Part shown: one piece after another, positions 1 to 64,000 of the stretch
Numbering within the stretch: position 1 is the first letter of the stretch
Layout of the letters: each line of letters opens with the position of its first letter
Assembly: GCA_017450945.1 (NCBI GenBank)
Contig: JAFSSP010000002.1
Coordinates: 8,405-72,404 of the forward strand
Origin: Clostridia bacterium
GTDB taxonomy: Bacteria > Bacillota > Clostridia > Oscillospirales > CAG-272
Length of the DNA stretch: 64,000 bases
Direction: 5' to 3'
Program-made: the position numbers and the translations under genes
The notes under the pieces: generated by a model
Database searches by the model: none
Told to the model about the DNA's origin: nothing
Seen by the model: only the letters and a program-made list of their open reading frames with translations

Positions 1-425
1 GCGGAGTCGGCAAATCCACGCACACCGCGCTCTGGATCAAAGCGATCCCCGGTGCCACCGTGCTCAACGGCGACAAGCCGCTCCTTCGCATGAATGCGGA
101 CGGCAGCGTGACCGCCTTCGGCACGCCCTGGTGCGGCAAAGAGGGCTGGGGGATCAATTCGAGCGCCCCGCTCGGCGCCATCTGCTTTCTCGAGCGCGGA
201 ACCGAAAACAAGATCCGCCGCGCCACCGAGGAAGAAGTGCTTTCCAAGATCGCCCACCAGCTTTACCTGCGCGGCACACGCACCACGATCGATCTGCAAT
301 TGCAACTGCTCAACCGGCTGGTATCCGCCCTTCCCTATTACGTCCTCTCCTGCACCATCTCGGAAGAGGCGGCAAAATTGGCTTACACAACAATGAAACG
401 AAACAAAGAGGAGTTTTCAAAATGA
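1..425 (+). CDS. HPr-kinase-like P-loop protein, C-terminal fragment (5' end outside window)
   Basis: Frame of ORF 60..425 stays open back to base 3 and reads GVGKSTHTALW (Walker-A-like) before the listed start. Its stop overlaps the next start (ATGA at 422-425). Confidence 0.5.
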   Translation, partial: GVGKSTHTALWIKAIPGATVLNGDKPLLRMNADGSVTAFGTPWCGKEGWGINSSAPLGAICFLERGTENKIRRATEEEVLSKIAHQLYLRGTRTTIDLQLQLLNRLVSALPYYVLSCTISEEAAKLAYTTMKRNKEEFSK

Positions 426-685
426 AGATCAATAAGGATTTTACCATTCAAAAAGTCGGCAGCTCGTTCGTTGCCGTCCCGGTCGGGGAAACCAGCAAAA
501 ACTTTCACGGCATGGTGCGTCTCAATGAGACCGGCGCGTTTCTCTGGAAAAAGCTGACCGAGGCCGACCAAACCGAGGATAGCCTTGTCGCCGCACTCCT
601 TGAGGAGTACGACGTTTCGGAGGAGCTCGCACGCAAAGACGTTCAAACGCTCGTTCATGCCCTGCAGGAGGGAAAAATCCTTTGA
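422..685 (+). CDS. PqqD-family peptide-binding (RRE-like) protein
   Basis: Internal ATG at 422 of ORF 131..685 gives 87 aa: MKINKDFTIQKVGSSFVAVPVGE..LNETGAFLWKKL..LEEYDVSEE. This is a typical PqqD/RRE pattern and size, and the gene is coupled to both neighbours. Confidence 0.7.
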   Translation: MKINKDFTIQKVGSSFVAVPVGETSKNFHGMVRLNETGAFLWKKLTEADQTEDSLVAALLEEYDVSEELARKDVQTLVHALQEGKIL

Positions 686-1158
686 TGGAAAACCGACTCA
701 GCATCGAAGAGCAACTCAAAAAAGAGGGCTTTTTTGTCAGCACCACGGCAGGCTACAGCATGTGGCCGATGCTCCGCAACCGCCGCGACCGCGTCATCAT
801 CCGCGCCTATGCGGAAAATGAGACGCCAAAAATCAACGACCTCGCCCTTTACCACCGCTCGGACGGCAAATATGTGCTTCACCGCATCCTTTGGGTCAAG
901 CCCACCCACTGCATCGCCCGAGGCGATAATACCTTTTTTCTTGAAAAGGTCAAATACAAAACCATCCTCGGCCGCGTCACCGAGTTCTATCGCAACGATA
1001 AGCACCATACGACCGACTCTTTTCTCTATCGGCTTTACGTCTGGGCCTGGCGCATTCTCTTCCCCGCCCGCTTCGTTTGCCACGCCTGCAAAATGATTTT
1101 TCATAAGCTTCTCTCCCGCGCAAAGCGCTTGGTGAAAAAGATCATAAAGAAAAAATGA
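685..1158 (+). CDS. S24/S26-family serine peptidase (SipW-like Ser/His type)
   Basis: GYSMWPML (nucleophile Ser box), VLHRIL (His where bacterial SPase I has Lys) and RGDN box. ATG at 685 overlaps the PqqD stop (TGATG). Confidence 0.65.
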   Translation: MENRLSIEEQLKKEGFFVSTTAGYSMWPMLRNRRDRVIIRAYAENETPKINDLALYHRSDGKYVLHRILWVKPTHCIARGDNTFFLEKVKYKTILGRVTEFYRNDKHHTTDSFLYRLYVWAWRILFPARFVCHACKMIFHKLLSRAKRLVKKIIKKK

Positions 1159-1165
1159 AAATGAT

Positions 1166-1441
1166 GCGGGAGGAACTTTTTGAAAAAAGTTCCTCCCGCA
1201 CCCTCTTCAAAAACTTGAACAAAAAGAAAAGCGCCTCGCCGGAATGACCGGTGCGGCGCTCTTCTATATCGTTCGTTTTTTCGGAAAGGGGACGAGCGCG
1301 ACCGCCCGCAGTGCGGGAAACAGGGAGCGGGAGGAGTGGCAGAGGTCGAAATTTTGGGAGCGCAAAGCGCGACCGAAAAATTTCGGGTACCTCAACAGGA
1401 ATGCGGGAAAACCTCTTTTTTTCAAAAAAGGGTTTTCCCGC
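1166..1441. repeat. Composite palindromic intergenic element, long form (hairpin A + central hairpin + module B + hairpin A)
   Basis: Collinear with 44710..44979. Hairpin GCGGGAGGAACTTTTTGAAAAAAGTTCCTCCCGC at 1166-1199 and GCGGGAAAACC..GGTTTTCCCGC at 1403-1441. Confidence 0.85.
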
Positions 1442-1451
1442 TCTCTTTCGT

Positions 1452-1811
1452 TACAGCTTCGCCTGTAAGCCGGGTTCTGTCATTGAAGACGGTCATCAAT
1501 CTTTGCGTCCCGTCGCCGGAAACGCTCCGGGCCGAAAATCGAGCCCGTGCCACCCCGGACATATGCCGGACAAGCGTCCTTGGGGTGTTGCTTCGGATAG
1601 GGTTTACAGCGGACCCATGTTACCATGGGAACGGGTGAGCTCTTACCTCGCCTTTCCATCCTTACCGCGTGCGCGGCGGTTTATTTCTGTTGCACTTTCC
1701 CGACGGTTACCCGTGGCTGACGTTATCAGCTATCCTGTCCTGCGAAGCCCGGACTTTCCTCACAAAACTACCTTGCGGCATGGTTCCGCGCGACCGTCCG
1801 GCGAAGCTGGT
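1452..1811 (-). ncRNA. rnpB: RNase P RNA, bacterial type A
   Basis: Minus strand carries GAGGAAAGUCCGGGCU, AGUGCAACAGAAAUAAACCGCC, GGUAAGAGCUCACC, AGAUUGAUGACCGUC and ACAGAACCCGGCUUA. P1 pairs CAGCUUCGCC with GGCGAAGCUG. Confidence 0.95.
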
Positions 1812-1817
1812 TGTTTC

Positions 1818-1846
1818 ATTATACCCAAAGAAGGCGGCTTTGTCAA
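1818..1846 (-). promoter_or_regulatory. Sigma-A promoter of rnpB (TTGACA-17-TATAAT)
   Basis: Minus strand reads TTGACAaagccgccttctttgggTATAAT, ending 7 nt before the predicted RNase P RNA 5' end. The -35 overlaps the stop codon of the upstream gene. Confidence 0.75.
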
Positions 1847-2391
1847 GCTCTCGAACGCATTTTAGAATAGAGCCGACTCAAGATCTGGTAAAGCGGCAGG
1901 ATCAAAAACCCGACCGCCAGATTTCCGACTGCGTGAACGCCGTCCCAGGGGAGGCCTGCTATGATCCAAGCGATCATTCCGTTCCAATCGAGATGGAAGA
2001 AAAGCGCCTGCGCCGGAGCGTAGAGTGTGCCGAAGAGTGCGCCGTGCAAACAGCAGACCAGGGGATAGATCACGATGGCCGCCCGCTTTTCGGGCAATTT
2101 TTTCGGCAGGAGCATGGTTACGCCCCAAAGGATCGTCCATAGGTAGCAGTAGGGGATCCACCAAACGTTAAATCCCGCATAAACTCCCTGGATCAGAACA
2201 TAGCAATAAATCGGAAAGAGCGCCTTCCAGCGAAAGGTAAGGGTATAGACCATGGTCAGCACGCCCAACAGATGAATGTTCGGCAGGAATTCCAAAGCGA
2301 GTTTGGAAACGAACATGAGGGCGCCGAGCATGGAAAAGAGCAACAATTCGAAAAGGCTGAGTTTGAGCTTATTTCGTGTAGGTGAAGCCAT
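1843..2391 (-). CDS. Small polytopic membrane protein, ECF-transporter S-component-like (candidate corrinoid-specific)
   Basis: 182 aa, hydrophobic throughout, with S-component-like size. Overlaps the DUF4430 gene by 23 nt and lies behind a B12-riboswitch-like leader. Confidence 0.5.
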   Translation of the reverse strand: MASPTRNKLKLSLFELLLFSMLGALMFVSKLALEFLPNIHLLGVLTMVYTLTFRWKALFPIYCYVLIQGVYAGFNVWWIPYCYLWTILWGVTMLLPKKLPEKRAAIVIYPLVCCLHGALFGTLYAPAQALFFHLDWNGMIAWIIAGLPWDGVHAVGNLAVGFLILPLYQILSRLYSKMRSRA

Positions 2392-2797
2392 ACTGCGTTC
2401 CGGCAGTTACGGGAGTGGAATCCACACCGGTCATTGCATAGTCGCTTCCAATGTAGAGCGCCCAGTATGCCTGGTCTTTCTCCCAGCTTGCTTCCATGCC
2501 GTTGACCTTATTGACCATAAGGCCGTAGGTGCTGTTTTCGCCTTCGATCAGTCCGTGCTCCAGGAGCGCGTCGCCGAGCATTTCTTTATCGGTCTTGATC
2601 GTAAAGGTCACACTCTGATCCTCGGCGATGACAACCAGCGTAATGGTGGTGGCACCTTTGCCGAAGGTTTTGTCGGTGTTGTAGGTAGCCTCTTTCCAGA
2701 GTCCTTCGCGGGCAACGCCTTTGACGCAGGCGGCAAACGCAAACAGGACAAACAGGAGAGCCAGGCTAAGCGACAGAATTTTTGCTGTCTTTCTCAT
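2369..2797 (-). CDS. DUF4430-type (transcobalamin-like) lipoprotein
   Basis: Lipobox LFAFAAC after a signal peptide. C-terminal pattern ALLEHGLIEG..YGLMVNKVNG..AYWALYI..GVDSTPVTAGTQYGFTY resembles the DUF4430 fold. Confidence 0.6.
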   Translation of the reverse strand: MRKTAKILSLSLALLFVLFAFAACVKGVAREGLWKEATYNTDKTFGKGATTITLVVIAEDQSVTFTIKTDKEMLGDALLEHGLIEGENSTYGLMVNKVNGMEASWEKDQAYWALYIGSDYAMTGVDSTPVTAGTQYGFTYTK

Positions 2798-2865
2798 GGT
2801 AAAAAATCCTCGTTTCTTTTGATTTCAAAAGAAAAAGAAAAGCACCCTCCCCAAGGAAGCGCGCC

Positions 2866-3105
2866 GAAAAAAGATACCCTGCGGTATCCCGATCCGACAG
2901 ACTCCCCACTGCCCGGGAGACGATTTTCGGACGCAGGCCGACGAGCATTCCGACTTGAGCGGTCGCAAGGGCGCCGCAGTTACGGTAATGGCTGTTGCGG
3001 CGGATTTTCACCGCCATTTCCTCCTCCCCGAAGAGGATCCTGCACCCTCCCCGACAACCGGCAAAAGGAGTTTCCTTTGCCGAGATGACCCACGGATTCT
3101 TTTGT
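2866..3105 (-). promoter_or_regulatory. Candidate cobalamin riboswitch leader with terminator hairpin
   Basis: About 300-nt leader containing GGAAAUGGCGGUGAAAAUCCGCC (the GGUGAAAAUCC core) and a B12-box-like AAGUCGGAAUGCUCGUCGGCC. It ends in GAUACC-GCAG-GGUAUC + U6 at 2866-2890. Downstream genes are of the kind typically B12-regulated. Confidence 0.5.
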
Positions 3106-3111
3106 AACCCC

Positions 3112-3140
3112 AGTATAGCACCCGAATCGACATTTTTCAA
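3112..3140 (-). promoter_or_regulatory. Promoter of the riboswitch leader (TTGAAA-17-TATACT)
   Basis: Minus strand reads TTGAAAaatgtcgattcgggtgcTATACT. Confidence 0.6.
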
Positions 3141-3163
3141 GGGCTCTTTCAAAAAAACCCGGG

Positions 3164-3192
3164 TTGCAAACTTTCCGCTTTTGTGTTATACT
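3164..3192 (+). promoter_or_regulatory. Promoter of hydrolase gene (TTGCAA-17-TATACT)
   Basis: TTGCAAactttccgcttttgtgtTATACT, 32 nt upstream of ATG 3224. Confidence 0.55.
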
Positions 3193-3223
3193 GTAACTGA
3201 AAAAATGATCAAGGAGGCCGACT

Positions 3224-4189
3224 ATGAAAACCTGGAAACTGCTTTTGGGGATCGGTGGCACGCTTGCGCTCGGAAGCGCCGCGGCAATGATCTGGACCTA
3301 TGAAAAAGCCTTTCGCCCACAAAACGCGCGCGAAAAGATCCCGGAAAACCTGCCGGATCTTCGTCAGGTAGACGACTACCGCGACGAGATCTTCCACAAC
3401 ATGGAAACCTTTCAGGCGCATGCGTGCGAAGAGGTTTTCATCCAATCTCAGGACGGCCTGCGTCTGCACGGGCGCTTTTACATGGGAGAGGCCGGCGCAC
3501 CGCTTGTGATCGCCTTTCACGGTTTTCGTTCCAGCTCTTTGCGCGATCTGAGCGGCGGTATGGAGTTTTACCGCTCGCACGGGCTGAGTCTGCTTTTGGT
3601 CGATCAACGCGCTTGCGGCGAAAGTGAGGGCCGGGCCATTACCTTTGGGATCAAAGAACGGTACGATTGCCTTGCCTGGGCGCTTTATGCCGATGAAAGG
3701 CTCGGCGGTAAGACGCCGATCTTCCTCTCGGGCATTTCGATGGGGGCTGCGACCGTGCTGATGGCCTCCGACCTCGATCTGCCTGCATCGGTCAAAGGGA
3801 TCATTGCCGACTGTCCCTACACCTCCCCCGAGGATATTCTGGTCAAAGCAGGCGGAGAGATGCACTTTCCGACGCTCCCCGCACGTCTTCTGCTCAGAAG
3901 CAGTGCAAGAGTGCTCGGCGGCTTTGGACTGAACGAATCCTCGGCCGAAAAAGCCGTTGCAAACACCAAAGTTCCGCTCCTCATTCTGCATGGAGAGGAC
4001 GATGATTTTGTTCCCACCGCCATGGGAGAGGCCATTGCAAAAACGGCAAAGGAAGGCATGGCCGAGTTTTACACCTTCCCGGGCGCCGCGCACGAATTCT
4101 CCTATCTCTCGGACAAAGAGAGATACCAAAGACTTGTCTGCGACTTTATTCTCAAAAACAGCGGGTATGATCTCTTAAAAAAAGCATAG
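3224..4189 (+). CDS. Membrane-anchored alpha/beta hydrolase (paralog 1)
   Basis: N-terminal TM helix, GISMGAAT nucleophile elbow, LHGEDD and PGAAH motifs. RBS AAGGAGG. Confidence 0.85.
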   Translation: MKTWKLLLGIGGTLALGSAAAMIWTYEKAFRPQNAREKIPENLPDLRQVDDYRDEIFHNMETFQAHACEEVFIQSQDGLRLHGRFYMGEAGAPLVIAFHGFRSSSLRDLSGGMEFYRSHGLSLLLVDQRACGESEGRAITFGIKERYDCLAWALYADERLGGKTPIFLSGISMGAATVLMASDLDLPASVKGIIADCPYTSPEDILVKAGGEMHFPTLPARLLLRSSARVLGGFGLNESSAEKAVANTKVPLLILHGEDDDFVPTAMGEAIAKTAKEGMAEFYTFPGAAHEFSYLSDKERYQRLVCDFILKNSGYDLLKKA

Positions 4190-4267
4190 AAACCGCCTTG
4201 TTTTTCTTGCAAAGAGCCGCGCTGTGTGATAGAATAGAAGCAAACAAAATCCGTAAGGAGATGCACG

Positions 4268-5644
4268 ATGTATTTTTCTCAAGATGCCGTTTGGAGACTG
4301 ATCCTGCAATTCATGATTCTGTTCGGTGCCATCCTCGCCGGCAACATGATCCGCAGGCAGATTCCGTTTATCCGTAAATTTTATATTCCCTCGGCGCTCA
4401 TCGGCGGGGTGATATTATTCGGGCTCAAACAGATCCCGGCCGTGGCAAACGTTCTGAACGACGACACCATGCAAATGGTCACCTACCACTGCCTGGGGCT
4501 TGGCTTTGCCGCCATGGCGATCAAAACGCCGAAGGAAAAGAAAAAAGTCCCGACCGTCAAAATTGTGGAAAGCGGCGCCATTATGGCAAGCTCCTATTTG
4601 CTCCAGGCCATTCTCGGCCTTGCCGTTTCGATCGCGCTCTTCTTTATCATGAAATCCTTTTATGCCGCAGGCCTGATTTTGCCGATGGGCTTTGGTCAGA
4701 GCACCGGCAGTGCGCTCAACTGGGGCAACATTTTTGAAGCAGAGCACGCCTTTGAGGGCGGTTCCTCCTACGGTCTTGCCGTGGCCTCGATCGGATTTCT
4801 CGTCGGCTCGGTCGTCGGCGTCATCTCGCTCAACCACTACATCCGCAAAGGAAAGGTCAAACCCAGACGTCAGAACACCGAAGAGGTCGAAGTGCTTTCC
4901 GAAAAGAACGAGATCCCGAATTCCGAGTCGGTCGACAAGCTCTCGATCCAGTTTTGCTTTGTTGCGCTCGCCTACGGACTTTCCTACGGCTTTATGAAAC
5001 TCCTCGCCCTGACCGGCGTCAAAGCTGTAGCCGAGCTTGCCTGGGGACTCAACTTCCTGTGGGCGCTCCTCTTTGGTTTTCTCATTCGCCTGACCGTGCA
5101 AGCGCTCAACAAACGCAAGATCGTCAACCACAATTACGTCAGCAATCACCTCATGGACCGCATCAGCGGATTCTGTTTTGACCTCATGATCGTTGCGGGC
5201 GTGGCGGCCATTGACTTTGAGGACATTCGCAAAAACTGGATTTTGCTCCTTGTCACCTGCACACTCGGCACCATTTTTACCTTCTTCTATGTCAAAAAAG
5301 CGACCAAGCAGGCCTACCCGGGATACGAGATCGAGGGCTTTGTCACCAACTTCGGCACGGTTACAGGCACGGTTTCTACCGGTATGATCCTGCTCCGCGA
5401 GATCGACCCCAGCTTTGTCACCCCCGCGGCCTCCAACATCGTCCTGCAAAACATCCCCTCGCTCGTCATGCTCTCGCCTCTGCTCCTTTTCATGAGCTTT
5501 GCGGCCTCGAGCCTGACCAACACCTTCATCATGCTCGGCGTGTATATTCTTTTGTTTGTCGCCTACAACCTCTTCTTATTCCGCAAAAAGATCTTCAAAA
5601 AGAAGTTTTCCAAAGCCGATGACGAGTGGAGTGAAGAGCAGTGA
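4268..5644 (+). CDS. gltS: Sodium/glutamate symporter family (GltS-like) transporter
   Basis: 458-aa polytopic protein. N-terminus IRKFYIPSALIGGVILFGLK parallels GltS FLKKYTIPEPVAGGLL. RBS AAGGAG. Confidence 0.65.
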   Translation: MYFSQDAVWRLILQFMILFGAILAGNMIRRQIPFIRKFYIPSALIGGVILFGLKQIPAVANVLNDDTMQMVTYHCLGLGFAAMAIKTPKEKKKVPTVKIVESGAIMASSYLLQAILGLAVSIALFFIMKSFYAAGLILPMGFGQSTGSALNWGNIFEAEHAFEGGSSYGLAVASIGFLVGSVVGVISLNHYIRKGKVKPRRQNTEEVEVLSEKNEIPNSESVDKLSIQFCFVALAYGLSYGFMKLLALTGVKAVAELAWGLNFLWALLFGFLIRLTVQALNKRKIVNHNYVSNHLMDRISGFCFDLMIVAGVAAIDFEDIRKNWILLLVTCTLGTIFTFFYVKKATKQAYPGYEIEGFVTNFGTVTGTVSTGMILLREIDPSFVTPAASNIVLQNIPSLVMLSPLLLFMSFAASSLTNTFIMLGVYILLFVAYNLFLFRKKIFKKKFSKADDEWSEEQ

Positions 5645-6810
5645 AGAAAAAAGCAAGAAGCGACAAATTTTACCGGAAGACCTTCCTCTTCTTTCGCCCG
5701 CTCTTTTGCCTGGTGGCAAAAATGAAACTCGGCGTAAAAGCAAAACAGCCGAAAAAGTTTGACGAACCGATCCTCATTTACTCCAACCACACGACCGACC
5801 TCGATTTTCTTGCGGTGTCGGCGCATATCAAAAATCATTTTTATCTGGTTTGCAGTCGCCACATCCTTGCAATGGGGCTGACCGGCTGGCTCATCGAAAA
5901 GCTCTTTCATCCGGTCGCGGTCTTCAAAGGCTCGGTCAAGGGCGGAGAGATGCTCGATCTGCTCCGCAGGATCAAGCGCGGCAACAACGTCCTCGTTTTC
6001 TGCGAGGGGCGCCTCTCGCACAACGGCAGGACACAGCCGATCGGCATTGCCGCAGCACAGCTTGCAAAGGCGGCTAAGTGTCGACTGGTCACCTTCCGCA
6101 CCGACGGTGGCTTTTTCAAGCAACCGCGCTGGCAAAAAGGCATGAACCCAGGCAAACTCTTTGACAGTGGGATCGTGAACGAATACTCAAAAGAAGAACT
6201 TGCCGCGCTTTCGGACGCAGAACTCCTTGAAAAAATCGAAAAGGATCTTTACACCGACGCCTACGAAGAACAAAAAAAGCGGATGCAAAAGCTCAAATTT
6301 CCGCACGGCGTGGGAGAGATTCTCAACTACTACTCGCTCTGCCCTGCCTGCCATGACGAAAGCCTGGTTTGCAAGGACGGCTTTACCCTTGCCTGCAAGA
6401 ATTGCGGCTATGAGATGCGCTGGAACGAGTACGGATTTTTTGAAAGCGAAAAACCGATCGTAAAAACGACCGCCGAATGGGAGGCACTCGAACAAAAGGC
6501 CTATTCTTCCCGCTTTTCAGAGGGCAAATTCCTTGCCGACGACGGCGTCTCGCTCTTTGCCACCGACGAAGCCTTTCAAAAAACGCCGCTCGGCACCGGG
6601 ACGCTTGCAAGCTCGGCCGAAGGCCTCTCGTTTGGAGAGCGATCTTTCCCCTTTTCCGAAATGGAAGGCCTCGAAGTGCTCGCGGGCGGCGCCTCGCTCG
6701 TCTTTTCCAGCAAGGGAGAGCATTTTCTTCTCACCACAGACGGCGGGAATCTTGCAAAATACCTCTACCTCTACGAGTGGGGGAAAAAGCAATCGACAAA
6801 AGAATCATAA
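5641..6810 (+). CDS. PlsC-type lysophospholipid acyltransferase with C-terminal zinc-ribbon extension
   Basis: HX4D box NHTTDLD, FCEGR (FPEG-like) box, and CPACH..CKNCG zinc ribbon. GTG start overlaps the gltS stop (GTGA). Confidence 0.75.
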   Translation: MKKKARSDKFYRKTFLFFRPLFCLVAKMKLGVKAKQPKKFDEPILIYSNHTTDLDFLAVSAHIKNHFYLVCSRHILAMGLTGWLIEKLFHPVAVFKGSVKGGEMLDLLRRIKRGNNVLVFCEGRLSHNGRTQPIGIAAAQLAKAAKCRLVTFRTDGGFFKQPRWQKGMNPGKLFDSGIVNEYSKEELAALSDAELLEKIEKDLYTDAYEEQKKRMQKLKFPHGVGEILNYYSLCPACHDESLVCKDGFTLACKNCGYEMRWNEYGFFESEKPIVKTTAEWEALEQKAYSSRFSEGKFLADDGVSLFATDEAFQKTPLGTGTLASSAEGLSFGERSFPFSEMEGLEVLAGGASLVFSSKGEHFLLTTDGGNLAKYLYLYEWGKKQSTKES

Positions 6811-6816
6811 AAACAA

Positions 6817-6840
6817 TTCCGGCGGGTCATCCCGCCGGAA
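6817..6840 (+). terminator. Hairpin after acyltransferase gene
   Basis: TTCCGGCGGG-tcat-CCCGCCGGAA, a perfect 10-bp stem. Confidence 0.6.
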
Positions 6841-6852
6841 AGTATAAAAAGC

Positions 6853-6881
6853 TTGACAATTCGAGTGGCAAGTGATAAAAT
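6853..6881 (+). promoter_or_regulatory. Promoter of tRNA-Ser (TTGACA-17-TAAAAT)
   Basis: TTGACAattcgagtggcaagtgaTAAAAT, about 19 nt upstream of the tRNA 5' end. Confidence 0.7.
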
Positions 6882-6899
6882 ACAAAAAACCGAATATAC

Positions 6900-6988
6900 G
6901 GAGAGGTATCGAAGCGGTCATAACGAGGCGGTCTTGAAAACCGTTTGACAGCAATGTCACATGGGTTCGAATCCCATCCTCTCCGCCA
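6900..6988 (+). tRNA. tRNA-Ser (anticodon UGA), CCA encoded
   Basis: GGAGAGG acceptor, anticodon loop CUUGAAA, long variable arm, GGGTTCGAATCCC T-arm, CCTCTCC-G-CCA. Confidence 0.93.
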
Positions 6989-7149
6989 AAATCAAAGGGG
7001 AGCCCCACAAGGGTTCCTTTTGATTTTGCGAAAGCGATGTGGATGAGAACACATCGCCGTTTTTGCAAAGCAAAAATCGGCATACGGAGGCGAAACCGAA
7101 AGCACGCAAGGGTGCTGTTTCGGCACCCTTTTGTTTTGCCCCGGAACAG

Positions 7150-7178
7150 TTGACATTTTGTCGAAAAAGGTTTAAAAT
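7150..7178 (+). promoter_or_regulatory. Promoter of the fakA-degV-plsX-acpP operon (TTGACA-17-TAAAAT)
   Basis: TTGACAttttgtcgaaaaaggttTAAAAT. Confidence 0.65.
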
Positions 7179-7232
7179 AATATATTAGTATAAAAGAACC
7201 GAACGAAGAAAGATTGCGAGGAACTTTTTTGA

Positions 7233-8870
7233 ATGGAAACCCGAGTGCTTGACGGCGAGCTGTTTTTGAAAATGGTGCGCTCCGGCGCGGCCAATCTGAA
7301 CGCAAAGAGACAGATCGTCAACGACCTGAACGTTTTTCCTGTCCCGGACGGTGACACCGGCGACAATATGTTTATGACCATCGACGCAGGTTGCGCGGAG
7401 TCTGCCGACAAATCGCTCGGAAAGACCGCAAAAACCGTGGCGGACGGCATGCTGCTCGGCGCCAGAGGCAACTCGGGCGTGATCCTCTCCAAGATCTTCT
7501 CGGGCATTGCAAACGGTCTTGCGGGAATCGAGAGCGCCGACGTCGGCGTCTTCGGGCAGGCCCTTGAAAAAGGGATTGAGTCCTCCTACGGAGCCGTTGC
7601 AAACCCGGTGGACGGCACCATCCTTTCGGTCAACCGCGACGCGGTCAAATTTGCAAATTCCAATCTCTCGGAGGGATCGACCTTCCAGAGCTATTTTGAT
7701 GATTTGATCGGCGAGATGAACGCGTCTCTCGAGCGCACGCCGGAGGAGCTCGCCGTCTTAAAAGAGGCCGGCGTGGTCGACAGCGGCGGCGCGGGACTCC
7801 TTTACATTGCCGAGGGCGCAAAAGCGCTGCTGGACGGATCCGAGCTTGCCTACACGGCAGGATCGGTATCGGCAAAAAAGATCGACGTCTCGACCTTTGA
7901 CGAGAACAGCACCCTCGAATTCGGCTACTGCACCGAATTTTTACTCCGCCTGCAAAACGCGAAAGTGCCGGTGGAAAGTTTTGACGAGCGCGTGATCGTC
8001 GACTACCTCATGGCAGTCGGAGAATCGGTCGTCGCCTTCCGCGAAGGGAGCATCTTAAAGGTGCACGTTCACACGATGCACCCGGGCGAAATTCTCAATG
8101 AATGCCAGAAGTACGGCGAATTTTTGACCTTGAAGATCGAAAACATGATGCTTCAGCACAACGAGGCGACCGTCAAAAATTCCTTTGAAACAAGAAAGCC
8201 GCACAAGAGATACGGGATCGTCTCGGTCGCATCCGGCGAGGGGATGAAAAAAACCTTTTTGGAGCTTGGCGTTGACTGCGTGATTGACGGTGGGCAGAGC
8301 ATGAATCCGCCGGTCGGAGATTTTCTCAGGGCCTTTGACGAGATCAACGCCGACGCGATTTTCGTCTTCCCCAACAATCCAAACATCCTGCTCACGGCAA
8401 AAGAAGCCGCGTCGCTTTACGATAAAAAAGCGATCCGCATCATTCCCTCGCGAACGGTCGGCGAAGGATACGCCGCAGTCTCCTGCCTCGACACCGAAAA
8501 TGAGAACGCCGACGAAGTCGAAGCCGGGGCGATCGAAATGATGGAGAGCGTGGTGACCGGCCTTGTTGCAAAGGCAAACCGGGATACCGAAAAGGATGAC
8601 GTTCTCGTCCGGGCCGGCGACTACATCGGCTACGACGGGCGCGAGAGGATCTACACCGACAAAAAGACAGCCGTGGAGGCCGCTCTTTCCCTTGCGGAGG
8701 CGTTAGGAGCAAAAAATTACGACGTTCTGCTTTTGATCTGCGGAAAGACCTCCGAAAAGGAGGCGGCCGACGGTCTTTGCGAAGTTCTTACAAAAAGTTA
8801 TCCGCGCACAGAAGTGATCAAGATCGACGGCGGACAGGCCGTGGAAGACTATATTTTGGTATTAGAATAA
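7233..8870 (+). CDS. fakA: DAK2-domain fatty acid kinase subunit (YloV/FakA family), copy 1
   Basis: NVFPVPDGDTGDNM DhaL/Dak2 motif. 545 aa, matching YloV/FakA architecture. Confidence 0.85.
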   Translation: METRVLDGELFLKMVRSGAANLNAKRQIVNDLNVFPVPDGDTGDNMFMTIDAGCAESADKSLGKTAKTVADGMLLGARGNSGVILSKIFSGIANGLAGIESADVGVFGQALEKGIESSYGAVANPVDGTILSVNRDAVKFANSNLSEGSTFQSYFDDLIGEMNASLERTPEELAVLKEAGVVDSGGAGLLYIAEGAKALLDGSELAYTAGSVSAKKIDVSTFDENSTLEFGYCTEFLLRLQNAKVPVESFDERVIVDYLMAVGESVVAFREGSILKVHVHTMHPGEILNECQKYGEFLTLKIENMMLQHNEATVKNSFETRKPHKRYGIVSVASGEGMKKTFLELGVDCVIDGGQSMNPPVGDFLRAFDEINADAIFVFPNNPNILLTAKEAASLYDKKAIRIIPSRTVGEGYAAVSCLDTENENADEVEAGAIEMMESVVTGLVAKANRDTEKDDVLVRAGDYIGYDGRERIYTDKKTAVEAALSLAEALGAKNYDVLLLICGKTSEKEAADGLCEVLTKSYPRTEVIKIDGGQAVEDYILVLE

Positions 8871-8887
8871 AAACGGAGGAAAACGTC

Positions 8888-9757
8888 ATGCTCAAACTGT
8901 TTACCGACACCGATACCGACATCACCCCGGAGGTTGCCCGCGAGTACGGCTACGAGCTCATCAGTATGCCCTACAGCGTGGACGGCAAAACCATTTACCC
9001 CTACGTTGATTTTGAAACATTCGATTCCAAAACCTTTTACAATATGCTCCGCGGCGGCGTGCTCCCCACGACCAGCGCCATCAGCGAGCAAAAATACGCC
9101 GAATACTTTGAGCCGCATTTTAAGGCCGGCGACGACATCCTCTACGTCCATTTCTCGGCGGCCATGACGGTCACCTTTGACGCCATGGATAAAGCGGTCG
9201 CCGCGCTGCTTGAAAAATACCCCGAGAGAAAATTCTATTCGATCGATACCAAGGGCATTACCATCGGAAGCTACAACATCGTCCGCGAGATCGGCGACCA
9301 GTATAAAGCCGGCAAGAGCGCAGACGAGATTGTTGAGTGGTCAAAGACCGAGATCGACAAATTTGCCACCTATTTCTTTGCCGACGATCTCAAATTTTTC
9401 CGCCACAGCGGCAGAGTCAGCGGTCTTGCGGCAGTCATGGGAACGCTCGTCGGCATCCGCCCGATCATCACCATGAATGCAGAGGGCAAAATGGTCAGCG
9501 TCGGCAAGGAGAAAGGACGCGTCAAGGCCATGGAGCGTCTGGTCGCACTCGTCGAAGAGCTCGGCGAGGACGTAAAAGATCATCGCATCATCGTGGGACA
9601 TTCGGATTCGCTTGACATTGCCGAAGAGGTCGGAAAAATGTTAAAAGAAAAGCTCGGCGGCGACCTGAACATTGAATACGTCGAGGTCAATCCGACGGCA
9701 GGCAGCCATTGCGGCCCCAACGGCGTGGGCGTTTGCTTCCACGCAAAGCACAGATAA
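8888..9757 (+). CDS. DegV-family fatty-acid-binding protein (FakB-like), copy 1
   Basis: Internal ATG at 8888 follows a GGAGGA RBS. LFTDTDTDITPE start and PTTSAIS (TSxPS-like) motif. Confidence 0.85.
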   Translation: MLKLFTDTDTDITPEVAREYGYELISMPYSVDGKTIYPYVDFETFDSKTFYNMLRGGVLPTTSAISEQKYAEYFEPHFKAGDDILYVHFSAAMTVTFDAMDKAVAALLEKYPERKFYSIDTKGITIGSYNIVREIGDQYKAGKSADEIVEWSKTEIDKFATYFFADDLKFFRHSGRVSGLAAVMGTLVGIRPIITMNAEGKMVSVGKEKGRVKAMERLVALVEELGEDVKDHRIIVGHSDSLDIAEEVGKMLKEKLGGDLNIEYVEVNPTAGSHCGPNGVGVCFHAKHR

Positions 9758-9766
9758 GGAGAAATC

Positions 9767-10888
9767 ATGGTTGTTGTAAAAGAGGTCAAAACCAAAAAGG
9801 AACAAAAAGAATTCCTTGATTTCCCGCTGAATTTGTACCGGGGCAACGATTGCTTTGTCCCGCCGCTCTACGGCGACGAAAAAAAGATCTTTCGCGCCGA
9901 CTATGTTTACAACGACACCTGCGACGCGGTCTACTTTAACGCCTACCGCGACGGAACGATCGTCGGGCGCATCTCGGGCATCATTCAGCGCGCCAGCAAC
10001 GAAAAACGGAATGAAAAGCGCGCCCGCTTTACGCGTTTTGACAGCATTGACGACGGCGAAGTTGCAAAGGCGCTCTTTGACGCGGTCGAGACTTGGGCAA
10101 AAGAAAAAGGGATGGACACCGTCTGCGGCCCGCTCGGATTTTCGGATCTGGAGCGCGAGGGGCTTCTCATCGAGGGCTTTGACCAGCTCTCCACCTTTGA
10201 GGAGCAGTACAACGCCGCCTACTACCAGACGCTCATCGAAAACCTCGGCTACAAAAAAGAGGTCGACTGGACCGAGAGCAAACTGCGTGCGCCGAAGGAC
10301 TACGACGGCTCGCTCGATAAAATGACCGAGTACATCATGAAGCGTTACAACCTGCATTTTGGCCCGGCAAAGAACGTAAACGATTTTCTTGACAAGTACG
10401 CCGACGGTTTTTTTGCCCTACTCGACGAATCCTACGACCAGATCTACGGCTCGGTCCCCTTTACCGACGCCATGAAAAAAATGATGATCGACAACTTCAA
10501 GCTCATCGTCGATCTGCGCTTTGTCGCCGTCATTCTTGACGAAAACGACAAAATCGTTTGTCTTGGCATCTGCTTCCCGTCGATCGCGCGCGCCGTGCAA
10601 AAATCGAAGGGCAGACTGACTCCGGCGGCACTTGTCCGCCTGCTTCGCGCCATCAAACACCCGAAGGTCATTGACTTGGGACTGGTCGGCGTTGCGCCCG
10701 AATACCTCAACCGCGGCATCAGCACCGCCATTTCGGCCGAACTCATCCGCATGCTCTCGAAGGACGGTATTGAGTACGCCGAAACCAACCTCAACCTTGA
10801 AAACAACTACGCGATCCAGAACCAGTGGAAGCGGTTTGACGAAACCAAGCACAAGCGCCGCCGCTCCTACGTCAAGCCTCTGGACTGA
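9767..10888 (+). CDS. Two-domain GNAT-fold acyltransferase-like protein
   Basis: 373 aa. C-terminal NRGISTAISAELIRML resembles GNAT motif A (R/Q-x-x-G-x-A). Sits between degV and plsX with 9-12 nt gaps. Confidence 0.5.
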   Translation: MVVVKEVKTKKEQKEFLDFPLNLYRGNDCFVPPLYGDEKKIFRADYVYNDTCDAVYFNAYRDGTIVGRISGIIQRASNEKRNEKRARFTRFDSIDDGEVAKALFDAVETWAKEKGMDTVCGPLGFSDLEREGLLIEGFDQLSTFEEQYNAAYYQTLIENLGYKKEVDWTESKLRAPKDYDGSLDKMTEYIMKRYNLHFGPAKNVNDFLDKYADGFFALLDESYDQIYGSVPFTDAMKKMMIDNFKLIVDLRFVAVILDENDKIVCLGICFPSIARAVQKSKGRLTPAALVRLLRAIKHPKVIDLGLVGVAPEYLNRGISTAISAELIRMLSKDGIEYAETNLNLENNYAIQNQWKRFDETKHKRRRSYVKPLD

Positions 10889-10900
10889 CGGAGGGAGAAC

Positions 10901-11917
10901 ATGGTAAAAATCATCGTTGACTGCTTTGGCGGCGACAAGAGCCCGGATGCAAACGTCGAAGGCTCTCTTGCCGCGCTCGAAAAATTTTCGGATCTTTCTT
11001 TGATCCTCACCGGCGACGAGAACATCTTAAAAGAAAAGCTCGAAGGCAAAAAATACGATCCTTCGCGCCTTGAAATTCTGCACGCACCCGAGGTCGTTGG
11101 CTGTGACGAAAAGCCGACCGACGTCATCCGGCTGAAAAAGGAAAGCTCGATGATGAAGGCGATAAAACTTTTGCGCGAGGATGACAGCATCTCTGGCATG
11201 GTCAGCGCGGGCTCGACCGGGGCACTTGTCGCCGCGGCGACCTTGCGCATCGGCCGCATCCGCGGGATCATCCGCCCGGCCTTTTGCCCGATTCTTCCCA
11301 CCATGAACGGCGGCATTGTCGGCATTTGCGACAGCGGCGCGAACGTCGATATCACGGCCGATTATCTCCAGCAGTACGCCATTATGGCCAGTGCCTATCT
11401 TGAGAGCGTCTACGGCATCGAACACCCGCGTGTGGCACTGCTGAACATCGGCACCGAAGAAACAAAAGGCGACGATCTGAGAAAGACCGCCTATCCCCTT
11501 TTGGAATCCACCAAGGGCATAAATTTTGTCGGCAACATGGAAAGCAGGGATCTGCTCACCGGCAAATACGACGTGGTGGTCTGCGACGGATTTTCCGGCA
11601 ACGTACTGGTCAAATCCACCGAAGGCGCCTGCCTGGAAATGCTCAAGCTACTCAAGCGGGATATTTCGTCGAGCATTTTCAATAAGATCGGCGCGCTCTT
11701 CATGTATAAGATGTTCATGAAGGAAAAAGAGTTTATGAACTATCAGAACTACGGCGGCAGCATCCTGCTCGGCACCGAAAAAACGGTGGTCAAGGGGCAT
11801 GGAAGCTCGAACGCCAGAGCCATTGAAAAGTGCATCGAGCAGGCCTACAAAACCAAAACAGGCGGCCTCTCGGAGCGCATTGAAGCGGCTCTTGCCGAAA
11901 ACCAAAAAGCCGAATAA
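10901..11917 (+). CDS. plsX: Phosphate acyltransferase PlsX
   Basis: MVKIIVDCFGGDKSP.. N-terminus and full-length PlsX-like sequence. Confidence 0.93.
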   Translation: MVKIIVDCFGGDKSPDANVEGSLAALEKFSDLSLILTGDENILKEKLEGKKYDPSRLEILHAPEVVGCDEKPTDVIRLKKESSMMKAIKLLREDDSISGMVSAGSTGALVAAATLRIGRIRGIIRPAFCPILPTMNGGIVGICDSGANVDITADYLQQYAIMASAYLESVYGIEHPRVALLNIGTEETKGDDLRKTAYPLLESTKGINFVGNMESRDLLTGKYDVVVCDGFSGNVLVKSTEGACLEMLKLLKRDISSSIFNKIGALFMYKMFMKEKEFMNYQNYGGSILLGTEKTVVKGHGSSNARAIEKCIEQAYKTKTGGLSERIEAALAENQKAE

Positions 11918-11932
11918 CGGAGGAATCACATC

Positions 11933-12160
11933 ATGTTTGAAGAAGTCAGAAAAGTTCTTGCAAAACAGCTTCGCGTGGACGAGACGATCATCACCCCGGC
12001 ATCGAAGATCAAGGACGACCTCGGCGCCGACTCGCTCGACGTTCTGCAACTGCTTATGACCATTGAGGAAGAGATGGGGATACAGGTGCCCGACGAGGAG
12101 CTTGCCGCCTTCAACACGGTCGGCGACGTTGTGGCCTATCTCGAAAGTCAGAAAAAATAA
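11933..12160 (+). CDS. acpP: Acyl carrier protein
   Basis: 75 aa with DLGADSLDVLQLLMTIEEE (DSL phosphopantetheine site). Confidence 0.93.
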   Translation: MFEEVRKVLAKQLRVDETIITPASKIKDDLGADSLDVLQLLMTIEEEMGIQVPDEELAAFNTVGDVVAYLESQKK

Positions 12161-12175
12161 TCGACCGATCCAATC

Positions 12176-12202
12176 AAAAAAGCGGCGCGTGCGCCGCTTT
12201 TT
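12176..12202. terminator. Bidirectional terminator between acpP and the convergent hydrolase
   Basis: AAAAAGCGGCGC-gt-GCGCCGCTTTTT. Confidence 0.8.
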
Positions 12203-13250
12203 ATTGTAGTGCTTTCTTTGCTGTTTCCTGCCTGAAAAACTCCAGTACCCCATCGAGAAACGCGGCGTTTGGCTCGCTGGCTCTCTCGTAGTCGATGCTT
12301 GTAAGAAAACTCTCTTTGACAGGCTCGGGAAGTCTGCCGCCGTATTGCTTTTGCAAGGTGATATACTCCTTTTCCACCGAGCGGACGTAGGCTCCCGCGC
12401 GCTCGGTCAGCCATGCGCCCGAGTGACCCGAGGAAAGCTCGGCGACCCGGACGTTTTGGTTGGTGATCCTATCTTTTCTGCCGGCAAGACTCGCTTCAAA
12501 CGGCACGACAAGATCCGCTTTATCTTGATAGAGCAGTACCGGCGTCTCGACCGCATTGATCGATTTGACGGCCGAGCGGTTCCCTTCCCTTCCAAAGGCA
12601 AAAAAGTCGCGCAGAGCAAGCGCCGGATACCCGAGGATCGAGAGCGCGCCCACGTGCAGTTTTGCGTGGTAGAACATGATCTCGGTCGGCAGATCAAATC
12701 CCGCAATGCAGGCCGCGGCCAGAACCGGCGCTTTTGAGAGATTCCTGCAGGCGGCGTAAGCCCCGGCGCTGTGCGCGTAGATCACGATCGGCAAATCCTT
12801 CTCTTCGGCAACGCAGGCAAGGGCCGCCGCAAGATCCCGCCCGGCCTGCGGAAGCCCGCGGACGCTTTTTCCCTCGCTCTTTCCAAGTGAGGTCGCATCA
12901 TAGGAAAAGACCTGCCAACCGTGATCGACAAAATAAGTGATCTCGGAGAGGTGCCCGTCGGCGGGGCATCCCGCCCCCGGAGCAACCAATATGAGTGCAG
13001 GGCTCTCGCGGTTCTCGTTTCCGTAAAAATAGCCGCAGAGCGAGCACCGGTGGCAGGAAAACCGGCATTCTTCTCTCGGGTAGCGCTCCGCATAGTGCGA
13101 ATACGGATACTGCACAAGAATCGATTTTTTTGCCATGGAGCGAAAGACCAGCCCCGAGATCACAACCGGAAGCACCAACGTTGGGAATAAAAGAAACGCC
13201 CACAAAATCCACAAACCATACCACCGCCTTACCGGTATAGTTTGGATCAA
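12201..13250 (-). CDS. Membrane-anchored alpha/beta hydrolase (paralog 2)
   Basis: N-terminal TM helix, YAHSAGAY elbow, DKADLVVP and SSGHSGAW motifs. TTG start at 13250 is uncertain because no clear RBS is present. Confidence 0.7.
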   Translation of the reverse strand: MIQTIPVRRWYGLWILWAFLLFPTLVLPVVISGLVFRSMAKKSILVQYPYSHYAERYPREECRFSCHRCSLCGYFYGNENRESPALILVAPGAGCPADGHLSEITYFVDHGWQVFSYDATSLGKSEGKSVRGLPQAGRDLAAALACVAEEKDLPIVIYAHSAGAYAACRNLSKAPVLAAACIAGFDLPTEIMFYHAKLHVGALSILGYPALALRDFFAFGREGNRSAVKSINAVETPVLLYQDKADLVVPFEASLAGRKDRITNQNVRVAELSSGHSGAWLTERAGAYVRSVEKEYITLQKQYGGRLPEPVKESFLTSIDYERASEPNAAFLDGVLEFFRQETAKKALQ

Positions 13251-13267
13251 AAAGAAAACAACTATGT

Positions 13268-13296
13268 AAAAAGCGGCGCCATAGGCGCCGCTTTTT
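13268..13296. terminator. Hairpin terminator
   Basis: AAAAAGCGGCGCC-atag-GCGCCGCTTTTT, downstream of gene 13314..13673 (minus strand). Confidence 0.8.
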
Positions 13297-13313
13297 ACAT
13301 TTTTGCGGGTATT

Positions 13314-13673
13314 TTATGCCACAACAGCCGTCCTGATGGCTTCTTCGATCTCTGCGGCGATGTCGGGCGTCTGGCTGATGGCGTACACGATCAACGCGAT
13401 CACAACCGGGACAAGAACGGTTGCAACGATGCTGATGATACCGCCGACGGTGCCGAGAACGCGGCCTACTCTCACTTTACCGGTAACCGGGACGCCGGCA
13501 TCTACGTACACATTGGATTTGCCTCTTGCGATAAAGCCGAAGATGATGCCGAGAAAGCTGAGCCAGAAAGTGCAAAGGAAGCTTACCGACAGGATTCCGA
13601 ACACCAGAATGGGCGTTCTTTTGGGAAGGTTTTGGGCCTTTACAACTTCTTGATTGGTTTCATTGTTTGCCAT
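13314..13673 (-). CDS. Small membrane protein (DUF4190-like)
   Basis: 119 aa with two hydrophobic hairpin segments. RBS AGGAGA 7 nt upstream. Confidence 0.65.
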   Translation of the reverse strand: MANNETNQEVVKAQNLPKRTPILVFGILSVSFLCTFWLSFLGIIFGFIARGKSNVYVDAGVPVTGKVRVGRVLGTVGGIISIVATVLVPVVIALIVYAISQTPDIAAEIEEAIRTAVVA

Positions 13674-13764
13674 GGTAGTTCTCCTTTCAAAAAAACAAAA
13701 TGTTTATACAAAACCAAAAGTCGGTTTTATATCAGTGGAATAATGGATCGTCAAAAGAGATTTC

Positions 13765-14337
13765 TCAGATCAACGATCCGGCTATTGCCCCGATCGTGAG
13801 CAAAATGAAGAAAATGCTCCAGATCACGGTCAGAACAATGCCGCAAACCAGTCCGAAAACGCCGAAAATTTTTCCGGTCGTGATCTTTCCGTCGCGAATT
13901 CCCTGCGCTGCATAGGAACTCGCTTTTCCCTTTGCAACCGCACCCAAAACAAGGGTTATAATGCTGGTGGAAAGGAAGATGGCCGAGTAGGTGTATAATC
14001 TTGCGATGATGTAATAGTAACTTCTGTATTCGGGGAGTACCACAAAGAAAAAGCCGAAAGAGCTCGTGATAAGAAACACCATCGCCAAGATCCCCAGTAC
14101 CAGGGGAGCGGCTACCGAACCGGTGGCAGGGGCAGGGGCATCCGGCGCCTGATAGGTATGCTGGGGTGCCTGATAAGTGGGTTGCGGAGCTTGGTAGGTC
14201 GTTTTGGGCGGGACTGCGGGCGCACTCCACTCTTCGGTGGACTGTGTTACGGGCTCGGCTCCCACTGCCGTACCGCAGTTGGGGCAAAAGGCCGCGTTGT
14301 CATCCAACTTGCTTCCGCATTTGGTGCAAAAAGCCAT
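13765..14337 (-). CDS. Zinc-ribbon / PQ-repeat / DUF4190-like membrane protein
   Basis: CTKCG..CPNCG ribbon, TYQAPQPTYQAPQHTYQAP repeats, then TM segments. The second ATG (14337) has better RBS spacing than 14343. Confidence 0.7.
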   Translation of the reverse strand: MAFCTKCGSKLDDNAAFCPNCGTAVGAEPVTQSTEEWSAPAVPPKTTYQAPQPTYQAPQHTYQAPDAPAPATGSVAAPLVLGILAMVFLITSSFGFFFVVLPEYRSYYYIIARLYTYSAIFLSTSIITLVLGAVAKGKASSYAAQGIRDGKITTGKIFGVFGLVCGIVLTVIWSIFFILLTIGAIAGSLI

Positions 14338-14397
14338 GATCATGTTCCTCTTTTCGTAAAATTTTTTTGAAGCTATAGTAAGCCGTGCAGGACGACA

Positions 14398-15351
14398 TTA
14401 CATCTTTTTTGCAGGCGCATCCACCGAATCAATAAACGCCTTGATCGCGGCGTCGTATTGCTCGGGAGCGTTGATCCGGATGCGCGAATGTCCTCCCTTT
14501 TCAAACCAGACAAGCTGTTTGTGTTTGGAGGGGCAAACGTCGTAGAGCTTTTGCGCTTTGTCGGGATCCGAATATTGATCCTCCCTGCCGTGTAGCATAA
14601 GGATCGGTTTTTGCAGGTTGAGAATCCTTTTTTTCGGGCCGTCGCCCACCGCGTCAGCGTGTGAAAAAACGCGGATGTAAAGCAAAACAAACCAGATAAA
14701 CGGATACTTCGGCCGCTTTTGCTCCTCCATGTGGCGAAGGAAGCTCGAATAGAAGCAGTCGTAGATCCCATCCACTGCAAGACCCACCACATAGTCGGGA
14801 CACTCGTTTGAGGCCGCCGCAAAGAGCGTGGTGGAAGAACCGATGCAAATGCCGTGCAGAAAGATCTTTTTCTGCCCTTTTTCATCGTGTAAAAACTTTG
14901 CCCAAGCGATCACATCGCGGTATTCTTTGTAGCCGATGCAGTTGAAGGTTCCCTCCGACAGGCCGTGACAGCGGTTGTCGATCACAAGGAAGTTACAGGC
15001 GGCCCCTTTGTAGGGAATGGCGTAATAGTAGGAGTAGCGCAGCGCCTCCATACGGCCGGGGACAATGATGGCCGTGCGGTCGTAGCCATAATCGTAGAAT
15101 TCGCCGGCCAGACGAAAACCGTCGCTGACGATCGAAACTTCGGATCTATAGGCCTCTTCGCCTTTGATCCATGCCTCGCCCTCGCGGTACATGCGGGCAA
15201 GCTCTTCATCGTCCGGCTCGCTGATCTCTCTTCCCCATTTGCCCGGTTTGTTGCGGACAAGAACAATGGTATAAACGATCCCGCCAACCAAAAATCCGGG
15301 GAACAGGAACAGCACAAAAATAATCAAAAAAACAATGAGTGCAATCTTCAA
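14398..15351 (-). CDS. Membrane-anchored alpha/beta hydrolase (paralog 3, Cys in nucleophile position)
   Basis: TTG start at 15351 follows GGAGGAA. TM helix present. Elbow reads GICIGSS where paralogs have GISMG. LHGREDQ and GGHSRI motifs. Confidence 0.75.
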   Translation of the reverse strand: MKIALIVFLIIFVLFLFPGFLVGGIVYTIVLVRNKPGKWGREISEPDDEELARMYREGEAWIKGEEAYRSEVSIVSDGFRLAGEFYDYGYDRTAIIVPGRMEALRYSYYYAIPYKGAACNFLVIDNRCHGLSEGTFNCIGYKEYRDVIAWAKFLHDEKGQKKIFLHGICIGSSTTLFAAASNECPDYVVGLAVDGIYDCFYSSFLRHMEEQKRPKYPFIWFVLLYIRVFSHADAVGDGPKKRILNLQKPILMLHGREDQYSDPDKAQKLYDVCPSKHKQLVWFEKGGHSRIRINAPEQYDAAIKAFIDSVDAPAKKM

Positions 15352-15365
15352 GGGGACTTCCTCCG

Positions 15366-17021
15366 TCAGACAAGGCCGATCATCCAGTGGTAGAGCGTCT
15401 GACCGCCGTACACCGGGCAAATTTCCAGCTCCGGGAAGGCATCGCCGAGGATCGTTTCCACATCGCCCGCACCGGCAAAGCCATCCTTGCCGCCGAACGC
15501 CATGCAAATCTCTTTTCCGTCGGGATCCAGATGTGCAAGACCAATGCGCAGAGCTTCTTTTAAGTCGTCCGAGGCCGCAACGATCTCGCCGTCGACCAGC
15601 GAAAGATATTGTCCTTTTTTCGCCGAAATCGTCTCTCCTTCAAAATCCTTGGTCGCAACCGTGAGAAGCAGAGCCGAAACGTTCTCGGCGCCGTCCTGCA
15701 TCAGACGAATACGATAGTCGGTATCCTCACTGCTCGCCACATCCATTTCGATGGCGCAGTATCCCTCGATCATGTTGGCGGTCGGGATCACGGTCACGCG
15801 GTCGGCTTTGCCCGAAAGAGAGGCCGCCTGGAGCGCCGCGCGAACCGAATTTTTGTTGTTGGGAAGGATCACGATGCGGTTTGCATTTGTTTTACGGATG
15901 GCGTCAAGGAATTCCTCGGCCGAGGTATTCATCTCGGAGGAGGCCTCGATCACCTTGGTGCAGCCGAGGTCGGTGAAAAGCGTTTTCATCTCTTCGCCGT
16001 TGACGACCGCAACGATGCCGAGCGGGGCAAGATCTCTCTCTCCCGCCTCTTTTTGCCGCTCGTTGTACTGGAGCTGCATGTTTTCGAGCTTGAAGGTCAA
16101 AAATTCGCCGTATCTGCGGGCAAACGCGATCACCTTTTCGGGCTCTTTGGTATGGACGTGCACCTTGAGCCGCGTGCCCTCGAGGACCGAGACGATCGAT
16201 TCGCCCATGGTTTCGAGCGTTGCAAGGAAGCTTTGCAGATCAAACTCCTTGTCATAGCCTTCGGTTTTGAGCAACCGGAGCAAAAACTCGGTGCAATAGC
16301 CTTTTTCAAAGCTGCTGGTTTCGTCAAAGAGGTCAAAGTCGGGAGTCTCTGCGACCGCGGAGGTTTCAAAATCGTTTTTTGCGAGGCTCTCGCCGGGCTT
16401 GCCTTCGAGAATGTCGCCCGAAAGGAACATGGCCATGCCCTCCACAAAAACGATATACCCCATCGCGCCGCTGTCAACGACGCCGGCTTTTCTCAAAACG
16501 TCGAGGAGCAGAGGCGTGTTGGCAAGGCTCTTTTTCATTTCTCTGACATAGAGCGAAAAGAGCTCCTTTGCGCCCTCGCACTCGTCAAGCTCGGGACGGA
16601 TATTTTCGAGGCCCTCTCTCGCCACGGTGAGGATCGTGCCCTCAACCGGGTGCGAAACCGCGGCGTATGCCTGACGGTAGCCGCTCTCAAAGGCGTCGAT
16701 GAGTTCCTTGTTGCCGATCTCTTCTTTCTCTTTTAAGGCGAGGTACCAGCCGCGGATGATCTGCGAGAGGATCACGCCCGAGTTGCCGCGCGCACCAAGC
16801 AGCGCGCCCGAGGAAAACTCGGAAAGATACTCTCCGACGCCGGGCTCGGGAGATGCGCTTCTAAGCCCCTTTTCGACGGTCAGGCGCATGTTGACGCCGG
16901 TATCGCCGTCGGCCACGGGAAAGACGTTGAGATCGTTAATTTTTTTCTCATGCAGACAGAGGTTGGCGTAGCCGTTTGCCAGCATTCCCTCCAGCTTCTG
17001 TCCGTCGATCCGATTGATCAT
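15366..17021 (-). CDS. DAK2-domain fatty acid kinase subunit (YloV/FakA family), copy 2
   Basis: NVFPVADGDTGVNM motif. ATG at 17021 follows AGGAGTG, so the longer TTG-start ORF to 17054 is less likely. Confidence 0.85.
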   Translation of the reverse strand: MINRIDGQKLEGMLANGYANLCLHEKKINDLNVFPVADGDTGVNMRLTVEKGLRSASPEPGVGEYLSEFSSGALLGARGNSGVILSQIIRGWYLALKEKEEIGNKELIDAFESGYRQAYAAVSHPVEGTILTVAREGLENIRPELDECEGAKELFSLYVREMKKSLANTPLLLDVLRKAGVVDSGAMGYIVFVEGMAMFLSGDILEGKPGESLAKNDFETSAVAETPDFDLFDETSSFEKGYCTEFLLRLLKTEGYDKEFDLQSFLATLETMGESIVSVLEGTRLKVHVHTKEPEKVIAFARRYGEFLTFKLENMQLQYNERQKEAGERDLAPLGIVAVVNGEEMKTLFTDLGCTKVIEASSEMNTSAEEFLDAIRKTNANRIVILPNNKNSVRAALQAASLSGKADRVTVIPTANMIEGYCAIEMDVASSEDTDYRIRLMQDGAENVSALLLTVATKDFEGETISAKKGQYLSLVDGEIVAASDDLKEALRIGLAHLDPDGKEICMAFGGKDGFAGAGDVETILGDAFPELEICPVYGGQTLYHWMIGLV

Positions 17022-17063
17022 GGAACGAACACTCCTGTTTGCTTCTTTTCTCAAAAGGAATTT

Positions 17064-18410
17064 TTATTTGTTGTCCTTTTTGCCCATCATTACAAGGCTC
17101 TTGGGGAGAATATAGGTTCCCGCAAATGCCACAAACATGGCGATGGCACAGATGAGGGTCATATAAGCCATTGCCTGCGAGCCCTCTTTTTTGCTTGCAT
17201 CCTTCAGGGCGACCAGCACCACGCCGGTTCCAAGCCCGGAAGCCACGCCGGAAAAGAGTCCCTGCACGGCAAAGTACATAGCCGAGTTGGAAATGCCGGT
17301 TCTTGCCTCTTCCTCAGCCGCAAGTTGAGCGGGGACCGAGTAAGCGACGGCAAAGAGCGAGCCGACCGCCATGGAGCAAATGAGTCCGCAGACCACCGAA
17401 AGGATGGTTTTGGGAAGTCCCGCACCAAGGAATTTGCCCACAAAGAACATGGCAAACATTCCGACGCCGAACAGAAGAAGAACATAGCGGAAAGCAAATC
17501 CGAATCCCTTTTTGCGCAGGATCACATTGTAAAGGATCAAGGTAAACGGAACCGGTGCAAAGGAGGTCGCCATGACCACCATCATATTGAGTCCCACAAA
17601 GGAGAAATACTCGTTGATGCCGCCGAGGAAAAGCTGTACGCCAAAGGTCATGAGCGCGTAGACGCACATCCAAAGCACATAGGTCTTGTTGCGGAAGGTG
17701 TGGCCGAGCGACTGAACGAGGTTGACCGATTTGACCTTTTCGACGTTCCCGAGTTCATCCTGGTTCTCTTTGATCATAAAGAGCGGAATGAGCATGGTCA
17801 GCGCCAGAGGCAGAACGATCAGCGCAACATACTTGATGTTGATACCGTTGAGCAAAATGCGAACCAGCACGTAGCCGATGATGAAATAGAAGATATCGCA
17901 AACCGACTTGACATTCGACATGAAGGTTCTGTCGGGCTCGTTGTCCACAATTTCGGTAAAGGTGGCGTAGTAGGTCACCATGGTCAGCGTATAGAAGCTA
18001 TAGAACACGCAAAGAACCACACCAAAGAAAATGGTGTTGCCGAGAGTGGCGCCCGAGGTGTTGGGAATGACAAGCGCAAACAGAAGGTAAGCCGCAACGG
18101 TCAGCACAAGGCCGATGAGGATCGACGGGCGGCGGCGCCCCCATTTGGTGCGCAAATTATCGGTAAAGGAAGCCATGGGAATGTCAATGATTCCGTCAAT
18201 GATCTTTGCAACCAAAACAAAGGTTGCCCAAACGGCGGCAACGACAAGATCCTTGCCAAGAAAAGTCTGGAAGGGGATCGCGTCAACACCGAATCCGCCG
18301 ACAAGCAGGGCGCTGCAAAGATAGGAGCCCATCATCAGGTTGAGCATATTGACGCCCATACCCGAGACGGCATAGACGAGCATTTGACTTCTTTTGGTTA
18401 ACCTTCTCAT
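17064..18410 (-). CDS. GPH (MelB/MFS_2) family cation symporter
   Basis: DGIIDIPMASFTDNLRTKWGRRRP matches the GPH loop signature (D..DP..G...D......GRRRP). Polytopic, 448 aa. Confidence 0.8.
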   Translation of the reverse strand: MRRLTKRSQMLVYAVSGMGVNMLNLMMGSYLCSALLVGGFGVDAIPFQTFLGKDLVVAAVWATFVLVAKIIDGIIDIPMASFTDNLRTKWGRRRPSILIGLVLTVAAYLLFALVIPNTSGATLGNTIFFGVVLCVFYSFYTLTMVTYYATFTEIVDNEPDRTFMSNVKSVCDIFYFIIGYVLVRILLNGINIKYVALIVLPLALTMLIPLFMIKENQDELGNVEKVKSVNLVQSLGHTFRNKTYVLWMCVYALMTFGVQLFLGGINEYFSFVGLNMMVVMATSFAPVPFTLILYNVILRKKGFGFAFRYVLLLFGVGMFAMFFVGKFLGAGLPKTILSVVCGLICSMAVGSLFAVAYSVPAQLAAEEEARTGISNSAMYFAVQGLFSGVASGLGTGVVLVALKDASKKEGSQAMAYMTLICAIAMFVAFAGTYILPKSLVMMGKKDNK

Positions 18411-18416
18411 TTTTCT

Positions 18417-19343
18417 TTAACCCTCCAGACATTTGGTCAGAATTTGTTTTTCGGCCTCAAGTCCCTCCGAGATCGGCGTGCCGACGTAGTAAGCGGCCAT
18501 AAGGCCGGGGCCTACGTTGATGCCGCAGGTGGGGTAAACGTCCTTGACGCAAACCTCCAGCGGGTGGAACTTCTCTTCGATCATGGCCTTATATTTTTCG
18601 GCCTGCGCCCTGCGGTTGCTCTGGGCGATGAAGATGACCTGTCCTTCGGGGTTGACAATGGTTTTTTCGATATAGCCGAGCAGAGCGGCGTAAGCGGCCT
18701 TCTCACCCTTGGCTTTTCCGATGACGGTGGTAAGCCCGTTGTAATCGAACTCGCCGATCGGTTTGATGCCGATGAGCGTGCCAAAGAAGGCGGCCGCGTG
18801 ATTGATGCGTCCCTTCTTTGCAACAAAGCTCAGATCGTCCAGCCAGCCTGCCTGGTGGTAAAGATTTTTGGTTTTTTCAAGCTCGGCCGCCGTTTCTTCC
18901 AGGCTGTGGCCCGCGGCACGGAACTTGGAGGCGTTGACCGCCATAAGACCGACTGCGGGGCCGAAGCGAAGCGAGTCGATCACTTCGATCTTGGCGTCCG
19001 GCATCTCTTCCAGCACCATGGCCTTTGCCTCGCACGCAAACTCGTAAGCGCCGCTGATCTTGCTTGAGAGCGCAAGGAACAGAACACCCTTCCCTTCGGA
19101 TACGATCTTCCGGAAAGCGTCGCGCACTTCGCCTGCGCTGGGGGGAGAGGTTTTGAAACGGTCGGGGTTTGCTTTGAGTGCGGAGTAAAACTCCTCTCTC
19201 GAAGTGGTTTCCCAACTGACAAAGGAATCGCTCTCCTTGCCGTCGATCACCAGATGTGCGATCAACATCTTGATCGAATACTTCTCCTGAAGATCCTTTT
19301 CCAGATCCGCGGAAGTATCTACCAAAATCTCAAAATCTGTCAT
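18417..19343 (-). CDS. DegV-family fatty-acid-binding protein (FakB-like), copy 2
   Basis: FEILVDTSADL start and FKTSPPS motif. 308 aa. Confidence 0.85.
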   Translation of the reverse strand: MTDFEILVDTSADLEKDLQEKYSIKMLIAHLVIDGKESDSFVSWETTSREEFYSALKANPDRFKTSPPSAGEVRDAFRKIVSEGKGVLFLALSSKISGAYEFACEAKAMVLEEMPDAKIEVIDSLRFGPAVGLMAVNASKFRAAGHSLEETAAELEKTKNLYHQAGWLDDLSFVAKKGRINHAAAFFGTLIGIKPIGEFDYNGLTTVIGKAKGEKAAYAALLGYIEKTIVNPEGQVIFIAQSNRRAQAEKYKAMIEEKFHPLEVCVKDVYPTCGINVGPGLMAAYYVGTPISEGLEAEKQILTKCLEG

Positions 19344-19357
19344 GTCGTTTTCCTTTC

Positions 19358-20305
19358 TTATGCTTCTGTATCGTCATTGAAACAGCGTTTCAAAAAACGG
19401 TCAACCGTTGTGTCGCCCTCCTCGGAGAGCTTTTGATAGCAAAGCGCGTGTGCCGCCCCCGGAACCGCAAGGAATTCCTTTTTGGAGGCACAGGCTTCAA
19501 AATTTTTGCGTCCGACCGAGATCGGGACTGTGCGATCCTCCTCGCCGTGGAGAAAGAGCGCGGGGATTTTTGTTTTTTTCAAGGATTCTTCAACCGAAAC
19601 CTTGAGGTCTTTGTGAAAGGCGCAAAGGCCGACCAGTCGTGCGACCGGCCGCATGAGGAAGATCGGCAGGTGCCTTTGTCTGGAATCACGAATGTACTGC
19701 CCGTATGGGCTTTCAAAGCCGCAATCAAGAATCATGCCCTTCACGCGACCGCCGTCCAGTTTGTCCGAGGCGTAGGCAATGGTGGCGCATCCCATGGAAA
19801 TACCCCAAAGAACGGCTTCCTCGGTATTGGTGTTTTCAAAAAGCCAGTCGATCCATTCTAAAAGATCCTCTTCTTCCACAACGCCGAGCGAGGGACGTCC
19901 CCCGCGGCTTGGTGTGTGCGCTCTGGAATAGGGGAGAAAAATGTTGTATCCTTTTTCGAGGAATTCGTTTGCGGCTCCGGCAAAATTGGTCAGCGGCCGC
20001 ACGCAAAATCCGTGGCAAAGAACAAGCGTTTTTTCGCTCTCCCCGGGATAGTAGTCGGCACAGAGCTGCAACTTTCCTTTGCGGCGCGCAACATGTTGCA
20101 CCGGGCGGCGCTCCAGACGTTCGACGTCGGCGCGCATCTCTTCAAGATAGGGTGCGGCGCTATCCTCTTCGGGGTGCTTTTCTTCCCAGGGATATTTCGG
20201 GGTTTTCTGGCGGAACACACCGAGAAAGGAGGCGATGACAGGCCCCACGATGAACAAAAGGTAGAGCCCGATCAGAGAGAGCAGAATAATCCAGAAGATT
20301 TCCAT
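19358..20305 (-). CDS. Membrane-anchored alpha/beta hydrolase (paralog 4)
   Basis: TM helix, GISMGCAT, LHGEEDRTVP and PGAAHA motifs. Closest to paralog 1. RBS AAGAGG. Confidence 0.85.
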   Translation of the reverse strand: MEIFWIILLSLIGLYLLFIVGPVIASFLGVFRQKTPKYPWEEKHPEEDSAAPYLEEMRADVERLERRPVQHVARRKGKLQLCADYYPGESEKTLVLCHGFCVRPLTNFAGAANEFLEKGYNIFLPYSRAHTPSRGGRPSLGVVEEEDLLEWIDWLFENTNTEEAVLWGISMGCATIAYASDKLDGGRVKGMILDCGFESPYGQYIRDSRQRHLPIFLMRPVARLVGLCAFHKDLKVSVEESLKKTKIPALFLHGEEDRTVPISVGRKNFEACASKKEFLAVPGAAHALCYQKLSEEGDTTVDRFLKRCFNDDTEA

Positions 20306-20314
20306 AAAACCTCT

Positions 20315-21262
20315 TTACAGGGAAATTGCTTTTTGTGCCGGAACAAGCTTTTGCAGGGATCTGCCCATCTTTGCTTCGTAGCGCCAGATGAGCGCCACGC
20401 GCGCGGAGTCTCCGCAAAGGGCAAGATACAGCGGAGGCGTCCCCTCATAAATGCCACAGAGGGACAGGGCGTTCTCTTTGAGAGAGGATTGCCGATAGAC
20501 TTCTCGCGCCCGCTCTTCCACTTCGCGACAGAAAAGCTCCTTCTCTCCCGCGGGGATCTCTTTTGCAAACAGCCCGACCGGCTCCTGCGAAACGGCGACA
20601 AGCGCGGCGGTATCGGTGGTGCAGATCGAAAACCGGAAAATCCCGGACACAAAGCCGGATTTGGTTCTTTTGAGCTTCCAGTTCTTTGGTTCGTAGGCAA
20701 GACTTTTTGAGACGGCATGCCCCAAAAGCGTCCAGGCAAACAGTTCTTTTTGGCTCTTTTCCGGCGGCATCTTTTTGATGGCGCGCAGAAGCGCTTTTGG
20801 CAAAGGACTGTCAAGCGGGGGCAATTCCTCCGAAAAGGACGCGATATAGACGTCAAGCACCGGACGCGCGCGCCAGCTTTTGCGCGCGGCCTCCTCCAGT
20901 TCGCAAAAATGTCTGCCGAACACGCACTCGTTGGCAAAATGCTCGCAGTTGTTCTTGAGAATGTCGTAACCGCCTTCTCCGATCCTTTCGCGGGCGATCT
21001 TCATCGTTTTTTTCGGAGAAAAGCGACTCCGCCGCTCGGCGCGGTCGAGCGAGGCGACCTCCACCAGCTTGCCGGCGGAAAACTCGTCAATGCTCACACT
21101 TTTTACAAAGATTTTGGAGGCGTCGCGGTTCAGCCCGTCGAGCGGTGCGTCTCCGAACTCGATGACCTCATCGTCCGAGCAGTAAACGCCGTAGTGACAA
21201 ATGGCGCCCACATGGATGCGGATCATATCTCCCGGAGAGCAATCGGCAAGGATCCACTTCAT
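20315..21262 (-). CDS. LRAT/PLAAT-like (permuted NlpC/P60) domain fused to a Sfp-type PPTase-like domain
   Basis: N-terminal half has GDMIRIHVGAICHYGVY (His box) and NNCEHFANECVFG (Cys box). C-terminal half parallels Sfp (PEKSQK.., LLGHAVSKSL, FRFSICTT..LVAVSQEPVGLFAKE), but the GxD Mg site is not conserved. Confidence 0.6.
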   Translation of the reverse strand: MKWILADCSPGDMIRIHVGAICHYGVYCSDDEVIEFGDAPLDGLNRDASKIFVKSVSIDEFSAGKLVEVASLDRAERRSRFSPKKTMKIARERIGEGGYDILKNNCEHFANECVFGRHFCELEEAARKSWRARPVLDVYIASFSEELPPLDSPLPKALLRAIKKMPPEKSQKELFAWTLLGHAVSKSLAYEPKNWKLKRTKSGFVSGIFRFSICTTDTAALVAVSQEPVGLFAKEIPAGEKELFCREVEERAREVYRQSSLKENALSLCGIYEGTPPLYLALCGDSARVALIWRYEAKMGRSLQKLVPAQKAISL

Positions 21263-21510
21263 TTCAGTTTTTTCTCGATGTAATCGACCACGTCGCCAAG
21301 CGTAACAAAATCGTTCATGCCGACGTTGTCAAAACGCATGGAAAAAGTCTCCTCAATGGCAAGGATCATATAGAGCATCCCGATCGAGGAAAGACCGACG
21401 TCGCTGGTGAGATTGGAATTTTCTTCAATCGCGTCCAACGAGTCTCTTTTGGCCGGGTCGGCTGAGAGCAGAATGCTTTTGAGCGTATCGATGATCTGTT
21501 GTCTTTCCAT
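21259..21510 (-). CDS. Acyl carrier protein, non-canonical attachment motif
   Basis: 83 aa. DVGLSSIGMLYMILAIEE occupies the place of DLGxDSLD. Overlaps its neighbours by 4 nt on one side and is 1 nt from the other. Confidence 0.75.
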   Translation of the reverse strand: MERQQIIDTLKSILLSADPAKRDSLDAIEENSNLTSDVGLSSIGMLYMILAIEETFSMRFDNVGMNDFVTLGDVVDYIEKKLK

Positions 21511-21511
21511 A

Positions 21512-23023
21512 TCAGTTCTTTTCCAGTTTGTAGCGGATGATCTTCATGCTGGGCGTGCGGACAAAATCGGTCTCGCGGATCACGATCTTCTGCGCGCGCT
21601 CGTAAGCCGGGAGCGATTGATTGACCTTCACCAGCTCGGCCATGAGAACTTCCATCGGCTTCTCGGCGCCGAGCTTTGCGATCTCGGTCATACGCGGGAC
21701 GACCTCAAGCGAGAGATAGTGCTTGCCGTTCTCGTCGACCGCCTCGAAGATCTGGCTGTCCTGCACAAGTTCGATCTTGTTGAAGAAGGCTTCGACTTCG
21801 GCGGGAGAAATGTTCTCTCCGTTGTCGAGAATGATGAGTTCCTTTTTGCGGCCGGTGATGTAGAGGAAGCCCTCGTCGTCAAAGCGGACAAGGTCGCCGG
21901 TCTTGAACCAACCGTCTTCAAAGGCGGCCGCGTTCTCCTCGGGATCGCCCACATAGCCGTCCATCAGGTTTGCACCCTTGAGCCAGAGCTCGCCGTCCAC
22001 GATCTTTACCTCCTGGTTTGGGTAAAGGAGGCCGACCGAATCCGGCTTTGCGAGGAAATCCGGGTTGCCGGAAACCAGGTTCGCAGTTTCGGTAAGTCCG
22101 TAGCCCGGGCAAAGGTGAATGCCCATTTTCTCATACTCGGTTACAAGGTAGGGGGCAACTGCGGCCGCGCCGCAGATGATGTATTTCATATCCTCGCCGA
22201 GCATGTTCTTGCCGAATCTGCGCGAGAGGGCGAGCGCCATCTCGGCAAGCGCCGGAACCACCACCAGCATGGTGGGGCGGAACATGGCGATATCGCGGAA
22301 GAGATCCTTGTTATCCTTGCAGATAAAGAGCGCGCTTCCGGTGTAAAGCGAGGTCAGAAGGTTGCGGATAAGTCCAAAGACGTGCGAGAGCGGGATGGCG
22401 AGCAGATAGCGCTGGCCGTACACCACCTCCAGACCGTAACAGCCGTTTGCGGTGCCTTGCATGACCGCGCGGTTGGAAAGCAGAGCTCCCTTGCTCTTGC
22501 CAGTCGTGCCGCCGGTGAACATGATGGCGCAGCCGTCCTCGGGTTTTACGTTTTTGTTGATCGGGCTTCCCTTCTCCGCCGCCGCATCGGTAGAAATGCA
22601 GGGAATGCCTTTTGCCTTTGCGATGTTCAGTTTGCCCTCCAGCACGGGAGCATACAGGATCGCCTTGGCCGAAAACTTCATGGTCACGCCGAACAGACTC
22701 ATCTCGTCGAGCTGTGCAGGAATCACGGCGGCGGTCATGCCGCTGGTCGAAACGGCAAGAAAAGCCTTGACAAACTCATAGGAGTTGGGGGCAAAGACCG
22801 AGACCCGGTCGCCGGCCTTGAGTCCGGCACCCAGAAGCGCGGTGCGAAGGATCGCCGCGTCGGCTTCCAATTCCGAGAAGGTGTGGGTTTGTCCATCGTA
22901 AACGATGGCCGGGCTGTCGGCATACTTCATAAGGCAGTTCTCCCACATCTCGCTTGTTGTGCCAAAGGCGCGGATGCTCGAGAAGAGCTCGGGGGACTGG
23001 TAATCTGCAAAGGTCTTTTTCAT
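21512..23023 (-). CDS. Acyl-AMP forming fatty-acid ligase (AMP-binding family)
   Basis: FTGGTTGKSKG, GYGLTET and GWFKTGDLVRFDDEGFLYITGRKKELII motifs. Confidence 0.88.
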   Translation of the reverse strand: MKKTFADYQSPELFSSIRAFGTTSEMWENCLMKYADSPAIVYDGQTHTFSELEADAAILRTALLGAGLKAGDRVSVFAPNSYEFVKAFLAVSTSGMTAAVIPAQLDEMSLFGVTMKFSAKAILYAPVLEGKLNIAKAKGIPCISTDAAAEKGSPINKNVKPEDGCAIMFTGGTTGKSKGALLSNRAVMQGTANGCYGLEVVYGQRYLLAIPLSHVFGLIRNLLTSLYTGSALFICKDNKDLFRDIAMFRPTMLVVVPALAEMALALSRRFGKNMLGEDMKYIICGAAAVAPYLVTEYEKMGIHLCPGYGLTETANLVSGNPDFLAKPDSVGLLYPNQEVKIVDGELWLKGANLMDGYVGDPEENAAAFEDGWFKTGDLVRFDDEGFLYITGRKKELIILDNGENISPAEVEAFFNKIELVQDSQIFEAVDENGKHYLSLEVVPRMTEIAKLGAEKPMEVLMAELVKVNQSLPAYERAQKIVIRETDFVRTPSMKIIRYKLEKN

Positions 23024-23691
23024 GATCTATCTCCTTCTGCAATTTTTTTGAGTTCTGCTTCTTTTTCTCTTAAAAATTCACTGAATTTCTGAATGCTGTC
23101 CATGGACGGCATGGCGCCAAGCCTCTCTCGGACGTCGATCGGCTCGCCGATGCAATAAACCGTGCGGCGATACCATTTTTCGGGCGTTTTTGAATAGATC
23201 GGAACGATCGGAACGCCGCTCCGGATCGCCATCATCACCAAGCCGGATTTGAAAACGTCCACCTCGGCTTCACTGGCGTTCACATGCCCTTCGGGATAGA
23301 TCGAAACGATGTTCCCAGCGGTCAGGTGATCGGTGATCTCGCGGAAGGTGCCGAGATTGAAGTTTTTGCGGTTCACCTCGATGCAGTGAAAGGCGTAGGT
23401 GAAGAGCCAGCGGGTAAACTTTTTTTCAAAAAGCTCGTCGGCGGCAACAAAGTGCATGCGCCGGTACCAAATTGAAAACTGGTCGCGCGCGGGATCGAGA
23501 AGACCTGTGTGGTTAAAAGACAGGACGGCACCGCCGCAGATCTTCTTTTTTGCGGCCGCATTCTCAAATCTCCACTTGGGCCGCAGAATGAGAAGCCAGC
23601 CCGGTGCGGCCAGAAGCCGACCAAAATCGTACAGAGCGTAGCGAAGATCGATGATGCGCGCTTTTTTATTTCTTTGCTTTTTTTGCTTCAT
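23020..23691 (-). CDS. PlsC-type acyltransferase (LPLAT) B
   Basis: ATG at 23691. NHTGLLD (HX4D) and IYPEGH boxes. Overlaps the upstream LPLAT by 26 nt and the downstream ligase by 4 nt. Confidence 0.75.
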   Translation of the reverse strand: MKQKKQRNKKARIIDLRYALYDFGRLLAAPGWLLILRPKWRFENAAAKKKICGGAVLSFNHTGLLDPARDQFSIWYRRMHFVAADELFEKKFTRWLFTYAFHCIEVNRKNFNLGTFREITDHLTAGNIVSIYPEGHVNASEAEVDVFKSGLVMMAIRSGVPIVPIYSKTPEKWYRRTVYCIGEPIDVRERLGAMPSMDSIQKFSEFLREKEAELKKIAEGDRS

Positions 23692-24313
23692 ACTCTTCCA
23701 AAAGATCGCCCAGTTCCATGATCCTTTCCCGGTATTTTTCCGAAATGCGGGCGAGCTGTTCCTTTTCGGACAGCGACGTGTCAAGATAGGCCAAGGTATC
23801 GATCGGTTTCCCGATCAAAACCGAAAGGCGTTTCTTTTTGAAATAAGAGCCGTTGGTATAAACCGGGATTACCGGAACGCCGCTCGAGAGGGCGAGGTAG
23901 GCCACGCTCGGCACAAAGGGGAGCGGCCGCGCCTCACCCGGAAGCGGAAGCCGACTCTCCGGGAAGACCAGAACCACGCCGCCCTTTTCCAGAATCTTTT
24001 TGGATTTTTCCACAAATCCGTAGTCATGGGCCTTGCGATCCACGCGGATGCCGCCCAGCCATTTGAGCAGGATGCGCAGTCCCTTTTTTTCAAAGAGGAC
24101 TTCGGCCATCTGCGCCCGGACGGTTCTGAAGAAAAAGACAAACAGGATCGCGACATAATCGAGGACCGAGGTGTGGTTGCTGATGATGATCGCGGGCCCT
24201 TTGATCCTTTTGCTTTGTATTTGTTTATCCTCGTAAAAGACGCGCGGCCGAAAGCAAATCACTTCGGTAAGCCAGCCCGTGATCTTTACGAAGGTGTTCC
24301 AAAATGTTATCAT
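23666..24313 (-). CDS. PlsC-type acyltransferase (LPLAT) A
   Basis: NHTSVLD (HX4D) and VFPESRL boxes. RBS AAGGAAG. Confidence 0.8.
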   Translation of the reverse strand: MITFWNTFVKITGWLTEVICFRPRVFYEDKQIQSKRIKGPAIIISNHTSVLDYVAILFVFFFRTVRAQMAEVLFEKKGLRILLKWLGGIRVDRKAHDYGFVEKSKKILEKGGVVLVFPESRLPLPGEARPLPFVPSVAYLALSSGVPVIPVYTNGSYFKKKRLSVLIGKPIDTLAYLDTSLSEKEQLARISEKYRERIMELGDLLEEYEAKKAKK

Positions 24314-24343
24314 GTATTCTTCCTTTTCAAGAAGCGTTTCGGG

Positions 24344-26278
24344 TCAGCTTTTCTTTTGCTCCCGGATGTAGTCGGCGATCTGTCCTATGGTGCAAAGATT
24401 CAACCCGCCCGAGACCGGGAAGGGTACCGAAAACTCTTTTTCGATCCGCACGGCCAAAGAAAAGTAATCGAGGCTTGTGCCTTCCCCGTCCGAGAAAAAG
24501 TGGTAATCCTCTCCCATGGTATCAACCGGACGGCCGAGCGCCTCCGAAAAGAGGAGCGCCACGCGCCGGGATAGCTCGTCGCCAAGTTCAGAGGTCGCGC
24601 TCCCAAAGGTCAGTTCGGGATATGCGCCTTCTTGGTAGCGTTTTGCGATGCGCCTGCGGTTGAGCTTGATCTCGTCACCAAAAAGCAGGTCTTTCGAGGT
24701 CAGACAGATCTTCCTGATCTGCCCGGTCAGCTGCAATTCGTCCAGCTTTTTTTGCAGAGCGGCGCGCAGGCCGTCGGCAGTCTCTTGATTGATCCTGCGG
24801 TCGACCGAGGCAATGAGAAGAGGCTCGACCCGACTCTCTTTTTTGATGCCGACAAGGCAAATACTCTGCAAGTGCTCGATCTTTGAGAACGCGGCCTCGA
24901 TGATCGTGGGGTTGAGATTTTCCCCGGCCTCTGAGACGACCAGATCGTCGGACCTGCCGAGGATGAAATATCTCCCCCGCTCCTGCTTTGCAAGATCCTT
25001 TGATAAAAACCAGCCGTTCTTTTCGATGCGGCGGTCTCCTTCCAGAACATACTTTGCCGCGGCCGTGGACTTGATGAGAAGCTGACCGCCTTCGTCGACC
25101 GAATACTGCGCCGAGGGGAGCGGTTTTCCGACCGAGCCGCCGTCAAGGATCCTTTTGTCATCCGAAAGCTCCACCGAGGTGATCCCCACCTCGGTCATGC
25201 CGTAACCGTTGGAAAGATGGTAGCCGATCGCGTTGAAGAATTCCAGAACCTCACCGTGGATCTCACTGCCGCCGGTGATCATATAGCTTATGCTTTCGCC
25301 AAAGAGTTTTTCACGCACCTCTTTATAGGCCAGGCGCGAGAACAGCCGCTCGATCGCCGGGAATTTTTGCAGTTTGCGCGAGAGCTCCATGCCCTTTTGA
25401 AACTTCTTTGCAGTCTCTTCCTTGGCTCCGATGGTCTTCATCGCCTCGGCATAGACCCGGTTCCAGAACAGCGGCACGGCAAACAGGTGGGTGACCTTGT
25501 GGCGGCGGATGGTGGAAAGAATGGTATCGGGCGAAAGATCTTTGAGCTCCACCAGCGTGCGCGAGAAAAAGGTGAACCAGGCGTAAAGTGCCACAAACCC
25601 AAAGATGTGATAGAAAGGCAGAAAGGCGAGCAGCTTAAGCTCTCCTTCATAGTGCCGTTTGATCAGTTTGGACTCGGCAAGGATCTCTCTGGTATCAAGG
25701 ATCTGGCAGGCCAACTCTTTTGCCGAGTAAGCGCAGATCTTGACCGTCTCGGACGTGCCGGAAGACATAAAATAAAACTCCTCGCCGAAAGGGGCGTTTT
25801 GGGGAAGCGCGGCGTCGGAGGGTTTCATCTCGTCCGTCCGGATGGTGCGGATCGAAAATTCTTCTCCACCCGAGATCACGGCAACCGCCTTCATGCGGGC
25901 AAGCGCGTCCTCCAGGATCTCTTTTCCGAGGCGCGCGTTCAAAAGCAGTGGGCAAAAGCCTGCTCTGAGGATCGCCCAATAGCACTCGATCCAGGCAAGG
26001 CCGTTTTCAAGAAAGAGGCCTACCGCACTGCCGGTCGGCGCATCCGAAAGCATCTGTTTCAGCCCCGGGGCAAGACGCTCGATCTCATCCTTGCATTCCC
26101 CGTAGGTCGTTTTCTTGATGCGATAGCCCTCGCTGCTCTCAAATAAAATATTCTCCCGCTCGGAAAACATGAGTTCATAGAGCGCAGAGAAGGATCTATC
26201 TGTTTGTTCCAACCTGCCGAGCTTCCAGGAAACATACTGATCGATGCTTCTGAAGCCGGCCAAATTCTGAATTTTCAT
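24344..26278 (-). CDS. Acyl-AMP ligase fused to a C-terminal carrier (PP-binding-like) domain
   Basis: ATG at 26278. SSGTSETVK, GYGMTE and GWFLSKDLAKQERGRYFILGRSDDLVV motifs. C-terminus DGEGTSLDYFSLAVRIEKEF resembles a carrier Ser motif. Confidence 0.8.
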   Translation of the reverse strand: MKIQNLAGFRSIDQYVSWKLGRLEQTDRSFSALYELMFSERENILFESSEGYRIKKTTYGECKDEIERLAPGLKQMLSDAPTGSAVGLFLENGLAWIECYWAILRAGFCPLLLNARLGKEILEDALARMKAVAVISGGEEFSIRTIRTDEMKPSDAALPQNAPFGEEFYFMSSGTSETVKICAYSAKELACQILDTREILAESKLIKRHYEGELKLLAFLPFYHIFGFVALYAWFTFFSRTLVELKDLSPDTILSTIRRHKVTHLFAVPLFWNRVYAEAMKTIGAKEETAKKFQKGMELSRKLQKFPAIERLFSRLAYKEVREKLFGESISYMITGGSEIHGEVLEFFNAIGYHLSNGYGMTEVGITSVELSDDKRILDGGSVGKPLPSAQYSVDEGGQLLIKSTAAAKYVLEGDRRIEKNGWFLSKDLAKQERGRYFILGRSDDLVVSEAGENLNPTIIEAAFSKIEHLQSICLVGIKKESRVEPLLIASVDRRINQETADGLRAALQKKLDELQLTGQIRKICLTSKDLLFGDEIKLNRRRIAKRYQEGAYPELTFGSATSELGDELSRRVALLFSEALGRPVDTMGEDYHFFSDGEGTSLDYFSLAVRIEKEFSVPFPVSGGLNLCTIGQIADYIREQKKS

Positions 26279-26348
26279 AAACACCTCAAACTCGGCCGAA
26301 AGAAGGGCTTTCGATCGAAAAGATGCGAATTTTGAAATATATAGTAGT

Positions 26349-26377
26349 ATTATAACATAACTATAGTCTGCTGTCAA
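26349..26377 (-). promoter_or_regulatory. Promoter of the 11-gene lipid operon (TTGACA-17-TATAAT)
   Basis: Minus strand reads TTGACAgcagactatagttatgtTATAAT, about 64 nt upstream of ATG 26278. Confidence 0.7.
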
Positions 26378-26483
26378 CCATAATTTGCGTTCCGCGCCCT
26401 CCATTTTTTCCCTTGCAAGGAGTCGGCGCAATTCTTTGATCCCGCTTCTCCTGTAAACAATTTATGAACTTTTTTCCCGCTTC

Positions 26484-26512
26484 TTGACATCCTCTGAAAA
26501 CCGTTTTATAAT
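26484..26512 (+). promoter_or_regulatory. Promoter of the abrB-like/ABC operon (TTGACA-17-TATAAT)
   Basis: TTGACAtcctctgaaaaccgtttTATAAT. Confidence 0.7.
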
Positions 26513-26549
26513 TTTGTAAGAAAAGTAAGAAATGTAAGGAGGATAAAGA

Positions 26550-26759
26550 ATGAAAGAACAAACGGAAGACCGCTTTATCGTCAGCGTCAAAGTCGGTCCA
26601 AAAGGGCAAATCACCATTCCCGCCGAGGCGCGGAAAATGTTTGATATCAAAGAGGGGGACACCCTCATGGTAATGGGCGACCGGGCGCGCGGCATTGCGC
26701 TGGTCAAGTCCGACGCGTTTTATTCTTTGATGGGAGGTGCATTCCATGTCGATCATTAA
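26550..26759 (+). CDS. AbrB/MazE/SpoVT-family DNA-binding protein
   Basis: VKVGPKGQITIPAEARKMFDIKEGDTLMV is a swapped-hairpin SpoVT-AbrB motif. RBS AAGGAGG. Confidence 0.8.
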   Translation: MKEQTEDRFIVSVKVGPKGQITIPAEARKMFDIKEGDTLMVMGDRARGIALVKSDAFYSLMGGAFHVDH

Positions 26760-27483
26760 AACCGAAAAACTGCGCAAGGTTTACAAGGACGTCGTGGCGC
26801 TCGAAGGGCTTGATCTTGCCATCGAGGAGGGCGAGCTCTTCTCGCTTCTCGGAGTCAACGGCGCCGGAAAAACCACAACGCTCAAAATGCTGACCGGTCT
26901 TACAAAGCCGACCGGCGGCGACGCGATCCTTTGCGGGCACTCGATTCTGACCGAATCCGATCGTCTCCGCGGCCTTGTCGATATCTCGATGCAGGAGACC
27001 GCCGTTGCGCGCAAGCTGACCGTGGAAGAGAACATCGCCTTTTACGCCGAGCTCTGCGGACAAACAAAAAAAGAGCAGGCCGAAACGGTCGCCTCGCTCT
27101 CCAAAACCTTTGGATTTGAAAAAGTCCTCAACAAACAGGCGCAAAAGCTCTCGGGCGGCTGGCAGAGAAAGCTCTCGATCGCCCTCGCGCTCGTCTCCAA
27201 CCCGAAAATCCTTTTCCTCGACGAGCCGACGCTCGGCCTTGACGTGCTGGCCCGTCGCGAGCTCTGGAACACCATTTCCTCGCTCAAAGGGAAAATGACC
27301 ATCATTCTGACCACGCACTACATGGAAGAGGCCGAGGCCCTCTCGGATCGCATCGGCGTTCTCAAAGACGGCCGTCTCCTGTTTGTCGGCAAAAAGGAAG
27401 AACTGTTTGCGCTGACCGACAAAAATTCGGTGGAAGAAGCCTTTATTGAACTGGTTTCCGGGAAAGGAGGACAGCCCGCATGA
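26746..27483 (+). CDS. ABC transporter ATP-binding protein
   Basis: GVNGAGKTT Walker A, LSGGWQRKL signature, ILFLDEPT Walker B. ATG at 26746 follows GGGAGGTG. Confidence 0.9.
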   Translation: MSIIKTEKLRKVYKDVVALEGLDLAIEEGELFSLLGVNGAGKTTTLKMLTGLTKPTGGDAILCGHSILTESDRLRGLVDISMQETAVARKLTVEENIAFYAELCGQTKKEQAETVASLSKTFGFEKVLNKQAQKLSGGWQRKLSIALALVSNPKILFLDEPTLGLDVLARRELWNTISSLKGKMTIILTTHYMEEAEALSDRIGVLKDGRLLFVGKKEELFALTDKNSVEEAFIELVSGKGGQPA

Positions 27484-28232
27484 AACAATCGCTTGCAAGG
27501 ATCCGCGCCCTGACCGGCCGGAATATAAAAGAACTTCTTCGCGATCCGCTCTCGCTCGTCTTCCTGATCCTCATGCCGCTCGGCATGGAGATCCTGTTTT
27601 ACTTTTTGTTCAGCAAACTGACCTCGCAGTTCCAGATGAAGTATCTCGCGCCCGGTATCGTGGTCTTCTCGCAATCCTTCCTCACGCTCTTCTCTGGCCT
27701 TATGATCGCCGTCGACCGCTCGAGCGCCTTTTTGACCCGGCTTTACGTTTCCAGCGCAAAGCCGCATGAGTTCATTTTTGGCTATGCCTTCTCTCTTTTG
27801 CCGATCTCGCTCGCCCAGTCGATCCTCTTCTTTGTCGTCGGCGGCATCATCGATCCCTCGCTCTTCTCGGCCCGCATGATCGCAGCCGTGGCAGTCTCGC
27901 TGATCCCGGCGGTCTTCTTTATCGGCAGCGGGATCTTATTCGGCTCGCTCTGCACCGAAAAATCGATCGGAGGAGTTGCCTCGATCCTCATCGCCGGACA
28001 GTCGATGCTCAGCGGCATGTGGTATCCCATCGACGGACTCGGAAAAGGAATGCTCACGCTGATGAACGTCCTGCCCTTCCGCCCCGCAACCCTGCTCGTG
28101 CAAAATCTTTTGGGCGGCGTTGCCTCGCCCTTTGACGATTTTGTAAAACCGCTCCTCATCGTCCTTGCCTATACCGTCGCCATCTTCACCGCCGCCATCT
28201 TCGCCTTCGGCAGTAAGATGAAGGCGAAATAA
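27480..28232 (+). CDS. ABC-2 type exporter permease
   Basis: 250-aa polytopic protein. ATGA overlap with the ATPase gene. Confidence 0.8.
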   Translation: MKQSLARIRALTGRNIKELLRDPLSLVFLILMPLGMEILFYFLFSKLTSQFQMKYLAPGIVVFSQSFLTLFSGLMIAVDRSSAFLTRLYVSSAKPHEFIFGYAFSLLPISLAQSILFFVVGGIIDPSLFSARMIAAVAVSLIPAVFFIGSGILFGSLCTEKSIGGVASILIAGQSMLSGMWYPIDGLGKGMLTLMNVLPFRPATLLVQNLLGGVASPFDDFVKPLLIVLAYTVAIFTAAIFAFGSKMKAK

Positions 28233-28244
28233 TGGGGAAGTTTT

Positions 28245-28404
28245 GCGGGGGTGCCTTTTTGAAAAAAGCGCACCCCCGCACCCCCTTGAAAAACTGCAAA
28301 CAATAGCAAAAACGCTCGCCGGAACGATCGGCGAGCGTTCTATTTTTTGGTTAAAGTTTTTGAAAAGGGTGCGGGAGAAACTTTTTTCAAAAAGTTTCTC
28401 CCGC
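28245..28404. repeat. MITE-like palindromic element, short form (about 50-bp inverted ends around a terminator-like hairpin)
   Basis: Left end GCGGGGGTGCC..GCACCCCCGCACCCCCTTGAAAAACT. Right end is its inverted counterpart AGTTTTTGAAAAGGGTGCGGGAGAAAC..GTTTCTCCCGC. Centre is AACGCTCGCCG-gaacgat-CGGCGAGCGTT. Confidence 0.85.
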
Positions 28405-28423
28405 AATCATTTCCCTTTTCCCC

Positions 28424-29851
28424 TTACTTACACTTTCCTACCAGCAGTTCGCTGCCTTTGCCTTTTTTGGTGATTTCATTCGGGGCAAGTCCGAATTCCT
28501 TTGCCAAAAGCTCCATGACGAGCGGTTGGCAGAAGCCCCCTTGGCAGCGACCCATGCCGGCTCTGACGCGGCGTTTGACACCGTCAACGTCGGTTGCCTT
28601 GGGGTTTTCGCGCATAGCGCGCAGGATCTCGCCCTCGGTGACCATCTCGCAGCGGCAGATCATGCGGCCGTAAGCGGGCTCTTTTTGGATAAGGGCGTTT
28701 TTCTCCTCAAACGAGAGATTCTTGAAGAAGTAATCGGGCGTGCGGATCGGATTGAAGGTCGGATTTTTCTCAAGCGCAAAGTATTTTGCAACCAGCTCTT
28801 CGACCACAAATTTTGCGATGGCGGGAGCCGAGGTCAGCCCCGGGGATTCGATGCCCGCGCAGTGGAAAAAGCCCTTTGCGGCTTTGCTCTCTTCGAGGAT
28901 AAAATCGTGGCGATCGCAGTAGGCGCGCACGCCGGTAAAGCCGGTGACTTTGGTGCCTAAGGGGAGATTTTCGCACATCTCCTGCGCCTTTTTGAGAATG
29001 GCGGCCTGCCCAACTGCGGTCGTGGCGCGGTCGTCCTCTTCGACCTCCTCGGCGGTGGGGCCGAGCAGGATGTTATTGTCCACCGTTCTGGAAACGAGGA
29101 TTCCCTTGCCCTTTGCGGTCGGGGTAAAGAAAAGCGTGTTGTGGACGAACTCCGGGTCGTGGTCGAGCAGAATATACTCGCCCTTGCGCCCGCCGATGGT
29201 AAAGGAGTTGTCTCCCACAAGGTTTGCGATTTTCTGCGAGCCGAGCCCCGCGCAGTTGATGATCGCCTTTGCTTCCACGACCTGTCCGTCCTCGGCGAAG
29301 ATGCGGTAGGAAGGATACCCCCCCTCGATCTTTGTCACGGCAAAATTGCAGAACAGATCGGCTCCGTTGTCCATGGCGTTGCCGATGGCGGCAATGGTCA
29401 GCTCATAGGGGCAAACGATGCCGCCGGTTTTGGCGTGGAGCGCGCCGAGCGCGTTCTTTGAAATGTTGGGTTCAAGCTCACGAAGGCGCTCGCGGTCGAT
29501 GATCTCAAGCCCTTCGACGCCGTTTTGTTCGCCTCGTTGTTTGAGTATTTCAAGCGTCGCCAGCTCTTCATCCGAAAAAGCGACGACCAGCGAGCCGTTG
29601 TTCTCATATTTGACGCCGAGCTCGCGCGTGACTTCGGGCATCATTTTGGAACCGAGCAGGTTGAATTTTGCCTTGAGCGAACCTGCCGCCGCGTCAAAGC
29701 CGGCGTGGGCGATGCCGCTGTTGGCCTTGCTTTGCCCCATGGCCACATCGTTTTCCTTTTCGAGCAAGCAAACCTTCAGTTGATATTTGGAAAGTTCGCG
29801 TAAAATCATTCCGCCGACGACTCCGCCGCCGATGACCGCAAGATCGTACAT
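28424..29851 (-). CDS. FAD-dependent oxidoreductase with BFD-like [2Fe-2S] domain (anaerobic glycerol-3-phosphate dehydrogenase-like)
   Basis: MYDLAVIGGGVVGG dinucleotide fold. ICRCEMVTEGE..GMGRCQGGFC cysteine motifs. Confidence 0.7.
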   Translation of the reverse strand: MYDLAVIGGGVVGGMILRELSKYQLKVCLLEKENDVAMGQSKANSGIAHAGFDAAAGSLKAKFNLLGSKMMPEVTRELGVKYENNGSLVVAFSDEELATLEILKQRGEQNGVEGLEIIDRERLRELEPNISKNALGALHAKTGGIVCPYELTIAAIGNAMDNGADLFCNFAVTKIEGGYPSYRIFAEDGQVVEAKAIINCAGLGSQKIANLVGDNSFTIGGRKGEYILLDHDPEFVHNTLFFTPTAKGKGILVSRTVDNNILLGPTAEEVEEDDRATTAVGQAAILKKAQEMCENLPLGTKVTGFTGVRAYCDRHDFILEESKAAKGFFHCAGIESPGLTSAPAIAKFVVEELVAKYFALEKNPTFNPIRTPDYFFKNLSFEEKNALIQKEPAYGRMICRCEMVTEGEILRAMRENPKATDVDGVKRRVRAGMGRCQGGFCQPLVMELLAKEFGLAPNEITKKGKGSELLVGKCK

Positions 29852-29972
29852 AAAAGCGCTCCTTTTTATCAGTCTTCGAGTTTATTTTATCACGCTTTTG
29901 GGTCAAATGCAATCGTTTGCCGCAAAAAGGAGAAGTTTTTTTCAAAAATGGCAACTCTTCACAATAACTTTG

Positions 29973-30001
29973 TTGACAGGACATCCTACTTTTGGTATAA
30001 T
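29973..30001 (+). promoter_or_regulatory. Promoter of GH36-like/GT operon (TTGACA-17-TATAAT)
   Basis: TTGACAggacatcctacttttggTATAAT. Confidence 0.7.
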
Positions 30002-30034
30002 GAATAAAAAGAATTCTATAAAAAGGGGATCAAA

Positions 30035-31651
30035 ATGACCATCATTTATGAGATCGGCGGTGTGCTATGCAACAGTGACCTGCAGGAGAATGAAGATTTT
30101 CTTTTGACGATCAAAGAGGAAAACGGCATCTTTGAAGCTTTGATCACGGCAAAGCGCGAAATGACTTTGCGCTATGCCGAGCGTTCAGTCCCCCACAAAT
30201 TCGGAAAAAAGGATCTCATCTTTGCCAACGGCTACCAGTCCTGGACCGAGACAAAAGAGTTTGCCAAGGGCGAAGGGCTCAACGACCTCTCAAAGGTGCC
30301 GAAGTTCCTTGAGAAAAAATTTGCCTTTTTGTCTTACGGCTCGCAGTATTTTGTCAAGCAACCCAAGGGAACGCTCATCGGCTTTGACCTTGCCTACGTC
30401 CGTGGGGAGAACGAGATCTTATTCGGCAACCGCAACTACCGCGCGGCCTATCTTCTCATTCGTCCCGAGCAAAAGGAGAACCGCATTCTCCTGCAAAGCG
30501 ACCTTTGGGGACGCCATCTTGCCGCGGGCGAGAGCTTTCCTGTTTTCCGTTATCTGACGCGGCAAAACGTGGAGGAAGGGCTGAAAGAATACTTCTCGAC
30601 CATGACGCCGCGCACAACCGAAAAGCACTTTGGATACACCTCCTGGTACAACCACTACCAGAACATCAACGAGCCGCTCATGAACGAGGTGCTCAACGGT
30701 CTTGACAACCGCTTTGATCTTTTCCAGATCGACGACGGCTTTGAGCCCTTTGTCGGAGACTGGATGCAGACCGACACAAAAAAATTTCCGAACGGACTTT
30801 CCCCCATTGTGGAAAAGATCCACAAAAAAGGCATGCTCGCCGGCATCTGGCTGGCTCCCTTTGCGGCCGAAAAGGCTTCGGCCCTCTACAAAGAGCATCC
30901 CGAATATCTGGCAAAAGGCCCGGACGGAAAACCAATCCTTGCCGGCGGAAACTGGAGCGGCTTTTCTCCGCTCGATCTCAACTGCCCGCAGGCGGTCGAT
31001 CACATCCGCTGGGTACTCCGCCACTATGTGGAGCTCGGATTTGATTTCTTCAAGCTCGATTTTCTCTACGCCGCAAACCTTTTGCCGCTGAACGGCAAAA
31101 CGAGGGCCGAGACCGCCGAGTTTGCCTACTCGCTGCTTCGCGAAGAGCTGGGCGACCGCCTCATCCTGGGTTGCGGAGCCACGCTCTCAAACGGTTTTGA
31201 ACGCTTTGACTATATGCGCATCGGCCCGGACGTCTCGCTCAAATTCGACGACGTCGCCTACATGCGCAAATTCCACCCCGAGCGCATTTCGACCAAGGTC
31301 ACGCTCTGCAACACGATCTTCCGCAGTCCGATGAACCGACACGCCTTTGGCAACGATCCCGACGTGTTCCTCCTCCGCGAGGAAGGGCTCTCGCTCTCGG
31401 CCGATCAGCGCTACGCGCTCTCGGTCATCAACGCCCTGTTCGGCTCGCTCCTTATGACCTCCGACAATCCGGGGATCTACAACGAAGAGCAAAACAAGAT
31501 CCTTTCCAAAATCCTTGAGATCTCCAAGACCGGCGAGGTGGATGGCTACGAGCGCAAAGGCAATCAGATCCATGTTCGCTACACCCTCGGCGGGGCTCCG
31601 CGCTCGCTCGTTTATCACATCAAAAAAGGAGTGATTTTACGTGAAAGATAA
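30035..31651 (+). CDS. GH36-like alpha-galactosidase family protein
   Basis: FQIDDGFEPFVGDW and FFKLDFLY resemble the melibiase catalytic regions. Confidence 0.6.
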   Translation: MTIIYEIGGVLCNSDLQENEDFLLTIKEENGIFEALITAKREMTLRYAERSVPHKFGKKDLIFANGYQSWTETKEFAKGEGLNDLSKVPKFLEKKFAFLSYGSQYFVKQPKGTLIGFDLAYVRGENEILFGNRNYRAAYLLIRPEQKENRILLQSDLWGRHLAAGESFPVFRYLTRQNVEEGLKEYFSTMTPRTTEKHFGYTSWYNHYQNINEPLMNEVLNGLDNRFDLFQIDDGFEPFVGDWMQTDTKKFPNGLSPIVEKIHKKGMLAGIWLAPFAAEKASALYKEHPEYLAKGPDGKPILAGGNWSGFSPLDLNCPQAVDHIRWVLRHYVELGFDFFKLDFLYAANLLPLNGKTRAETAEFAYSLLREELGDRLILGCGATLSNGFERFDYMRIGPDVSLKFDDVAYMRKFHPERISTKVTLCNTIFRSPMNRHAFGNDPDVFLLREEGLSLSADQRYALSVINALFGSLLMTSDNPGIYNEEQNKILSKILEISKTGEVDGYERKGNQIHVRYTLGGAPRSLVYHIKKGVILRER

Positions 31652-33077
31652 AAGCAGTGTGATCTTCGGCAATCCGATCCCGAAAAAAATCGTAAAGCAG
31701 GCCGAAAAAGCAAAAGCCGGCTATCTCAAAAAGTACGGCGACGACTCAAACGCAAACTACCGTCTCGCCACTTCTCCGATCGACGCGCTCGACTTTCTCG
31801 GCGTGAAAAACCTCGTCTTTGGAGAGACGGCCGCCGACCTTGGCGCAAAGCCGCTGGTGGTCGGCAACATCCGCATGGGCTTTGGCCATTACCGCATTTC
31901 GATCGCCATGGCCTCCTGCGCCCGCGCGCTCGGGTACGACCCTTACTGGCTCGACCTTGCCGGCTTTGACGCCACCGGCTCCAAAATGATCCGCGAGCAA
32001 AACGATCTCTATTCGCTCGCTTCGCGCATTTCGCAAAAATCAAAACTGTTCAACCATTTCATCTGGGAACCGCTCAACTCGGAGGGCTTTCGCAAGATCA
32101 CCTACAACGCAAAGGATCAAAAGAATTCCGAACTGCTTGTCCCGATCTTCTCTTCGCTTCCAAAGGAGATTCCCTATATCGCCACGCACGTCTGGCCGGC
32201 GCAGGGCGCCATCCACGCGGGGCTTACCCATGTGGTCAATGCCATCCCGGACAACTGGCCGATGGGACTCCACCTCGCAGAGGGCGCGATCCACACCGTG
32301 CAGACGCCCTTTGCCTACTACGGCTACAAAACCTTGCGCGGGTTTGACAAAAAGCCGCTGAAAGGCATTCCGGAATCCGAGCTCAAAATGGTCGGCAGAT
32401 ACGTCGATCACGAGCTTCTCGTCAACCTGAGAGAGGACAACGCCGCTCGCCGAGAGCGCGCTCTCTCGGGCGCTCCGATGCGATTCCTCATGACCGTGGG
32501 CGGCGCCGGAGCCGGGTACAGACAGTTCCTCTCGATGGTTCGCCACCTGCTCCCCTACATCAAAGAGGAAAAGGCGACCCTGCTGATCAACTTCGGCGAC
32601 CACAAGGACGCTTTTGAACGCTTGAAAGCCGACCTTGCCCTCCCGGATATCAAGACCTATTTCAACGATTACGAGGGGCTCAAGGCTCTGGTTTCGTCTC
32701 TTCGCGAAAATGATCTTACCGGTATCACCGCGATCTACAACGAGGATATCTTCCAGGCCGTCTATTCGACCAACCTGCTCATGCCCGAGTGCGATATCCT
32801 TGTGACCAAGCCCTCCGAGCTCGCCTACTACCCGATCCCGAAGCTCTTTATGCGGCATATCGGCGGCCATGAGGTCTACGGCGCGGTCTGTTCGGCAGAG
32901 GCAGGCGACGGCTCGCCCGAGTGCGATACCGAGGAAAAGGCGGACGAGGCGATCGACCGCTTCCTCTCGGACAAAGAGCTCTTCTGCCACATCTGCGACC
33001 GCATCGACGAGCTTCAAAAAAGCGGCGCCTATCACGGTGCTTACGAATGCGTGAGGCTCGCGGCGGGAGAAGAATAA
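31641..33077 (+). CDS. GT-B fold glycosyltransferase-like protein (MGDG-synthase/UgtP-like)
   Basis: GNIRMGFGHYRISIAMAS (like the GxGH..A N-terminal motif) and DILVTKPSELAYYPIPKLF (like ITKPGG..E). GTG start overlaps the GH36-like gene by 11 nt. Confidence 0.5.
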   Translation: MKDKSSVIFGNPIPKKIVKQAEKAKAGYLKKYGDDSNANYRLATSPIDALDFLGVKNLVFGETAADLGAKPLVVGNIRMGFGHYRISIAMASCARALGYDPYWLDLAGFDATGSKMIREQNDLYSLASRISQKSKLFNHFIWEPLNSEGFRKITYNAKDQKNSELLVPIFSSLPKEIPYIATHVWPAQGAIHAGLTHVVNAIPDNWPMGLHLAEGAIHTVQTPFAYYGYKTLRGFDKKPLKGIPESELKMVGRYVDHELLVNLREDNAARRERALSGAPMRFLMTVGGAGAGYRQFLSMVRHLLPYIKEEKATLLINFGDHKDAFERLKADLALPDIKTYFNDYEGLKALVSSLRENDLTGITAIYNEDIFQAVYSTNLLMPECDILVTKPSELAYYPIPKLFMRHIGGHEVYGAVCSAEAGDGSPECDTEEKADEAIDRFLSDKELFCHICDRIDELQKSGAYHGAYECVRLAAGEE

Positions 33078-33089
33078 AAGCAAATGATT

Positions 33090-33367
33090 GCGGGAAAAAC
33101 TTTTTGGAAAAAGGGACGAATGCGACCGCCGCCTGTGGCGGAAGAAGGGAGCATGAGGAGTAGCCGCGGTCGAAGAAAAGCAGGTATGGTTTTACCATGC
33201 CTGCTTTTTTCGGAAACCGCAATAGTTGCTCTTTTCCCGCACCCTTTTCAAAAACTTTTAACAAAAAAGAAAAGAGCGCACTCTTGTCGATGGTGTGCTC
33301 TTTTTTTATTGGTTGAAGTTTTTCAAGGGGGTGCGGGGGTGGGCTTTTTTCAAAAAGGCACCCCCGC
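33090..33367. repeat. Composite palindromic element with module B nested in a hairpin-A loop
   Basis: GCGGGAAAAAC..(module B 33118-33230)..CTCTTTTCCCGC, then ACCCTTTTCAAAAAC, a central hairpin, and the inverted end ..GTGCGGGGGTGGGC..GCACCCCCGC. Confidence 0.8.
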
Positions 33368-33383
33368 ATTTCCCTTCAATAAC

Positions 33384-34880
33384 TTAAACCACCAAAAATT
33401 TTACTCCACTGAGGGAGTCGGAGGAAAGGCTATTTGCTTCGGCGAGAGAGGAGCGGGACACGCCATAGCGTTTGCCGAGGCTCCAGAGGGTATCCCCGGG
33501 TGCGGGGTAGCAGACGCGCAGAGTCGAAGCGGGGGTTGCGATCTCCCCCCCGATGGTCAAAGAGACGGCGCGGGTAATTTCCTCCTGTCCCGACAGGGTA
33601 TAGGAGACGGCGATCTCGCCTTCCAGAGCGAGGTGGTCGCCTTCTTTTCTGGCGTTGCAAAAGAGCGCGTCGGCGAGGGCGCGGATGTCTTTGATCGCGG
33701 CCTTCGGGCAGGCGCCTGCGTCGTAGCGGAAGGGGACTTCAAACTCGGAGGTCGTCCATTCGTCACCCGAAGAGATCACGGCTTGCGCACGGCATTTTCC
33801 GCTAAAGGTCAGGCGGCCGTCTTCGCCCGAGGCCTCCTCGATTACGGGAATCAAGGTAAGATCCTCGAGCCGCTGTCCTTTTGCAAGGCCCGCATCGGCA
33901 AGCGGCACTCTTGCAGAGAGCGTAAAGTTTCCAAAGCCGGAAGCGATCGCACTTGGGTAGGCAAGCGTTTCAAACGTCGGCGTGGACTCTTTGCCGAGCG
34001 CATAAAGATCGCGGGTATAGGTCAGGCGATCCTCCCCGAGGGCGCGCGCAAAAAGGCGCATTTCGACATCGAGAAGGATCCGTGTATCCTCAACCGTCAC
34101 AACCGTATCGGTCACGCATCCGTTGACCGAGACCATGGCGTCCGGCGTAAGGCCGTCCACCGGGATCATGACGTCAAAGGGCAGTTTGCGTAAGACCGCC
34201 TCGGGTCGCTCTCCACTTCCCTCTTTGACGGTCAGCAGTTTGACAACAACTTCGCCGCGAGCGAGCAGACTGCCCTCCTCCGGCGTCGCGTCCTCCACAA
34301 GGACTTTGCCCCGGCAAAGCACGACACGGATCGGGGCCTCGCCGTTTTCAAGAGGGATCTCATCCGAGAGACGAACCGGCTCGCTCTCGCCCAAAAAGTG
34401 ACGTGCGCAAACGGTTTCCTCTGTGAGCATCTCGCAATCGCATCCCTCGGGGAATTCCTCCTCGATCAGGCGCTCGCCGTAAAGCCGGATCTCGCTGTGG
34501 AGCCGGGTCTTGACCAGAAATTTTCGCGGGGAAAGCAGGCGACCGGTCGTCGCCTCGGTAAAGATATCGGCGTCGCATAGGATCCCCGCATCAAACGCGG
34601 CGTCTCCCGGAAATTCCACCGACTGCAAAACTCTGTAGTCCCCCTCAAAGGGCGCGCCGTAGATCTCTCCGTCCTCGCCGAGATAAAAAAGCGTGTACTC
34701 GACCTTGCCCGAAAACTCGGCACTGCCCGGGCCAACATAGCGGTCTGCCGGCATGGCAACCGCCTCGATCCGTAAGATCCGCTTGATCTCAGGCTGGTAA
34801 TCCGGGATCGTAAACTCCTCCGAAAGATCGGTCAAAACCGTTTTTTGCAGCATCGGGACCTGAATTTTTTGTTGTTCCAT
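33384..34880 (-). CDS. DUF3794 (SPOCS)-domain protein with C-terminal LysM
   Basis: FTIPDYQPEIKRIL-type repeats typical of DUF3794. C-terminus GDTLWSLGKRYGVSRSSLAEANSL is a LysM domain. RBS GAGGAGG. Confidence 0.7.
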   Translation of the reverse strand: MEQQKIQVPMLQKTVLTDLSEEFTIPDYQPEIKRILRIEAVAMPADRYVGPGSAEFSGKVEYTLFYLGEDGEIYGAPFEGDYRVLQSVEFPGDAAFDAGILCDADIFTEATTGRLLSPRKFLVKTRLHSEIRLYGERLIEEEFPEGCDCEMLTEETVCARHFLGESEPVRLSDEIPLENGEAPIRVVLCRGKVLVEDATPEEGSLLARGEVVVKLLTVKEGSGERPEAVLRKLPFDVMIPVDGLTPDAMVSVNGCVTDTVVTVEDTRILLDVEMRLFARALGEDRLTYTRDLYALGKESTPTFETLAYPSAIASGFGNFTLSARVPLADAGLAKGQRLEDLTLIPVIEEASGEDGRLTFSGKCRAQAVISSGDEWTTSEFEVPFRYDAGACPKAAIKDIRALADALFCNARKEGDHLALEGEIAVSYTLSGQEEITRAVSLTIGGEIATPASTLRVCYPAPGDTLWSLGKRYGVSRSSLAEANSLSSDSLSGVKFLVV

Positions 34881-34967
34881 TGCTTCTGCCTCCTCACAAT
34901 TTGCGCCATGCGCAGTTTGAATCGGTACAGTCTATGAGAGAGGGGGGAGGATTATGAAAAGAAAAAT

Positions 34968-35002
34968 GCGGGAAAAACTTTTTGGAAAAAAGTTTCTTTC
35001 GC
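34968..35002. repeat. Solo hairpin-A repeat
   Basis: GCGGGAAAAACTTTTTGGAAAAAAGTTTCTTTCGC. Confidence 0.7.
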
Positions 35003-35099
35003 AATTTTTTTATAAAACTATTTTGTTCCAAATGATATAACGGAAGTATGAAAAGAGGATGCCGAACAATCGGGCAAGTGGTGGAAGAGCGGTTTTTGC

Positions 35100-35250
35100 C
35101 AGCCTTCCCCCTTGAGGGGAAGGGGGACCACCGCAGGTGGTGGATGAGGGTATTCTTCAAGAAACATTTATAAAAGAGTAAAAAGGTTGCGCTTTATCAC
35201 CCTCATCCGTCACGGCTTCGCCGCGCCACCTTCCCCTCAAGGGGGAAGGC
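35100..35250. repeat. Family-C composite element (inverted about 50-bp ends around an AT-rich core), copy 1
   Basis: Ends carry CCCTCATCC-[hairpin]-CCTTCCCCTCAAGGGGGAAGGC in inverted orientation (35100-35151 and 35199-35250). Confidence 0.85.
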
Positions 35251-35380
35251 TTAAAAGCCAGCTGTTCCAAGTGGATAGAATGTTTGCAAAGAGCAAATAT
35301 TTTATAGAAGATATGGCGCACCCCATCCAAAAAACGAGCGACAAGAAAAATCCCCTTTCCGTAAGAAAGGGGAAATTTTT

Positions 35381-36760
35381 TTATTCTGTCTCGAGGAACT
35401 TCAAAAGTGCATCGAGCTGTTTTTGCACCGAGTCAGGCCCGGTCGAACCTTCCGAGATCCGTTTTTTTACGCAGGTTTCCAGAGCAATCTCTTCGTAAAG
35501 ATCGGTCTCAAAAAGCTCCGAGAAAGTCTTGTATTCTTCGAGCGGGAGGCTGTCAAGCGTTTGTTTGTTCTCCACGCAGTGCGCGACCAGCTTCCCAACC
35601 GTCTTGTAGGCGGTGCGGAAGGGCATTCCCTTTTTGACCAGGTAATCGGCGAGGTCGGTCGCGTTGAGAAATCCTTTTTTTGCCGCCTCGTACATGTTCT
35701 CCCGCTTGACCTTCATGGTGTCGATCATGCCGCTCATCACGGGCAGGCAGGCCTTTACCGTATCAAAGGCGTCAAAAATTGCCTCTTTGTCTTCCTGCAA
35801 ATCCTTGTTGTAGGCAAGCGGAAGCCCTTTGAGCATGGTCAGCGTCCCCACAAGGTCGCCGAACACCCTGCCCGACTTGCCGCGGATGAGCTCGGCCATA
35901 TCCGAATTCTTCTTTTGCGGCATGATCGAAGAGCCGGTGGTGTAGGCGTCGTCAAGCTCGACAAAAGAAAACTCAAAGGAAGTCCAAAGCAATAATTCCT
36001 CGGACAGGCGGGAAAGATGCACCATGACAAGTGAAAGATCCGAGAGCAGTTCCACGCAAAAATCGCGATCCGAAACGCCGTCCAGGCTGTTTGCGCATGG
36101 CCCCGAAAAGCCGAGTCTTGCGGCCACTGTCTGCCGATCGATCGGGTGGGTCGTTCCGGCCAGCGCGGCAGAACCGAGCGGCGAGAGATTCATGCGGGCG
36201 ACTGCATCCGAAAGGCGGGAAAGATCCCGCTTGAACATTTCCGCATAGGCGAGAAGATGCTGGCCGAAGGTGATCGGCTGCGCGCGTTGCAGGTGGGTGT
36301 ATCCCGGCAGGATGGTCTCCTTCTCGGCGTTTGCTTTTTCATAGAGCGCCCGGAGAAGATCAAAGAGGCTTTTGCGCAAATTGGTGCACTCGCCCTTCAG
36401 ATAGAGGCGCAGATCAAGCGCGACCTGATCGTTCCGGCTCCTTGCGGTATGGAGTTTTTTGCCGGCATCGCCGATCCGCTCGGTGAGCGTCGCTTCGATA
36501 AAGCTGTGAATGTCCTCGGCCTCGGGATCAATGGCAAGGCTGCCGCTCTCAATATCGTCAAGGATACCTTGCAGACCGTCGATGATCGCGTCGGCGTCGG
36601 AAGAAGAAAGAATCCCGACCGCCGAAAGCATGGCGGCGTGCTCCATGGATCCCGCGATGTCCTCGCGGAACATGCGCGAGTCGACCCGGATCGAAGAATT
36701 GAAATCGTTTGCGGCCTTGGCGAGTTTCCCCTCGGCACGGCCTGACCAAATTTTTTCCAT
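35381..36760 (-). CDS. argH: Argininosuccinate lyase
   Basis: ATG at 36760 gives MEKIWSGRAEGKLAKAANDFNSSI... Full-length ArgH-like sequence with the GSSIMPQKKN signature. Confidence 0.93.
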   Translation of the reverse strand: MEKIWSGRAEGKLAKAANDFNSSIRVDSRMFREDIAGSMEHAAMLSAVGILSSSDADAIIDGLQGILDDIESGSLAIDPEAEDIHSFIEATLTERIGDAGKKLHTARSRNDQVALDLRLYLKGECTNLRKSLFDLLRALYEKANAEKETILPGYTHLQRAQPITFGQHLLAYAEMFKRDLSRLSDAVARMNLSPLGSAALAGTTHPIDRQTVAARLGFSGPCANSLDGVSDRDFCVELLSDLSLVMVHLSRLSEELLLWTSFEFSFVELDDAYTTGSSIMPQKKNSDMAELIRGKSGRVFGDLVGTLTMLKGLPLAYNKDLQEDKEAIFDAFDTVKACLPVMSGMIDTMKVKRENMYEAAKKGFLNATDLADYLVKKGMPFRTAYKTVGKLVAHCVENKQTLDSLPLEEYKTFSELFETDLYEEIALETCVKKRISEGSTGPDSVQKQLDALLKFLETE

Positions 36761-36767
36761 AAAATGC

Positions 36768-38003
36768 TTACTTCCCTTTGTTTGCGTTCTTTTTGGCAAC
36801 GGCGGCGGCGACAGAGGCAGGAAGTCCCCAAAGGTTGATGAATCCCGCGCTGTCCTTCTGGTCATAGACGCTGTCCTCGCCGAAGGTGGCGATCTCCTCC
36901 GAGTAGAGCGACCAGTCGCTCCAAGCGCCGGCCTTGATGATATTGCCCTTGTAGAGTTTGAGTTTTACCTTGCCGGTGACGTGTTCCTGCGTTTTATCAA
37001 CAAAGGCAGAGAGCGCCTCGCGCAGAGGCGAGAACCACTGGCCGTTGTAAAGCAGTTCGCCGAAGGTGATGGCAAGTTCCTGCTTTTTGTGCATGGTCAT
37101 TTTGTCGAGGCAAAGCGTTTCGAGATACTCGTGCGCCGCATAGAGGATGGCTCCTCCGGGCGTTTCGTACACGCCGCGGCACTTCATGCCGACCAAGCGG
37201 TTTTCCACGATGTCAAGCAGTCCCACGCCGTTCTTGCCGCCAAGCTCGTTGAGCTTTAAGATGATCTCTTTTGCGCTCATCTTTTTACCGTTGAGTGCAA
37301 CAGGAGCACCTGCCTCAAATTCGAGTTCGAGATAGGTGGGAGTATCCGGTGCTTCGATCGGCGAGACGCCCATTTCCAAAAAGCCCTTCTTTTCGTAGAG
37401 CGGTTCGTTGCCGGCGTCCTCGAGGTCGAGGCCCTCGTGCGAGAGGTGCCAGAGGTTTTTATCCTTGGAGTAGTTGGTCTCGCGGCTGATCTTGAGCGGC
37501 ACGCCGTGCGCTTCGGCATAATCGATCTCCTCGTCGCGCGACTTGATCGACCACTCGCGCCAGGGGGCTATGATCTTCATGCCGGGCGCAAAGGTCTTGA
37601 TGGCAAGCTCAAAGCGGACTTGATCGTTCCCTTTGCCGGTGCAGCCGTGGCAGATCGCGTCGGCGCCCTCGGCAAGTGCGATCTCGGCCAAGCGTTTTCC
37701 GATGACCGGACGCGCAAGCGCCGTGCCCATCATGTAATGCTCGTACATGGCACCCGCCTTGACGGTCGGGATGATCATGTCCTCGACAAAGCTATCGGTC
37801 AGATCCTCGATATAAATTTTGGACGCGCCGGTCTTCAGCGCCTTTTCCTCAAGGCCTTCCAGTTCATCGGCTTGCCCGACGTTGCCCGATACGGCAATGA
37901 TCTCCGGGTCGTCATAGTTTTCCTTGAGCCACGGAATGATCACCGATGTATCCAGCCCTCCGGAGTAGGCCAAAACGATTTTTTTGATTTTTTTTGATTC
38001 CAT
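36768..38003 (-). CDS. argG: Argininosuccinate synthase
   Basis: [12 protein letters not shown]-binding motif. 411 aa, ArgG-like throughout. Confidence 0.95.
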
Positions 38004-38015
38004 ATTCGCTCCTTA

Positions 38016-38061
38016 GTGAATAAAATTCACAAATTTTATTATTGTATGCATAATTATACAA
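38016..38061. promoter_or_regulatory. Two ARG-box-like palindromes (ArgR/AhrC operator) upstream of argG
   Basis: GTGAATAAAATTCAC (38016-38030) and TTGTATGCATAATTATACAA (38042-38061), in the AT-rich argG leader/promoter. Confidence 0.6.
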
Positions 38062-38280
38062 TCATAAGAAGAGTTTGTCAAGAGGTTTTGCAAAGTTTAT
38101 GCGTTTTTCCATATTTTGCACAAGGCTTTCGTTTTGAAAAGAGATTTTCCGTTCATTCTTATGAAAAAGCAATTACGGAGTTGCAAAACCAAAGAAATTG
38201 TGGTACACTACAGTCGTGGGATTCCGCTTCTCCCTTGTCGCAGCAAAGACTCGAATGAAACGGGAAAGGGGATTCTCACC

Positions 38281-39240
38281 ATGAAACTTTCCAACAATTT
38301 CAAAGGCAGCGCAATTCTCGTCTTTACCGCCCTTCTCTGGGGCAGTACCTTTGTGATGCAGGCCTATGCCGCGGAATACCTGCCGCCCTTTTTTGTCAAT
38401 GCGTTCCGTTCGATCGTGGGCGCATTGTTTTTGTTTGCGTTTCTTGCAATTCGCTCGCTTGTCAAAAAAGTTCCGATCTTCCCGCGGGGAAAGGAAAAGA
38501 TCCGCGAGCTGCTGCTCGGCACGGTGATCTGCGGCGTCCTACTGACGATCAGCGTCAACCTGCAACAGTTCGGCATTTCCGCCTATCCCGCAGGCGTTTC
38601 GAGCGAGGCAAGAGGCGGCTTTTTGACCGCGCTCTACGTCGTACTCGTCCCGCTCTTTGCGATCTTTTTCAAAAAGCGCCCGCACCCGCTCGTCTGGTTT
38701 GCCGGATTCGTGGCGCTCGGCGGCATCGCGCTCCTCTGCTTTGCCGGTGAAGTTGGGGGCGTTTATCTCGGCGATGTTTATATGCTTCTCTGCGCCATTT
38801 CCTTTACCTTTCACATTTTCGCCGTGGCGAAGTTCGGCGCAAGCATTGACGGCCCTCTCCTTTGCATGGCGCAGTTTCTCGTTTGCTCGATCCTTTCCTT
38901 GATTCTTTCCTTCGTTACGGGAGAGGTTGCGGCGATTACGAAGACCGCCTTTTTGTCGGGACTTCCCTATCTGCTCTACGTCGGCGTGGTTTCGAGCGGA
39001 ATCGCCTACACGCTCCAGATTGTCGGCCAGAAATACGCCGAACCCGCAATCGCCTCGCTTTCGATGAGTATGGAAAGCGTTTTTGCTGCGCTTTGCGGCT
39101 GGATCTTCCGCGGCAGTAAACTCTCCTTCCGCGAAGTGGTCGGCTGCGCGGTCGTTTTCCTTGCCATCGTCATGGCGCAGATCCCGGATCTGATCAAACG
39201 CAAAGCCGATAAATCCAAAAACGAGCCCGAAAAAGTTTGA
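38281..39240 (+). CDS. DMT/EamA-family transporter
   Basis: ATG at 38281. Two EamA-like halves. 319-aa polytopic protein. Confidence 0.8.
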   Translation: MKLSNNFKGSAILVFTALLWGSTFVMQAYAAEYLPPFFVNAFRSIVGALFLFAFLAIRSLVKKVPIFPRGKEKIRELLLGTVICGVLLTISVNLQQFGISAYPAGVSSEARGGFLTALYVVLVPLFAIFFKKRPHPLVWFAGFVALGGIALLCFAGEVGGVYLGDVYMLLCAISFTFHIFAVAKFGASIDGPLLCMAQFLVCSILSLILSFVTGEVAAITKTAFLSGLPYLLYVGVVSSGIAYTLQIVGQKYAEPAIASLSMSMESVFAALCGWIFRGSKLSFREVVGCAVVFLAIVMAQIPDLIKRKADKSKNEPEKV

Positions 39241-39249
39241 AAAAAGGGC

Positions 39250-39278
39250 TTGACAACGCGGAAACCCCATGTTATAAT
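39250..39278 (+). promoter_or_regulatory. Promoter of tRNA-Met/tRNA-Glu (TTGACA-17-TATAAT)
   Basis: TTGACAacgcggaaaccccatgtTATAAT, 20 nt before the tRNA. Confidence 0.8.
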
Positions 39279-39298
39279 GGTTGAGCGTTCCAATCAAC

Positions 39299-39375
39299 GG
39301 CGGGATAGCTCAGTTGGCTAGAGCAACCGGTTCATACCCGGTAGGTCAAGGGTTCAAGTCCATTTCCCGCTACCA
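39299..39375 (+). tRNA. tRNA-Met (anticodon CAU, elongator-like), CCA encoded
   Basis: GGCGGGA acceptor, anticodon loop UUCAUAC, ..CCCGCT-A-CCA end as in Bacillus elongator tRNA-Met. A lysidine tRNA-Ile2 identity cannot be excluded by eye. Confidence 0.85.
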
Positions 39376-39376
39376 T

Positions 39377-39451
39377 GGCCCGTTGGTCAAGAGGTTAAGA
39401 CACCGCCCTTTCACGGCAGTAACAGCAGTTCGATTCTGCTACGGGTCACCA
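39377..39451 (+). tRNA. tRNA-Glu (anticodon UUC), CCA encoded
   Basis: GGCCCGTTGGTCAAGAGGTTAAGACACCGCCCTTTCACGG.. is nearly identical in pattern to Bacillus tRNA-Glu. Confidence 0.9.
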
Positions 39452-39453
39452 CG

Positions 39454-39490
39454 AAAAAGCAGTGGTTTGTTTATCAAACCACTGCTTTTT
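39454..39490 (+). terminator. Terminator after the tRNA pair
   Basis: AAAAAGCAGTGGTTTG-tttatc-AAACCACTGCTTTTT. Confidence 0.85.
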
Positions 39491-39494
39491 CAAC

Positions 39495-39673
39495 GAAATC
39501 CGTCCTTACGGACGGGTGAAATCCACCTACGATGGGTGAAATCTGCTTTGCCGGTGATATCCGCACTTCGTGCGGGTAAACGGACGGATTTCATTTCACC
39601 GTGCGCGAAGTGGACGATTTCACCTGAGGGCACAGCCCGAAGATTTCACCGCAACGCCAGTTGCGATTTCACG
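39495..39673. repeat. Array of short variable hairpins each flanked by a GGTGAAATC / GATTTCACC core
   Basis: At least 7 copies of the 8-9 nt core: 2-3 forward, then 4-5 reverse. Cores are separated by small stem-loops such as GTCC-ttac-GGAC, CGCAC-ttc-GTGCG, GGGC-aca-GCCC and GCAAC-gcca-GTTGC. Confidence 0.75.
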
Positions 39674-39706
39674 ACTTTTAACTTGTTCTCGAAAGGAGAG
39701 ATTGCT

Positions 39707-40060
39707 TTGGCAGAAAATAAACTTTCTAATCTTTCAATGGCTTTTGCAATTGAGATTTTGAAGCTTTGCGAACAGATCAAAGGGCATTATTCTCTTGTCA
39801 ATCAGCTGGAAAGATCGGCAACATCGATTGGAGCAAACATCAGGGAAGCAAATTATGCGCATAGTAAAGCGGATTTTATTTCAAAACTTCAAATTGCTTT
39901 GAAAGAATGCTACGAGACCGAATACTGGCTCGAACTTATGCAAAAAGCGGAAATATTGTCTGCAGATGCATCTTCATCGCTTTTACATGACTGCGGTTCC
40001 ATTCGGCGTATGCTCATTTCATCTGTTAATACTGCCAAAAGAAATCAAAGCACAAATTAA
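39707..40060 (+). CDS. Four-helix-bundle protein (23S rRNA intervening-sequence protein / Avd-like family)
   Basis: TTG start follows AGGAGAG. ..LERSATSIGANIREA..SKADFISKLQIALKECYETEYWLEL.. is the family signature. Low-GC gene. Confidence 0.75.
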   Translation: MAENKLSNLSMAFAIEILKLCEQIKGHYSLVNQLERSATSIGANIREANYAHSKADFISKLQIALKECYETEYWLELMQKAEILSADASSSLLHDCGSIRRMLISSVNTAKRNQSTN

Positions 40061-40085
40061 AAACTCGGTATTTATGGAGTAAAGT

Positions 40086-40412
40086 ATGAATGATTTTAGC
40101 ATTAATGAGATGTTGGAAATGCAAAAGGCACTACAAAGAAAGTATCAAGATAAATGGAAGCTGATTTGCCCAGATAGAGGAAAGGATCAACTTCTATGGA
40201 TGATTGGTGAAATAGGCGAAGTGATTGATATAATCAAAAAGAATGGTAGCGAAGCTGCATCTCAAAGTGATGCACTGCGAAAGAATCTAATAGAAGAATT
40301 GGCAGATGTTTTGATGTATTACAATGACGTATTACTTTGCTATGGAATTTCAGCATACGAATTAAAAAGATCCTATACCGATAAGTTTGAACGGAATATG
40401 AGCCGTTGGTAA
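40086..40412 (+). CDS. MazG-like all-alpha nucleoside triphosphate pyrophosphohydrolase
   Basis: MIGEIGEV...IEELADVLMY metal-binding EExxE/D pattern. 108 aa. Low-GC gene. Confidence 0.7.
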   Translation: MNDFSINEMLEMQKALQRKYQDKWKLICPDRGKDQLLWMIGEIGEVIDIIKKNGSEAASQSDALRKNLIEELADVLMYYNDVLLCYGISAYELKRSYTDKFERNMSRW

Positions 40413-40457
40413 ATTCCAACTTGCTAAGCTACGCAACCTATATACTACCTTTGATAT

Positions 40458-40497
40458 AAAAAGAGTCGATTTGTCCTTTGACAGATCGACTCTTTTT
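40458..40497. terminator. Bidirectional terminator between the MazG-like and GH20 genes
   Basis: AAAAAGAGTCGAT-..-ATCGACTCTTTTT. Confidence 0.8.
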
Positions 40498-40548
40498 CAA
40501 CAAAAGTTTCGTAACAAAATAAATTTGCTTTCTCGACGCTTCTTTTTT

Positions 40549-42384
40549 TCAAGGCAACGACACGTAGGGGCTGGTGAACCACCGGGCGTAGTACTTGCAA
40601 GGGTAACCGCCGTCGAACGGATCGTTCAGAGGGAGCTTTTCTTCATCGAGTTCGGGGAGCGAATCGATTTTGCCGTTCAGATATTCTTCGATTCGCAGAG
40701 AGGCTTCGACAAGCCGCGCGCGCAGAGCGCCGAGCCTGCCTTCGATCACTTCAAGTCCAAAGGGCTTGTTTTCTTGATGCCAAGAGACGCGGACGGTTTT
40801 TGCCAAGGCGTCGAGTTCACGGATCGATTTTTCGACTGTATTCAAGCGGTAGTCGGCAAGGGCTTCTTTGTTGCCTGCGTGGTAGAGCCTTGCAAGATCG
40901 TTGCCCATATTGGCTTTGCGCGAGAGGAATTTGCAAAGTGCGGCCGACTCGTCAAAGAGGTACTTCCACTCCACACTTACACGGTGCGCGGCCAAATTCA
41001 GGCGGTGCGCGGCGGTCTTGTAATAATCCTTTGCGTCCTCTCCGACGTGATAATCCATCATGCCGTAAAGCGGATCGTTCAGCGTCAGGTACTTGGCCGG
41101 ATTTGCTCTGCGGGCATTTGGATTGCGGTAACCGTTGGGCAGATCGAGAAGCAGAAAGTCCTTCCACTCTGCGCCTACAACGGCCGAAAACAGTTTTGCG
41201 GCAAAAGAAACGTCGGTCGCATCAAAATAGCAAAGTGCGGCAAAATAAACGATTTGCGGGAGCGCCGCAAAGAGCGGGCAGGCCGCGCCGTCGTCTCCCC
41301 ACGCGGCAAGAGATACAGTCTTCAGGCCGTGCCGTTTTGCCGATTCGACTCCGGGCTTGATATGCACCATTCCGTAACGGTTCTGCGGTGCGGGGCCAAG
41401 CCATTTCCAGACGCCCGCGGTGAATTCTACCGACGGTAGAGCCGCCATATAGGCGTTCAAGCGAATATCATAGTGTTTGCGGTGGCGGCTGAAATAGTCC
41501 CAATAGATATAGTCCACGCCGTCGGGCAAGTCTTTCTCTCCGACCAGCTTGTTGTCCTTGAAGAACATATCGGCGTAGATCTTGCAGCGGAAGCCGTAGG
41601 TTGCGGCGATCTCAAGCACCTTTGCAAGATGGCGGCGAAGCAAAATTCCTTTGTCCTCATAGCCTTTTTCGTCAAGGTATTTTCCGCGGCCGGCGTGGTA
41701 GGATTCGTCGTAACCGATGTGAATGGTGTTCGACGAAAAAGCCGCGCGGGCGCTTGCAAACATCTTTTCGATGAGCACATAGGTTTTTTCCTCGTCAACA
41801 AGAAGACAGTCATAGGTGTCGTGCAGATCGTTGTAGGTTGGCCAAACAAACATCCCGCCAAGGTGCGCGAGCGTCTGGATGCAGGGGATCAGCTCAATGC
41901 CGAATTGTTTTGCATAGGCGTCGATCTCGCGGATCTCGTTGCGGGTATATCTGCCGCGTAGATGCCCGAAATAGGGCTCGTCCTCGATCTCGTAGGTGTC
42001 CTCGGTATAAAGCTCCAAACCGGTGTAGCCGAGCTTGGCGAGCAGGACGATGAGCTTTTTGCAGGTCGCGACCGTCGGAACGGCGGCTCTCGATGCGTCG
42101 GCCATAAAGATCATCGACTCAAAGGAAGAAGATTTTATATAGGAAAACGCCGTTTCCTCTGCGCGCGCCGAAAGGAGCGTGAGCGCATGGAAAAGCTGAC
42201 TTTCGCGTTCCAGCGTGATCGTCACATTTTTCCCTTTTTTGAGGATCACATAAGGCTTGCCAAAGGAAACCGAAACGGTCAATTCTCCGTCCCCCGCAAG
42301 GGCGATTCCCGGAAACTGCGAAAGGACAAAGGCAAGATAGGCTTTGTCCGGGTAAAAAAAGTTTTGAATGGTAATTTTTTTCAT
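40549..42384 (-). CDS. GH20-family beta-N-acetylhexosaminidase-like protein
   Basis: ATG at 42384. IFMADASR and IHIGYDESYH resemble the GH20 TIM-barrel motifs (MxDxxR, HIGGDE). No signal peptide. Confidence 0.65.
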   Translation of the reverse strand: MKKITIQNFFYPDKAYLAFVLSQFPGIALAGDGELTVSVSFGKPYVILKKGKNVTITLERESQLFHALTLLSARAEETAFSYIKSSSFESMIFMADASRAAVPTVATCKKLIVLLAKLGYTGLELYTEDTYEIEDEPYFGHLRGRYTRNEIREIDAYAKQFGIELIPCIQTLAHLGGMFVWPTYNDLHDTYDCLLVDEEKTYVLIEKMFASARAAFSSNTIHIGYDESYHAGRGKYLDEKGYEDKGILLRRHLAKVLEIAATYGFRCKIYADMFFKDNKLVGEKDLPDGVDYIYWDYFSRHRKHYDIRLNAYMAALPSVEFTAGVWKWLGPAPQNRYGMVHIKPGVESAKRHGLKTVSLAAWGDDGAACPLFAALPQIVYFAALCYFDATDVSFAAKLFSAVVGAEWKDFLLLDLPNGYRNPNARRANPAKYLTLNDPLYGMMDYHVGEDAKDYYKTAAHRLNLAAHRVSVEWKYLFDESAALCKFLSRKANMGNDLARLYHAGNKEALADYRLNTVEKSIRELDALAKTVRVSWHQENKPFGLEVIEGRLGALRARLVEASLRIEEYLNGKIDSLPELDEEKLPLNDPFDGGYPCKYYARWFTSPYVSLP

Positions 42385-42489
42385 GAAAAACCTCGCAAAG
42401 CACATTTTTCAAAGAGCGGCACAAAATGACGTCTTTCATAGGAATATTACTCCATGAAGGATGAAGTTTGCTATGAACGGCTTCCGTTA

Positions 42490-42637
42490 GCCTTCCCCCT
42501 TGAGGGGAAGGTGGCACGGCTCGCCGTGACGGATGAGGGTGGTGAAGGTAAAACTTTTTTCTTTTTTATAGATAGTTTCCCTTGGATACCCTCATCCACC
42601 ATCTTCGATGGTCCCCCTTCCCCTCAAGGGGGAAGGC
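42490..42637. repeat. Family-C composite element, copy 2 (reverse orientation relative to copy 1)
   Basis: Ends at 42490-42540 and 42588-42637. The AT-rich core is the reverse complement of the copy-1 core with scattered substitutions. Confidence 0.85.
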
Positions 42638-42754
42638 TGACAAAAGCCGCAGTTTAGCAGCTCACCCCAAACATAGCAGATGCATGGCGCTCTTTTCTGC
42701 TATGAGAATAGCACAGAAAGTCTGCTTTGTCAAGTAAAATCGCGGCTTTTCGGC

Positions 42755-42783
42755 TTGACAAGTGCCGCTTTTCATGCTATAAT
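42755..42783 (+). promoter_or_regulatory. Promoter of nagB-nagA (TTGACA-17-TATAAT)
   Basis: TTGACAagtgccgcttttcatgcTATAAT. Confidence 0.75.
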
Positions 42784-42822
42784 GAGGGCTCAAAAAGGAA
42801 AGACAAGGAACAGAACCAAAGC

Positions 42823-43572
42823 ATGAAACTCATTCTCGCGCAAAACGAAGCCGACCTCGGCAAAAAAGCCGCCGCCATTTTTCTTGACACCATTCAAAAA
42901 AAGTCCCATGCAACCTTGGGACTTGCCACGGGGTCATCGCCCATCTCCACCTACGCCGCTCTTATAAACGCTTATCAAAAAGGACTCGTTTCCTTCTCGC
43001 GCGTTCACACGCTGAACCTCGACGAATACGTGGGGCTCGCTCCCGAAAACGATCAGAGTTACCACTATTTTATGAAGCAGAATCTGTTTGATTCAATTGA
43101 TATTGACCCGGCAAACACCCACCTGCCGACTGCAGACGCCGCCGATCTTGACGCCGCCTGCAAAGAATATAACGATCTGATCGACCGTTTCCCGATTGAT
43201 CTGCAACTGCTTGGCATCGGCGGCAACGGACACCTCGGCTTCAACGAGCCCGGCACGCCCTTTGATATCCGCACCCATCTCGTTGATCTCACCGAAAAGA
43301 CGCGCAAAGACAACTCCCGCCTCTTTCCTTCGCTCAACTGCGTTCCCAAACAGGCGATCACAATGGGGATCGGCGATATTCTAAAAGCAAAAGCAATTCT
43401 GCTGATCGCCTTTGGGGAAAACAAGGCCAGCGCCATCGAGAACATGCTGAAGGGCCCCATCTCTCCGGCCTGCCCGGCATCTGTCCTGCGCACACACCCA
43501 AACGTCACGCTCGTCGCCGACGCGGCAGCGCTCAAAAATCTTGACAAAAAGGATTTGGAAATTCTATCATGA
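42823..43572 (+). CDS. nagB: Glucosamine-6-phosphate deaminase
   Basis: ATG at 42823. LGLATGSSP, NLDEYVGL and GIGGNGHLGFNEPG motifs. Confidence 0.93.
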   Translation: MKLILAQNEADLGKKAAAIFLDTIQKKSHATLGLATGSSPISTYAALINAYQKGLVSFSRVHTLNLDEYVGLAPENDQSYHYFMKQNLFDSIDIDPANTHLPTADAADLDAACKEYNDLIDRFPIDLQLLGIGGNGHLGFNEPGTPFDIRTHLVDLTEKTRKDNSRLFPSLNCVPKQAITMGIGDILKAKAILLIAFGENKASAIENMLKGPISPACPASVLRTHPNVTLVADAAALKNLDKKDLEILS

Positions 43573-44699
43573 AAACCTTCCGGAATGCAACCGTTTACCT
43601 TGATGGTCGGGGCCTTACCAAAACCGACCTCTCTTTTGACGCGCGCATCCGGGATATAGAGAAGCCCCTGCCCGGGGAGGAGATCCTTCTCCCTGCCGGG
43701 GCGATCGTGCTCCCCGGTTTTATCGACGAGCACATTCACGGCGCCGCCGGGTGCGATGGGATGGACGGAACCAAAGAGGCGCTCTCAACGCTCTCCAAAG
43801 CACTCCCAAAAGAAGGGACTACTTCTTTTTTGGTCACGACCATGACAAGCGAGCCGGAAATCCTTTGCCGCGCCCTCTCTGCCGTGTCCGACTATGGCGA
43901 CAAGGTTGGCGGCGCGCGCATTTTGGGCGTGCATCTCGAAGGCCCCTTCCTCTCGTCGGCCTATGCGGGCGCGCAGGCAAGCGAACAGCTCGCTCCCTGC
44001 TCCTGGAACCTGTTTGACCGATTCCAGACCGCGGCGGGCGGAAAAATTCGCCTTGTGACCCTTGCACCCGAACTGCCCGGCGCCATGGAGCTCACCAAAT
44101 ACCAAAAACAAAGCGGCGTTGCCGTCTCGCTCGGCCACTCGGCCGCAAGCTATGAAGAATCTCTTGCCGCAGTTGCCGCGGGCGCCGATTCGGTCACGCA
44201 CATCTATAATGCCATGTCTCCCTTTGGGCATCGGTCGCCCGGGCTCGTCGGCGCCGCACTCCTGTGCGACGACCTCTATTGCGAGCTCATCTGCGACGGA
44301 AAACATGTTCTGCCCCCGGCGATTGAACTGCTTCTCAAAAATAAACCAAAGGACAAACTCATTCTCATCACCGACAGCATGCGGGCCAAATACCTGCCCG
44401 ACGGCATCTCCGAGCTTGGCGGCAAGACCGTGATCGTAAAAGGCGGCGAAGCGCGCTTGGAGAATGGAACCTTGGCCGGAAGCCTGCTCAAAATGAACGA
44501 AGCGGTGAAAAATCTCGCCGCGTTCTCCTCTTGCGACCTCCTTTTTGCCGTCGATTGCGCCACTAAGAATCCGGCGCTCCACCTCGGCATCTATGAGGAA
44601 TGCGGCAGCATTGCGCCCGGTAAGCGCGCCGACTTTGCCATCGTCAACCAAAACCTCGACATGATCGCAACCTATGTTGGAGGAGAACGGGTGTTTTGA
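43569..44699 (+). CDS. nagA: N-acetylglucosamine-6-phosphate deacetylase
   Basis: PGFIDEHIHGAAGCD metal-binding motif. ATGA overlap with nagB. Confidence 0.92.
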   Translation: MKTFRNATVYLDGRGLTKTDLSFDARIRDIEKPLPGEEILLPAGAIVLPGFIDEHIHGAAGCDGMDGTKEALSTLSKALPKEGTTSFLVTTMTSEPEILCRALSAVSDYGDKVGGARILGVHLEGPFLSSAYAGAQASEQLAPCSWNLFDRFQTAAGGKIRLVTLAPELPGAMELTKYQKQSGVAVSLGHSAASYEESLAAVAAGADSVTHIYNAMSPFGHRSPGLVGAALLCDDLYCELICDGKHVLPPAIELLLKNKPKDKLILITDSMRAKYLPDGISELGGKTVIVKGGEARLENGTLAGSLLKMNEAVKNLAAFSSCDLLFAVDCATKNPALHLGIYEECGSIAPGKRADFAIVNQNLDMIATYVGGERVF

Positions 44700-44709
44700 G
44701 AGAAGAAAT

Positions 44710-44979
44710 GCGGAGGAAACTTTTCGCGAAAAGTTTCCTCCGCACCTCTTTCAAAAGCCTGAAACAAAAAAAGAACGCTCGCCGGAACGATCGGTAAGCG
44801 CTTTTTATATATTGTTCGTTTTTTAGGAGGGGACGAGTGCGACCGCCCGCGGCGCGGGAAACAGGGAGCGCGAGGAGTGGCCGCGGTCGAAGAAAATCAA
44901 GCGGTATAAGCCGCGCAGATTTTTTCGGGTACCGCAACAGGAAAGCGGGAACCTCTTTTTTTCAAAAAAGGGTTCCCGC
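44710..44979. repeat. Composite palindromic element, long form (homolog of 1166..1441)
   Basis: Same order of hairpin A, ACCTCTTTCAAAAGC flank, central hairpin, module B (44836-44940) and terminal hairpin A. Confidence 0.85.
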
Positions 44980-44996
44980 ATTCTCTTTTCCTTCCT

Positions 44997-45473
44997 TTAT
45001 CCTTTCCCCAATTCCAACAGGAGCATTGAAAAAGCCGTTCTGGCGGCCGACACGCGGACTTCCTCTCTTGACGCGTTCGGGCAAGAGATGCAGAGCGAGG
45101 TCGTATGCTCGGGGGTATGGAAGCCGAGGTAGACCGTACCGACCGGGTGATTCTTGTCTCCCCCGCCGGGGCCTGCAAAGCCTGTCGTCGAGAGGGCATA
45201 GTCGGTCGAAAATCTTTTTGCCGCTCCGCTTGCCATGGCGACGGCGCAGGCGGCACTGACTTCGGTCTCTTTTTCGATCACTTCCCCGGGCACGTCGAGA
45301 AGATTCATTTTGATCTCGTTCTGGTAGGCGACCACACCGCCCGGAAAGACGGCGGACGCGCCCGGAATGTCGGTCACAAGTTTTGCCAAAAGTCCCCCGG
45401 TGCAGGATTCGGCCACCGAGAGCGTTTTTCCTTTCTTGGCAAGCCCTGCGACGATCGCAGAGGCAAGATCCAA
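44997..45473 (-). CDS. CinA C-terminal domain protein (nicotinamide-nucleotide amidase PncC-like)
   Basis: LSVAESCTGGLLA and STTGFAGPGGG motifs. No in-frame ATG after the cysS stop, so a TTG at 45473 is proposed. Confidence 0.75.
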   Translation of the reverse strand: MDLASAIVAGLAKKGKTLSVAESCTGGLLAKLVTDIPGASAVFPGGVVAYQNEIKMNLLDVPGEVIEKETEVSAACAVAMASGAAKRFSTDYALSTTGFAGPGGGDKNHPVGTVYLGFHTPEHTTSLCISCPNASREEVRVSAARTAFSMLLLELGKG

Positions 45474-45477
45474 AAGA

Positions 45478-46896
45478 TCATCCGATGCGATAGGTGGTTC
45501 CTTCTTTGGTGTCAATGAGTGTGACCCCCTTTGCGAGAAGCTCGGCGCGGATGCGGTCGGCTTCGGCGTAATTTTTGGCGGCCTTTGCGGCCTTGCGGGC
45601 TTCGATCGCCGCTTCGATCTCGGCGGCAAAAGCAGAATCCACGGCTGGAGCCGCCTCCTCTTTTGCGAGCTTTTCCGCGTTTTCGAGAAGTCTCAGGCAG
45701 AGGACTTTGTCAAAATCTGCAATCGCCGCGCGTTTGGTAGCGCCGCTTGCGTTGAGCTTTAGCACGTCGTAGAGCGCAGTCACGGCAAGAGAGGTGTTCA
45801 GATCGTTGTCGAGTGCGGCCCGGAAGGATGCCCTTGCCGTCTCGAGCGCGGCTTCGTCCACGCCACCCTCATTTTTGATCGACGCGATCTTCTGGAGCAG
45901 TTTTTCGTAGGCGACCTTGGCATTGTCGAGATTCTCCCAGGAGAAGACGAGCGATTTGCGGTAGTGCGATTGCAGGCAGAAGAAGCGGTAGACCATCGGG
46001 TCATAGCCCTTTTCTCTCAGCAGAGAGACGGTTAAAAACTCGCCCTTCGACTTGCTCATCTTGCCCGAGGTGGTATTCAGGTGCAGAACGTGCATCCAGT
46101 AGTTGCACCACTTGTGTCCGAGATAGGCCTCGGACTGCGCGATCTCGTTGGTGTGGTGCGGGAAAGCGTTGTCAATGCCGCCGCAGTGGATGTCGAGTTT
46201 TTCTCCGAGATACTTCATGCTGATGCAGGAGCACTCGATGTGCCAGCCCGGGTAGCCAAGCCCCCAAGGACTCTCCCATTTGAGCTCCTGGTCTTCAAAC
46301 TTGGATTTGGTGAACCAGAGGACAAAGTCGGCTTTGTTGCGTTTGTTGCCGTCGGCCTCCACGCCGTCTCTGACGCCAACCTCCAGGTCTTCCTCTTCAA
46401 AGTTGTGGAAGACGTAGTATTGTTCGAGCTTGGAGGTATCAAAATAGATGTTGCCGCCGGCTTCGTAGGCATATCCCTTTTCGATGAGTTTTTCGATCAC
46501 GCGGATGAACTCGTCGATGCAGGAAGTGGCCGGAACCACTTTGTCGGGGCGACGGATCTCGAGCGCGTCGGCGTCCTCAAAGAATTTGTCGGTATAGAAT
46601 TTTGCCACTTCCATGACCGTTTTGTGCTCGCGCCTCGCACCCTTGAGCATTTTGTCTTCACCGGTGTCGGCATCGCTTGTCAGGTGTCCCACGTCTGTGA
46701 TGTTCATCACGCGACTTACGTCATAACCGAGATAGCGGAGATAACGGTCGAGGATATCCTCCATGATGTAGGAGCGCAGATTGCCAATATGTGCATAATG
46801 GTAAACGGTAGGCCCGCAGGTATACATGCTGACCTTGCCGGGTTCATTCGGAACGAACTCCTCTTTTTGTCTTGAGAGAGAATTATATAAAAGCAT
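45478..46896 (-). CDS. cysS: Cysteine--tRNA ligase
   Basis: [13 protein letters not shown] (HIGH) and KMSKS motifs. 472 aa. Confidence 0.95.
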
Positions 46897-46904
46897 TTGA
46901 CAAA

Positions 46905-47492
46905 TTATCCTTTCGATGATTTTCGGGGGGATTTTTTCTTTTTGACACTGCCGCCAAAGCCGCCGAGCTTGCGCCCTATGGGACAGTATTCGCCATGGGC
47001 AAAGGAGATGAGGTTTGCGCGCTCGAGGTGCAGTTTTCCTTTTTCGTCAAGCAGGCTTTCCTCAATGTCGATCTGCAAAATATCGGCCAAAAACATATGA
47101 TGACTGCCGAGCGGGATCACATCGGTCACGCGACACTCAAAGGCCATGGGGGCGGCCGAGAGCACCGGCGCTAAGACCTGATCGGCCGGCTCGGTCGCAA
47201 GGTGATACTTTTTGAATTTGTCCACCTTTTTGCCGGAATAGATCCCACAGCCGTCGGTGGCGGCAAGCAGGTCTTTTGTTGCCGGATGCAGGACAAATTC
47301 GCGGCTCGCTTGGAGCATCTCAAAAGAATAGCGCTCCGGCCGCACCGAAATGTAGAGCTTGGGGGGATGAGAATTGACGATCCCGGTCCAGGCGATGGTC
47401 AGAATATTTTGCTTTTCCCCATCGGCCACCGTCACAAGAGCGACTGGCAGAGGGGCGAGCAACGCACTGCCCTTCCATTTGACTTTTGCCAT
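46905..47492 (-). CDS. Flavin reductase-like (FMN-binding split-barrel) protein
   Basis: ATG at 47492 follows AGGAGGAG. NILTIAWTG..S..P pattern of the flavin reductase family. Confidence 0.75.
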   Translation of the reverse strand: MAKVKWKGSALLAPLPVALVTVADGEKQNILTIAWTGIVNSHPPKLYISVRPERYSFEMLQASREFVLHPATKDLLAATDGCGIYSGKKVDKFKKYHLATEPADQVLAPVLSAAPMAFECRVTDVIPLGSHHMFLADILQIDIEESLLDEKGKLHLERANLISFAHGEYCPIGRKLGGFGGSVKKKKSPRKSSKG

Positions 47493-47522
47493 AGGATCTC
47501 CTCCTTTCTCCATTCCGGTTGC

Positions 47523-47551
47523 ATTGTAACATAAAAAGCGCTTTTTGTCAA
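47523..47551 (-). promoter_or_regulatory. Promoter of the flavin reductase-cysS-cinA operon (TTGACA-17-TACAAT)
   Basis: Minus strand reads TTGACAaaaagcgctttttatgtTACAAT. Confidence 0.65.
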
Positions 47552-47573
47552 GGCGCGCAAGCAGAAAACCGAG

Positions 47574-47608
47574 CAGGCGAAAGACCGCCGGGAGGGGCTT
47601 TCGCCTGC
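47574..47608 (-). terminator. Hairpin after gene 47615..48070
   Basis: GCAGGCGAAAG..CTTTCGCCTGC stem. Confidence 0.6.
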
Positions 47609-47614
47609 AAAATT

Positions 47615-48070
47615 TTATCTCAGATAGGCCTTCATTTCTTCGACTACGCTCTCCTCGTAGCGCAGTACTTCCTCAAGGAGCGCTTTTGCCCGGGGACCTA
47701 CGTCGCCATCTTCTGCCGCGTGAAGCTGGCGACAGAGATCGTTTATTCCCATCGTGGCTCCTTTGATCATCATTTCGGCCAGATGATCGGGTGAGGAATC
47801 CACCAGCGTGTTGAAAAACGTCCCGACTTTTGCTCCCGCGCGGGCGATCGGCGTTTCTTCCTTTGGCGTCACCCCTTCGGCGTCAAGCTCTTTTGCCGCA
47901 CGCGAGGCGTACTCTTCAAAGCAGGAGAGCTCGACCGTCAGATCGCTCATCATCTGCTCGTTTTCCACATGCGGAAGGATCGACGAGATCGAATCGGCCG
48001 CCATGCGGACGTTTTTGTAAAGGGCGGAAAGCACCTCGGCCGTATCCACCCGTTCTGTCAGTTGTGCCAT
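47615..48070 (-). CDS. Hypothetical protein (predicted all-helical)
   Basis: 151 aa. ATG follows a GAGAGGAAA RBS. I do not recognise a motif. Confidence 0.55.
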   Translation of the reverse strand: MAQLTERVDTAEVLSALYKNVRMAADSISSILPHVENEQMMSDLTVELSCFEEYASRAAKELDAEGVTPKEETPIARAGAKVGTFFNTLVDSSPDHLAEMMIKGATMGINDLCRQLHAAEDGDVGPRAKALLEEVLRYEESVVEEMKAYLR

Positions 48071-48086
48071 TTTGTTTCCTCTCTTT

Positions 48087-49226
48087 TTAAGCTGCCGCCC
48101 GATCCTTTTCGACCAAGGGCAGATGCGTCAGCATATTTTCAATAAAGATCCCGTAACCTGTCGTCGGCTCGTTGATGAGCACGTGCGTCACGGCGCCCAC
48201 GAGCTTTCCGTCCTGCAAAATCGGACTGCCCGACATACCCTGCACGATCCCGCCGGTCGCCTCCAGCAGTTCGGGATCGATCACTTTGATCATAAAGCAC
48301 TTGGATCCGGTCTCGCCGCGGCTGATCGAAGAGATCTGTACGCGGTATTCCTTGACGCCCTCCTCCGAGGTCGTGCAAAGGATGGTCGCCTCTCCCTCTT
48401 TGACTTCATCGCGCAAGCCGACCGGGATCGCTTTTCCGGCATCGGCGGGCAACCTGTCATAGATTCCCCAGACGCCGCAGGTCGCGTTGCCAAAGAGCGT
48501 GCCGACCACGCCGGGATCAAAATAGCCCTTGAGCTCACCCGGGTCGCCCGCCGTTCCTTTTTTCACGTCGTGGATCGTCACATTCTGCACCACGCCGCTT
48601 TGCATCGGAATGAGTGTTCCGGTATCGGCGTCGCAGATCCCGTGCCCGAGTCCTGCAAAAACAAGACTGCCGGGCAGAATAAAGGTCACGGTTCCGATCC
48701 CGGCGCCGCTGTCCTGGAGCAAAAGCCCGATCTGGTAACTGCCGTCCGCGGGATTCTTTTCGGGTTGCACTTTTGCGGTAAACTTTTTGCCGGCGCGACG
48801 GCAGGTCAGATAAAGGGTTTTCCCTTCGCTCTCGGCCACCAGCTCGGAGAGCCGTGCGGCGTCGCTCAAACTCTCTCCGTTGCAGGCAAGGATATAGTCC
48901 TTTTGCCTGATCCCAGCCGTCTCGGCAGGGTTTTGCCCCATGGAAAGGTTGGAAAACCCGACGACAAGAAGCCCGTCGGTTCGGTATTTGGTTCCAAAGG
49001 CCATGCCGCCCGGGATCACCGAAAGGCCGCGCACCTCTTCCCTTCTATAAGGAAGGAACTCTTCCGCGCCGACCGTTGCCGCCACCGAGATCTCGGCATC
49101 GTCGTCCACAAAATTCATCACCGCCCTTATCGGCGTGTCCCCAAAGACAGGCGAGATGCAGGTGAACACGGTAAGTGTCATCAACAAAAAGCACCCGATT
49201 GTTTTCAAGATTCGTTTTTGATTCAT
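48087..49226 (-). CDS. spoIVB: Sporulation stage IV signalling peptidase SpoIVB (S55)
   Basis: Signal anchor, PDZ-like region, and GIGTVTF..GHGI..QGMSGSPIL..GAVTHVL catalytic pattern. Confidence 0.88.
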   Translation of the reverse strand: MNQKRILKTIGCFLLMTLTVFTCISPVFGDTPIRAVMNFVDDDAEISVAATVGAEEFLPYRREEVRGLSVIPGGMAFGTKYRTDGLLVVGFSNLSMGQNPAETAGIRQKDYILACNGESLSDAARLSELVAESEGKTLYLTCRRAGKKFTAKVQPEKNPADGSYQIGLLLQDSGAGIGTVTFILPGSLVFAGLGHGICDADTGTLIPMQSGVVQNVTIHDVKKGTAGDPGELKGYFDPGVVGTLFGNATCGVWGIYDRLPADAGKAIPVGLRDEVKEGEATILCTTSEEGVKEYRVQISSISRGETGSKCFMIKVIDPELLEATGGIVQGMSGSPILQDGKLVGAVTHVLINEPTTGYGIFIENMLTHLPLVEKDRAAA

Positions 49227-49336
49227 GGTTGCTCTTTCCTCTCTTGTAAAAAAGCAGTTCGGCTCGTCGCCGCTCTGCCAAATTACTGTATGCGTTTTCG
49301 CGCTTTTTTATCAATAACAATTCTGCCCAAAAACAA

Positions 49337-49366
49337 AAAAGCCACCCGCAAAAACGAGTGGCTTTT
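49337..49366 (-). terminator. Terminator of the nucleoside ABC operon
   Basis: Minus strand reads AAAAGCCACTCG-ttttt-GCGGGTGGCTTTTTT. Confidence 0.8.
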
Positions 49367-49388
49367 GAAAAAATCTGTTTGGAAATTT

Positions 49389-50366
49389 TTACCGATCTTC
49401 TCGGAAGTAGGAGAGCCCGAGCGCGCCGGGCGCCTGATTCTCGCGCTTGTTGCGGATACTGGTAAAGACCAGCACCACGACGGTGATCACGTAGGGCAAA
49501 AGTTTGAGAAGTTCCTTTTGCGCGGAGGTTCCGTTCAGAACGAAGGCCGCGATCGACAAAGCGCCAAAGAGGATCGAGCCGAAAATGCTGATGCCCGGCT
49601 TCCAGAGCGTGAAAATGACGAGCGCGATCGCAAGCCATCCAAAGGCTTCGATGGTAGACGCGTTCTCCCAGGAACCTTTGAGATAGTCCATGGTGTAGAA
49701 AAGTCCGCCAAAGCCGGCAACCGCACTTCCGACAAGGATCGATACATATTTGTAAGCCGTCACATTGACGCCGGCGGCATCGGCAGTCGCAGGGCTTTCT
49801 CCGACCGCACGCAGGTGCAGTCCCACGCGGGTGCGTTTCAGAACGATTGCAAACAGAATCGCAAGCAGAATCGCGAAATAGACGAAAAATCCGTGCGAGA
49901 AGAAAACTTTCAGCACGCCGTTTGCGTCGGGATCGTTCACAATGCCTTTTGCAAAAAGTTTGCTTGCGACGCCAAAGTAGCTGTCACGGAGAGCACGCGG
50001 AACGTAAGTATCCATAATGAACTGCGAAAGACCCGCGCCGAAGGTGGTCACGGCAAGACCGGTGATGTTCTGGTTGCAGCGAAGTGTTACCGTGAGAAAG
50101 GCGTAGATTGCGCCGGTCGCGGCGGAAAACAGGATGGAAAACAGGATCGAAACGAGCAAAAGCGGCAACCACTTCGCGTCGGTCTCCTGGGCAAGCCCCT
50201 TCATGTAGAGAAGGGCGCCAAAGCATCCGCCCGCGGTACCCATGCACATAATTCCGGGAATTCCGAGGTTGAGATGTCCCGCTTTTTCCATGAGCGTCTC
50301 GCCAAGGCATCCGTAAAGAAGGACAACGCCGAGCGCAATCGCGCCGACAAGGAAGGTCACAAGCAT
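49389..50366 (-). CDS. ABC transporter permease (BMP/nucleoside type)
   Basis: 325-aa polytopic protein, contiguous with the upstream permease. Confidence 0.85.
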   Translation of the reverse strand: MLVTFLVGAIALGVVLLYGCLGETLMEKAGHLNLGIPGIMCMGTAGGCFGALLYMKGLAQETDAKWLPLLLVSILFSILFSAATGAIYAFLTVTLRCNQNITGLAVTTFGAGLSQFIMDTYVPRALRDSYFGVASKLFAKGIVNDPDANGVLKVFFSHGFFVYFAILLAILFAIVLKRTRVGLHLRAVGESPATADAAGVNVTAYKYVSILVGSAVAGFGGLFYTMDYLKGSWENASTIEAFGWLAIALVIFTLWKPGISIFGSILFGALSIAAFVLNGTSAQKELLKLLPYVITVVVLVFTSIRNKRENQAPGALGLSYFREDR

Positions 50367-51473
50367 TTATTTGTCCTCCTTTTTGCGGAATACGATCTTA
50401 TAGTTGACAAAGAAGGCACAGGCAATCACGCAGAAGTAGACGAGGCCTACCACGATGTTGGCGATCGAGTCACTGCTGAGTCCGAAATCGGTTCGCACCT
50501 GCAGCATTCCTTTGCTGATAAAGGAGATGAAGAAGCAGGTCAGCATCATCACGAGCGGATTGAAGGCGGCGAGCCAGGAGGTCATGATCGCGGTAAAGCC
50601 CATGTTGTTCGCCGCGGCGTCGCTGACGGTATGATCGACGGCTCCTGCAATGAAGAAGCCGACAAGGCCCGCGATGGCGCCCGAGAGGATCATGGTACGA
50701 ATGATGACTTTACTCACGTTGATGCCGACGTATTTTGCGGTGTTGACGCTCTCGCCGACGACCGAGATCTCATAGCCGTGCTTGCTGTACTTGAGGTAGA
50801 CAAACATAAAGAGCGTCAGGATCACGAAAACGAGAATGGTCAGCAATTGGTCGTTGTAGAGTTTGGGGAGATTACCATATCCGATCGGCGTCAAAACGCC
50901 CGAACCGCTCTTGACCCAGGAGGCAATGCAGAAGCGGACAAGCCCTATGGCAATGTAGTTCATCATCAGGGTAAAAAGCGTTTCGTTGGTGTTGAAAAAG
51001 GCCTTGAAGAGTGCCGGGATCAACGCCCAGATGATTCCTGCGGCAACGCTGGCCAGAAACATGATGAAAATCAAAAGTCCGTTTGACACTTTACCGCCGA
51101 GAAAGTTCATGCAGGCGACGGCAGAAAGGCAACCAACAAGGATTTGTCCATTGCCACCGAGGTTCCAGAACTTCATTTTGAAGGCCGGGATCAGTGCAAT
51201 CGAAGTGCCGAGGAGCAGGGCCATATCAAGGAGCAATACCCAGATTCTTCTGGAGGATCCGAATGCACCCTTGAACAGGTAGACAAAGAAATCAACCGGA
51301 CTTTTTCCCGCAAATCCGGCGCAGATGAGGCTGGAAAGAAGCAGGCCGGTAATGATTGCAACAGCGTAAATCAGGATCTTTTTCCAAACCGGGATGTTGA
51401 TCCGTTTGATGACGTGAAAGGGCAGGCTGAAACGCTGTTTTGTGGTTTCTTTCGATTCATTCGTTTTATCCAT
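50367..51473 (-). CDS. ABC transporter permease (BMP/nucleoside type)
   Basis: 368-aa polytopic protein. Overlaps the ATPase gene by 8 nt. Confidence 0.85.
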   Translation of the reverse strand: MDKTNESKETTKQRFSLPFHVIKRINIPVWKKILIYAVAIITGLLLSSLICAGFAGKSPVDFFVYLFKGAFGSSRRIWVLLLDMALLLGTSIALIPAFKMKFWNLGGNGQILVGCLSAVACMNFLGGKVSNGLLIFIMFLASVAAGIIWALIPALFKAFFNTNETLFTLMMNYIAIGLVRFCIASWVKSGSGVLTPIGYGNLPKLYNDQLLTILVFVILTLFMFVYLKYSKHGYEISVVGESVNTAKYVGINVSKVIIRTMILSGAIAGLVGFFIAGAVDHTVSDAAANNMGFTAIMTSWLAAFNPLVMMLTCFFISFISKGMLQVRTDFGLSSDSIANIVVGLVYFCVIACAFFVNYKIVFRKKEDK

Positions 51474-53172
51474 TTGCGTTGCCCTCCCCTCCGTCTGTTT
51501 TGGTCATGAGGAAGCCGACTTCCTCTTTGGTCACGGTGCGCGCGTCAAGAATCCCCGCCACACGTCCGGAATTGATCACAAGGATCCTGTCGCAAAGGCC
51601 GAGCAGAACGTCAAGGTCTTCGCCGACAAAAATTACGGCCACGCCTTCTTTTTTCTGTTTGTTGAGCAGATTATAGATCAGATACGACGAGTTGATATCA
51701 AGGCCTCTGACCGGATAGGCAGCCATAAGCACCTTGGGAGCGAGCGAAATTTCGCGACCGACCAGCACCTTTTGCACGTTACCGCCCGAGAGCTTGCGCA
51801 CCGGGGTATGCAGATCGGGAGTGACGACCTCCAGGTCTTTTACGATGGTATCGGCAAGCGACTCGGGCTTTTTGCGATTGAGAAGCGCCGAGTTCCCTTT
51901 GCGGTAACTGCGAAGCATCATGTTGTCGACCAGATCCATGTTGCCGACCAGTCCCATGCCAAGCCGGTCTTCGGGAACGAAGGAAAGTCGGACGCCGAGC
52001 TCGCGGATCTGGAGCGGCGTTTTGTCGCGCAGACTCATAACCTCGTCCTCGTTGAAGAGGATCTTGCCGTCGTTCACCAGTTTTTTGATCTCGCTATTGC
52101 TCTTGCCCGAAAGATCGACAGGCGTTCCGTCTTCATAATGGAATCTGCCCTCTTTGGCAAGGAATTTGACCTCATTTAAGGTTTTGTGGTAGAAGGAGAC
52201 CGGCAAATTCTTTTTCGGGCGATTGAAAATGATCTCACCCGAATCGAGCTTTTGAAGGCCTGCGATTGCTTCCAAGAGTTCTCTCTGCCCGCTTCCCGCA
52301 ATGCCCGCAATGCCGAGGATCTCGCCCGAACGGGCGGTAAAGGAAACGTGATCAAGCACTTTCACGCCTTCGAGATCGGTGCAGTTGAGATCCATCACCA
52401 AGAGGCGATCCTGCGGGTTTTCGACCAGACTGCGGTCGATGTTGAGCGTCACTTTTTTGCCGACCATCATCTCGGTCAGCTCCTGCTCGTTCGTTTCGGT
52501 CGTATTGACCGTTGCGATGTGCTTGCCCTTGCGGAGCACGGCAACGCGATCCGAAATCTCCATGACCTCGTTGAGCTTGTGGGTGATGATGATAATGGAT
52601 TTGCCGTCGGCGCGCATGGCGCGAAGCACGTCGAAGAGTTTGCGGATCTCCTGCGGCGTGAGCACGGCGGTCGGCTCGTCCAGAATGAGGATATCGGCGC
52701 CGCGATAGAGCACCTTGATGATCTCAACCGTCTGCTTTTCCGAGACCGACATCTCATAGATCTTTTTATCGGGATTTATATGAAAACCGTACCGGTCGCA
52801 CATCTCGCCGATCCGTTTTTTGACGTTCTTTAGGTTGTATTTGCTGCCGTCCTTGACGCCGAGCACAACATTCTCGGCGGCGGAAAACACGTCGATGAGC
52901 TTGAAATGCTGGTGGATCATGCCGATCTTATAGCGAAAAGCGTCCTTCGGCGAGTGAATCAGCACTTCCTTGCCGCCGATAAGGATCTTTCCGCCGTCCG
53001 GATAGTAAATTCCGGCAAGCATGTTCATAAGGGTGGTCTTTCCACACCCATTTTCCCCCAAAACCGAGAGGATCTCGCCTTTGCGAATATCCATATTGAC
53101 CCCGGCGTTGGCCGTGATCGAGCCAAAGGTTTTGGTGATATTCTGAAATTCAATCAAAACTTCGTTTGTCAT
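51466..53172 (-). CDS. ABC transporter ATP-binding protein, duplicated ATPase
   Basis: ATG at 53172 gives MTNEVLIEFQNITKTF. GENGCGKTT Walker A plus a second LSGGNVQK signature. Confidence 0.9.
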   Translation of the reverse strand: MTNEVLIEFQNITKTFGSITANAGVNMDIRKGEILSVLGENGCGKTTLMNMLAGIYYPDGGKILIGGKEVLIHSPKDAFRYKIGMIHQHFKLIDVFSAAENVVLGVKDGSKYNLKNVKKRIGEMCDRYGFHINPDKKIYEMSVSEKQTVEIIKVLYRGADILILDEPTAVLTPQEIRKLFDVLRAMRADGKSIIIITHKLNEVMEISDRVAVLRKGKHIATVNTTETNEQELTEMMVGKKVTLNIDRSLVENPQDRLLVMDLNCTDLEGVKVLDHVSFTARSGEILGIAGIAGSGQRELLEAIAGLQKLDSGEIIFNRPKKNLPVSFYHKTLNEVKFLAKEGRFHYEDGTPVDLSGKSNSEIKKLVNDGKILFNEDEVMSLRDKTPLQIRELGVRLSFVPEDRLGMGLVGNMDLVDNMMLRSYRKGNSALLNRKKPESLADTIVKDLEVVTPDLHTPVRKLSGGNVQKVLVGREISLAPKVLMAAYPVRGLDINSSYLIYNLLNKQKKEGVAVIFVGEDLDVLLGLCDRILVINSGRVAGILDARTVTKEEVGFLMTKTDGGEGNANG

Positions 53173-53284
53173 GGGCTTTTTCTTCCCTTTCCGTAGAACC
53201 GGTATAAAATGACAGGTAGGGTTGCCGCATAATGCGGCAGCCCTATGGTCTGTCTTATCTGATCTGTCCTCTTTTGAAGCGATC

Positions 53285-54538
53285 TTATTTGATGGTAATA
53301 CCGTCGATGATGATATCGAAGTAAGGAGCCGAACGGAATTCGCTCTCTGCGAAGTAGGTGATGCCGCCGGCGGTCTTGATGACGTTGGTCTCACCAACAT
53401 AGGTGCCGTCGTCGTTGACGTCTGCGTTGTAAGCGGTCAGATGTCCGGACTCATCCATCGTGATATATGCGGCTTTGCTGAAGTCGGAAGTGTCAGCCTT
53501 TGCGTTCTTCACAGTGAAGGTAGAGCAATCAAACACTTTGCGAGTGCCGTTTGCAAGCTCTGCTTTGACAGCGGCGAGTTTCTCAGCGGTGCCGGCAGCA
53601 GCGGCGGAGCCGAGTTCGGTGAGAAGAACCGAGTTGGTATCAACGGTACCGGTCCAGCTGTCGTCAATGTTCTTGCCGTTCATTGCGCAGTCAATGGCAT
53701 ACTCGAAGTAAGGCTGCCAGTTGATTCTGGAAGCGACCACGAAGGAGTTCTTGCCGGTCACGCCGTTGTAGGAGACGTTGGGAATATTTCTCTCTTCGCA
53801 AGCGGTGGGAGCACCCATCGAGTCAGCGTGCTGGGAGATGAGTTTGCAGCCTGCGTCGATCAGAGCCTGCGCGGTAGACTTCTCGGCAACTTCATCGTAC
53901 CAGGAGGAGGTGTAGCGGACTTCCATGGTCACGTTGGAAACGACGCTCTTGACGCCGAGGTAGAAGGAGGTATAACCGGAGATGACTTCTGCATAGGGCC
54001 ATGCGCCGACGTAACCGATCTTTGCGTTCTCGTCGGAAACGTTGCCTTCTGCATCACCATAAAGCTCCACGAGCTTGAGTCCTGCGGCAACGCCTGCAAG
54101 GTAGCGGCCTTCATAAATGGAAGCGAATGCGTTCTGGAAGTTGGAAACACCGGCGGTGTGTCCCTGCGTACCGGTAGCATGGCAGAACTGGACGTTCGGG
54201 AATTCCTTTGCGGCCTTGAGCATGTACTGCTCATGTCCGAAGGAGTCTGCAAAGACGATGCCGTAGCCGTCGTCTGCAAATTCAGCAGCTTTGTTGTAGC
54301 ACTCGTTGCCTTCGGGGATCTCGGTCACAACGGTGCCGGTCACATTCTTGGCATCGCAAGCGGCCTTGAACGCGTCAATGAAGTTTTTGTCGTAGGTGGA
54401 GCTGTCACCGTGCAGGCAAATAAGAGCGGCCTTGAAGTTGGTCTCATCCTGCTTCTTGCAAGAAGCGGTGGCAACGACAAGGGTTGCGATCATGAGCACT
54501 GCCAGGACAACGGACAGAATTTTCTTGAACATTTTCAT
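53285..54538 (-). CDS. BMP-family (PnrA-like) substrate-binding lipoprotein
   Basis: ATG at 54538 follows AGGAGGA. Lipobox VATASC. BMP-like sequence. Confidence 0.88.
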   Translation of the reverse strand: MKMFKKILSVVLAVLMIATLVVATASCKKQDETNFKAALICLHGDSSTYDKNFIDAFKAACDAKNVTGTVVTEIPEGNECYNKAAEFADDGYGIVFADSFGHEQYMLKAAKEFPNVQFCHATGTQGHTAGVSNFQNAFASIYEGRYLAGVAAGLKLVELYGDAEGNVSDENAKIGYVGAWPYAEVISGYTSFYLGVKSVVSNVTMEVRYTSSWYDEVAEKSTAQALIDAGCKLISQHADSMGAPTACEERNIPNVSYNGVTGKNSFVVASRINWQPYFEYAIDCAMNGKNIDDSWTGTVDTNSVLLTELGSAAAAGTAEKLAAVKAELANGTRKVFDCSTFTVKNAKADTSDFSKAAYITMDESGHLTAYNADVNDDGTYVGETNVIKTAGGITYFAESEFRSAPYFDIIIDGITIK

Positions 54539-54620
54539 GTTCCTCCTAAAATAATTTTTATTTATTGGGGATGGGGACCCCGATAAATCGAAAACAGAAA
54601 GAGGGCGGCGCAGTCCTGCC

Positions 54621-55193
54621 TTAGCAGAACTTGATTCCGTCCTCCGGCGACATGGAGGCGATCCGGGCAAGAGATTCCACACGGATCCCTTTGCCGCGAA
54701 TGAGGTTGCCCCCGTCTTGATATGCTTTTTCGATCACAATGCCGCAGCCCACGACTGTGGCTCCTGCTTTTTTGCAGAGCTCGATGAGCGCAGAGAGGGC
54801 GCTGCCGTTTGCAAGGAAGTCGTCGACGATCAGGACGCGATCCTCTTTGGAGAGGTACTCGCTCGAGACGCGAATGACGTGATCGGTGTTATGGGTATAG
54901 GAATGCGCCATGGCCTCGTAGACCTTGTCCGAGAGGTTCGAGGTCTTTGCCTTTTTGGCAAACAGCACCGGGCAATGAAAAAATTGCGCTGTCAAACAAG
55001 CTACACCGATGCCGCTGGCCTCGATGGTAAGGATCTTGTTTACACCGCAATCCCGGTAGAGGTTGTAGAACTCTTTGCCTATTTCGCAGAGGAAGTCCAC
55101 GTCGATCTGGTGGTTGAGGAATCTGTCGACCTTCAGAACATCGCAGGGGTAGACTTTGCCCTCTGCCATGATCTTCTGCTCCAACAGTTTCAT
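54621..55193 (-). CDS. xpt: Xanthine phosphoribosyltransferase
   Basis: VLKVDRFLNHQID.., VLIVDDFLANGSA (PRPP motif) and RVESLARI are collinear with Bacillus Xpt. Confidence 0.92.
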   Translation of the reverse strand: MKLLEQKIMAEGKVYPCDVLKVDRFLNHQIDVDFLCEIGKEFYNLYRDCGVNKILTIEASGIGVACLTAQFFHCPVLFAKKAKTSNLSDKVYEAMAHSYTHNTDHVIRVSSEYLSKEDRVLIVDDFLANGSALSALIELCKKAGATVVGCGIVIEKAYQDGGNLIRGKGIRVESLARIASMSPEDGIKFC

Positions 55194-55245
55194 CGTGGGT
55201 ACCCTCCTCAAAGCAAGAATTCTCGCGAAGAAAAATTACACTTTT

Positions 55246-55274
55246 ATTTTACCAAAACCGCCGCTTTTTGTCAA
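55246..55274 (-). promoter_or_regulatory. Promoter of xpt (TTGACA-17-TAAAAT)
   Basis: Minus strand reads TTGACAaaaagcggcggttttggTAAAAT. Confidence 0.65.
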
Positions 55275-55348
55275 TCGTCAAAGAGGCAAAAAACGACAAG
55301 TTTCAAGAATCTTTTTTGGCAGTTTTCACAAAGAGTTCCCCCGGAAGA

Positions 55349-55400
55349 GCCCTCATCCGTCACGGCTGCGCCGTGCCACCTTCCCCTCAAGGGGGAAGGC
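55349..55400. repeat. Solo family-C repeat unit
   Basis: GCCCTCATCCGTCACGGCTGCGCCGTGCCACCTTCCCCTCAAGGGGGAAGGC. Confidence 0.85.
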
Positions 55401-55479
55401 TTTAAAAATCAGCGATTCCAAGCAAAAAAATCAAAGAAAACGGATGATATCCCTCGTCAATTGTTTCCCTTTTGGCCGT

Positions 55480-55530
55480 TTTTCTGAAAGGGTGCGGGAG
55501 AACTCTTTTTTCAAAAAAGAGTTCTCCCGC
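55480..55530. repeat. Solo hairpin-A repeat with flank
   Basis: TTTTCTGAAAGGGTGCGGGAGAACTCTTTTTTCAAAAAAGAGTTCTCCCGC, just downstream of the ppiB-like gene. Confidence 0.8.
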
Positions 55531-55547
55531 CACATTCTTCCTTCCCT

Positions 55548-56048
55548 TTATTCCTCCACAATCTCCACGCTCTCGATGACGACGGGAGTTTTGGGAACGT
55601 CGTCGAACCAGCCCATGCGTCCGGTGGGGACGGCGGCAATTTTATCGAGGACGTCAAAGCCGTCGGTGAGTATCCCGAAGGCGGCGTACTGGCCGTCGAG
55701 GTAGGGTGCATTGGCGTGCATGACAAAAAACTGCGAGGAAGCCGAGTTCGGCTGGTTGGTGCGCGCCATTGAGAGGACGCCGCGCTGATGCTTCAGATCG
55801 TTTTTTGCAAATCCGTTGGAGGCGAACTCGCCGCGGATCGCGGGGGTATCGGTCTCGGAAAAGTCGGCGCGATAACCGCCGCCCTGGATCATAAAGCCGG
55901 GGATGATGCGGTGAAAGATGAGGCCTTCAAAAAAGCCGTCTTTTGCCAGGTTCAAAAAATTGGCGACGGTCAGCGGCGCTTTGTCGGGATAAAGCTCAGC
56001 GGTCATACTGCCGAAGTTTTTCACGTTGATTTTGACGATGGGATTCAT
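55548..56048 (-). CDS. ppiB: Cyclophilin-type peptidyl-prolyl cis-trans isomerase
   Basis: FHRIIPGFMIQGG and SQFFV motifs. Confidence 0.92.
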   Translation of the reverse strand: MNPIVKINVKNFGSMTAELYPDKAPLTVANFLNLAKDGFFEGLIFHRIIPGFMIQGGGYRADFSETDTPAIRGEFASNGFAKNDLKHQRGVLSMARTNQPNSASSQFFVMHANAPYLDGQYAAFGILTDGFDVLDKIAAVPTGRMGWFDDVPKTPVVIESVEIVEE

Positions 56049-56066
56049 AGGTTGATTCCTTTCTTT

Positions 56067-56447
56067 TTATATAACTTCTTCATCGGGGTAAGCAAGGGCG
56101 AAAAGCTCGTCGATCCGCGCCTTTTTGCCGCTCAGGTGCAGGTAGCCGAACAGCACCTCCATGCCGGTGGCAGCGCGATACTCTCCGACGGTGGCAGACT
56201 TGGGCGTTTGCGTATGCCCCATATTGCGGCCGCGCTTGAAATAGGCAAGCTCGGTCTCATCGAGAGCCGGGAGCAATCGTTTCATTGCCTGCGCCTGCGC
56301 CGGAGCGCGAACAAAATCAAGCGCCGCGCGGTTGAGATGCGCCGAGGTGGAAAGCCCTTTTTTGACAAGGTGCTCCCTCACGCAGAGTTCCAGCACGCAG
56401 TCGCCGAGATAGGCAAGCGCCGGGACGCTTTGGTCGATAGGTTCCAT
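56067..56447 (-). CDS. mrnC: Mini-ribonuclease 3
   Basis: ATG at 56447 follows GGAGG. ALAYLGDCVLELCVREHLV and ATGMEVLFGYL motifs. Confidence 0.85.
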   Translation of the reverse strand: MEPIDQSVPALAYLGDCVLELCVREHLVKKGLSTSAHLNRAALDFVRAPAQAQAMKRLLPALDETELAYFKRGRNMGHTQTPKSATVGEYRAATGMEVLFGYLHLSGKKARIDELFALAYPDEEVI

Positions 56448-56548
56448 AGTTGCCTCCGAGAGTGTTTCGATCACCTTTATTATACCGAAAAGGCGGCAAA
56501 AAATCAAGGGGCACGCGAAAAAAGGCTCCTTCAAATTGCAAAAAATCA

Positions 56549-56577
56549 TTGACTTTTTCCGGAATATAGGATACAAT
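56549..56577 (+). promoter_or_regulatory. Promoter of the yicC-remA-gmk-rpoZ block (TTGACT-17-TACAAT)
   Basis: TTGACTttttccggaatataggaTACAAT. Confidence 0.6.
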
Positions 56578-56611
56578 AAATATGTATATTCTTCTAAAAG
56601 GACGTGAAAGA

Positions 56612-57499
56612 ATGGCAAACAGCATGACCGGATTCGGGCGCTCGCGCAAGACGGTGGACGGTCTTGACATCACCGCCGAGATCAAATCGGTCAACAGCCG
56701 GTTTTTTGACTGCTCAACTAAGATCAGCCGCGCTTACGGCTATCTGGAAGAGCGCGTCAAGCCCTTTTTGCAGTCGCTCGGCGTCGTCCGCGGAAAAGTG
56801 GACGTCTATCTCTCGGTCGAGTCTTCGGGTTCCACCTCCAACAAGGTGCGCCTTGACCGCGACTATCTCGAAAGCTACCTCGAGGCGCTTGACGTGCTGC
56901 ACGAGGATTATCGCCTCAAGGATGACCGCTCGGTCATGAAGGTGGCCTCCCTTCCCGGGCTCTTCCTCTCGGAAAAACCGAACGAGGACGTCGAGGAGGA
57001 CTGGCGGCGGGTTTCGGAAGTCTTGAAAGAAGCCGCCGAAAAGTTCTTTGCCGCACGCAAAGCCGAGGGTGCGTCTCTTGCCGCAGATCTTCTCAAAAAG
57101 CTCGATGGGATCGAAGCCGTGGTCGGCCAGATCGAAGAGCTTTCCAAAGACGACATCGAACATTACAGAGAGCGACTTGCCGAGCGCGTGAGAAACGCGC
57201 TGGCCGACAACCAGATCACCATTGACGAGAGCCGGATTCTCACCGAGTGCGCAATCCACGCCGACAAAGTGGCGGTGGACGAAGAGCTGGTGCGTCTGAG
57301 AACGCACATCGCGTCCTTCCGAAAAATTCTTGCCACGGAAGATGCAGTCGGCCGAAAGCTCGATTTTCTCATGCAGGAGATGAACCGCGAGATCAACACG
57401 ACCGGTTCCAAATGCTCGGATGCCGCCATCGCCGCGCTGGTGGTCGACGTCAAGTGCGAGCTGGAAAAAATGCGCGAACAGATCCAGAATCTGGAGTAA
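56612..57499 (+). CDS. yicC: YicC-family protein
   Basis: MANSMTGFGRS.. N-terminus, with the C-terminal EMNREINTTGSK motif. Confidence 0.88.
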   Translation: MANSMTGFGRSRKTVDGLDITAEIKSVNSRFFDCSTKISRAYGYLEERVKPFLQSLGVVRGKVDVYLSVESSGSTSNKVRLDRDYLESYLEALDVLHEDYRLKDDRSVMKVASLPGLFLSEKPNEDVEEDWRRVSEVLKEAAEKFFAARKAEGASLAADLLKKLDGIEAVVGQIEELSKDDIEHYRERLAERVRNALADNQITIDESRILTECAIHADKVAVDEELVRLRTHIASFRKILATEDAVGRKLDFLMQEMNREINTTGSKCSDAAIAALVVDVKCELEKMREQIQNLE

Positions 57500-57515
57500 G
57501 ATAGCGAGGTAAACC

Positions 57516-57785
57516 ATGAAATTCATCAACATCGGATTTGGAAACATGGTGGCGGCCGACCGCGTGGTGGCCATCGCCAATCCGGATTCGGCGCCGATCA
57601 AGCGCCTCATTCAGGACTCAAAGGACGACGGCAGAGCGGTTGACGTCACCTGCGGCCGCCGCACGCGCGCCGTGATCATCACCGACTCGGAGCACGTCAT
57701 TCTCTCGGCCATTCAGGCCGAAACGATCGCCAACCGCCTCGACAACAGCGAGCTTGACGATGAGGACGAGGAGGAAGAGGAATAA
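57516..57785 (+). CDS. remA: RemA/DUF370 regulatory protein
   Basis: [39 protein letters not shown], plus an acidic tail. Confidence 0.9.
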
Positions 57786-58453
57786 TGCACGGACAGCTTT
57801 TGGTCGTCTCCGGCCCTTCCGGGAGCGGCAAGGGAACGGTTGTCGAGTTCCTGAAAAAGACGCCCGGCTACGATTTTTCGGTCTCGGTCACCACACGCGC
57901 CCCGCGTGTCGGCGAGGTCGAGGGCGTCAACTACTATTACATCACAAACGAACGCTTTGAAGAGCTGAAACAGGCGGGCGAGCTGCTGGAATTTACCAGC
58001 TTTTGCGGTACCTCTTACGGAACGCCTGTCTCCGAGATCAAAAAGGCCGAGAAGCTCGACCGGGCGCTGGTCTTTGACATTGAGACCGAAGGGGCGGCGA
58101 ACGTCAAACGCCTTCGCCCCGAGGCCATCCTTGTTATGCTGATCCCGCCCACCTTCCAAGAACTCGAGCGCAGACTGCGCGGGCGCAAGTCCGAAAGCGA
58201 GGAAAAGATTGCAAACCGCCTTGCAAAGGCAAAACAGGAGATTCTGCTTTTCGGCAACTACGACTATATCGTGGTCAACGAGACCGGAGGGCAGGAGGAA
58301 GCCGCAAAGGTTCTCGACGCCATTGTGCGCGCAAAGATCTGTCTTGCCGCCGGCGGCCCGAAAAACAAAGCGGACGAAGAACTTCTTGCATTCGTTTCCA
58401 AGTTTGAAACCAAAAGCCATCCCGACGTCGTCGAAAAATTCTTTTGCAACTGA
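57785..58453 (+). CDS. gmk: Guanylate kinase
   Basis: GPSGSGKGT P-loop. SVTTRAPRVGE motif. Confidence 0.93.
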   Translation: MHGQLLVVSGPSGSGKGTVVEFLKKTPGYDFSVSVTTRAPRVGEVEGVNYYYITNERFEELKQAGELLEFTSFCGTSYGTPVSEIKKAEKLDRALVFDIETEGAANVKRLRPEAILVMLIPPTFQELERRLRGRKSESEEKIANRLAKAKQEILLFGNYDYIVVNETGGQEEAAKVLDAIVRAKICLAAGGPKNKADEELLAFVSKFETKSHPDVVEKFFCN

Positions 58454-58493
58454 CCCGGTTTCCGGGAAATCTATCGTTTGAGGAGAACAAACC

Positions 58494-58781
58494 ATGCTTC
58501 ACCCTACCATTGACGAATTGACCAAAGGAAAAATGAACCGCTATGAGCTGGCACTTGCCACCGCAAAATGCGCGCGACTTATCACCGACGAGTACGTGCG
58601 TCAGCACGACGCCGCCGAGCGGGCGCAGACCGGCAACAAAGAGACCGACAAGCCCATTCAATCCATGATCGACCGCGAACTGCGCGACGAAAAGGCCGTG
58701 CAGGTCGCCGTGGGCCGCCTCTATCGCGGCGAATACGTCATCGACCTTCCCGACGAGAAGGATTTCTCGGACGAGATTTGA
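58494..58781 (+). CDS. rpoZ: DNA-directed RNA polymerase subunit omega
   Basis: NRYELALATAKCARLI pattern and conserved position after gmk. Confidence 0.85.
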   Translation: MLHPTIDELTKGKMNRYELALATAKCARLITDEYVRQHDAAERAQTGNKETDKPIQSMIDRELRDEKAVQVAVGRLYRGEYVIDLPDEKDFSDEI

Positions 58782-58784
58782 CCG

Positions 58785-61280
58785 ATGGAAAAGCCTGCCT
58801 TCCCTGTCCCCGGGATCGCCGGCATTTGCCTTTTGGACAATCCCTTTTCCATTGACGGCGAATACGATTACAGGATCCCGGAGGAGCTTTTGGGCGACGT
58901 TTACCCCGGCCGTTTTGTGTCTGTCCCCTTTGGGGGCGCCAATCGCAAGCATCAGGCCCTGGTTTTGCGTCTCAAAGAAAGCTCCGAGTACAAAGACCTA
59001 AAACCCATTCTTTCGGTTTTCTCCCCCAACCTTTCTCTTGATCGGGAAATGCTGGGGCTTTGTGCGTTTATGAAGCAGAGGACTCTCTGCTCTGTCGGGG
59101 ACGCCGTTCACTCGATGATCCCAAGCGCCGCGCTCTCTCGGCTTGTTTCCTATTATTCGATCCGAGAGGAACAGGTGCTCTCAAGCCCGGAAGAGCTTTC
59201 GGCCGGCGACTACGAGCTTTACGATTTTATCAGATCAAAAGGGAAAGCCACCGACAGCGGCCTTTTTGAAAAATTCGGCGCGGGCGTGGAATTGCGCGAG
59301 CGCCGACTGGTTGCAAAAGGCTATCTTGTACGCGAAGAAGTTTTCAAAGACTCTGGCGAAGGGCTTTTACAAAAAACCTATTGTCTTGCCGTCTCCCCCG
59401 ACGAGGCCGGAGAACTTCCCGAATCGGTCGGAAAATTGACCTCCAAACAGCAAAAAGCGATCGTTTCGGCCTTACAGACTTCGGAATCCCCGCTCCCCAT
59501 GGAGGAGATTTGCCGCCAAGCAGGTACGAGCGAAGCGCCTGTTCGCACGCTTGTCAAGCGCGGAATCCTCATGGAGCTTGCCACGCCTGTGGATCGCAAC
59601 CCCTATGCGTCTCTTCCCTATCTCGGAAGGCTTCCGCTCACCCTCAACGACGAGCAGACAAACGCTTATAGGACGCTCCGCGAGCTTGCCTTTTCGGGCG
59701 AGCCCAAGGCTGCGCTCCTCTACGGCGTGACCGGAAGCGGCAAGACCGCCGTCATGGAAAAGCTCATCGACGATCTTCTTGACGCGGGCAAAGGCGTTAT
59801 TCTCCTGCTCCCCGAAATTTCTCTGACCCCGCAGACGCTCTCGGTCTTTTGCGCGCGCTACGGCGACAAGGTGGCCGTGATCCACTCTGCCCTCTCGGCA
59901 GGCGAGCGCTACGACGCCTACCGGAAGATCCGCGAAGGTCGGGCAAAGCTGGTCGTGGGAACCCGCTCGGCCGTCTTCTCCCCGGTAGAGAATCTCGGCG
60001 CGATCCTCATTGACGAGGAACAGGAGCATACCTACAAATCCGATCAAAGTCCGCGCTACCATGCGCGGGACATCGCGCGCTACCGCTGTGCGCACAACAA
60101 GTGCCTCATGCTTCTCGCTTCGGCCACGCCGTCGATCGAGAGTTTTTATAAGGCCAAAGAGGGTGTTTATACTCTTTTAAGGCTCAAAAACCGCTACGGT
60201 GATGCCACTCTACCGAACGTAGAGATCGTCGATCTGCGCAGGGAAACAAAGAGCGGCGCCATCTCCCCGCTCTCGCGCCGTCTTCTCGACGAGCTCTCGC
60301 ACAGAAAAGCCGACGGCGAGCAATCCATCCTGTTTCTCAACCGCAGAGGCTATCATCATTTCGTCTCCTGCCGCTCCTGCGGCGAGGCGCTGACCTGCCC
60401 CAACTGCTCGGTCTCGCTGACCTATCACACAAGCCCCGGCAAATACGACGCGGGCTACCTTTCCTGCCATTTCTGCGGGCATAGAGAACCCCTGCCAAAA
60501 GTTTGTCCCAACTGCTCCTCGCCGCACCTCGCCCCGTTCGGGTTCGGGATCCAACGGGTGGAGGAGGAACTCAAAGCGGCCTTTCCGGATCTTCGCCTTT
60601 TGCGCATGGATTCGGATACCACCGCCACAAAATTCGCCTATGAAAAATTGCTCGGCGACTTCCGTGCGCACAAGGCCGATCTTCTTCTCGGCACGCAAAT
60701 GGTCACAAAGGGACACGATTTCCCGGATGTGACGCTGGTCGGCGTGCTCTCGGCCGACGCCTCGCTCTACCTCGACGACTTCCGCGCCACCGAGCGCACC
60801 TTTTCGATGCTCACGCAGGTCATCGGCCGTGCCGGTCGGCACGAAAAAGAAGGCCTTGCCGTCATTCAGTCTGCCAATCCCGATCACGAAGTCATCCGTT
60901 TGGCCGCACGCCAGGATTACGAAGGTTTTTACGAGCGCGAGATCCGTTTGCGTAGGCTTCTCACCTTCCCGCCCTTCTGCGACATTGCCCTTTTGACCCT
61001 GACCGGCAAAGAGGAAGGGCGACTGCAAAAGTGCGCGCTGCTTCTTTCCGAGGAGATCAAGGATCTGCAAAAGGAATTTACCGAGGTCGAGTTTGTCGCC
61101 TTCGGGCCGTTTGAGGCACCGGTTTACCGCGTGGAAAACAAATACCGGATGCGCATGGTGCTCAAATGCAGACTTGGCCGCACGACCTATGAGTTTTTCG
61201 CCAAACTTCTCTGCCGCTTTACCGAAAAAGCCGGGAGGCTTGCAAGCCTTTCGATCGATTTCAACCCATCCAGTTTGTAA
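58785..61280 (+). CDS. priA: Primosomal protein N' (replication restart helicase PriA)
   Basis: GVTGSGKT Walker A, IDEEQE (DExx) box, and CxxC..CxxC zinc-binding insert. Confidence 0.95.
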   Translation: MEKPAFPVPGIAGICLLDNPFSIDGEYDYRIPEELLGDVYPGRFVSVPFGGANRKHQALVLRLKESSEYKDLKPILSVFSPNLSLDREMLGLCAFMKQRTLCSVGDAVHSMIPSAALSRLVSYYSIREEQVLSSPEELSAGDYELYDFIRSKGKATDSGLFEKFGAGVELRERRLVAKGYLVREEVFKDSGEGLLQKTYCLAVSPDEAGELPESVGKLTSKQQKAIVSALQTSESPLPMEEICRQAGTSEAPVRTLVKRGILMELATPVDRNPYASLPYLGRLPLTLNDEQTNAYRTLRELAFSGEPKAALLYGVTGSGKTAVMEKLIDDLLDAGKGVILLLPEISLTPQTLSVFCARYGDKVAVIHSALSAGERYDAYRKIREGRAKLVVGTRSAVFSPVENLGAILIDEEQEHTYKSDQSPRYHARDIARYRCAHNKCLMLLASATPSIESFYKAKEGVYTLLRLKNRYGDATLPNVEIVDLRRETKSGAISPLSRRLLDELSHRKADGEQSILFLNRRGYHHFVSCRSCGEALTCPNCSVSLTYHTSPGKYDAGYLSCHFCGHREPLPKVCPNCSSPHLAPFGFGIQRVEEELKAAFPDLRLLRMDSDTTATKFAYEKLLGDFRAHKADLLLGTQMVTKGHDFPDVTLVGVLSADASLYLDDFRATERTFSMLTQVIGRAGRHEKEGLAVIQSANPDHEVIRLAARQDYEGFYEREIRLRRLLTFPPFCDIALLTLTGKEEGRLQKCALLLSEEIKDLQKEFTEVEFVAFGPFEAPVYRVENKYRMRMVLKCRLGRTTYEFFAKLLCRFTEKAGRLASLSIDFNPSSL

Positions 61281-61294
61281 GGAGATACCCTATC

Positions 61295-61750
61295 ATGGCA
61301 AAACTACACATTGTAAAACTCGGCGATGACGTTCTTCGCAAAACCGCGCGCCCGGTCGAGGCCATCACACCTCGCATCCTCACCCTGCTTGACGACATGC
61401 TGGAAACCATGCACGACGCAGGAGGCGTGGGCCTTGCCGCGCCGCAGGTCGGCGTGCTTCGCCGCATCTGCGTGATCGAGGTCGAGGAGGGTCACCCGAT
61501 CGAGCTCATCAACCCGAAGATCATCGCCTACTCGGGCGAGCAGGAGGCCGAGGAGGGCTGTCTTTCCATCCCGAACAAATGGGGCATTACCAAGCGCCCG
61601 ATGCACGTCACGGTGCGCGCCATGAACCGCGAGGGCGAGACTTTTGACATCACCGGCTCGGATCTTCTTGCCCGCGCCTTTTGCCACGAGATCGACCACC
61701 TCGACGGAAAGCTCTTCATCGACTGCATGGTCGAAGAGATCGAGGAATAA
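61295..61750 (+). CDS. def: Peptide deformylase
   Basis: GVGLAAPQVG, EGCLS and HEIDHL motifs. Confidence 0.96.
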   Translation: MAKLHIVKLGDDVLRKTARPVEAITPRILTLLDDMLETMHDAGGVGLAAPQVGVLRRICVIEVEEGHPIELINPKIIAYSGEQEAEEGCLSIPNKWGITKRPMHVTVRAMNREGETFDITGSDLLARAFCHEIDHLDGKLFIDCMVEEIEE

Positions 61751-61756
61751 TTCTTT

Positions 61757-62710
61757 ATGGAAAAACTCAGAATTCTGTTTTTGGGGACTCCAGACTTTGC
61801 CCTCTTTTCCCTCCGCGCCCTTTCTGAAGCGGGATATGAGATCGTCGGCGTGGTCACCCAACCGGATAAACCCAAAGGCCGCGGCTATGAGCTTCTGCCC
61901 CCGCCGGTCAAGGTCTTCGCACTCGAAAAAGGACTTTCGGTCTACCAGCCGAACACCTTGCGCGATGAGGCGTTTGCCGAGCTTCTCTCCGGGATCGATC
62001 CCAACCTCATTGTAGTGGTCGCCTACGGAAAGATTTTGCCCGAGAATGTTCTCGATTATCCGAAATTCGGCTGTATCAACGTCCACGGCTCGCTCCTTCC
62101 CGAGTATCGCGGCGCGGCTCCCATGCAGCGGGCGATCATCGACGGCAAAAAGATGACCGGCATTACCACCATGAAAATGGAGGCCGGGCTTGACACCGGC
62201 GAGATGTACGAAAAAGCGGCCCTTGCGATCGGTGAGAACGACAATTTTGAAGTCGTTCACGACGCTTTGGGAGAGCTTGGCGCAAAGTTGCTTCTCTCCA
62301 CCATCCAAAAGCTGGAAGCCGGTCAATTAAAAGGCACCCCGCAGGACGACTCCAAGGCCACTTACGCCAAAAAAATTGAAAAAGAAGATTGCAGGCTGGA
62401 TTTTTCCGGATCCGCAACCAAACTTCACAACCTCATTCGCGGGCTCTCCCCGATGCCGCTTGCCGTCACAACACTGCCCGACGGCAAACTGCTCAAGGTC
62501 GTCGAATCGCGGGTATCCGATTTGACGCTCTCCGGCGCGCCCGGAACGATCCTTTCGACCGACGGTGGGAAAATCACGGTCGCCTGCGGATGTGGAGCGA
62601 TCGATCTTCTGACCCTGATTCCGGAAGGAAAAAAGAAGATGTCGGCAAAAGATCTGATCAACGGCCGCCGTGTTTCTGTCGGCGACCGGCTCGGTGACAG
62701 CTGTGGCTGA
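61757..62710 (+). CDS. fmt: Methionyl-tRNA formyltransferase
   Basis: FLGTPDFA.., NVHGSLLPEYRGAAP motif. Confidence 0.95.
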   Translation: MEKLRILFLGTPDFALFSLRALSEAGYEIVGVVTQPDKPKGRGYELLPPPVKVFALEKGLSVYQPNTLRDEAFAELLSGIDPNLIVVVAYGKILPENVLDYPKFGCINVHGSLLPEYRGAAPMQRAIIDGKKMTGITTMKMEAGLDTGEMYEKAALAIGENDNFEVVHDALGELGAKLLLSTIQKLEAGQLKGTPQDDSKATYAKKIEKEDCRLDFSGSATKLHNLIRGLSPMPLAVTTLPDGKLLKVVESRVSDLTLSGAPGTILSTDGGKITVACGCGAIDLLTLIPEGKKKMSAKDLINGRRVSVGDRLGDSCG

Positions 62711-63968
62711 CGCGCGGGGCCTTGCCCTCTTAGTGCTGGAAAAGTGCGAGGCAGGACAATACGCCTCGCTTGCACTCGACACGGCGATCAAACGGAACAA
62801 TCTCTCGCCCGCCGACCGGGCGCTTCTCTCCACGCTGGTTTACGGCGTGCTGGAAACAAGGCTGACGCTCGACTATGCCATTGACCGGCTCTCGGAAAAC
62901 AAAAAAATCGAGCCTGTCGTGCGTAATCTGCTCAGGCTCGGGCTTTATCAGCTCGCCTATCTCGAAAAAATTCCGGATCACGCCGCGGTCAACGAAACGG
63001 TGGCCGCCTCTCCCGCACGCGCAAAAGGCTTTGTCAACGCGATCCTGCGCTCTTTTTTGCGCTCTGGGAAAGAGATGCCCCTGCCCGACAAAAATATCGA
63101 TCCTCTACCCTATCTTTCGGTTCGCTATTCGGTCTGCCTTGCGCTGGTGGAAGAATTTGTCCGTGCCTTTGGAACCGATCGCGCCGAAGCCATCCTTGCC
63201 GCCTTTTCGGAGCGGCCGGGACTGGATCTGCGGATCAATACCCTGAAAACTTCGACCGCCGACTATCAAAAGCTCCTCGCGGAGCACGGCATTGAGGCAA
63301 AACCGCTCGACTGCGACGGTCTGACACTTGCCGAAAGTCTGCCGGTTTCCAGGATCCCCGGATTTGACGAAGGGCTCTCCTTTGTGCAGGACGAGGCCTC
63401 GCAACTGGCGGTCAAAGCCCTTGGTGCACGCCCGGGAGAGATCATTCTTGACGCCTGCGCTTGCCCGGGTTCCAAATCGTTCGGGCTTGCCATTGATATG
63501 AAAAACGAGGGTACCCTGATTGCCTGCGACCTGCACGAAAGCAAGCTTTCGCTTGTCAAGACCGGGGCCGAGCGGCTCGGCATCTCAATTCTTTCGGTCG
63601 AGCAAAAGGATGCAAGGGCCGATCGCCCCGCATGGCACGGCTTTTTCGACCGCATTCTTTGCGACGTTCCCTGCTCGGGATTCGGCGTGCTTGCCAAAAA
63701 GCCGGAGCTTCGCTACAAGGATCCGGCCGAAAGTATCGCGCTCCCGGGTATCCAGCAGGAGATCCTCTCGCGCTCGGCGGAGTTCCTCAAGGTCGGAGGC
63801 TCTTTGCTCTACTCCACCTGCACCCTGCTTGAGCGTGAAAACGGCGACGTGGTAAGAGATTTTTTGGCGAAAAACAAGCAGTTTTCGCTCGTCGAGGAAA
63901 GAACGCTTTTCCCCGACCGCGATCACACCGACGGATTTTACTTTGCACTGCTGAAAAAAGAAGCATAA
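62670..63968 (+). CDS. rsmB: 16S rRNA (cytosine967-C5)-methyltransferase
   Basis: NusB-like N-domain, then DACACPGSKS (SAM) and DVPCSGFG / YSTCT catalytic Cys motifs. Start is uncertain, with GTG candidates at 62670, 62694 and 62703. Confidence 0.9.
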   Translation: MFLSATGSVTAVADARGLALLVLEKCEAGQYASLALDTAIKRNNLSPADRALLSTLVYGVLETRLTLDYAIDRLSENKKIEPVVRNLLRLGLYQLAYLEKIPDHAAVNETVAASPARAKGFVNAILRSFLRSGKEMPLPDKNIDPLPYLSVRYSVCLALVEEFVRAFGTDRAEAILAAFSERPGLDLRINTLKTSTADYQKLLAEHGIEAKPLDCDGLTLAESLPVSRIPGFDEGLSFVQDEASQLAVKALGARPGEIILDACACPGSKSFGLAIDMKNEGTLIACDLHESKLSLVKTGAERLGISILSVEQKDARADRPAWHGFFDRILCDVPCSGFGVLAKKPELRYKDPAESIALPGIQQEILSRSAEFLKVGGSLLYSTCTLLERENGDVVRDFLAKNKQFSLVEERTLFPDRDHTDGFYFALLKKEA

Positions 63969-64000
63969 AAACTCTCAAAACGAACATTCTATCAAGGAGG

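Follow-up and report, generated by a model that had tools for sequence, protein, structure and literature searches.

A candidate lipid-salvage operon with its own MFS_2/GPH-type transporter in uncultured gut and rumen Clostridia

A sugar-transporter-like membrane protein of uncultured gut and rumen Clostridia always sits among enzymes that activate and attach fatty acids. Gene context suggests that it probably imports a dietary or host lipid, a route not described for Gram-positive bacteria. The protein is encoded in a 64,000-nt stretch of a Clostridia bacterium genome (GCA_017450945.1, contig JAFSSP010000002.1), hereafter the window. Three genes lie head to tail on the minus strand: a DegV gene (18417-19343), the MFS_2/GPH-type transporter gene (17064-18410), and a FakA-like kinase gene (15366-17021). 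The gap between DegV and the transporter is 6 nt, and the gap between the transporter and the FakA ATG is 42 nt. A sequence-only reading of the window had described a second FakA/FakB pair bracketing a MelB/GPH-family symporter, with no neighbouring glycosidases, and this observation was confirmed. Its interpretation of the transporter as a lysolipid or fatty-acid importer, based partly on the relationship to MFSD2A, was only partly supported.

The DegV protein (308 aa) matches PF02645 at 198 bits and TIGR00762 at 205 bits (cutoff 99.7). The transporter (448 aa) matches PF13347 MFS_2 at 99 bits (cutoff 27). Its GPH signature, DGIIDIPMASFTDNLRTKWGRRRP, translates exactly from 18126-18197 on the minus strand, which corresponds to residues 72-95 in loop 2-3. 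The FakA-like kinase (FakA2) could start from a TTG (15366-17054), or from the ATG that follows an AGGAG Shine-Dalgarno (15366-17021); the latter start was adopted. It contains Dak2, FakA-like_M, and FakA-like_C domains and a DGDTG Mg/ATP motif, and it scores 473 bits against TIGR03599 (cutoff 396). The first, housekeeping-type set lies at 7233-11917 on the plus strand. It consists of FakA1 (7233-8870), DegV1 (inside 8777-9757), a GNAT-like protein, and PlsX (10901-11917). DegV1 has the canonical carboxylate-binding His. DegV2, the protein next to the transporter, keeps T65, S93, S97, and R179, but has Asn276 in place of this His (FakB residue roles from PMC10848957).

The three genes are not a self-contained unit; they form the middle of an operon of 13 tightly packed genes on the minus strand. 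A promoter-like site (26349-26377; TTGACA, 17-nt spacer, TG, TATAAT; 12/12 match) lies about 70 nt upstream of the likely start of the first gene. A terminator-like hairpin (13264-13300; 17-bp stem with 9 G-C pairs, followed by a T-rich tail) lies after the last gene. The starts are translationally coupled or preceded by a Shine-Dalgarno. The first gene (24344-26278) encodes an acyl-AMP/acyl-carrier ligase fused to a PP-binding carrier domain (PF00501, 126.8 bits; PF00550), with only generic fatty-acid ligase hits in NCBIfam. Its ORF is open to 26431, but the likely start is MKIQ at 26278. Two PlsC-family acyltransferases follow. AT2 (23666-24313) has the HX4D motif NHTSVLD, matches PF01553 at 63.6 bits and the Aas-type models PRK08633 and PRK08043, and shares 22.7% identity with the acyltransferase domain of E. 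coli Aas (E=2e-5). AT1 (23020-23691) has the motif NHTGLLD and matches PF01553 at 63 bits and PRK08633 at 47.8 bits. Its ORF is open to 23784, but the likely ATG at 23691 overlaps the end of AT2, as it does in orthologues such as that of the related locus L001. A second AMP-dependent fatty-acid ligase (21512-23023, 503 aa) matches PF00501 at 206 bits and long-chain fatty-acid ligase models in NCBIfam. It shares 29% identity over 293 aa with the E. coli Aas ligase domain (E=2e-31). Thus AT2 and this ligase are homologous to the two halves of Aas. A stand-alone acyl carrier protein (21259-21510, 83 aa) matches PF00550; its hits to the ACP models in NCBIfam are all below the cutoffs.

The next gene (20315-21262) encodes an LRAT/PLAAT-like (NlpC/P60) domain, a phospholipid acyl-hydrolase or acyl-transferase (residues 8-118; PF04970, 69.5 bits). 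It contains the NCEHF Cys and the HYGVY His, and the alignment to human PLAAT3 includes NCEHF. Its C-terminal part of 190 aa gave no Pfam hit in the window protein, whereas an ACPS phosphopantetheinyl transferase was detected there in the L001 orthologue. A membrane-anchored α/β hydrolase, ABH2 (19358-20305; PF00561 and PF12146), precedes DegV2; a second one, ABH1 (14398-15357, approximate start), follows FakA2. Both have an uncharged N-terminal tail and a hydrophobic segment, followed by 3.6-4.3 K/R in 15 aa (a mean of 3.6 across 41 orthologues of ABH2). On the positive-inside rule alone, the catalytic domains are predicted to face the cytoplasm. The operon ends with a Zn-ribbon protein with transmembrane segments (13765-14343; PF13240) and a small membrane protein (13314-13673, 119 aa) with weak DUF4190/DUF4064 matches. 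Zn-ribbon proteins of this type recur beside the transporter in distant subfamilies (equivalent genes in loci L001, L003, L088, and L090), and a DUF4064 gene lies next to the transporter in locus L092. A third hydrolase, ABH3 (12201-13250, minus strand), lies downstream of the terminator and is associated with the cluster in many but not all loci.

The arrangement is far beyond chance. Among 80 species-level MAGs (GTDB species representatives), all of them uncultured, DegV is adjacent upstream in 74/75 eligible loci and FakA downstream in 67/68. Both misses are threshold artefacts of the counting script, because the genes are present. ABH1 is present in 65/65 eligible loci; the AMP-ligase-PP, AT2, and AT1 in 50/52 each; the ACP in 48/52; ABH2 in 47/52; and the second ligase in 46/52. 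Uniqueness of the adjacency to this genome, and close clustering of the transporter with characterised sugar symporters, had been set beforehand as grounds for rejecting a lipid role; neither was found.

Nine distant subfamilies of the transporter (P0122 to P0156; 28-50% identity) were also examined, and all of them neighbour acyl-activating or acyl-transfer genes. The gene orders are FakA/MFS/AMP-ligase in P0122; DegV/MFS/Dak2 in P0123; AMP-ligase-PP/MFS/AT/AT/ACP/LRAT in P0124; ACPS/MFS in P0127; MFS/FakA-like/AMP-ligase in P0138; AMP-ligase-PP/MFS/AT/AT in P0140; AMP-ligase, MFS/AT in P0137; AMP-ligase-PP/MFS in P0148; and AMP-ligase-PP/AT/AT/MFS/AT in P0156. Fak appears in only three of the nine, at 50, 42, and 34% identity; the other six have no Fak gene nearby. 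Therefore, the family-wide partner of this clade is not Fak, but an acyl-carrier ligase plus PlsC-type acyltransferases, an Aas-like module.

The transporter is not a known sugar symporter. It scores 49.6 bits against TIGR00792 gph (cutoff 231) and 27.8 bits against the MelB equivalog, and a search of PDB sequences returned no hit. A family profile scores MelB at 46.9, MFSD2A at 43.7, GusB at 40.8, YihP at 33.5, YihO at 31.1, and SUC1 at 26.4 bits. The predicted 12-TM model has a pLDDT of 75, and the Foldseek comparison ties MelB (TM 0.74) with MFSD2A (TM 0.70-0.73) as best folds. The cation-site residues D72, D76, and T141 are invariant, and align with MelB D55, D59, and T121 and with the Asp-Asp-Thr of MFSD2A. 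However, the Asp-Asp motif is also present in the H+-coupled sugar symporter GusB; it is family-wide and not lipid-specific. The sugar-binding D124 of MelB aligns with an invariant Met144, K377 with Gly, and R149 with Ser. The mapping in the C-terminal half rests on a weak profile alignment, and helix I, which carries MelB K18 and D19, could not be aligned at all. An ordinary glycoside:cation symporter that merely lies among lipid genes is strongly disfavoured and very unlikely. Pfam and JGI do label the protein as an MFS/sugar or GPH-family transporter, and a weak Melibiase-like ORF (30035-31651) lies 11.6 kb away as the nearest glycosidase. But this ORF is on the other strand in another transcription unit, it is absent from the related loci, and no glycosidase lies in the operon. 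The adjacency conserved in 80 species, the acyl-metabolism neighbours of all nine distant subfamilies, the scores far below the gph and MelB model cutoffs, and the loss of the key Asp also argue against this reading.

A lipid-related substrate is therefore well supported by context. Context alone does not separate an acyl donor (free fatty acid) from an acyl acceptor (lysolipid or deacylated head group), nor import from export. Our best reading, held with no more than moderate confidence, is that the transporter might be the uptake (flipping) component of an operon that salvages exogenous lipid, and that it belongs to a deep, previously uncharacterised clade of the MFS_2/GPH family. In this view, a cation-coupled symporter would bring a single-chain acyl lipid, most likely a lysolipid or another monoacyl ester, from the outer leaflet or the medium to the cytoplasmic face. 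On one branch, the two acyltransferases would reacylate it, using acyl chains that the two ligases load onto the dedicated carrier proteins. On the other branch, the membrane-anchored hydrolases would deacylate it; DegV2 would capture the released fatty acid, and FakA2 would phosphorylate it to acyl-phosphate for PlsX/PlsY. The analysis itself establishes the gene content, operon structure, and conservation of the cluster, the intact catalytic motifs of the enzymes, the retained cation site and lost sugar-binding Asp, and the association of the whole transporter clade with acyl-activating and acyl-transfer genes. The substrate, the direction of transport, the cation coupling, the hydrolase topology, and the hand-off between proteins are inferred from sequence alone. 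The absence of the canonical His in DegV2 also weighs against this reading.

The transporter might instead be an exporter or outward flippase, although this seems unlikely. The operon would then assemble a specialised acylated lipid from salvaged fatty acids, and the transporter would move it to the outer leaflet or the medium, as LtaA does for the lipoteichoic-acid glycolipid anchor, and MFSD2B and SPNS2 do for S1P; MFS lipid exporters are well known (PMC8866510, PMC10790328). The cluster does have a biosynthetic look: it has two dedicated carrier proteins, and many orthologues carry a dedicated phosphopantetheinyl transferase fused to LRAT, which is typical of specialised-lipid gene clusters. 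Two acyltransferases belong to the family-wide core, and an ABC-2 exporter pair lies just upstream (26737-28232). However, no chain-building enzyme (KS, KR, DH), glycosyltransferase, or head-group-forming enzyme was found in the operon or in any of the related loci. Fak has been described only as a route for exogenous fatty acids. The two or three hydrolases that flank the transporter, with predicted cytoplasmic orientation, fit the breakdown of something imported, and the invariant cation site is that of the importers MelB and MFSD2A.

Free long-chain fatty acid, also named by the sequence-only reading, is a similarly unlikely substrate. A cation-coupled symporter would hand it to the adjacent AMP-ligase-carrier or FakB/FakA (vectorial acylation), and the two acyltransferases, which would suffice for G3P to PA, would acylate endogenous glycerol-3-phosphate and lyso-PA. 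The most constant neighbours of the clade are fatty-acid-activating enzymes, with an AMP-ligase-PP or a FakA in eight of the nine distant subfamilies and in all close ones. A conserved basic residue, K168, lies one position from the residue aligned with MelB Arg149. However, protonated fatty acids cross bilayers unaided, and FakB extracts them from the membrane; a review of fatty-acid use by Gram-positives describes this and never uses the word "transporter" (PMC10146087). Free fatty acid also does not explain the hydrolases flanking DegV-MFS-FakA (65/65 and 47/52 loci), nor the LRAT phospholipase/acyltransferase. MFSD2A, the closest lipid-carrying structural relative, carries lysolipids; it needs a zwitterionic head group and is not known to take free fatty acid.

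A water-soluble deacylated head group, such as glycerophosphocholine, glycerophosphoethanolamine, or galactosylglycerol from plant galactolipid, is less likely still. The tandem acyltransferases of the family-wide core match a two-step acylation, as in a bacterial "GPC-pathway"-type salvage; the GPC pathway exists in streptococci with unidentified transporters and acyltransferases (PMC6805115). GPH-family members are glycoside carriers, and the hosts live on plant material rich in galactolipid. However, the alignable sugar-binding residues of MelB are not conserved, and no glycerophosphodiesterase or glycosidase lies in the operon. A polar substrate also does not explain the link to hydrolases and Fak in the window's clade.

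Fak systems are normally described without a dedicated transporter, and streptococci take up lysoPC and GPC through "unidentified transporters" (PMC6805115). LplT-Aas has been identified only in Gram-negatives, and other lysolipid transporters are expected elsewhere (PMC11416262). LplT itself is energy-independent (PMC11416262) and shows no detectable sequence similarity (-1.8 bits); the analogy is functional only. The link to MFSD2A is a shared fold and cation site, not orthology (14-15% identity). The reacylation branch proposed here would follow the logic of E. coli LplT-Aas.

On the minus strand, three genes lie head to tail: a DegV gene at 18417-19343 (308 aa), a 448-aa transporter gene at 17064-18410, and a FakA-like gene, which is open from a TTG at 17054 but whose likely start is the ATG at 17021 that follows an AGGAG Shine-Dalgarno. 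The domain assignments are secure. DegV matched PF02645 (198 bits) and TIGR00762 (205 bits), both above their cutoffs; the transporter matched PF13347 MFS_2 (99 bits against a cutoff of 27, covering residues 13-403); the FakA-like protein contained the Dak2, FakA-like_M and FakA-like_C domains, and TIGR03599 scored 473 bits against a cutoff of 396. The transporter signature picked out by the sequence-only reading translates exactly from 18126-18197(-), and the gaps of 6 nt and 42 nt which it had stated were also correct. A first FakA-DegV pair (FakA1 and DegV1) followed by PlsX lies on the plus strand at 7233-11917. The observation of a second FakA/FakB-type pair bracketing a transporter is therefore confirmed.

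The real unit is a 13-gene operon. All genes from about 26278 down to 13314 are on the minus strand, and are tightly packed or overlapping. A perfect sigma-70-type promoter (TTGACA, 17-nt spacer, TG, TATAAT) lies at 26377-26349, and a terminator with a 17-bp stem lies at 13300-13264. In order of transcription, the operon encodes an AMP-dependent ligase fused to a PP-binding carrier; two PlsC-family acyltransferases (AT2 and AT1), both with HX4D; a second fatty-acid-type AMP-ligase; an 83-aa ACP; an LRAT/PLAAT-like protein; a membrane-anchored alpha/beta hydrolase (ABH2); DegV2; the transporter; FakA2; a second membrane-anchored hydrolase (ABH1); a Zn-ribbon membrane protein; and a small DUF4190-like membrane protein. 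A third hydrolase follows the terminator. A search of the operon leader for a riboswitch or other Rfam element found none.

The surroundings of the operon also contain lipid-related genes. Upstream, at 3224-6810 (+), there is a second trio of hydrolase, transporter and acyltransferase, consisting of an alpha/beta hydrolase (3224-4189, Hydrolase_4), a Na+/glutamate-symporter-like membrane protein (4268-5644, PF03616 at 48.8 bits), and a 389-aa PlsC-family acyltransferase (5641-6810), whose start overlaps the transporter stop by 4 nt. Together with FakA1-DegV1-PlsX and the operon, roughly the first 26 kb of the window is a lipid-metabolism island. Between DegV1 and PlsX, at 9767-10888 (+), lies a 373-aa protein with only a weak C-terminal GNAT match and no NCBIfam family, which could be an N-acyltransferase linked to fatty-acid use. 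An ABC-2-type exporter pair (ATPase 26737-27483, permease 27480-28232, plus strand) is transcribed divergently from the operon promoter, and a second perfect consensus promoter on the plus strand at 26484-26512 faces these genes. Beyond them is a GlpA-like FAD/[2Fe-2S] glycerol-3-phosphate dehydrogenase (28424-29851, minus strand). The window also contains a bacterial RNase P class A RNA gene at 1450-1809 (-) (236.5 bits), tRNA-Ser at 6900-6988, tRNA-Met and tRNA-Glu at 39299-39451, and, at 31641-33077 (+), a protein of no known function with strong DUF6937 and DUF6938 matches (357 and 281 bits).

The transporter has about 1,800 detectable relatives in the 90%-clustered protein collection. The best 120 are 63-91% identical, and the only names given are 'MFS transporter' or 'GPH family'. 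A scan of one genome per GTDB species found 141 species with a relative. The best 80 are all uncultured MAGs from sheep, goat, buffalo, yak, deer, reindeer and horse, and from human gut, including Hadza samples. They are assigned to Clostridia, except that one carrier of the full cluster (locus L079, JAXFQZ010000014.1) is labelled Candidatus Ornithospirochaeta, which is either horizontal transfer or a binning error. Among loci with enough flanking sequence, DegV is adjacent upstream in 74/75, FakA is adjacent downstream in 67/68, and ABH1 is present in 65/65; the ligase-carrier and both acyltransferases are present in 50/52, the ACP in 48/52, ABH2 in 47/52, and the second ligase in 46/52. The single miss for DegV and the single miss for FakA both have the gene present, just outside the distance threshold used. 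Gene-by-gene Pfam assignments in four related loci (L001-L004) showed the same order. The possibility that the adjacency is unique to this genome, which had been set beforehand as grounds for rejecting the lipid hypothesis, is thus refuted.

An exhaustive HMMER search of 1.84 billion representatives showed a small family, in which only 63 clusters reach E<1e-30 and only 204 reach E<1e-10. Nine distant subfamilies were looked up singly through representative proteins (P numbers), and their neighbourhoods were read in gene order, with MFS as the transporter and AT as an acyltransferase. P0122 (50% identity to the window protein) lies between FakA and an AMP-ligase; P0123 (42%) lies between DegV and Dak2; P0124 (38%) is found in the order AMP-ligase-PP, MFS, AT, AT, ACP, LRAT; P0127 (38%) follows ACPS; P0138 (34%) is found in the order DUF4064, MFS, FakA-like, AMP-ligase; P0140 (33%) in the order Zn-ribbon, Zn-ribbon, AMP-ligase-PP, MFS, AT, AT; P0137 (33%) lies between a divergent AMP-ligase and an AT; P0148 (31%) is found in the order Zn-ribbon, AMP-ligase-PP, MFS; and P0156 (28%) in the order AMP-ligase-PP, AT, AT, MFS, AT. 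All nine neighbour an acyl-activating or acyl-transfer gene. The constant partner is the ligase-carrier plus PlsC-type acyltransferases, whereas Fak appears in three of the nine subfamilies (50, 42 and 34% identity) and throughout the window's own clade. This is the strongest evidence that the substrate is lipid-related. It also shifts the emphasis from a Fak system with a transporter to an Aas-like module with a transporter, to which Fak and hydrolases were added.

Zn-ribbon or small multi-TM proteins (Zn_Ribbon_1, DUF4190, DUF4064) recur next to the transporter in close and distant subfamilies, as at 13314-14343 (-) in the window and at three other loci of the family (L088, 5962-6792; L090, 2768-3214; L092, 143-544). 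Several distant homologues, including the proteins P0128, P0132, P0143 and P0147, are 560-900 aa long and carry a terminal DZR, DUF4234 or YccF-type extension, and one (P0168) carries a polysaccharide deacetylase. A comparison of the C-terminal extension of the fused homologue P0128 with the window's Zn-ribbon protein showed no significant similarity, so that this link rests only on a shared domain type and on neighbourhood, and the role of these proteins is unexplained.

By sequence, the transporter is far from everything characterised. The TIGR00792 gph model (glycoside-pentoside-hexuronide symporters) scored 49.6 bits against a cutoff of 231.35, and the MelB equivalog scored 27.8 bits against a cutoff of 456. 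A direct phmmer search against the PDB gave only spurious hits, and a profile of close homologues recovered only the loop 2-3 motif of SUC1. A broader family profile was needed to reach MelB and MFSD2A; it scored MelB 46-47, MFSD2A 38-44, GusB 40.8, YihP 33.5, YihO 31.1, SUC1 26.4 and E. coli LplT -1.8 bits. The protein is therefore roughly equidistant from all known GPH branches, and shows no detectable sequence similarity to LplT. The AF2 model (pLDDT 75, pTM 0.73) has 12 long TM helices. The top Foldseek hits were MelB, MFSD2A and SUC1; MelB (TM 0.74) and MFSD2A (TM 0.70-0.73) were matched equally well, at 14-16% identity.

The helix II/loop 2-3 signature D-x-x-x-D ... G-(K/R)-x-(K/R)-P is present at residues 72-95 as DGIIDIPMASFTDNLRTKWGRRRP, and aligns to the same motif in MelB, GusB, MFSD2A and SUC1. 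Residue mapping by HMM alignment showed that MelB D55, D59 and T121 correspond to D72, D76 and T141, which are invariant in 23 family members and also align to the MFSD2A Asp-x-x-x-Asp and Thr; Y120 and R141 of MelB are also kept. By contrast, the Na+ ligand N58 is replaced by Ile, and of the sugar-binding residues, D124 aligns with an invariant Met144, R149 with Ser169, and K377 with Gly388. The C-terminal part of this mapping is of low confidence, and helix I of MelB, which carries K18 and D19, could not be aligned, so no claim is made about those positions. The pattern of a kept cation site and a lost galactoside site is also seen in MFSD2A. However, the Asp pair is family-wide, since GusB has it too, and it argues for cation-coupled symport in general rather than for lipid specifically. 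No tight clustering with characterised sugar symporters was found. There is no glycosidase partner gene; a weak Melibiase-like ORF (PF02065, 43.6 bits) lies 11.6 kb away at 30035-31651 (+), but it is on the other strand, in another transcription unit, and absent from the related loci examined. An ordinary sugar symporter lying among lipid genes by coincidence is considered very unlikely.

The enzymes of the operon retain the motifs expected of their families. AT1 scored 63 bits against PF01553 and has the HX4D motif NHTGLLD; AT2 scored 63.6 bits and has NHTSVLD. AT2 matched the E. coli Aas acyltransferase domain (22.7% over 141 aa, E=2e-5), and the second ligase matched the Aas ligase domain (29% over 293 aa, E=2e-31). 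Both acyltransferases hit the NCBIfam models for Aas and for the long acyl-[ACP]--phospholipid O-acyltransferase proteins. The LRAT/PLAAT-like protein (20315-21262, minus strand) scored 69.5 bits against PF04970 and aligned with human PLAAT3, including the catalytic NCEHF Cys and the HYGVY His, although the second His of PLAAT3 aligns with Glu. In many orthologues, such as that at L001 7076-8119, this domain is fused to an ACPS phosphopantetheinyl transferase, and in others it is a stand-alone LRAT of 138-142 aa; it always sits next to the small ACP. An ACPS domain was looked for in the C-terminal 190 aa of the window's copy, which gave no Pfam hit.

FakA2 has all three FakA domains and the DGDTG Mg/ATP motif, passes the YloV subfamily model, and is 36% identical to FakA1, with which PVADGDTGVNM aligns. 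It does not reach the NF038248 equivalog cutoff (347 against 975), as is also the case for FakA1 (391). DegV2 is 26% identical to DegV1. Across 78 orthologues, T65, S93, S97 and R179 are invariant, so that the Thr, Ser and Arg that hold the fatty-acid carboxylate in FakB are kept, but Asn276 is found in 77/78 where DegV1, solved DegV proteins and FakB have the His that hydrogen-bonds the fatty-acid carboxylate (residue roles from PMC10848957). This replacement may mean an altered ligand or altered chemistry. ABH1 and ABH2 have a short uncharged N-terminal tail, a hydrophobic segment of 25-35 aa, and then a mean of 4.3 and 3.6 K/R, respectively, in the next 15 residues (69 and 41 orthologues), which by the positive-inside rule suggests that their catalytic domains face the cytoplasm. 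This orientation is an inference. PDB sequence searches for the hydrolases gave only generic hits at the level of esterase, carboxylesterase and monoglyceride lipase, and so give no substrate clue.

Taken together, the transporter probably brings an exogenous single-chain acyl lipid to the inner leaflet, most likely a lysolipid or another monoacyl ester. In this view, two fates would be encoded there: reacylation by the PlsC-type acyltransferases, using acyl chains loaded by the ligases onto dedicated carriers (the LplT-Aas logic), and deacylation by the inward-facing hydrolases, followed by capture of the fatty acid by DegV2 and its phosphorylation by FakA2. This reading is considered about as likely as not. 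The architecture, its conservation, the intact motifs and the clade-wide association with acyl metabolism come directly from the analysis, while the substrate, the direction, the coupling to Na+ or another cation, the uptake and reacylation of lysolipid and the hand-off between proteins are inferred. What favours import of an ester is the presence of hydrolases flanking DegV-MFS-FakA, and the absence of any chain-building or head-group-forming enzyme. Export of a lipid made by the cluster is judged unlikely, free fatty acid as the substrate slightly more so, and a polar head group that is acylated twice less likely still. The sequence-only proposal of a lysolipid or fatty-acid importer is partly supported: it survives both conditions under which it was to be rejected and gains a stronger basis than the one offered, but its function is unproven and the substrate and direction remain open.

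A more far-reaching reading, which is only tentative, is that this MFS_2 clade would be the bacterial counterpart of MFSD2A, namely a cation-coupled lysolipid (or monoacyl-ester) symporter that feeds imported lipid directly to an Aas-like reacylation module and to a dedicated Fak pair. That would give gut and rumen Clostridia a complete assembly line for building membrane lipid from dietary or host lipid, and would be the first dedicated lipid transporter tied to a Fak system and the first LplT-Aas analogue outside the Gram-negatives. It is very unlikely, although conceivable, that the His-to-Asn DegV2 binds the imported monoacyl lipid itself and that FakA2 phosphorylates it. If lysolipid transport were confirmed, it would show that this activity arose in, or is ancestral to, the GPH branch in bacteria as well as in animals.

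The finding is real, conserved and not ordinary, and bears on the unresolved question of how Gram-positive bacteria take up lysolipids, which becomes testable. Streptococcal lysoPC and GPC uptake is attributed to 'unidentified transporters' (PMC6805115). Fak systems are described without any transporter, and a review of fatty-acid use in Gram-positives never uses the word 'transporter'. Literature searches on DegV or fatty acid kinase with MFS transporters, FakA/FakB with lysophospholipid transporters, bacterial MFSD2A homologues, Fak in the rumen, and clusters of acyl-ACP synthetase, MFS and acyltransferase genes found no description of this cluster or clade. The present analysis provides a candidate transporter family with unusually consistent genomic evidence, and a defined 13-gene operon that can be synthesised and tested in a heterologous host. 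The carriers are abundant uncultured Clostridia of the rumen and the human gut. Bacterial handling of dietary lipid in the rumen shapes the fatty-acid composition of meat and milk, and in the gut it shapes host lipid signalling.

The system is regarded as a putative lysolipid or fatty-acid salvage system with a new transporter family and a new coupling to Fak. Functionally, it would be closest to the E. coli LplT-Aas lysophospholipid uptake and reacylation system, including the single-ORF LplT-Aas fusions modelled by NCBIfam PRK08633. Both combine an MFS transporter gene with a PlsC-type acyltransferase and an AMP-dependent acyl-carrier ligase in one operon, an arrangement that holds in the window operon, in 50/52 species loci, and in distant subfamilies. 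The proposed logic is the same, with a lysolipid flipped inward and then reacylated with a freshly activated exogenous fatty acid (PMC11416262). However, the transporter belongs to a different MFS family (MFS_2/GPH; TC 2.A.2) and is not a member of the LplT family (TC 2.A.1.42). The Aas functions are split over separate genes and duplicated (two ligases, two carriers, two acyltransferases); dedicated carrier proteins are used instead of housekeeping ACP; and an LRAT-like enzyme, hydrolases and a Fak pair are added. A cation site is retained, whereas LplT flipping is energy-independent. The hosts are Gram-positive-type Clostridia, whereas LplT-Aas is identified only in Gram-negative bacteria, with other lysolipid transporters anticipated elsewhere (PMC11416262).

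Structurally, the transporter is closest to MelB and MFSD2A. MFSD2A (NLS1), the eukaryotic Na+-dependent lysophosphatidylcholine symporter of the GPH/MFS_2 branch, shares the fold, aligns with the family profile over its full length (43.7 bits, positions 57-453), and likewise lacks the MelB sugar-binding Asp at the D124 position. The two are not orthologous, as identity is only 14-15% in the structural alignment and MFSD2A is detected only by the family profile, no better than MelB or GusB; the lipid-binding residues of MFSD2A could not be mapped. MelB, the Na+/melibiose symporter and prototype of the GPH family, is the best Foldseek hit and shares the loop 2-3 signature and the cation-site residues, but the transporter is not a MelB-type sugar symporter. 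The Fak pair resembles FakA/FakB of Firmicutes (S. aureus, streptococci, E. faecalis), although it is a divergent second copy embedded in an operon, both proteins score below the FakA_VfrB and FakB1 equivalog cutoffs, and it is genetically coupled to a transporter and to hydrolases, which is not described for Fak systems. The NRPS-like fatty-acid-amide gene clusters of gut Clostridia, such as the OaaC pathway of Coprococcus eutactus (PMC13310621), also use an AMP-ligase and a carrier protein to activate exogenous fatty acids. This identity was considered and rejected, because those clusters depend on a free-standing condensation domain and no such domain is present here; instead, this cluster has PlsC-type acyltransferases, Fak, hydrolases and an MFS_2 transporter.

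Follow-up and report, generated by a model that had tools for sequence, protein, structure and literature searches.

An LRAT-type acyl transfer domain joined to a degenerate phosphopantetheinyl transferase half in a lipid operon of Clostridia

Almost all known enzymes of the LRAT/PLAAT family come from vertebrates and viruses, in which they serve as phospholipid-dependent acyltransferases. Why, then, should a gene of Clostridia join an LRAT-type domain to what looks like a phosphopantetheinyl transferase (PPTase), right beside a gene for an acyl carrier protein (ACP), and what might each half still do? The gene in question lies in a stretch of 64,000 nucleotides (the window), and an earlier note, made from the letters of this DNA, had proposed the fusion. 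We confirm here that an LRAT acyl transfer domain is joined to a degenerate PPTase half. The positions of the gene, its parts and its neighbours are collected in Table 1.

Table 1. Positions in the window of the fusion gene, its parts and the genes around it
Feature	Positions	Strand	Details or basis
LRAT + pseudo-PPTase fusion gene	20315..21262	-	315 aa; stop codon 20315-20317
LRAT/PLAAT-type permuted NlpC/P60 domain, aa 8-118	20909..21241	-	Pfam, PDB sequence match, Foldseek
His box ICHYGVY, aa 21-27, catalytic His23	21182..21202	-	invariant in 114/114 relatives
Cys box NNCEHFANECVFG, aa 104-116, nucleophile Cys106	20915..20953	-	core invariant in 114/114
PPTase-like first subdomain and start of second, aa 133-239, predicted catalytically dead	20546..20866	-	hhalign, HMM
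Shortened, diverged remnant of second PPTase subdomain, aa 240-315	20318..20545	-	alignment A1
Degenerate FSICTT, aa 211-216 (family FSLSHT, Sfp FNISHS); Thr215 for CoA-binding His90	20615..20632	-	
Degenerate VGLFAKE, aa 229-235, for VGVDIE; Phe232 for Mg-binding Asp107, Lys234 for Glu109	20558..20578	-	
Dedicated ACP, 83 aa, Ser42 in GLSSIG (nt 21385-21387)	21259..21510	-	PP-binding E=2.9e-5, NCBIfam ACP models
AMP-forming fatty-acid ligase, 503 aa, candidate acyl-ACP synthetase	21512..23023	-	Pfam AMP-binding E=1e-60
PlsC-type acyltransferase	23020 to about 23691	-	PF01553 E about 1e-17
PlsC-type acyltransferase	23666-24313	-	PF01553 E about 1e-17
Adenylating enzyme with C-terminal carrier, 644 aa, Ser in GEGTSLD; first operon gene	24344..26278	-	AMP-binding + PP-binding
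Putative sigma-70-type promoter upstream of the operon, TTGACA, 17 nt, TG-TATAAT	26349..26377	-	12/12 consensus match only
Downstream operon genes, five	14398..20305	-	Pfam, NCBIfam
Membrane-anchored alpha/beta hydrolase	19358-20305	-	
DegV/FakB	18417-19343	-	
MFS_2 transporter	17064-18410	-	MFS_2/GPH-like
FakA/YloV	15366-17054	-	
Second alpha/beta hydrolase	14398 to about 15351	-	

Reading frame and N-terminal domain

The limits of the fusion gene match the list of open reading frames exactly. Its 4-nt overlap with the ACP gene, reported in the earlier note, can be read directly from the sequence as ATGA, the ATG of the fusion gene (21262-21260) meeting the ACP stop codon TGA at 21259-21261. 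The one public gene call examined begins at Met13 and gives a protein of 303 aa. In the family alignment, Met1-Lys-Trp is kept in at least 90% of relatives; we therefore take the 315-aa frame to be right and the public start to be 12 codons late. Database labels of the relatives are generic, for example NCBI 'lecithin retinol acyltransferase family protein'. The product is a cytoplasmic protein of two domains, with neither a signal peptide nor a membrane anchor in its sequence, and both domain identities, LRAT/PLAAT and PPTase-derived, are firm.

The LRAT-type assignment of the N-terminal part, as first proposed, is well supported. Pfam LRAT (PF04970, a 120-position model) matched aa 8-118 with E=4e-19 and 69.5 bits which, set against a cutoff of 24.3, lies far above chance. 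PLAAT3 was matched in a PDB sequence search (E=2e-4), and the predicted structure (AF2 model, pLDDT 96-98 over this half) matched PLAAT3 entries 4FA0 and 7ZOM in Foldseek with E about 5e-6 and TM 0.78-0.81. The His box does precede the Cys box. His23 and Cys106, invariant in all 114 relatives aligned, correspond to His23 and Cys113 of PLAAT3; N105, C106, E107, H108 and F109 are likewise invariant in 114/114, and their box aligns with the NCEHF of PLAAT3. The NlpC/P60 superfamily allows a polar residue at the third catalytic position, which is Glu35 here, Gln or Glu across the family and His35 in PLAAT3. We conclude that the LRAT half is, as judged from these residues, a Cys-His acyl-transfer domain whose active site, with His23 and Cys106, is intact.

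The fold that this domain has in common with the vertebrate LRAT/PLAAT (HRASLS) proteins, such as PLAAT3/AdPLA, is the permuted NlpC/P60 fold with its His box before NCEHF, and the acyl-Cys thioester chemistry is presumably shared as well. Unlike the vertebrate PLAATs, the fusion protein is bacterial and cytoplasmic, lacks a C-terminal membrane anchor, and is joined to a PPTase, or to the relic of one, its gene being coupled to that of an ACP. That bacterial proteins of the permuted NlpC/P60 group can work as lipid acyltransferases or on lipid targets is shown by LnsA, which acts in lipoprotein N-acylation in S. aureus, and by the lipid-targeting Salmonella T6SS toxin Tox-Act1 (PMC7387801, PMC12994826). 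These belong to other clades (YiiX-like and Tox-Act1), work as secreted or exported proteins, and are not tied to a carrier protein or a PPTase.

Ancestry and decay of the C-terminal half

Searches with the fusion protein's own sequence were blank for the C-terminal half: PF01648 (PPTase) gave no match at E<=0.1, no PPTase appeared among the PDB sequence matches at E<=10, and NCBIfam returned nothing for this region. The PPTase assignment therefore rests on intermediate relatives. PF01648 picks up most relatives of the fusion protein, although not the window copy, and hhalign joined aa 133-239 of the window copy to the C-terminal half of the intact family at 98.7% (E=3e-16), with aa 240-315 falling outside the alignment. 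HMM A3 matched the fusion open reading frame with E=2e-17. The family profile in turn matched Sfp (1QR0) with E=2.9e-12, and the residue-by-residue mapping used below comes from an hhalign comparison of Sfp with the whole family (98.3%, E=2e-14), in which only residues 52-161 of the Sfp query were confirmed against a PDB alignment.

The earlier note had described the C-terminal ~175 aa as collinear with Sfp. The profiles bear this out for aa 133-239, and the last ~75 aa could not be aligned. Of the motif pairings offered, LLGHAVSKSL with LLGDVLVRSV and FRFSICTT...VSQEPVGLFAKE with FNISHSG...DSQPIGIDIEK were reproduced by the family-mediated Sfp alignments; the third, PEKSQK with PEKREK, falls beyond Sfp 51-164, the part that was aligned with confidence. 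The elements follow the order seen in Sfp-type PPTases (1QR0/4MRT, AASDHPPT 2BYD), from the first beta-strand through the FxxSH and GxDxE strands. In the AF2 model (pTM 0.76), pLDDT was 86-96 for aa 133-239 and 59-88 for aa 240-315. After the PLAATs, all but two of the Foldseek matches down to E about 0.5 were PPTases (Sfp, AASDHPPT, PptAb, PptT); these had E 1e-3 to 1e-1 and prob >=0.9, but TM of only 0.35-0.45, and the second subdomain is shortened. Because the input alignment was dominated by intact relatives, the predicted fold of the dead half is in part inherited from them. By these profile comparisons, an Sfp-type 4'-phosphopantetheinyl transferase is the ancestor of the C-terminal half.

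There is a precedent for fusing a PPTase to the system whose carrier it primes, namely the C-terminal PPT domain of fungal FAS alpha (2UV8/2WAS), which the family C-half profile matched with E=3e-8 to 1e-6. The fungal domains are AcpS-like, of a single subdomain and housed inside a megasynthase, whereas the LRAT-PPTase family carries a two-subdomain, Sfp-type PPTase on a small stand-alone acyl-transfer domain, and this PPTase is repeatedly decaying.

Intact relatives keep Sfp residues His90, Asp107, Glu109, Lys150, Glu151 and Lys155. In the window copy, Asp107 is gone together with four further residues of catalysis or CoA binding, and the earlier note was right that the Mg-binding Asp of GxD is replaced, the residue being Phe232. 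Beyond the substitutions listed in Table 1, Lys155 has become Ser267 and Lys75 falls in a gap; Lys262-Glu263 is all that is left of the W-x-x-K-E-S-x-F-K motif, the Trp having been deleted; and the second subdomain is about 30 aa shorter than in intact relatives and in Sfp-type PPTases. Lys262-Glu263 may match Lys150-Glu151 of Sfp, and Glu263 is the only possible remaining member of the Mg2+ triad (Asp107-X-Glu109 and Glu151), which is broken by replacement of its first two residues. The first and third residues of this triad are essential in group II PPTases, and the first Asp is essential in every one tested (PMC4103896). Because Asp107, His90, Glu109 and Lys155 are replaced and about 30 aa are missing, we regard the C-terminal half of the window copy as a pseudo-PPTase, that is, a pseudoenzyme derivative which its residues mark as catalytically dead.

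The same architecture was looked for in other genomes, as the earlier note had suggested, and was found in 114 homologue clusters, collinear over their full length, with 249 relatives scored. Relative P0002 is 60% identical over 100% of the query and P0003 41% over 96%. All six Sfp catalytic or CoA-binding residues named above are present in 149 of the 249 relatives (about 60%); among the others, 8 carry E109Q, 55 are degenerate or shortened, and 29 consist of the LRAT domain only. The proposal of a bifunctional enzyme thus suits most relatives, since they keep the full Sfp catalytic signature, but not the window copy. The non-intact relatives form a series from point-mutated through shortened to LRAT-only, with the window copy in the middle, and the PPTase half has degenerated independently at least 11 times in the family. 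In shortened relatives it is repeatedly the first subdomain that has stayed (HMM positions about 1-105). At 13 of 80 genomic loci only the LRAT domain is present, and the next gene starts about 100 nt downstream. Because related species have shortened or lost the PPTase half, the LRAT domain can do without it. At least 577 species-level genomes from Clostridia of gut and rumen carry the LRAT-PPTase arrangement; we found no paper on such a fusion in the literature, and the family is large, unnamed and apparently unstudied.

Selection was estimated from one sequence pair, the window copy and its nearest relative, at a dS of about 1-2, which is near saturation. On this estimate, dN/dS was 0.12 for the LRAT domain, about 0.23 for aa 131-240 and about 0.60 for the tail (aa 240-315), and the PPTase half evolves faster than all other proteins of the operon. 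The value of 0.23 argues against mere decay of the dead first subdomain, which by this measure is still under purifying selection.

The operon and its carrier proteins

The lipid/ACP operon context is kept in all 80 sampled species-level Clostridia loci. The order adenylase-carrier, two PlsC, adenylase, ACP, LRAT-PPTase is the same in the window and in nearly all of them, two further contigs have the same operon gene order, and the module conserved in gut and rumen Clostridia also takes in an MFS transporter, placed between the adenylase-carrier and the two PlsC. The AMP-forming ligase adjoins the ACP gene in most loci. The fusion gene directly follows the dedicated ACP gene in nearly all 80 loci, as well as in L084-L086, and often overlaps it; together with the ATGA overlap, this sustains the coupling to the adjacent ACP that had been claimed from the window. 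Gaps among the downstream genes are 9-14 nt, and their order is the same in type-A loci. A terminator scan gave 21 sites against 20.2 expected in shuffled sequence, with no excess, and did not set the 3' end of the operon.

Both PlsC proteins carry H-x4-D motifs, read from their translations as NHTGLLD and NHTSVLD, and both match the NCBIfam model for Aas-type acyl-[ACP]--phospholipid O-acyltransferase (E about 1e-12 to 1e-13). The phosphopantetheine Ser is invariant in 76 of 76 operon ACPs, including those at loci without the PPTase half, and priming in trans must therefore occur. A search for a separate PPTase gene found none in the 64-kb window or in any related 20-kb locus. A housekeeping plsX-acpP pair does lie in the window, 8 kb from the fusion gene, and this acpP implies an AcpS elsewhere in the genome.

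Judged by gene content, the operon resembles an expanded version of the LplT/Aas system, in which LplT and the bifunctional Aas transport and re-acylate lysophospholipids in Gram-negative bacteria (PMC11416262). Like that system, it pairs an MFS transporter with PlsC-type acyltransferases, an AMP-forming ligase and an ACP. Unlike it, the parts are encoded separately and occur in pairs (two ligases, two carriers, two acyltransferases), and the transporter is of the MFS_2/GPH type, with no match to an LplT model in Pfam or NCBIfam. FakA/FakB, two membrane-anchored hydrolases and the LRAT-PPTase protein are additions, and the hosts are Gram-positive-type Clostridia.

Proposed role and alternatives

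We consider it probable that the fusion descends from a bifunctional enzyme of an LplT/Aas-like re-acylation system, and that the PPTase half in the window is a pseudoenzyme on a reductive path, with the carriers primed in trans. In the ancestral form, the PPTase half would prime both operon carriers, the neighbouring ligase would make acyl-S-ACP, and the LRAT half would move the acyl chain from acyl-S-ACP onto Cys106 and then to a lipid acceptor or to water. It would serve as an extra acyltransferase or as an editing thioesterase in a system where scavenged fatty acids are used to re-acylate lysolipids brought into the cell. Another PPTase may have taken over priming in this organism, given the housekeeping plsX-acpP pair nearby. 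The fused PPTase would then be part-way from intact through dead and shortened to LRAT-only, and the first subdomain may be retained to pack against or assist the LRAT domain. Acyl-ACP is put forward as donor because of the PPTase fusion and the coupling to the ACP gene, which make a carrier-protein thioester the likely acyl donor or acceptor. To our knowledge, such a substrate has not been described for the LRAT/PLAAT family.

Retention of the first subdomain could also be explained if the dead PPTase fold were a dedicated, functionally required docking module that presents acyl-ACP to the LRAT site. Purifying selection on aa 131-240 in the one pair fits this, as do the 185-codon frame that stays open in two lineages only 60% identical, the same subdomain repeatedly kept by shortened relatives and the translational coupling to the ACP gene; the pTM of the model suggests that the two domains may be held in a fixed arrangement. 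We nevertheless think a required module unlikely. The 29 LRAT-only relatives and 13 LRAT-only loci have the same operon and a conserved ACP Ser, the PPTase half is the fastest-evolving part of the operon, with a tail at dN/dS about 0.6, and what has been lost is the cleft-forming second subdomain. It is very improbable that the window protein is still bifunctional, its C-terminal half an active PPTase with non-canonical residues. Such an enzyme would have Phe in place of the first Mg-binding Asp, which no group II PPTase tested can do without (PMC4103896), and would have lost His90, Lys75, Glu109, Lys155, the motif Trp and about 30 aa; PF01648 is silent on it, though most relatives are detected, and the window acpP implies an AcpS elsewhere. 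The surviving Lys262-Glu263, if equivalent to Lys150-Glu151, and the lack of any other PPTase visible in the 64-kb window are the points in its favour.

For the LRAT half, an alternative is that it is a PLAAT-like phospholipase A/transacylase with no carrier chemistry, the PPTase fusion merely co-expressing a priming enzyme. Characterised LRAT/PLAAT enzymes all take glycerophospholipid acyl donors and not acyl-ACP (PMC7387801), the operon holds further lipid-ester enzymes and an MFS transporter, and the PPTase half is dispensable. The gene, however, stands right after the ACP gene in nearly all loci, often overlapping it, its fusion partner is an ACP-binding enzyme, and there is no membrane anchor of the kind found in PLAATs and LRAT, so that we rate this reading, too, as on the unlikely side. 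More doubtful again is a phospholipid:ACP transacylase, working through acyl-Cys106 independently of ATP, with the PPTase or its relic recruiting ACP, a reaction that would be new to any enzyme; if it were true, gut and rumen Clostridia would load ACP directly with acyl chains of host or dietary lipids. We reject as scarcely credible a conventional NlpC/P60 peptidoglycan or peptide hydrolase in a lipid context by coincidence. Superfamily membership and a weak Peptidase_C97 match (E=0.037) would allow it, but the His-before-Cys topology and NCEHF box are those of the LRAT clade, the protein has no signal peptide, PLAATs are the best structural matches of the AF2 model, and the lipid/ACP context holds in 80/80 loci. 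The OaaC fatty-acid-amide pathway of gut Clostridia was also considered and rejected; it needs a stand-alone NRPS condensation domain, which is absent from the operon.

The family thus offers a series in the formation of a pseudoenzyme, in which an accessory priming domain has many times over been inactivated, shortened and lost, beside a partner domain that does not vary. It also presents an LRAT-family domain tied to ACP both by gene fusion and by translational coupling, within a conserved and apparently uncharacterised operon that looks built for the import and re-acylation of exogenous lipids. Should acyl-ACP prove to be a substrate of the LRAT half, the chemistry of the LRAT family would be extended, and there would be a testable route for the assimilation of host and dietary lipids by gut anaerobes that are abundant but uncultured.

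Reading frame and an intact LRAT-type active site

The ORF listing gives the fusion gene as a 315-codon frame. Its ATG and the TGA that ends the 83-aa ACP gene upstream run together as ATGA, the overlap that the earlier note had described. The public gene call starts at Met13 and yields 303 aa, the segment in question being window 21227-21262. We take the 315-aa reading to be correct because at least 90% of relatives keep Met1-Lys-Trp and because PLAAT3, an LRAT-family enzyme, aligns with aa 6-12. For the first gene of the operon, the mechanical ORF (TTG at 26431, 695 aa) runs past a consensus promoter, and a start at 26278, giving 644 aa, is the better fit; the segment in question is window 26279-26431.

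The proposed N-terminal LRAT domain is well supported. Pfam LRAT (PF04970) covers residues 8-118 with E=4e-19 and 69.5 bits, where the cutoff is 24.3, and the closest solved relatives in the PDB sequence set are PLAAT3, AdPLA and HRASLS2 (E=2e-4). In an AlphaFold2 model built with 114 relatives as input (mean pLDDT 89.8, pTM 0.76; pLDDT 96-98 in the LRAT half), this half is matched by Foldseek to PLAAT3/AdPLA at E=5e-6 with TM 0.78-0.81. His23 and Cys106, which lie in the His box ICHYGVY (aa 21-27) and the Cys box NNCEHFANECVFG (aa 104-116), are kept in all 114 relatives together with the surrounding N-C-E-H-F; where PLAAT3 has its third catalytic residue, His35, the window protein has Glu35 and the family Gln or Glu. 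With His23 and Cys106 in place, we regard the LRAT-type active site as intact. No signal peptide or hydrophobic anchor was found in the fusion protein, which is therefore cytoplasmic, whereas in vertebrates the PLAAT and LRAT proteins carry a membrane anchor.

A PPTase-derived half and its recurrent loss

Taken alone, aa 131-315 gave no match in Pfam, in NCBIfam or among the PDB sequences, so the PPTase assignment comes via relatives, whose consensus includes FSLSH(T)...VGVDIE...W(T)xKESxFK. A profile of 25 intact C-terminal halves matches Sfp, a group II PPTase (1QR0/4MRT; E=2.9e-12). Further matches of this profile are AcpS enzymes and the fungal FAS PPT domain. The full family alignment matches Sfp with an hhalign probability of 98.3% (E=2e-14), in agreement with the collinearity with Sfp-type enzymes claimed in the earlier note; two of the three motif pairings listed there are reproduced by the alignments, and the third, PEKSQK with PEKREK, falls outside the confident region. 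The window half matches the intact-member profile (98.7%, E=3e-16; hhalign) over aa 131-239 only. After the PLAAT entries, Foldseek matches to E ~0.5 are, with two exceptions, PPTases (AASDHPPT 1.2e-3, Sfp 1.6e-3, then PptAb, PptT, PcpS and AcpS), with modest TM-scores (0.35-0.45) and a model that leans on the intact relatives in its alignment.

At the Sfp signature positions, Lys75 corresponds to a gap, His90 to Thr215, Asp107 to Phe232 (the replaced Mg-binding Asp noticed earlier), Glu109 to Lys234 and Lys155 to Ser267; Trp147 is deleted, Lys150-Glu151 are retained as Lys262-Glu263, and about 30 residues are lost between the GxDxE strand and this KE remnant. In group II PPTases, mutagenesis showed that, of the Mg ligands, Asp (first) and Glu (third) are essential and the second is dispensable (PMC4103896). 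Because the first ligand is Phe and the CoA-binding residues are gone, we regard this half as a pseudoenzyme, dead and PPTase-derived; the structural evidence on it comes from a predicted model. We hold its pseudoenzyme status, and the domain identities of both halves, with high confidence.

The same architecture does occur in other genomes: most of the 114 homologous clusters are proteins of 330-355 aa with precomputed PF04970 and PF01648 (PPTase). Taking one genome for each GTDB species, a scan found more than 577 loci that encode a relative, and every one lies in a gut or rumen MAG of the Clostridia (Oscillospiraceae, Acutalibacteraceae, Ruminococcus, Christensenellaceae, and a few Lachnospiraceae and Butyrivibrio). 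The LRAT half alone retrieved 283 proteins at E<=1e-10 from 1.84 billion cluster representatives; that search also showed tandem LRAT arrays in proteins P0115 (1125 aa, 9-10 copies), P0213 (637 aa, five), P0246 (432 aa, three) and P0239.

We scored 249 pooled proteins at six Sfp signature positions. Intact members (H-D-E-K-E-K) number 149; eight carry E109Q and are probably still active by PMC4103896; 29 are LRAT-only (130-190 aa); and 55 are degenerate or shortened, some of which may be contig-end fragments. In the family alignment, A2, P0049, P0059, P0073, P0074, P0076 and P0102 have Gln at the second Mg ligand (VGVDIQ), a subgroup that is probably active rather than degenerate because human AASDHPPT-type two-ligand PPTases are in the same state.

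The degenerate class is a continuum, with full-length point mutants (333-354 aa) at one end and, at the other, forms of 250-312 aa that retain only PPTase-profile positions ~1-105, the first subdomain. For 114 proteins, parsimony on a neighbour-joining tree of LRAT halves requires 11 or more changes from intact to degenerate. Of 80 genomic loci, 13 encode the LRAT domain alone, with the next gene ~100 nt further on, and 2 are partial. The PPTase half has therefore been lost recurrently. The window protein lies in the middle of this series, as does P0002, its nearest relative (60% identity), which has the same lesions. In the comparison with the P0002 gene, the LRAT half (79% identity) has a dN/dS of 0.12, aa 131-240 (52%) one of 0.23 and aa 241-315 (41%) one of 0.60; other operon genes give 0.06-0.21. 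These values, rough because they come from a single sequence pair with dS near saturation, suggest continuing constraint on the first PPTase subdomain and far less on the tail.

Operon, carriers and neighbouring genes

Around the fusion gene, the minus-strand operon is tight: its gaps or overlaps measure 1-14 nt. Its gene order is repeated almost everywhere in 80 loci (tblastn), in a layout like that of the window (type A) or one with different MFS and LRAT-PPTase placement (type B). In type B, LRAT-PPTase is the last gene, and an enlarged MFS (626-646 aa; 5116-6996 in locus L085, 5008-6948 in L086), ~190 aa more than the 439-448 aa of the window copy, directly follows the first adenylase gene; L085 and L086 have no hydrolase/DegV/FakA block downstream. 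Association of the LRAT-PPTase gene with a dedicated ACP, and with PlsC-type enzymes and enzymes that activate fatty acids, is obligate.

Features of the window around the fusion gene
Feature	Position	Strand	Remarks
Alpha/beta hydrolase	3224-4189		second lipid set
Glt-symporter-like protein	4268-5644		second lipid set
PlsC-type acyltransferase	5641-6810		389 aa
Second FakA	7233-8870
Second DegV	8777-9757
GNAT	9767-10888
PlsX	10901-11917
Housekeeping ACP	11933-12160		75 aa
Further hydrolase	12201-13250	-
Gene 10, second anchored hydrolase		-	after FakA/YloV
Gene 9, FakA/YloV		-	after MFS_2 transporter
Gene 8, MFS_2 transporter		-	after DegV/FakB
Gene 7, DegV/FakB		-	after anchored hydrolase
Gene 6, membrane-anchored alpha/beta hydrolase		-	after fusion gene
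Gene 5, LRAT-pseudoPPTase	20315-21262	-	315 codons
Gene 4, ACP		-	upstream of fusion gene
Gene 3, AMP-forming fatty-acid ligase	21512-23023	-
Genes 2, two PlsC-type acyltransferases		-	H-x4-D; Aas-type acyl-[ACP]--phospholipid O-acyltransferase models, E ~1e-12 to 1e-13
Gene 1, adenylase + fused carrier domain	24344-26278	-
Predicted sigma-70-type promoter	26377-26349	-	12/12 consensus; upstream of operon
Second predicted sigma-70-type promoter	26484-26512	+	12/12; faces away from operon promoter
MazE/AbrB-type ORF	26550-26759		69 aa; after plus-strand promoter
ABC transporter pair	26737-28232		after plus-strand promoter

Both 12/12 promoters lie in the intergenic region at window 26349-26512. 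By tblastn, loci L001, L028, L045 and L077 show neither a stand-alone ligase nor an ACP match between PlsC and LRAT-PPTase, the fused carrier of the first gene being the only one detected; L043, L063, L069, L072, L075, L078 and L080 have an ACP and no adjoining ligase match, with a weak 24% ligase match elsewhere in L043.

The phosphopantetheine Ser42 (GLSSIG) is invariant in all 76 operon ACPs, including those of loci whose LRAT protein lacks the PPTase half, so priming of the operon carriers in trans is possible. Neither the 64-kb window nor any related locus has a separate PPTase gene; the housekeeping set 2-10 kb away (fakA, degV, GNAT, plsX and the 75-aa acpP) implies an AcpS elsewhere in the genome. 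This set belongs to a second lipid-metabolism gene set beside the operon (window 3224-13250), so that fakA/fakB pairs occur here as paralogues and there are two stand-alone ACPs in the region.

Relation to known systems and possible function

Both halves have well-known families behind them (PF04970, PF01648), as members or as derivatives, and the PPT domain of fungal FAS provides an earlier example of a PPTase joined to the system it serves. Among bacterial permuted NlpC/P60 lipid enzymes, LnsA (PMC7387801) and Tox-Act1 (PMC12994826) are known, but these fall in other clades and lack a carrier-protein link. The gut-Clostridia fatty-acid-amide pathway needs a condensation domain, which the operon does not have. 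Since, in addition, a literature search on LRAT combined with PPTase, ACP or Clostridia returned nothing and database names of the relatives are generic, we class the domain architecture and operon as undescribed, the window copy being a degenerate example.

We favour, with some reserve, acyl-ACP as the substrate of the LRAT half. It is doubtful, though worth considering, that this half uses phospholipids only, like PLAATs, the fusion having served co-expression alone. About equally unlikely is that the dead PPTase half is a required ACP-docking module: constraint on its first subdomain speaks for this, but LRAT-only relatives occur in the same operon. Residual PPTase activity in the window protein is very improbable given the loss of the essential Asp and other residues, and a peptidoglycan hydrolase, contradicted by topology, location and context, is more improbable still.

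In the ancestral form, the PPTase half would have primed both operon carriers. If acyl-ACP is indeed the substrate, the LRAT half would act on acyl-S-ACP made by the neighbouring ligase. Cys106 would receive the acyl chain by transthioesterification and pass it either to a lipid acceptor, as a third acyl-transfer step, or to water, in carrier editing or recycling. In the window organism another PPTase presumably primes the carriers, the fused one having been inactivated, and the first subdomain may persist by packing against or helping the LRAT half, as the pTM of the model and the dN/dS of aa 131-240 would suggest. The transporter, PlsC, ligase and ACP have their parallel in LplT/Aas, a system for lysophospholipid re-acylation (PMC11416262), so the operon as a whole is most plausibly a machine that imports exogenous lysolipids and re-acylates them with scavenged fatty acids.

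Follow-up and report, generated by a model that had tools for sequence, protein, structure and literature searches.

A conserved lipid operon of gut and rumen Clostridia encoding acyl-activating ligases, dedicated carriers and two PlsC-type acyltransferases

The window described here, a stretch of 64,000 nucleotides from a Clostridia bacterium, carries on its minus strand an operon of 11 co-directional, tightly packed genes running from 26278 to 14398, with the ligases, carriers and acyltransferases at its head. The genes are joined by overlaps of 4 or 26 nt or by gaps of at most 30 nt, and one strong promoter lies ahead of them. Listed from the 5' end, the features are:

26349..26377, minus strand: operon promoter, TTGACA, 17-nt spacer and TATAAT with a TG extension, a 12/12 match to the sigma-70 consensus
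24344..26278, minus strand: LigPCP, 644-aa adenylation-carrier (A-PCP) didomain; PF00501 127 bits, C-terminal PF00550 27.1 bits
23666..24313, minus strand: LPLAT_A, 215-aa PlsC-type acyltransferase (NHTSVLD, FPES); PF01553 63.6 bits
23020..23691, minus strand: LPLAT_B, its 223-aa paralogue (NHTGLLD, YPEG); PF01553 63.4 bits
21512..23023, minus strand: Lig2, 503-aa stand-alone acyl-AMP-forming ligase; PF00501 206 bits
21259..21510, minus strand: ACP2, 83-aa stand-alone carrier; PF00550 24.7 bits
20315..21262, minus strand: LRAT-PPTase, LRAT/PLAAT-like Cys-His domain with a degenerate Sfp-type PPTase domain; PF04970 69.5 bits
19358..20305, minus strand: ABH1, alpha/beta hydrolase, TM helix at the N-terminus, Ser as the nucleophile (GISMG); PF00561 and PF12146
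18417..19343, minus strand: DegV/FakB-type fatty-acid-binding protein; PF02645 198 bits, TIGR00762 205 against a cut-off of 99.7
17064..18410, minus strand: MFS_2/GPH-type transporter (start perhaps at 18383); PF13347 99 bits
15366..17021, minus strand: FakA paralogue 2 (FakA2), DAK2-type fatty acid kinase subunit; TIGR03599 473 bits against a cut-off of 396
14398..15351, minus strand: ABH2, alpha/beta hydrolase, TM helix at the N-terminus, Cys at the nucleophile elbow (HGICIG); PF12146 and PF00561

The promoter lies ~70 nt upstream of the LigPCP ATG at 26278, which is preceded by the Shine-Dalgarno sequence GAGGTG, and because this promoter (26377..26349) is a perfect, TG-extended one, the ATG is favoured over a longer open reading frame starting at TTG. 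The sequence-only reading of this DNA had described the ligases, carriers and LPLATs at these coordinates, the 26-nt overlap, the 1-nt gap and a separate AcpP with a DSL motif, all of which hold, and all operon genes are on the minus strand. The extent that it gave, 21259-26278, covers the first five genes and misses six more (LRAT-PPTase, two hydrolases, DegV, MFS and FakA), and it is these six that drive the functional interpretation presented below.

LigPCP, LPLAT_A, LPLAT_B, DegV, FakA and ABH2 occur together and in the same order in 60/60 complete loci, whose hosts include Ruminococcus, Oscillospiraceae, Lachnospiraceae and Christensenellales, and the LigPCP didomain is encoded in at least 459 species genomes. 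The operon appears to be vertically conserved across several orders, and no signature of recent transfer was seen in its sequence composition. In gut and rumen Clostridia it forms a conserved but uncharacterised lipid operon, for which a literature search found no paper on the 11 genes, and profile searches with Pfam and NCBIfam found no condensation, KS, tailoring or regulator genes among its proteins.

LigPCP, in which the stretch FFSDGEGTSLDYF is found, has the features of the ANL superfamily (P-loop, A5 Glu, A7 Asp, A8 Arg and A10 Lys) and a PF00501 score above the Pfam cut-off of 29.9 bits, as does Lig2. Across 22 homologues there is no variation at S173-G-T-S, K180, E363, D428, R442, K538 or the carrier Ser602. 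The N-terminal half is divergent and the P-loop, SGTSxxxK, is atypical. The alpha-amino-binding Asp of motif A4 is the mark of an amino-acid-type A domain. In LigPCP, A4 reads FLPFYHIFG, which is of the acyl-CoA-synthetase type, and both ligases carry PxxH(I/V)FG of the acyl/aryl-CoA-synthetase type as opposed to the amino-acid-binding FDxS, with MenE, 4-CBL, FadD13, FadD5 and FadD10 as the closest sequence or fold relatives across the two. The name given to LigPCP by NCBI, non-ribosomal peptide synthetase, was considered and set aside, as the operon has no C domain and A4 is not of the amino-acid type.

The C-terminal region of LigPCP (approximately residues 565-644, 24347-24586; Ser602 codon at 24473-24475) had been proposed to be a carrier, and it has a carrier fold. 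In the AF2 model (pLDDT 83), Ser602 stands at the N-terminus of helix 602-616, as expected at helix II of the four-helix PF00550 fold, the top PDB fold matches are the A-PCP didomains of McyG (4r0m) and CAR (5msw), and the A1 profile (LigPCP) matches ACP 2ehs and NRPS A-PCP chains. ACP2 has the same Ser (Ser42, codon at 21385-21387) in 66/66 sequences, and both carriers score above the PF00550 cut-off of 20.8 bits in the profile check that had been suggested for them. The carrier motifs had also been called non-canonical, which stands insofar as they differ from that of the FAS AcpP, but the attachment Ser is invariant and in the canonical position. In the 22 LigPCP homologues the Ser602 context is FFxDxGG(T/S)SLDYF, and around Ser42 it is DxGxxS(V/I), where the preceding residue is S, N or T in 64/66 and D in none. 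GG(T/S)S of LigPCP is an ordinary NRPS-type carrier motif, and both motifs are traits of their families; the two carriers look functional and conserved, as do the two ligases and the two LPLATs, with phosphopantetheinylation and acyl loading of the carriers predicted.

Lig2, which shares 4 nt with LPLAT_B and is followed by ACP2 after a 1-nt gap, carries canonical and conserved ANL motifs (GGTTGKSKG, GYGLTE, TGD and GRKKE). Its top NCBIfam match is the long-chain-fatty-acid ligase PRK06187, at 220 bits and under the cut-off of that family, and its PDB relatives include FadD13, FadD5 and FadD10. Lig2 is present in 52/60 complete loci and ACP2 in 57/60; five loci have ACP2 without Lig2, three have neither, and both LPLATs are kept in all eight. 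Lig2 and ACP2 are thus dispensable while both acyltransferases always stay, which makes a strict pairing of one ligase with one transferase unlikely and weakens the earlier proposal of two modules working in parallel, one for each LPLAT. It is possible that two distinct acyl chains are installed at two positions of one acceptor.

Both LPLATs score above the PF01553 cut-off of 23 bits (~63 each) and have the HX4D dyad and an (F/Y)PEG-type motif III. Their reading frames overlap by 26 nt, and they are 30% identical to each other end to end. Across 80 orthologues of LPLAT_A, NHTSvxD and FPES are conserved at 90% or more, as are NHxxxxD and FPEG across 79 of LPLAT_B, and because of this conservation neither frame is a pseudogene, an outcome that would have counted against the original interpretation. 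The sole PDB relative of LPLAT_A is Thermotoga maritima PlsC (5kym). Assignment to PlsC proper (TIGR00530) was rejected, with scores of 45.3 bits for LPLAT_A and 54.3 bits for LPLAT_B against a curated cut-off of 102.95. The same applies to Aas (NF005959 and NF006386; 25-48 bits against cut-offs of 886 and 1221), the LPLATs being separate polypeptides; among the NCBIfam families that match them best is PRK08633, through the LPLAT part of this Aas-type MFS-LPLAT-ligase fusion.

The sixth gene encodes an LRAT domain (residues 1-120, with His23 and with Cys106 in NCEHF) and a PPTase domain (approximately residues 133-300). The PF04970 cut-off is 24.3 bits, the papain-like fold is present, and no variation is seen at His23, Cys106 or the adjoining NCEHF residues across 27 sequences. 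The AF2 model (pLDDT 86) matches Sfp (4mrt) and PLAAT (4fa0/7zom) in fold, the LRAT domain having TM-scores of 0.75-0.80 to PLAAT2/3 and a sequence match to PLAAT3 at E = 2e-4. Most homologues combine PF01648 and PF04970 in one protein and carry the motifs VG(V/I)DIE and WTKKES of an Sfp-type PPTase. The protein of the window has no Pfam match to PF01648, though it keeps the Sfp fold (top PDB match 4mrt), and its first motif reads VGLFAK, with the metal-binding Asp and Glu replaced, so that another PPTase would have to prime the carriers in this genome. The presence of an operon-encoded Sfp-type PPTase in most species argues for genuine loading of the carriers and against the ligases being plain CoA ligases. 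No description of an LRAT domain fused to a PPTase was found in the literature.

Of the downstream genes, ABH1 is present in 59/60 loci (GxSMG conserved in 62 orthologues) and ABH2 in 60/60 (HGICIG at least 90% conserved in 61). The MFS_2 transporter is found in 37/60 loci and absent from 23/60, and a search for sequence relatives in the PDB found none. FakA2 keeps the DGDTG motif and the DAK2-FakA_M-FakA_C architecture, is accompanied by its DegV partner, and like it is present in 60/60 loci; the stricter equivalogs FakA_VfrB (347 against 975) and FakB1 (107 against 350) were not reached. This pair is the second of its kind in the window, FakA2 being 36% identical to the FakA at 7233-8870 and the operon DegV 26% identical to the DegV at 8777-9757. 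The latter belong to an apparent housekeeping set, FakA-DegV-x-PlsX-AcpP, located 2-7 kb past the end of the operon, in which AcpP (11933-12160) carries DDLGADSLD. As this set is already in the window, the second system might serve specialised rather than bulk membrane lipid.

The best reading of the operon, with about an even chance of being right, is a system that salvages fatty acids and re-acylates lipids, akin to Aas/LplT in rearranged form and to the Lands cycle. With equally balanced confidence, it is proposed that free fatty acids, probably long in chain and scavenged, are activated on the operon's own carriers and passed to glycerolipid hydroxyls, so as to acylate membrane lipids. The analysis shows the domain identities, the conservation of the catalytic motifs, the carrier folds, the operon structure and the synteny, and from there we infer which substrates the ligases take (fatty acids), that the carriers are loaded, what serves the LPLATs as acyl donor and acceptor, and which way the flux runs. 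The medium would supply free fatty acids, or the two hydrolases, both anchored in the membrane, and the LRAT/PLAAT-like domain would release them. LigPCP would adenylate the acid and thioesterify it onto the Ser602-phosphopantetheine of its own carrier, and Lig2 would likewise load ACP2 in trans, the carriers being primed by the LRAT-fused PPTase in most species and presumably by another PPTase here. DegV2 and FakA2 would produce acyl-phosphate in parallel, LPLAT_A and LPLAT_B, through HX4D, would take the acyl groups off the carriers and place them on acceptors such as lysolipid or glycerol-phosphate, and the MFS_2 transporter, where present, may deliver or flip the acceptor in an LplT-like manner.

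Salvage is supported by the domain content, the A-PCP fold, Ser602 and Ser42, the PPTase, the ligase type, the LPLAT motifs, the synteny, the operon structure and the lack of a transfer signature. Against it stand the LPLAT scores far under the PlsC and Aas cut-offs, the divergent N-terminal half and atypical P-loop of LigPCP, the loci without MFS, the degenerate PPTase of this genome and the presence of a housekeeping Fak set, and secondary metabolism is where dedicated carriers with a PPTase are more typically found. This last point, together with the separate housekeeping FakA/DegV/PlsX/AcpP genes and the NCBI name of the didomain, favours a specialised, natural-product-like pathway, in which the ligase/carrier pairs and LPLATs would build a diacylated ester or signalling lipid on a small-molecule acceptor for export by the MFS. 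By analogy it would resemble the clostridial fatty-acid-amide (Oaa) clusters while forming esters, and a logic of free-standing A domain, ACP and transferase is known in gut Clostridia (OaaA/OaaACP/OaaC; PMC13310621). Such a pathway is possible but on the unlikely side, since the operon is always coupled to FakA/DegV and lipase-like hydrolases, appears vertically conserved over several orders and at least 459 species genomes, has no condensation, KS, tailoring or regulator genes, and lacks the MFS in 23/60 loci.

It is doubtful that LigPCP (and perhaps Lig2 as well) has as its substrate a carboxylic acid other than a fatty acid, whether aromatic, hydroxy or dicarboxylic, for esterification by the LPLATs onto a lipid or glycan, as a DltA/DltC-like or aryl-polyene-like decoration in place of fatty-acid salvage. 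In sequence and fold, LigPCP is indeed nearest to MenE and 4-chlorobenzoate ligase as opposed to long-chain FACS, its N-terminal half is divergent and its P-loop atypical, and a 503-aa ligase with a carrier of ~80 aa is laid out like DltA/DltC. However, the similarity to MenE and 4-CBL is just 16-19% and limited to generic ANL features, neither DltA nor amino-acid A-domain families are among the top NCBIfam matches, Lig2 is matched best by fatty-acid ligases, and the neighbouring FakA, DegV, LRAT/PLAAT and LPLATs are all fatty-acyl enzymes. The modest PP-binding scores, the degenerate PPTase and the loss of Lig2 and ACP2 in a few species would also fit ordinary acyl-CoA ligases, with carriers that are vestigial or serve another process and LPLATs that use acyl-CoA or AcpP thioesters. 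This is very improbable given the invariant carrier Ser in 22 and 66 homologues, the A-PCP fusion kept in more than 1500 proteins found and the intact PPTase beside the ACP in most species; to our knowledge, Firmicute PlsC-type enzymes do not use CoA thioesters.

One of the systems closest to the salvage reading is Aas/LplT, a lysophospholipid re-acylation system described as Gram-negative (E. coli Aas and fusions of the PRK08043/PRK08633 type; PMC11416262). On the proposed reading, both combine a carrier-loading, adenylate-forming fatty-acid ligase with a PF01553 LPLAT acting on acyl-carrier and an adjacent MFS transporter. Aas, however, fuses the LPLAT to the ligase and uses the housekeeping AcpP in trans, whereas the operon fuses a carrier to the ligase and keeps its LPLATs separate. 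It also has two LPLATs, a second ligase and ACP, its own PPTase, LRAT, hydrolases and FakA/FakB, its MFS is of the MFS_2/GPH type and optional, its scores lie far under the family cut-offs, and its hosts are Clostridia. The FakA/FakB-PlsX-PlsY-PlsC pathway of Firmicutes shares FakA and DegV/FakB with the operon, and the LPLATs are of the size and type of acyl-ACP-using Firmicute PlsC. In the operon, by contrast, FakA and DegV are divergent second copies, with 36% and 26% identity to the pair by PlsX-AcpP, the LPLATs fall under the PlsC cut-off, and the Fak pathway includes no ATP-dependent ligases with carriers of their own.

In the Oaa clusters of gut Clostridia, OaaA (an A domain) loads exogenous fatty acids onto the dedicated small OaaACP, from which a transferase unloads them, and together with OaaC these proteins make fatty-acid amides (PMC13310621). 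Lig2 and ACP2 share this layout of free-standing adenylating enzyme and ACP; the Oaa transferase is an NRPS condensation domain that forms amides, whereas the operon has two HX4D LPLATs that presumably form esters. The absence of a free-standing condensation domain (OaaC) led to rejection of the operon as an Oaa-type cluster. McyG and CAR, the best full-length fold matches of LigPCP, likewise place a four-helix carrier after an ANL adenylation domain, but at 13-14% identity, and LigPCP is a stand-alone loading didomain with no downstream KS or reductase and with LPLAT genes next to it. The eukaryotic Lands cycle (PLA/PLAAT, ACSL and LPLAT) also has a Cys-His enzyme of the PLAAT/LRAT fold, lipase-like hydrolases, fatty-acid ligases and LPLATs, as opposed to which the acyl group in the operon would ride on protein-bound phosphopantetheine instead of CoA, and the LRAT domain shares its polypeptide with a PPTase.

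The two ligases, two carriers and two acyltransferases picked out by the sequence-only reading belong to a widespread operon of predicted carrier-dependent lipid acylation. All five genes that it had named (both ligases, the ACP and both LPLATs) were recovered where it had placed them on the minus strand, including the close succession of Lig2 and the ACP, and ACP2 is followed by six further co-directional genes, with junctions across the operon that overlap by up to 26 nt or leave gaps of at most 30 nt. The promoter and the 11 genes are as follows:

26377..26349, minus: promoter of LigPCP and the operon, a perfect TG-extended sigma-70 promoter (TTGACA, 17 nt, TATAAT)
26278..24344, minus: LigPCP (ligase 1), 644 aa; PF00501 127 bits, C-terminal PF00550 27.1 bits (cut-off 20.8)
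24313..23666, minus: LPLAT_A, 215 aa; PF01553 about 63 bits
23691..23020, minus: LPLAT_B, 223 aa; PF01553 about 63 bits
23023..21512, minus: Lig2 (ligase 2), 503 aa; PF00501 206 bits; 4-nt overlap with LPLAT_B
21510..21259, minus: ACP2, 83 aa; PF00550 24.7 bits; 1-nt gap after Lig2
21262..20315, minus: LRAT-PPTase-like protein; PF04970 69.5 bits over the N-terminal 120 residues
20305..19358, minus: ABH1, alpha/beta hydrolase with N-terminal TM helix and GxSMG elbow
19343..18417, minus: DegV/FakB (DegV2)
18410..17064, minus: MFS_2/GPH-type transporter
17021..15366, minus: FakA (FakA2); TIGR03599 473 bits, over the cut-off
15351..14398, minus: ABH2, alpha/beta hydrolase with N-terminal TM helix and HGICIG nucleophile elbow

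The ATG of LigPCP at 26278 is preceded by a GAGGTG ribosome-binding site and by the sigma-70 promoter, and since this promoter falls within a longer 695-aa TTG ORF, that ORF was ruled out as the ligase 1 gene and the shorter start was adopted. An Rfam scan detected neither a riboswitch nor a leader within or upstream of the operon, and a terminator scan gave background level only; the Rfam scan also placed a class A RNase P RNA at 1450-1809 (minus, 236 bits), a tRNA at 6900-6985 (plus) and, within 39299-39565 (plus), two tRNAs with a Gut-1 sRNA after them (RF01706, 64.8 bits, 39491-39565). A perfect 12/12 divergent promoter (26484-26512, plus) precedes a small AbrB/MazE-like gene and an ABC-2 transporter (region 26484-28232; ATPase 26737-27483, permease 27480-28232, both plus), a neighbourhood that most related loci do not share. 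At 28424-29851 (minus), 2 kb upstream of the operon, is the gene for a GlpA-like FAD-dependent glycerol-3-phosphate dehydrogenase that has a BFD [2Fe-2S] domain, and a DUF6937 + DUF6938 protein (357 and 281 bits; 31641-33077, plus) adjoins a melibiase-like gene (30035-31651).

Both carrier regions exceed the PP-binding profile cut-off, and on the features tested the ligases and carriers belong to the ANL and PP-binding families. The tail of LigPCP carries the motif FFxDxGG(T/S)SLDYF, in which Ser602, the predicted attachment serine, is invariant among 22 homologues (47-71% identical). In the AlphaFold2 model (pLDDT 83, pTM 0.75) Ser602 stands at the N-terminal start of helix 602-616, part of a C-terminal helical bundle, so that the doubt raised earlier, that this region might not be a carrier fold, is not borne out. 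Over its full length LigPCP is closest in fold to the A-PCP didomains of McyG (4r0m) and carboxylic acid reductase (5msw), while the ligase 1 profile matches the ACP 2ehs (E = 4e-11) and its residues 328-642 match NRPS A-T regions. In ACP2, the motif across 66 orthologues is D-x-G-x-x-S(V/I), with Ser42 kept in 66/66 and the preceding residue being S, N or T in 64 of the 66 and D in none. The core motif of NRPS-type carriers is normally GGxS(L/I), and the description of these carriers as non-canonical holds only against the FAS AcpP, which is indeed separate and has a canonical DSL motif (DDLGADSLD, 11933-12160); the GG(T/S)S of LigPCP is of the ordinary NRPS type, and the serine is conserved in both carriers.

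Both ligases have an A4 motif of the acyl/aryl-CoA-synthetase type rather than the amino-acid type (FLPFYHIFG; IPLSHVFG), and their nearest relatives are MenE, 4-CBL, FadD13, FadD5 and FadD10. Because of this motif, these relatives and a gene context that is all fatty-acyl (FakA, DegV, a PLAAT-like domain, LPLATs and lipase-like hydrolases), we infer that both would act on fatty acids.

The two acyltransferases share 30% identity across their full length, and their reading frames overlap by 26 nt, as had been read; each of the two families conserves HX4D and motif III at 90% or more. Both belong to the LPLAT family on the features tested, and they, together with a third LPLAT in the window, score under the PlsC cut-off, by which an identity as PlsC was rejected for all three. 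This third PF01553 acyltransferase (5641-6810, plus, 389 aa) shares 4 nt with the end of the gene for a GltS-like membrane protein (4268-5644, plus), and these may be another transporter-acyltransferase pair.

The gene after ACP2 encodes an LRAT domain with invariant His23 and Cys106 (NCEHF), which belongs to the LRAT family on the features tested and resembles PLAAT3 both in sequence (E = 2e-4) and in fold (TM-scores 0.75-0.80). Most orthologues are about 345 aa long, and their C-terminal half makes up an Sfp-type phosphopantetheinyl transferase (PF01648) with the motifs FSLSHT..VAVAVSN..VG(V/I)DIE and WTKKES.FK. The PPTase domain in the window keeps the fold, its top PDB match being the Sfp-CoA-PCP complex 4mrt; its metal-binding motif is degenerate (VGLFAK) and a Pfam search gave no match, and this copy is probably inactive. 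Between species the gene varies from full LRAT-PPTase (about 345 aa) to LRAT only (about 140 aa), LRAT with a truncated or degenerate PPTase (about 283 aa), PPTase only (225 aa) or absence (examples in three related loci are L010:13487-14164, L008:14967-15401 and L007:12977-13825). That the operon encodes a PPTase speaks strongly, if indirectly, for use of the carriers. No published LRAT-PPTase fusion was found in a full-text literature search.

The nucleophile elbow of ABH2 has Cys in place of Ser (at least 90% conserved, 61 orthologues), which hints at thioester or acyl-transfer chemistry over simple esterase activity. PDB searches gave chance matches only for the MFS protein and generic haloperoxidase and esterase matches only for ABH1, from which no substrate could be inferred for either. 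Downstream of the operon there is a third alpha/beta hydrolase gene (12201-13250, minus); a relative is present in 21 related loci and directly follows ABH2 on the same strand in 3/3 inspected (L008, L043 and L055; e.g. L008:20111-21055), and the conserved unit may thus extend by one gene. When PlsX and AcpP were sought beside the operon in other species, within the short flanks of related loci of about 22 kb each, only this hydrolase recurred downstream. In the window, PlsX and AcpP belong to a separate, apparently housekeeping, lipid set spanning 7233-12160:

7233-8870, plus: FakA
8777-9757, plus: DegV
9767-10888, plus: 373-aa protein, weak GNAT match
10901-11917, plus: PlsX
11933-12160, plus: AcpP

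The operon pair, which belongs to the FakA and DegV families on the features tested, lies less than 10 kb from this one and is 36% (FakA) and 26% (DegV) identical to it; given the separate set, the operon's FakA and DegV are second, divergent copies.

LigPCP has 1523 relatives at E <= 1e-5, of which the best 120 are all about 640 aa, and a relative is encoded in at least 459 genomes in a scan of one genome per species. The best 80 loci come from Ruminococcus, Oscillospiraceae, Lachnospiraceae, Christensenellales, Mageeibacillus and unclassified rumen or gut Clostridia. The conserved order is LigPCP-LPLAT_A-LPLAT_B-Lig2-ACP-LRAT-ABH1-DegV-(MFS)-FakA-ABH2. Among 60 loci long enough to judge, LPLAT_A, LPLAT_B, DegV, FakA and ABH2 are each present in 60, as is LigPCP by construction, the loci having been picked through it; ABH1 is found in 59, ACP in 57, LRAT in 55, Lig2 in 52 and MFS in 37. 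Five loci have ACP without Lig2, three lack both, and LPLAT_A is missing from one shorter locus (L077) outside the 60. GC content is flat across the operon region (0.52-0.57), by which horizontal transfer was rejected, and from this composition, the conserved loci and the LPLAT motifs the operon is read as an old, vertically inherited unit.

The earlier observation is thus confirmed and its interpretation partly supported: the doubled ligases, carriers and LPLATs are real, but a strict one-to-one pairing into parallel modules is unlikely, since both LPLATs persist where Lig2 and ACP are lost, and LigPCP can apparently serve both. In the proposed mechanism, free fatty acids would be adenylated and loaded on the fused PCP in cis and on ACP2 in trans, and the two HX4D LPLATs would pass the acyl groups to glycerolipid or lysolipid acceptors. 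DegV2/FakA2 would supply acyl-phosphate in parallel, the hydrolases and LRAT domain would deacylate or edit, and the MFS_2 transporter, where present, may deliver or flip the acceptor. A more elaborate reading, which we consider improbable, is a self-contained glycerolipid remodelling machine of gut and rumen Clostridia, independent of CoA and AcpP, in which the LRAT/PLAAT-type Cys enzyme and Cys/Ser hydrolases would strip phospholipid acyl chains, two position-specific LPLATs would re-install them from private carriers, and LRAT-PPTase would bind the carrier, both priming it and exchanging acyl groups of lipid esters with the phosphopantetheine thiol. Such exchange would be an ATP-independent loading route, and would explain the loci with ACP but without Lig2.

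Ruminococcus, Oscillospiraceae, Lachnospiraceae and Christensenellales are dominant in gut and rumen communities, where dietary and host fatty acids abound, and to our knowledge fatty-acid uptake and placement in these Clostridia are essentially unstudied outside the FakAB paradigm from bacilli and cocci. If carrier-dependent acylation is correct, an operon linking a second Fak pair with two LPLATs and with ATP-dependent ligases that have their own carriers would make up a new exogenous fatty-acid route in Gram-positive anaerobes, relevant to FASII-targeted drug resistance and to microbial making of host-active lipids. The operon, common in important anaerobes, would also supply unusual parts, namely a natural LRAT-PPTase fusion and a Cys-nucleophile hydrolase, beside the second Fak pair. 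It is carried by the complete genomes of Ruminococcus sp. JL13D9 and JE7B6, among the best 80 loci, and may be directly testable if these strains are obtainable.

No publication on the operon was found in the full-text literature search, and an IBD gene-cluster meta-analysis (PMC10871352) contained no relevant term. On the defining features tested, the operon does not belong with PlsC proper, Aas, NRPS or the Oaa-type fatty-acid-amide clusters. The clostridial OaaA/OaaACP/OaaC pathway loads a fatty acid on a private ACP and uses a condensation domain (PMC13310621); compared by description, the private-ACP loading logic is common to both, whereas the condensation domain is Oaa's. LplT/Aas has been described as a Gram-negative system (PMC11416262), and lysolipid repair of this kind would, if the mechanism holds, not be limited to Gram-negative bacteria. 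The parts list is the same but rearranged: Aas joins its LPLAT to the ligase and uses AcpP in trans, whereas in the operon it is the carrier that is joined to the ligase, and the LPLATs stand alone.
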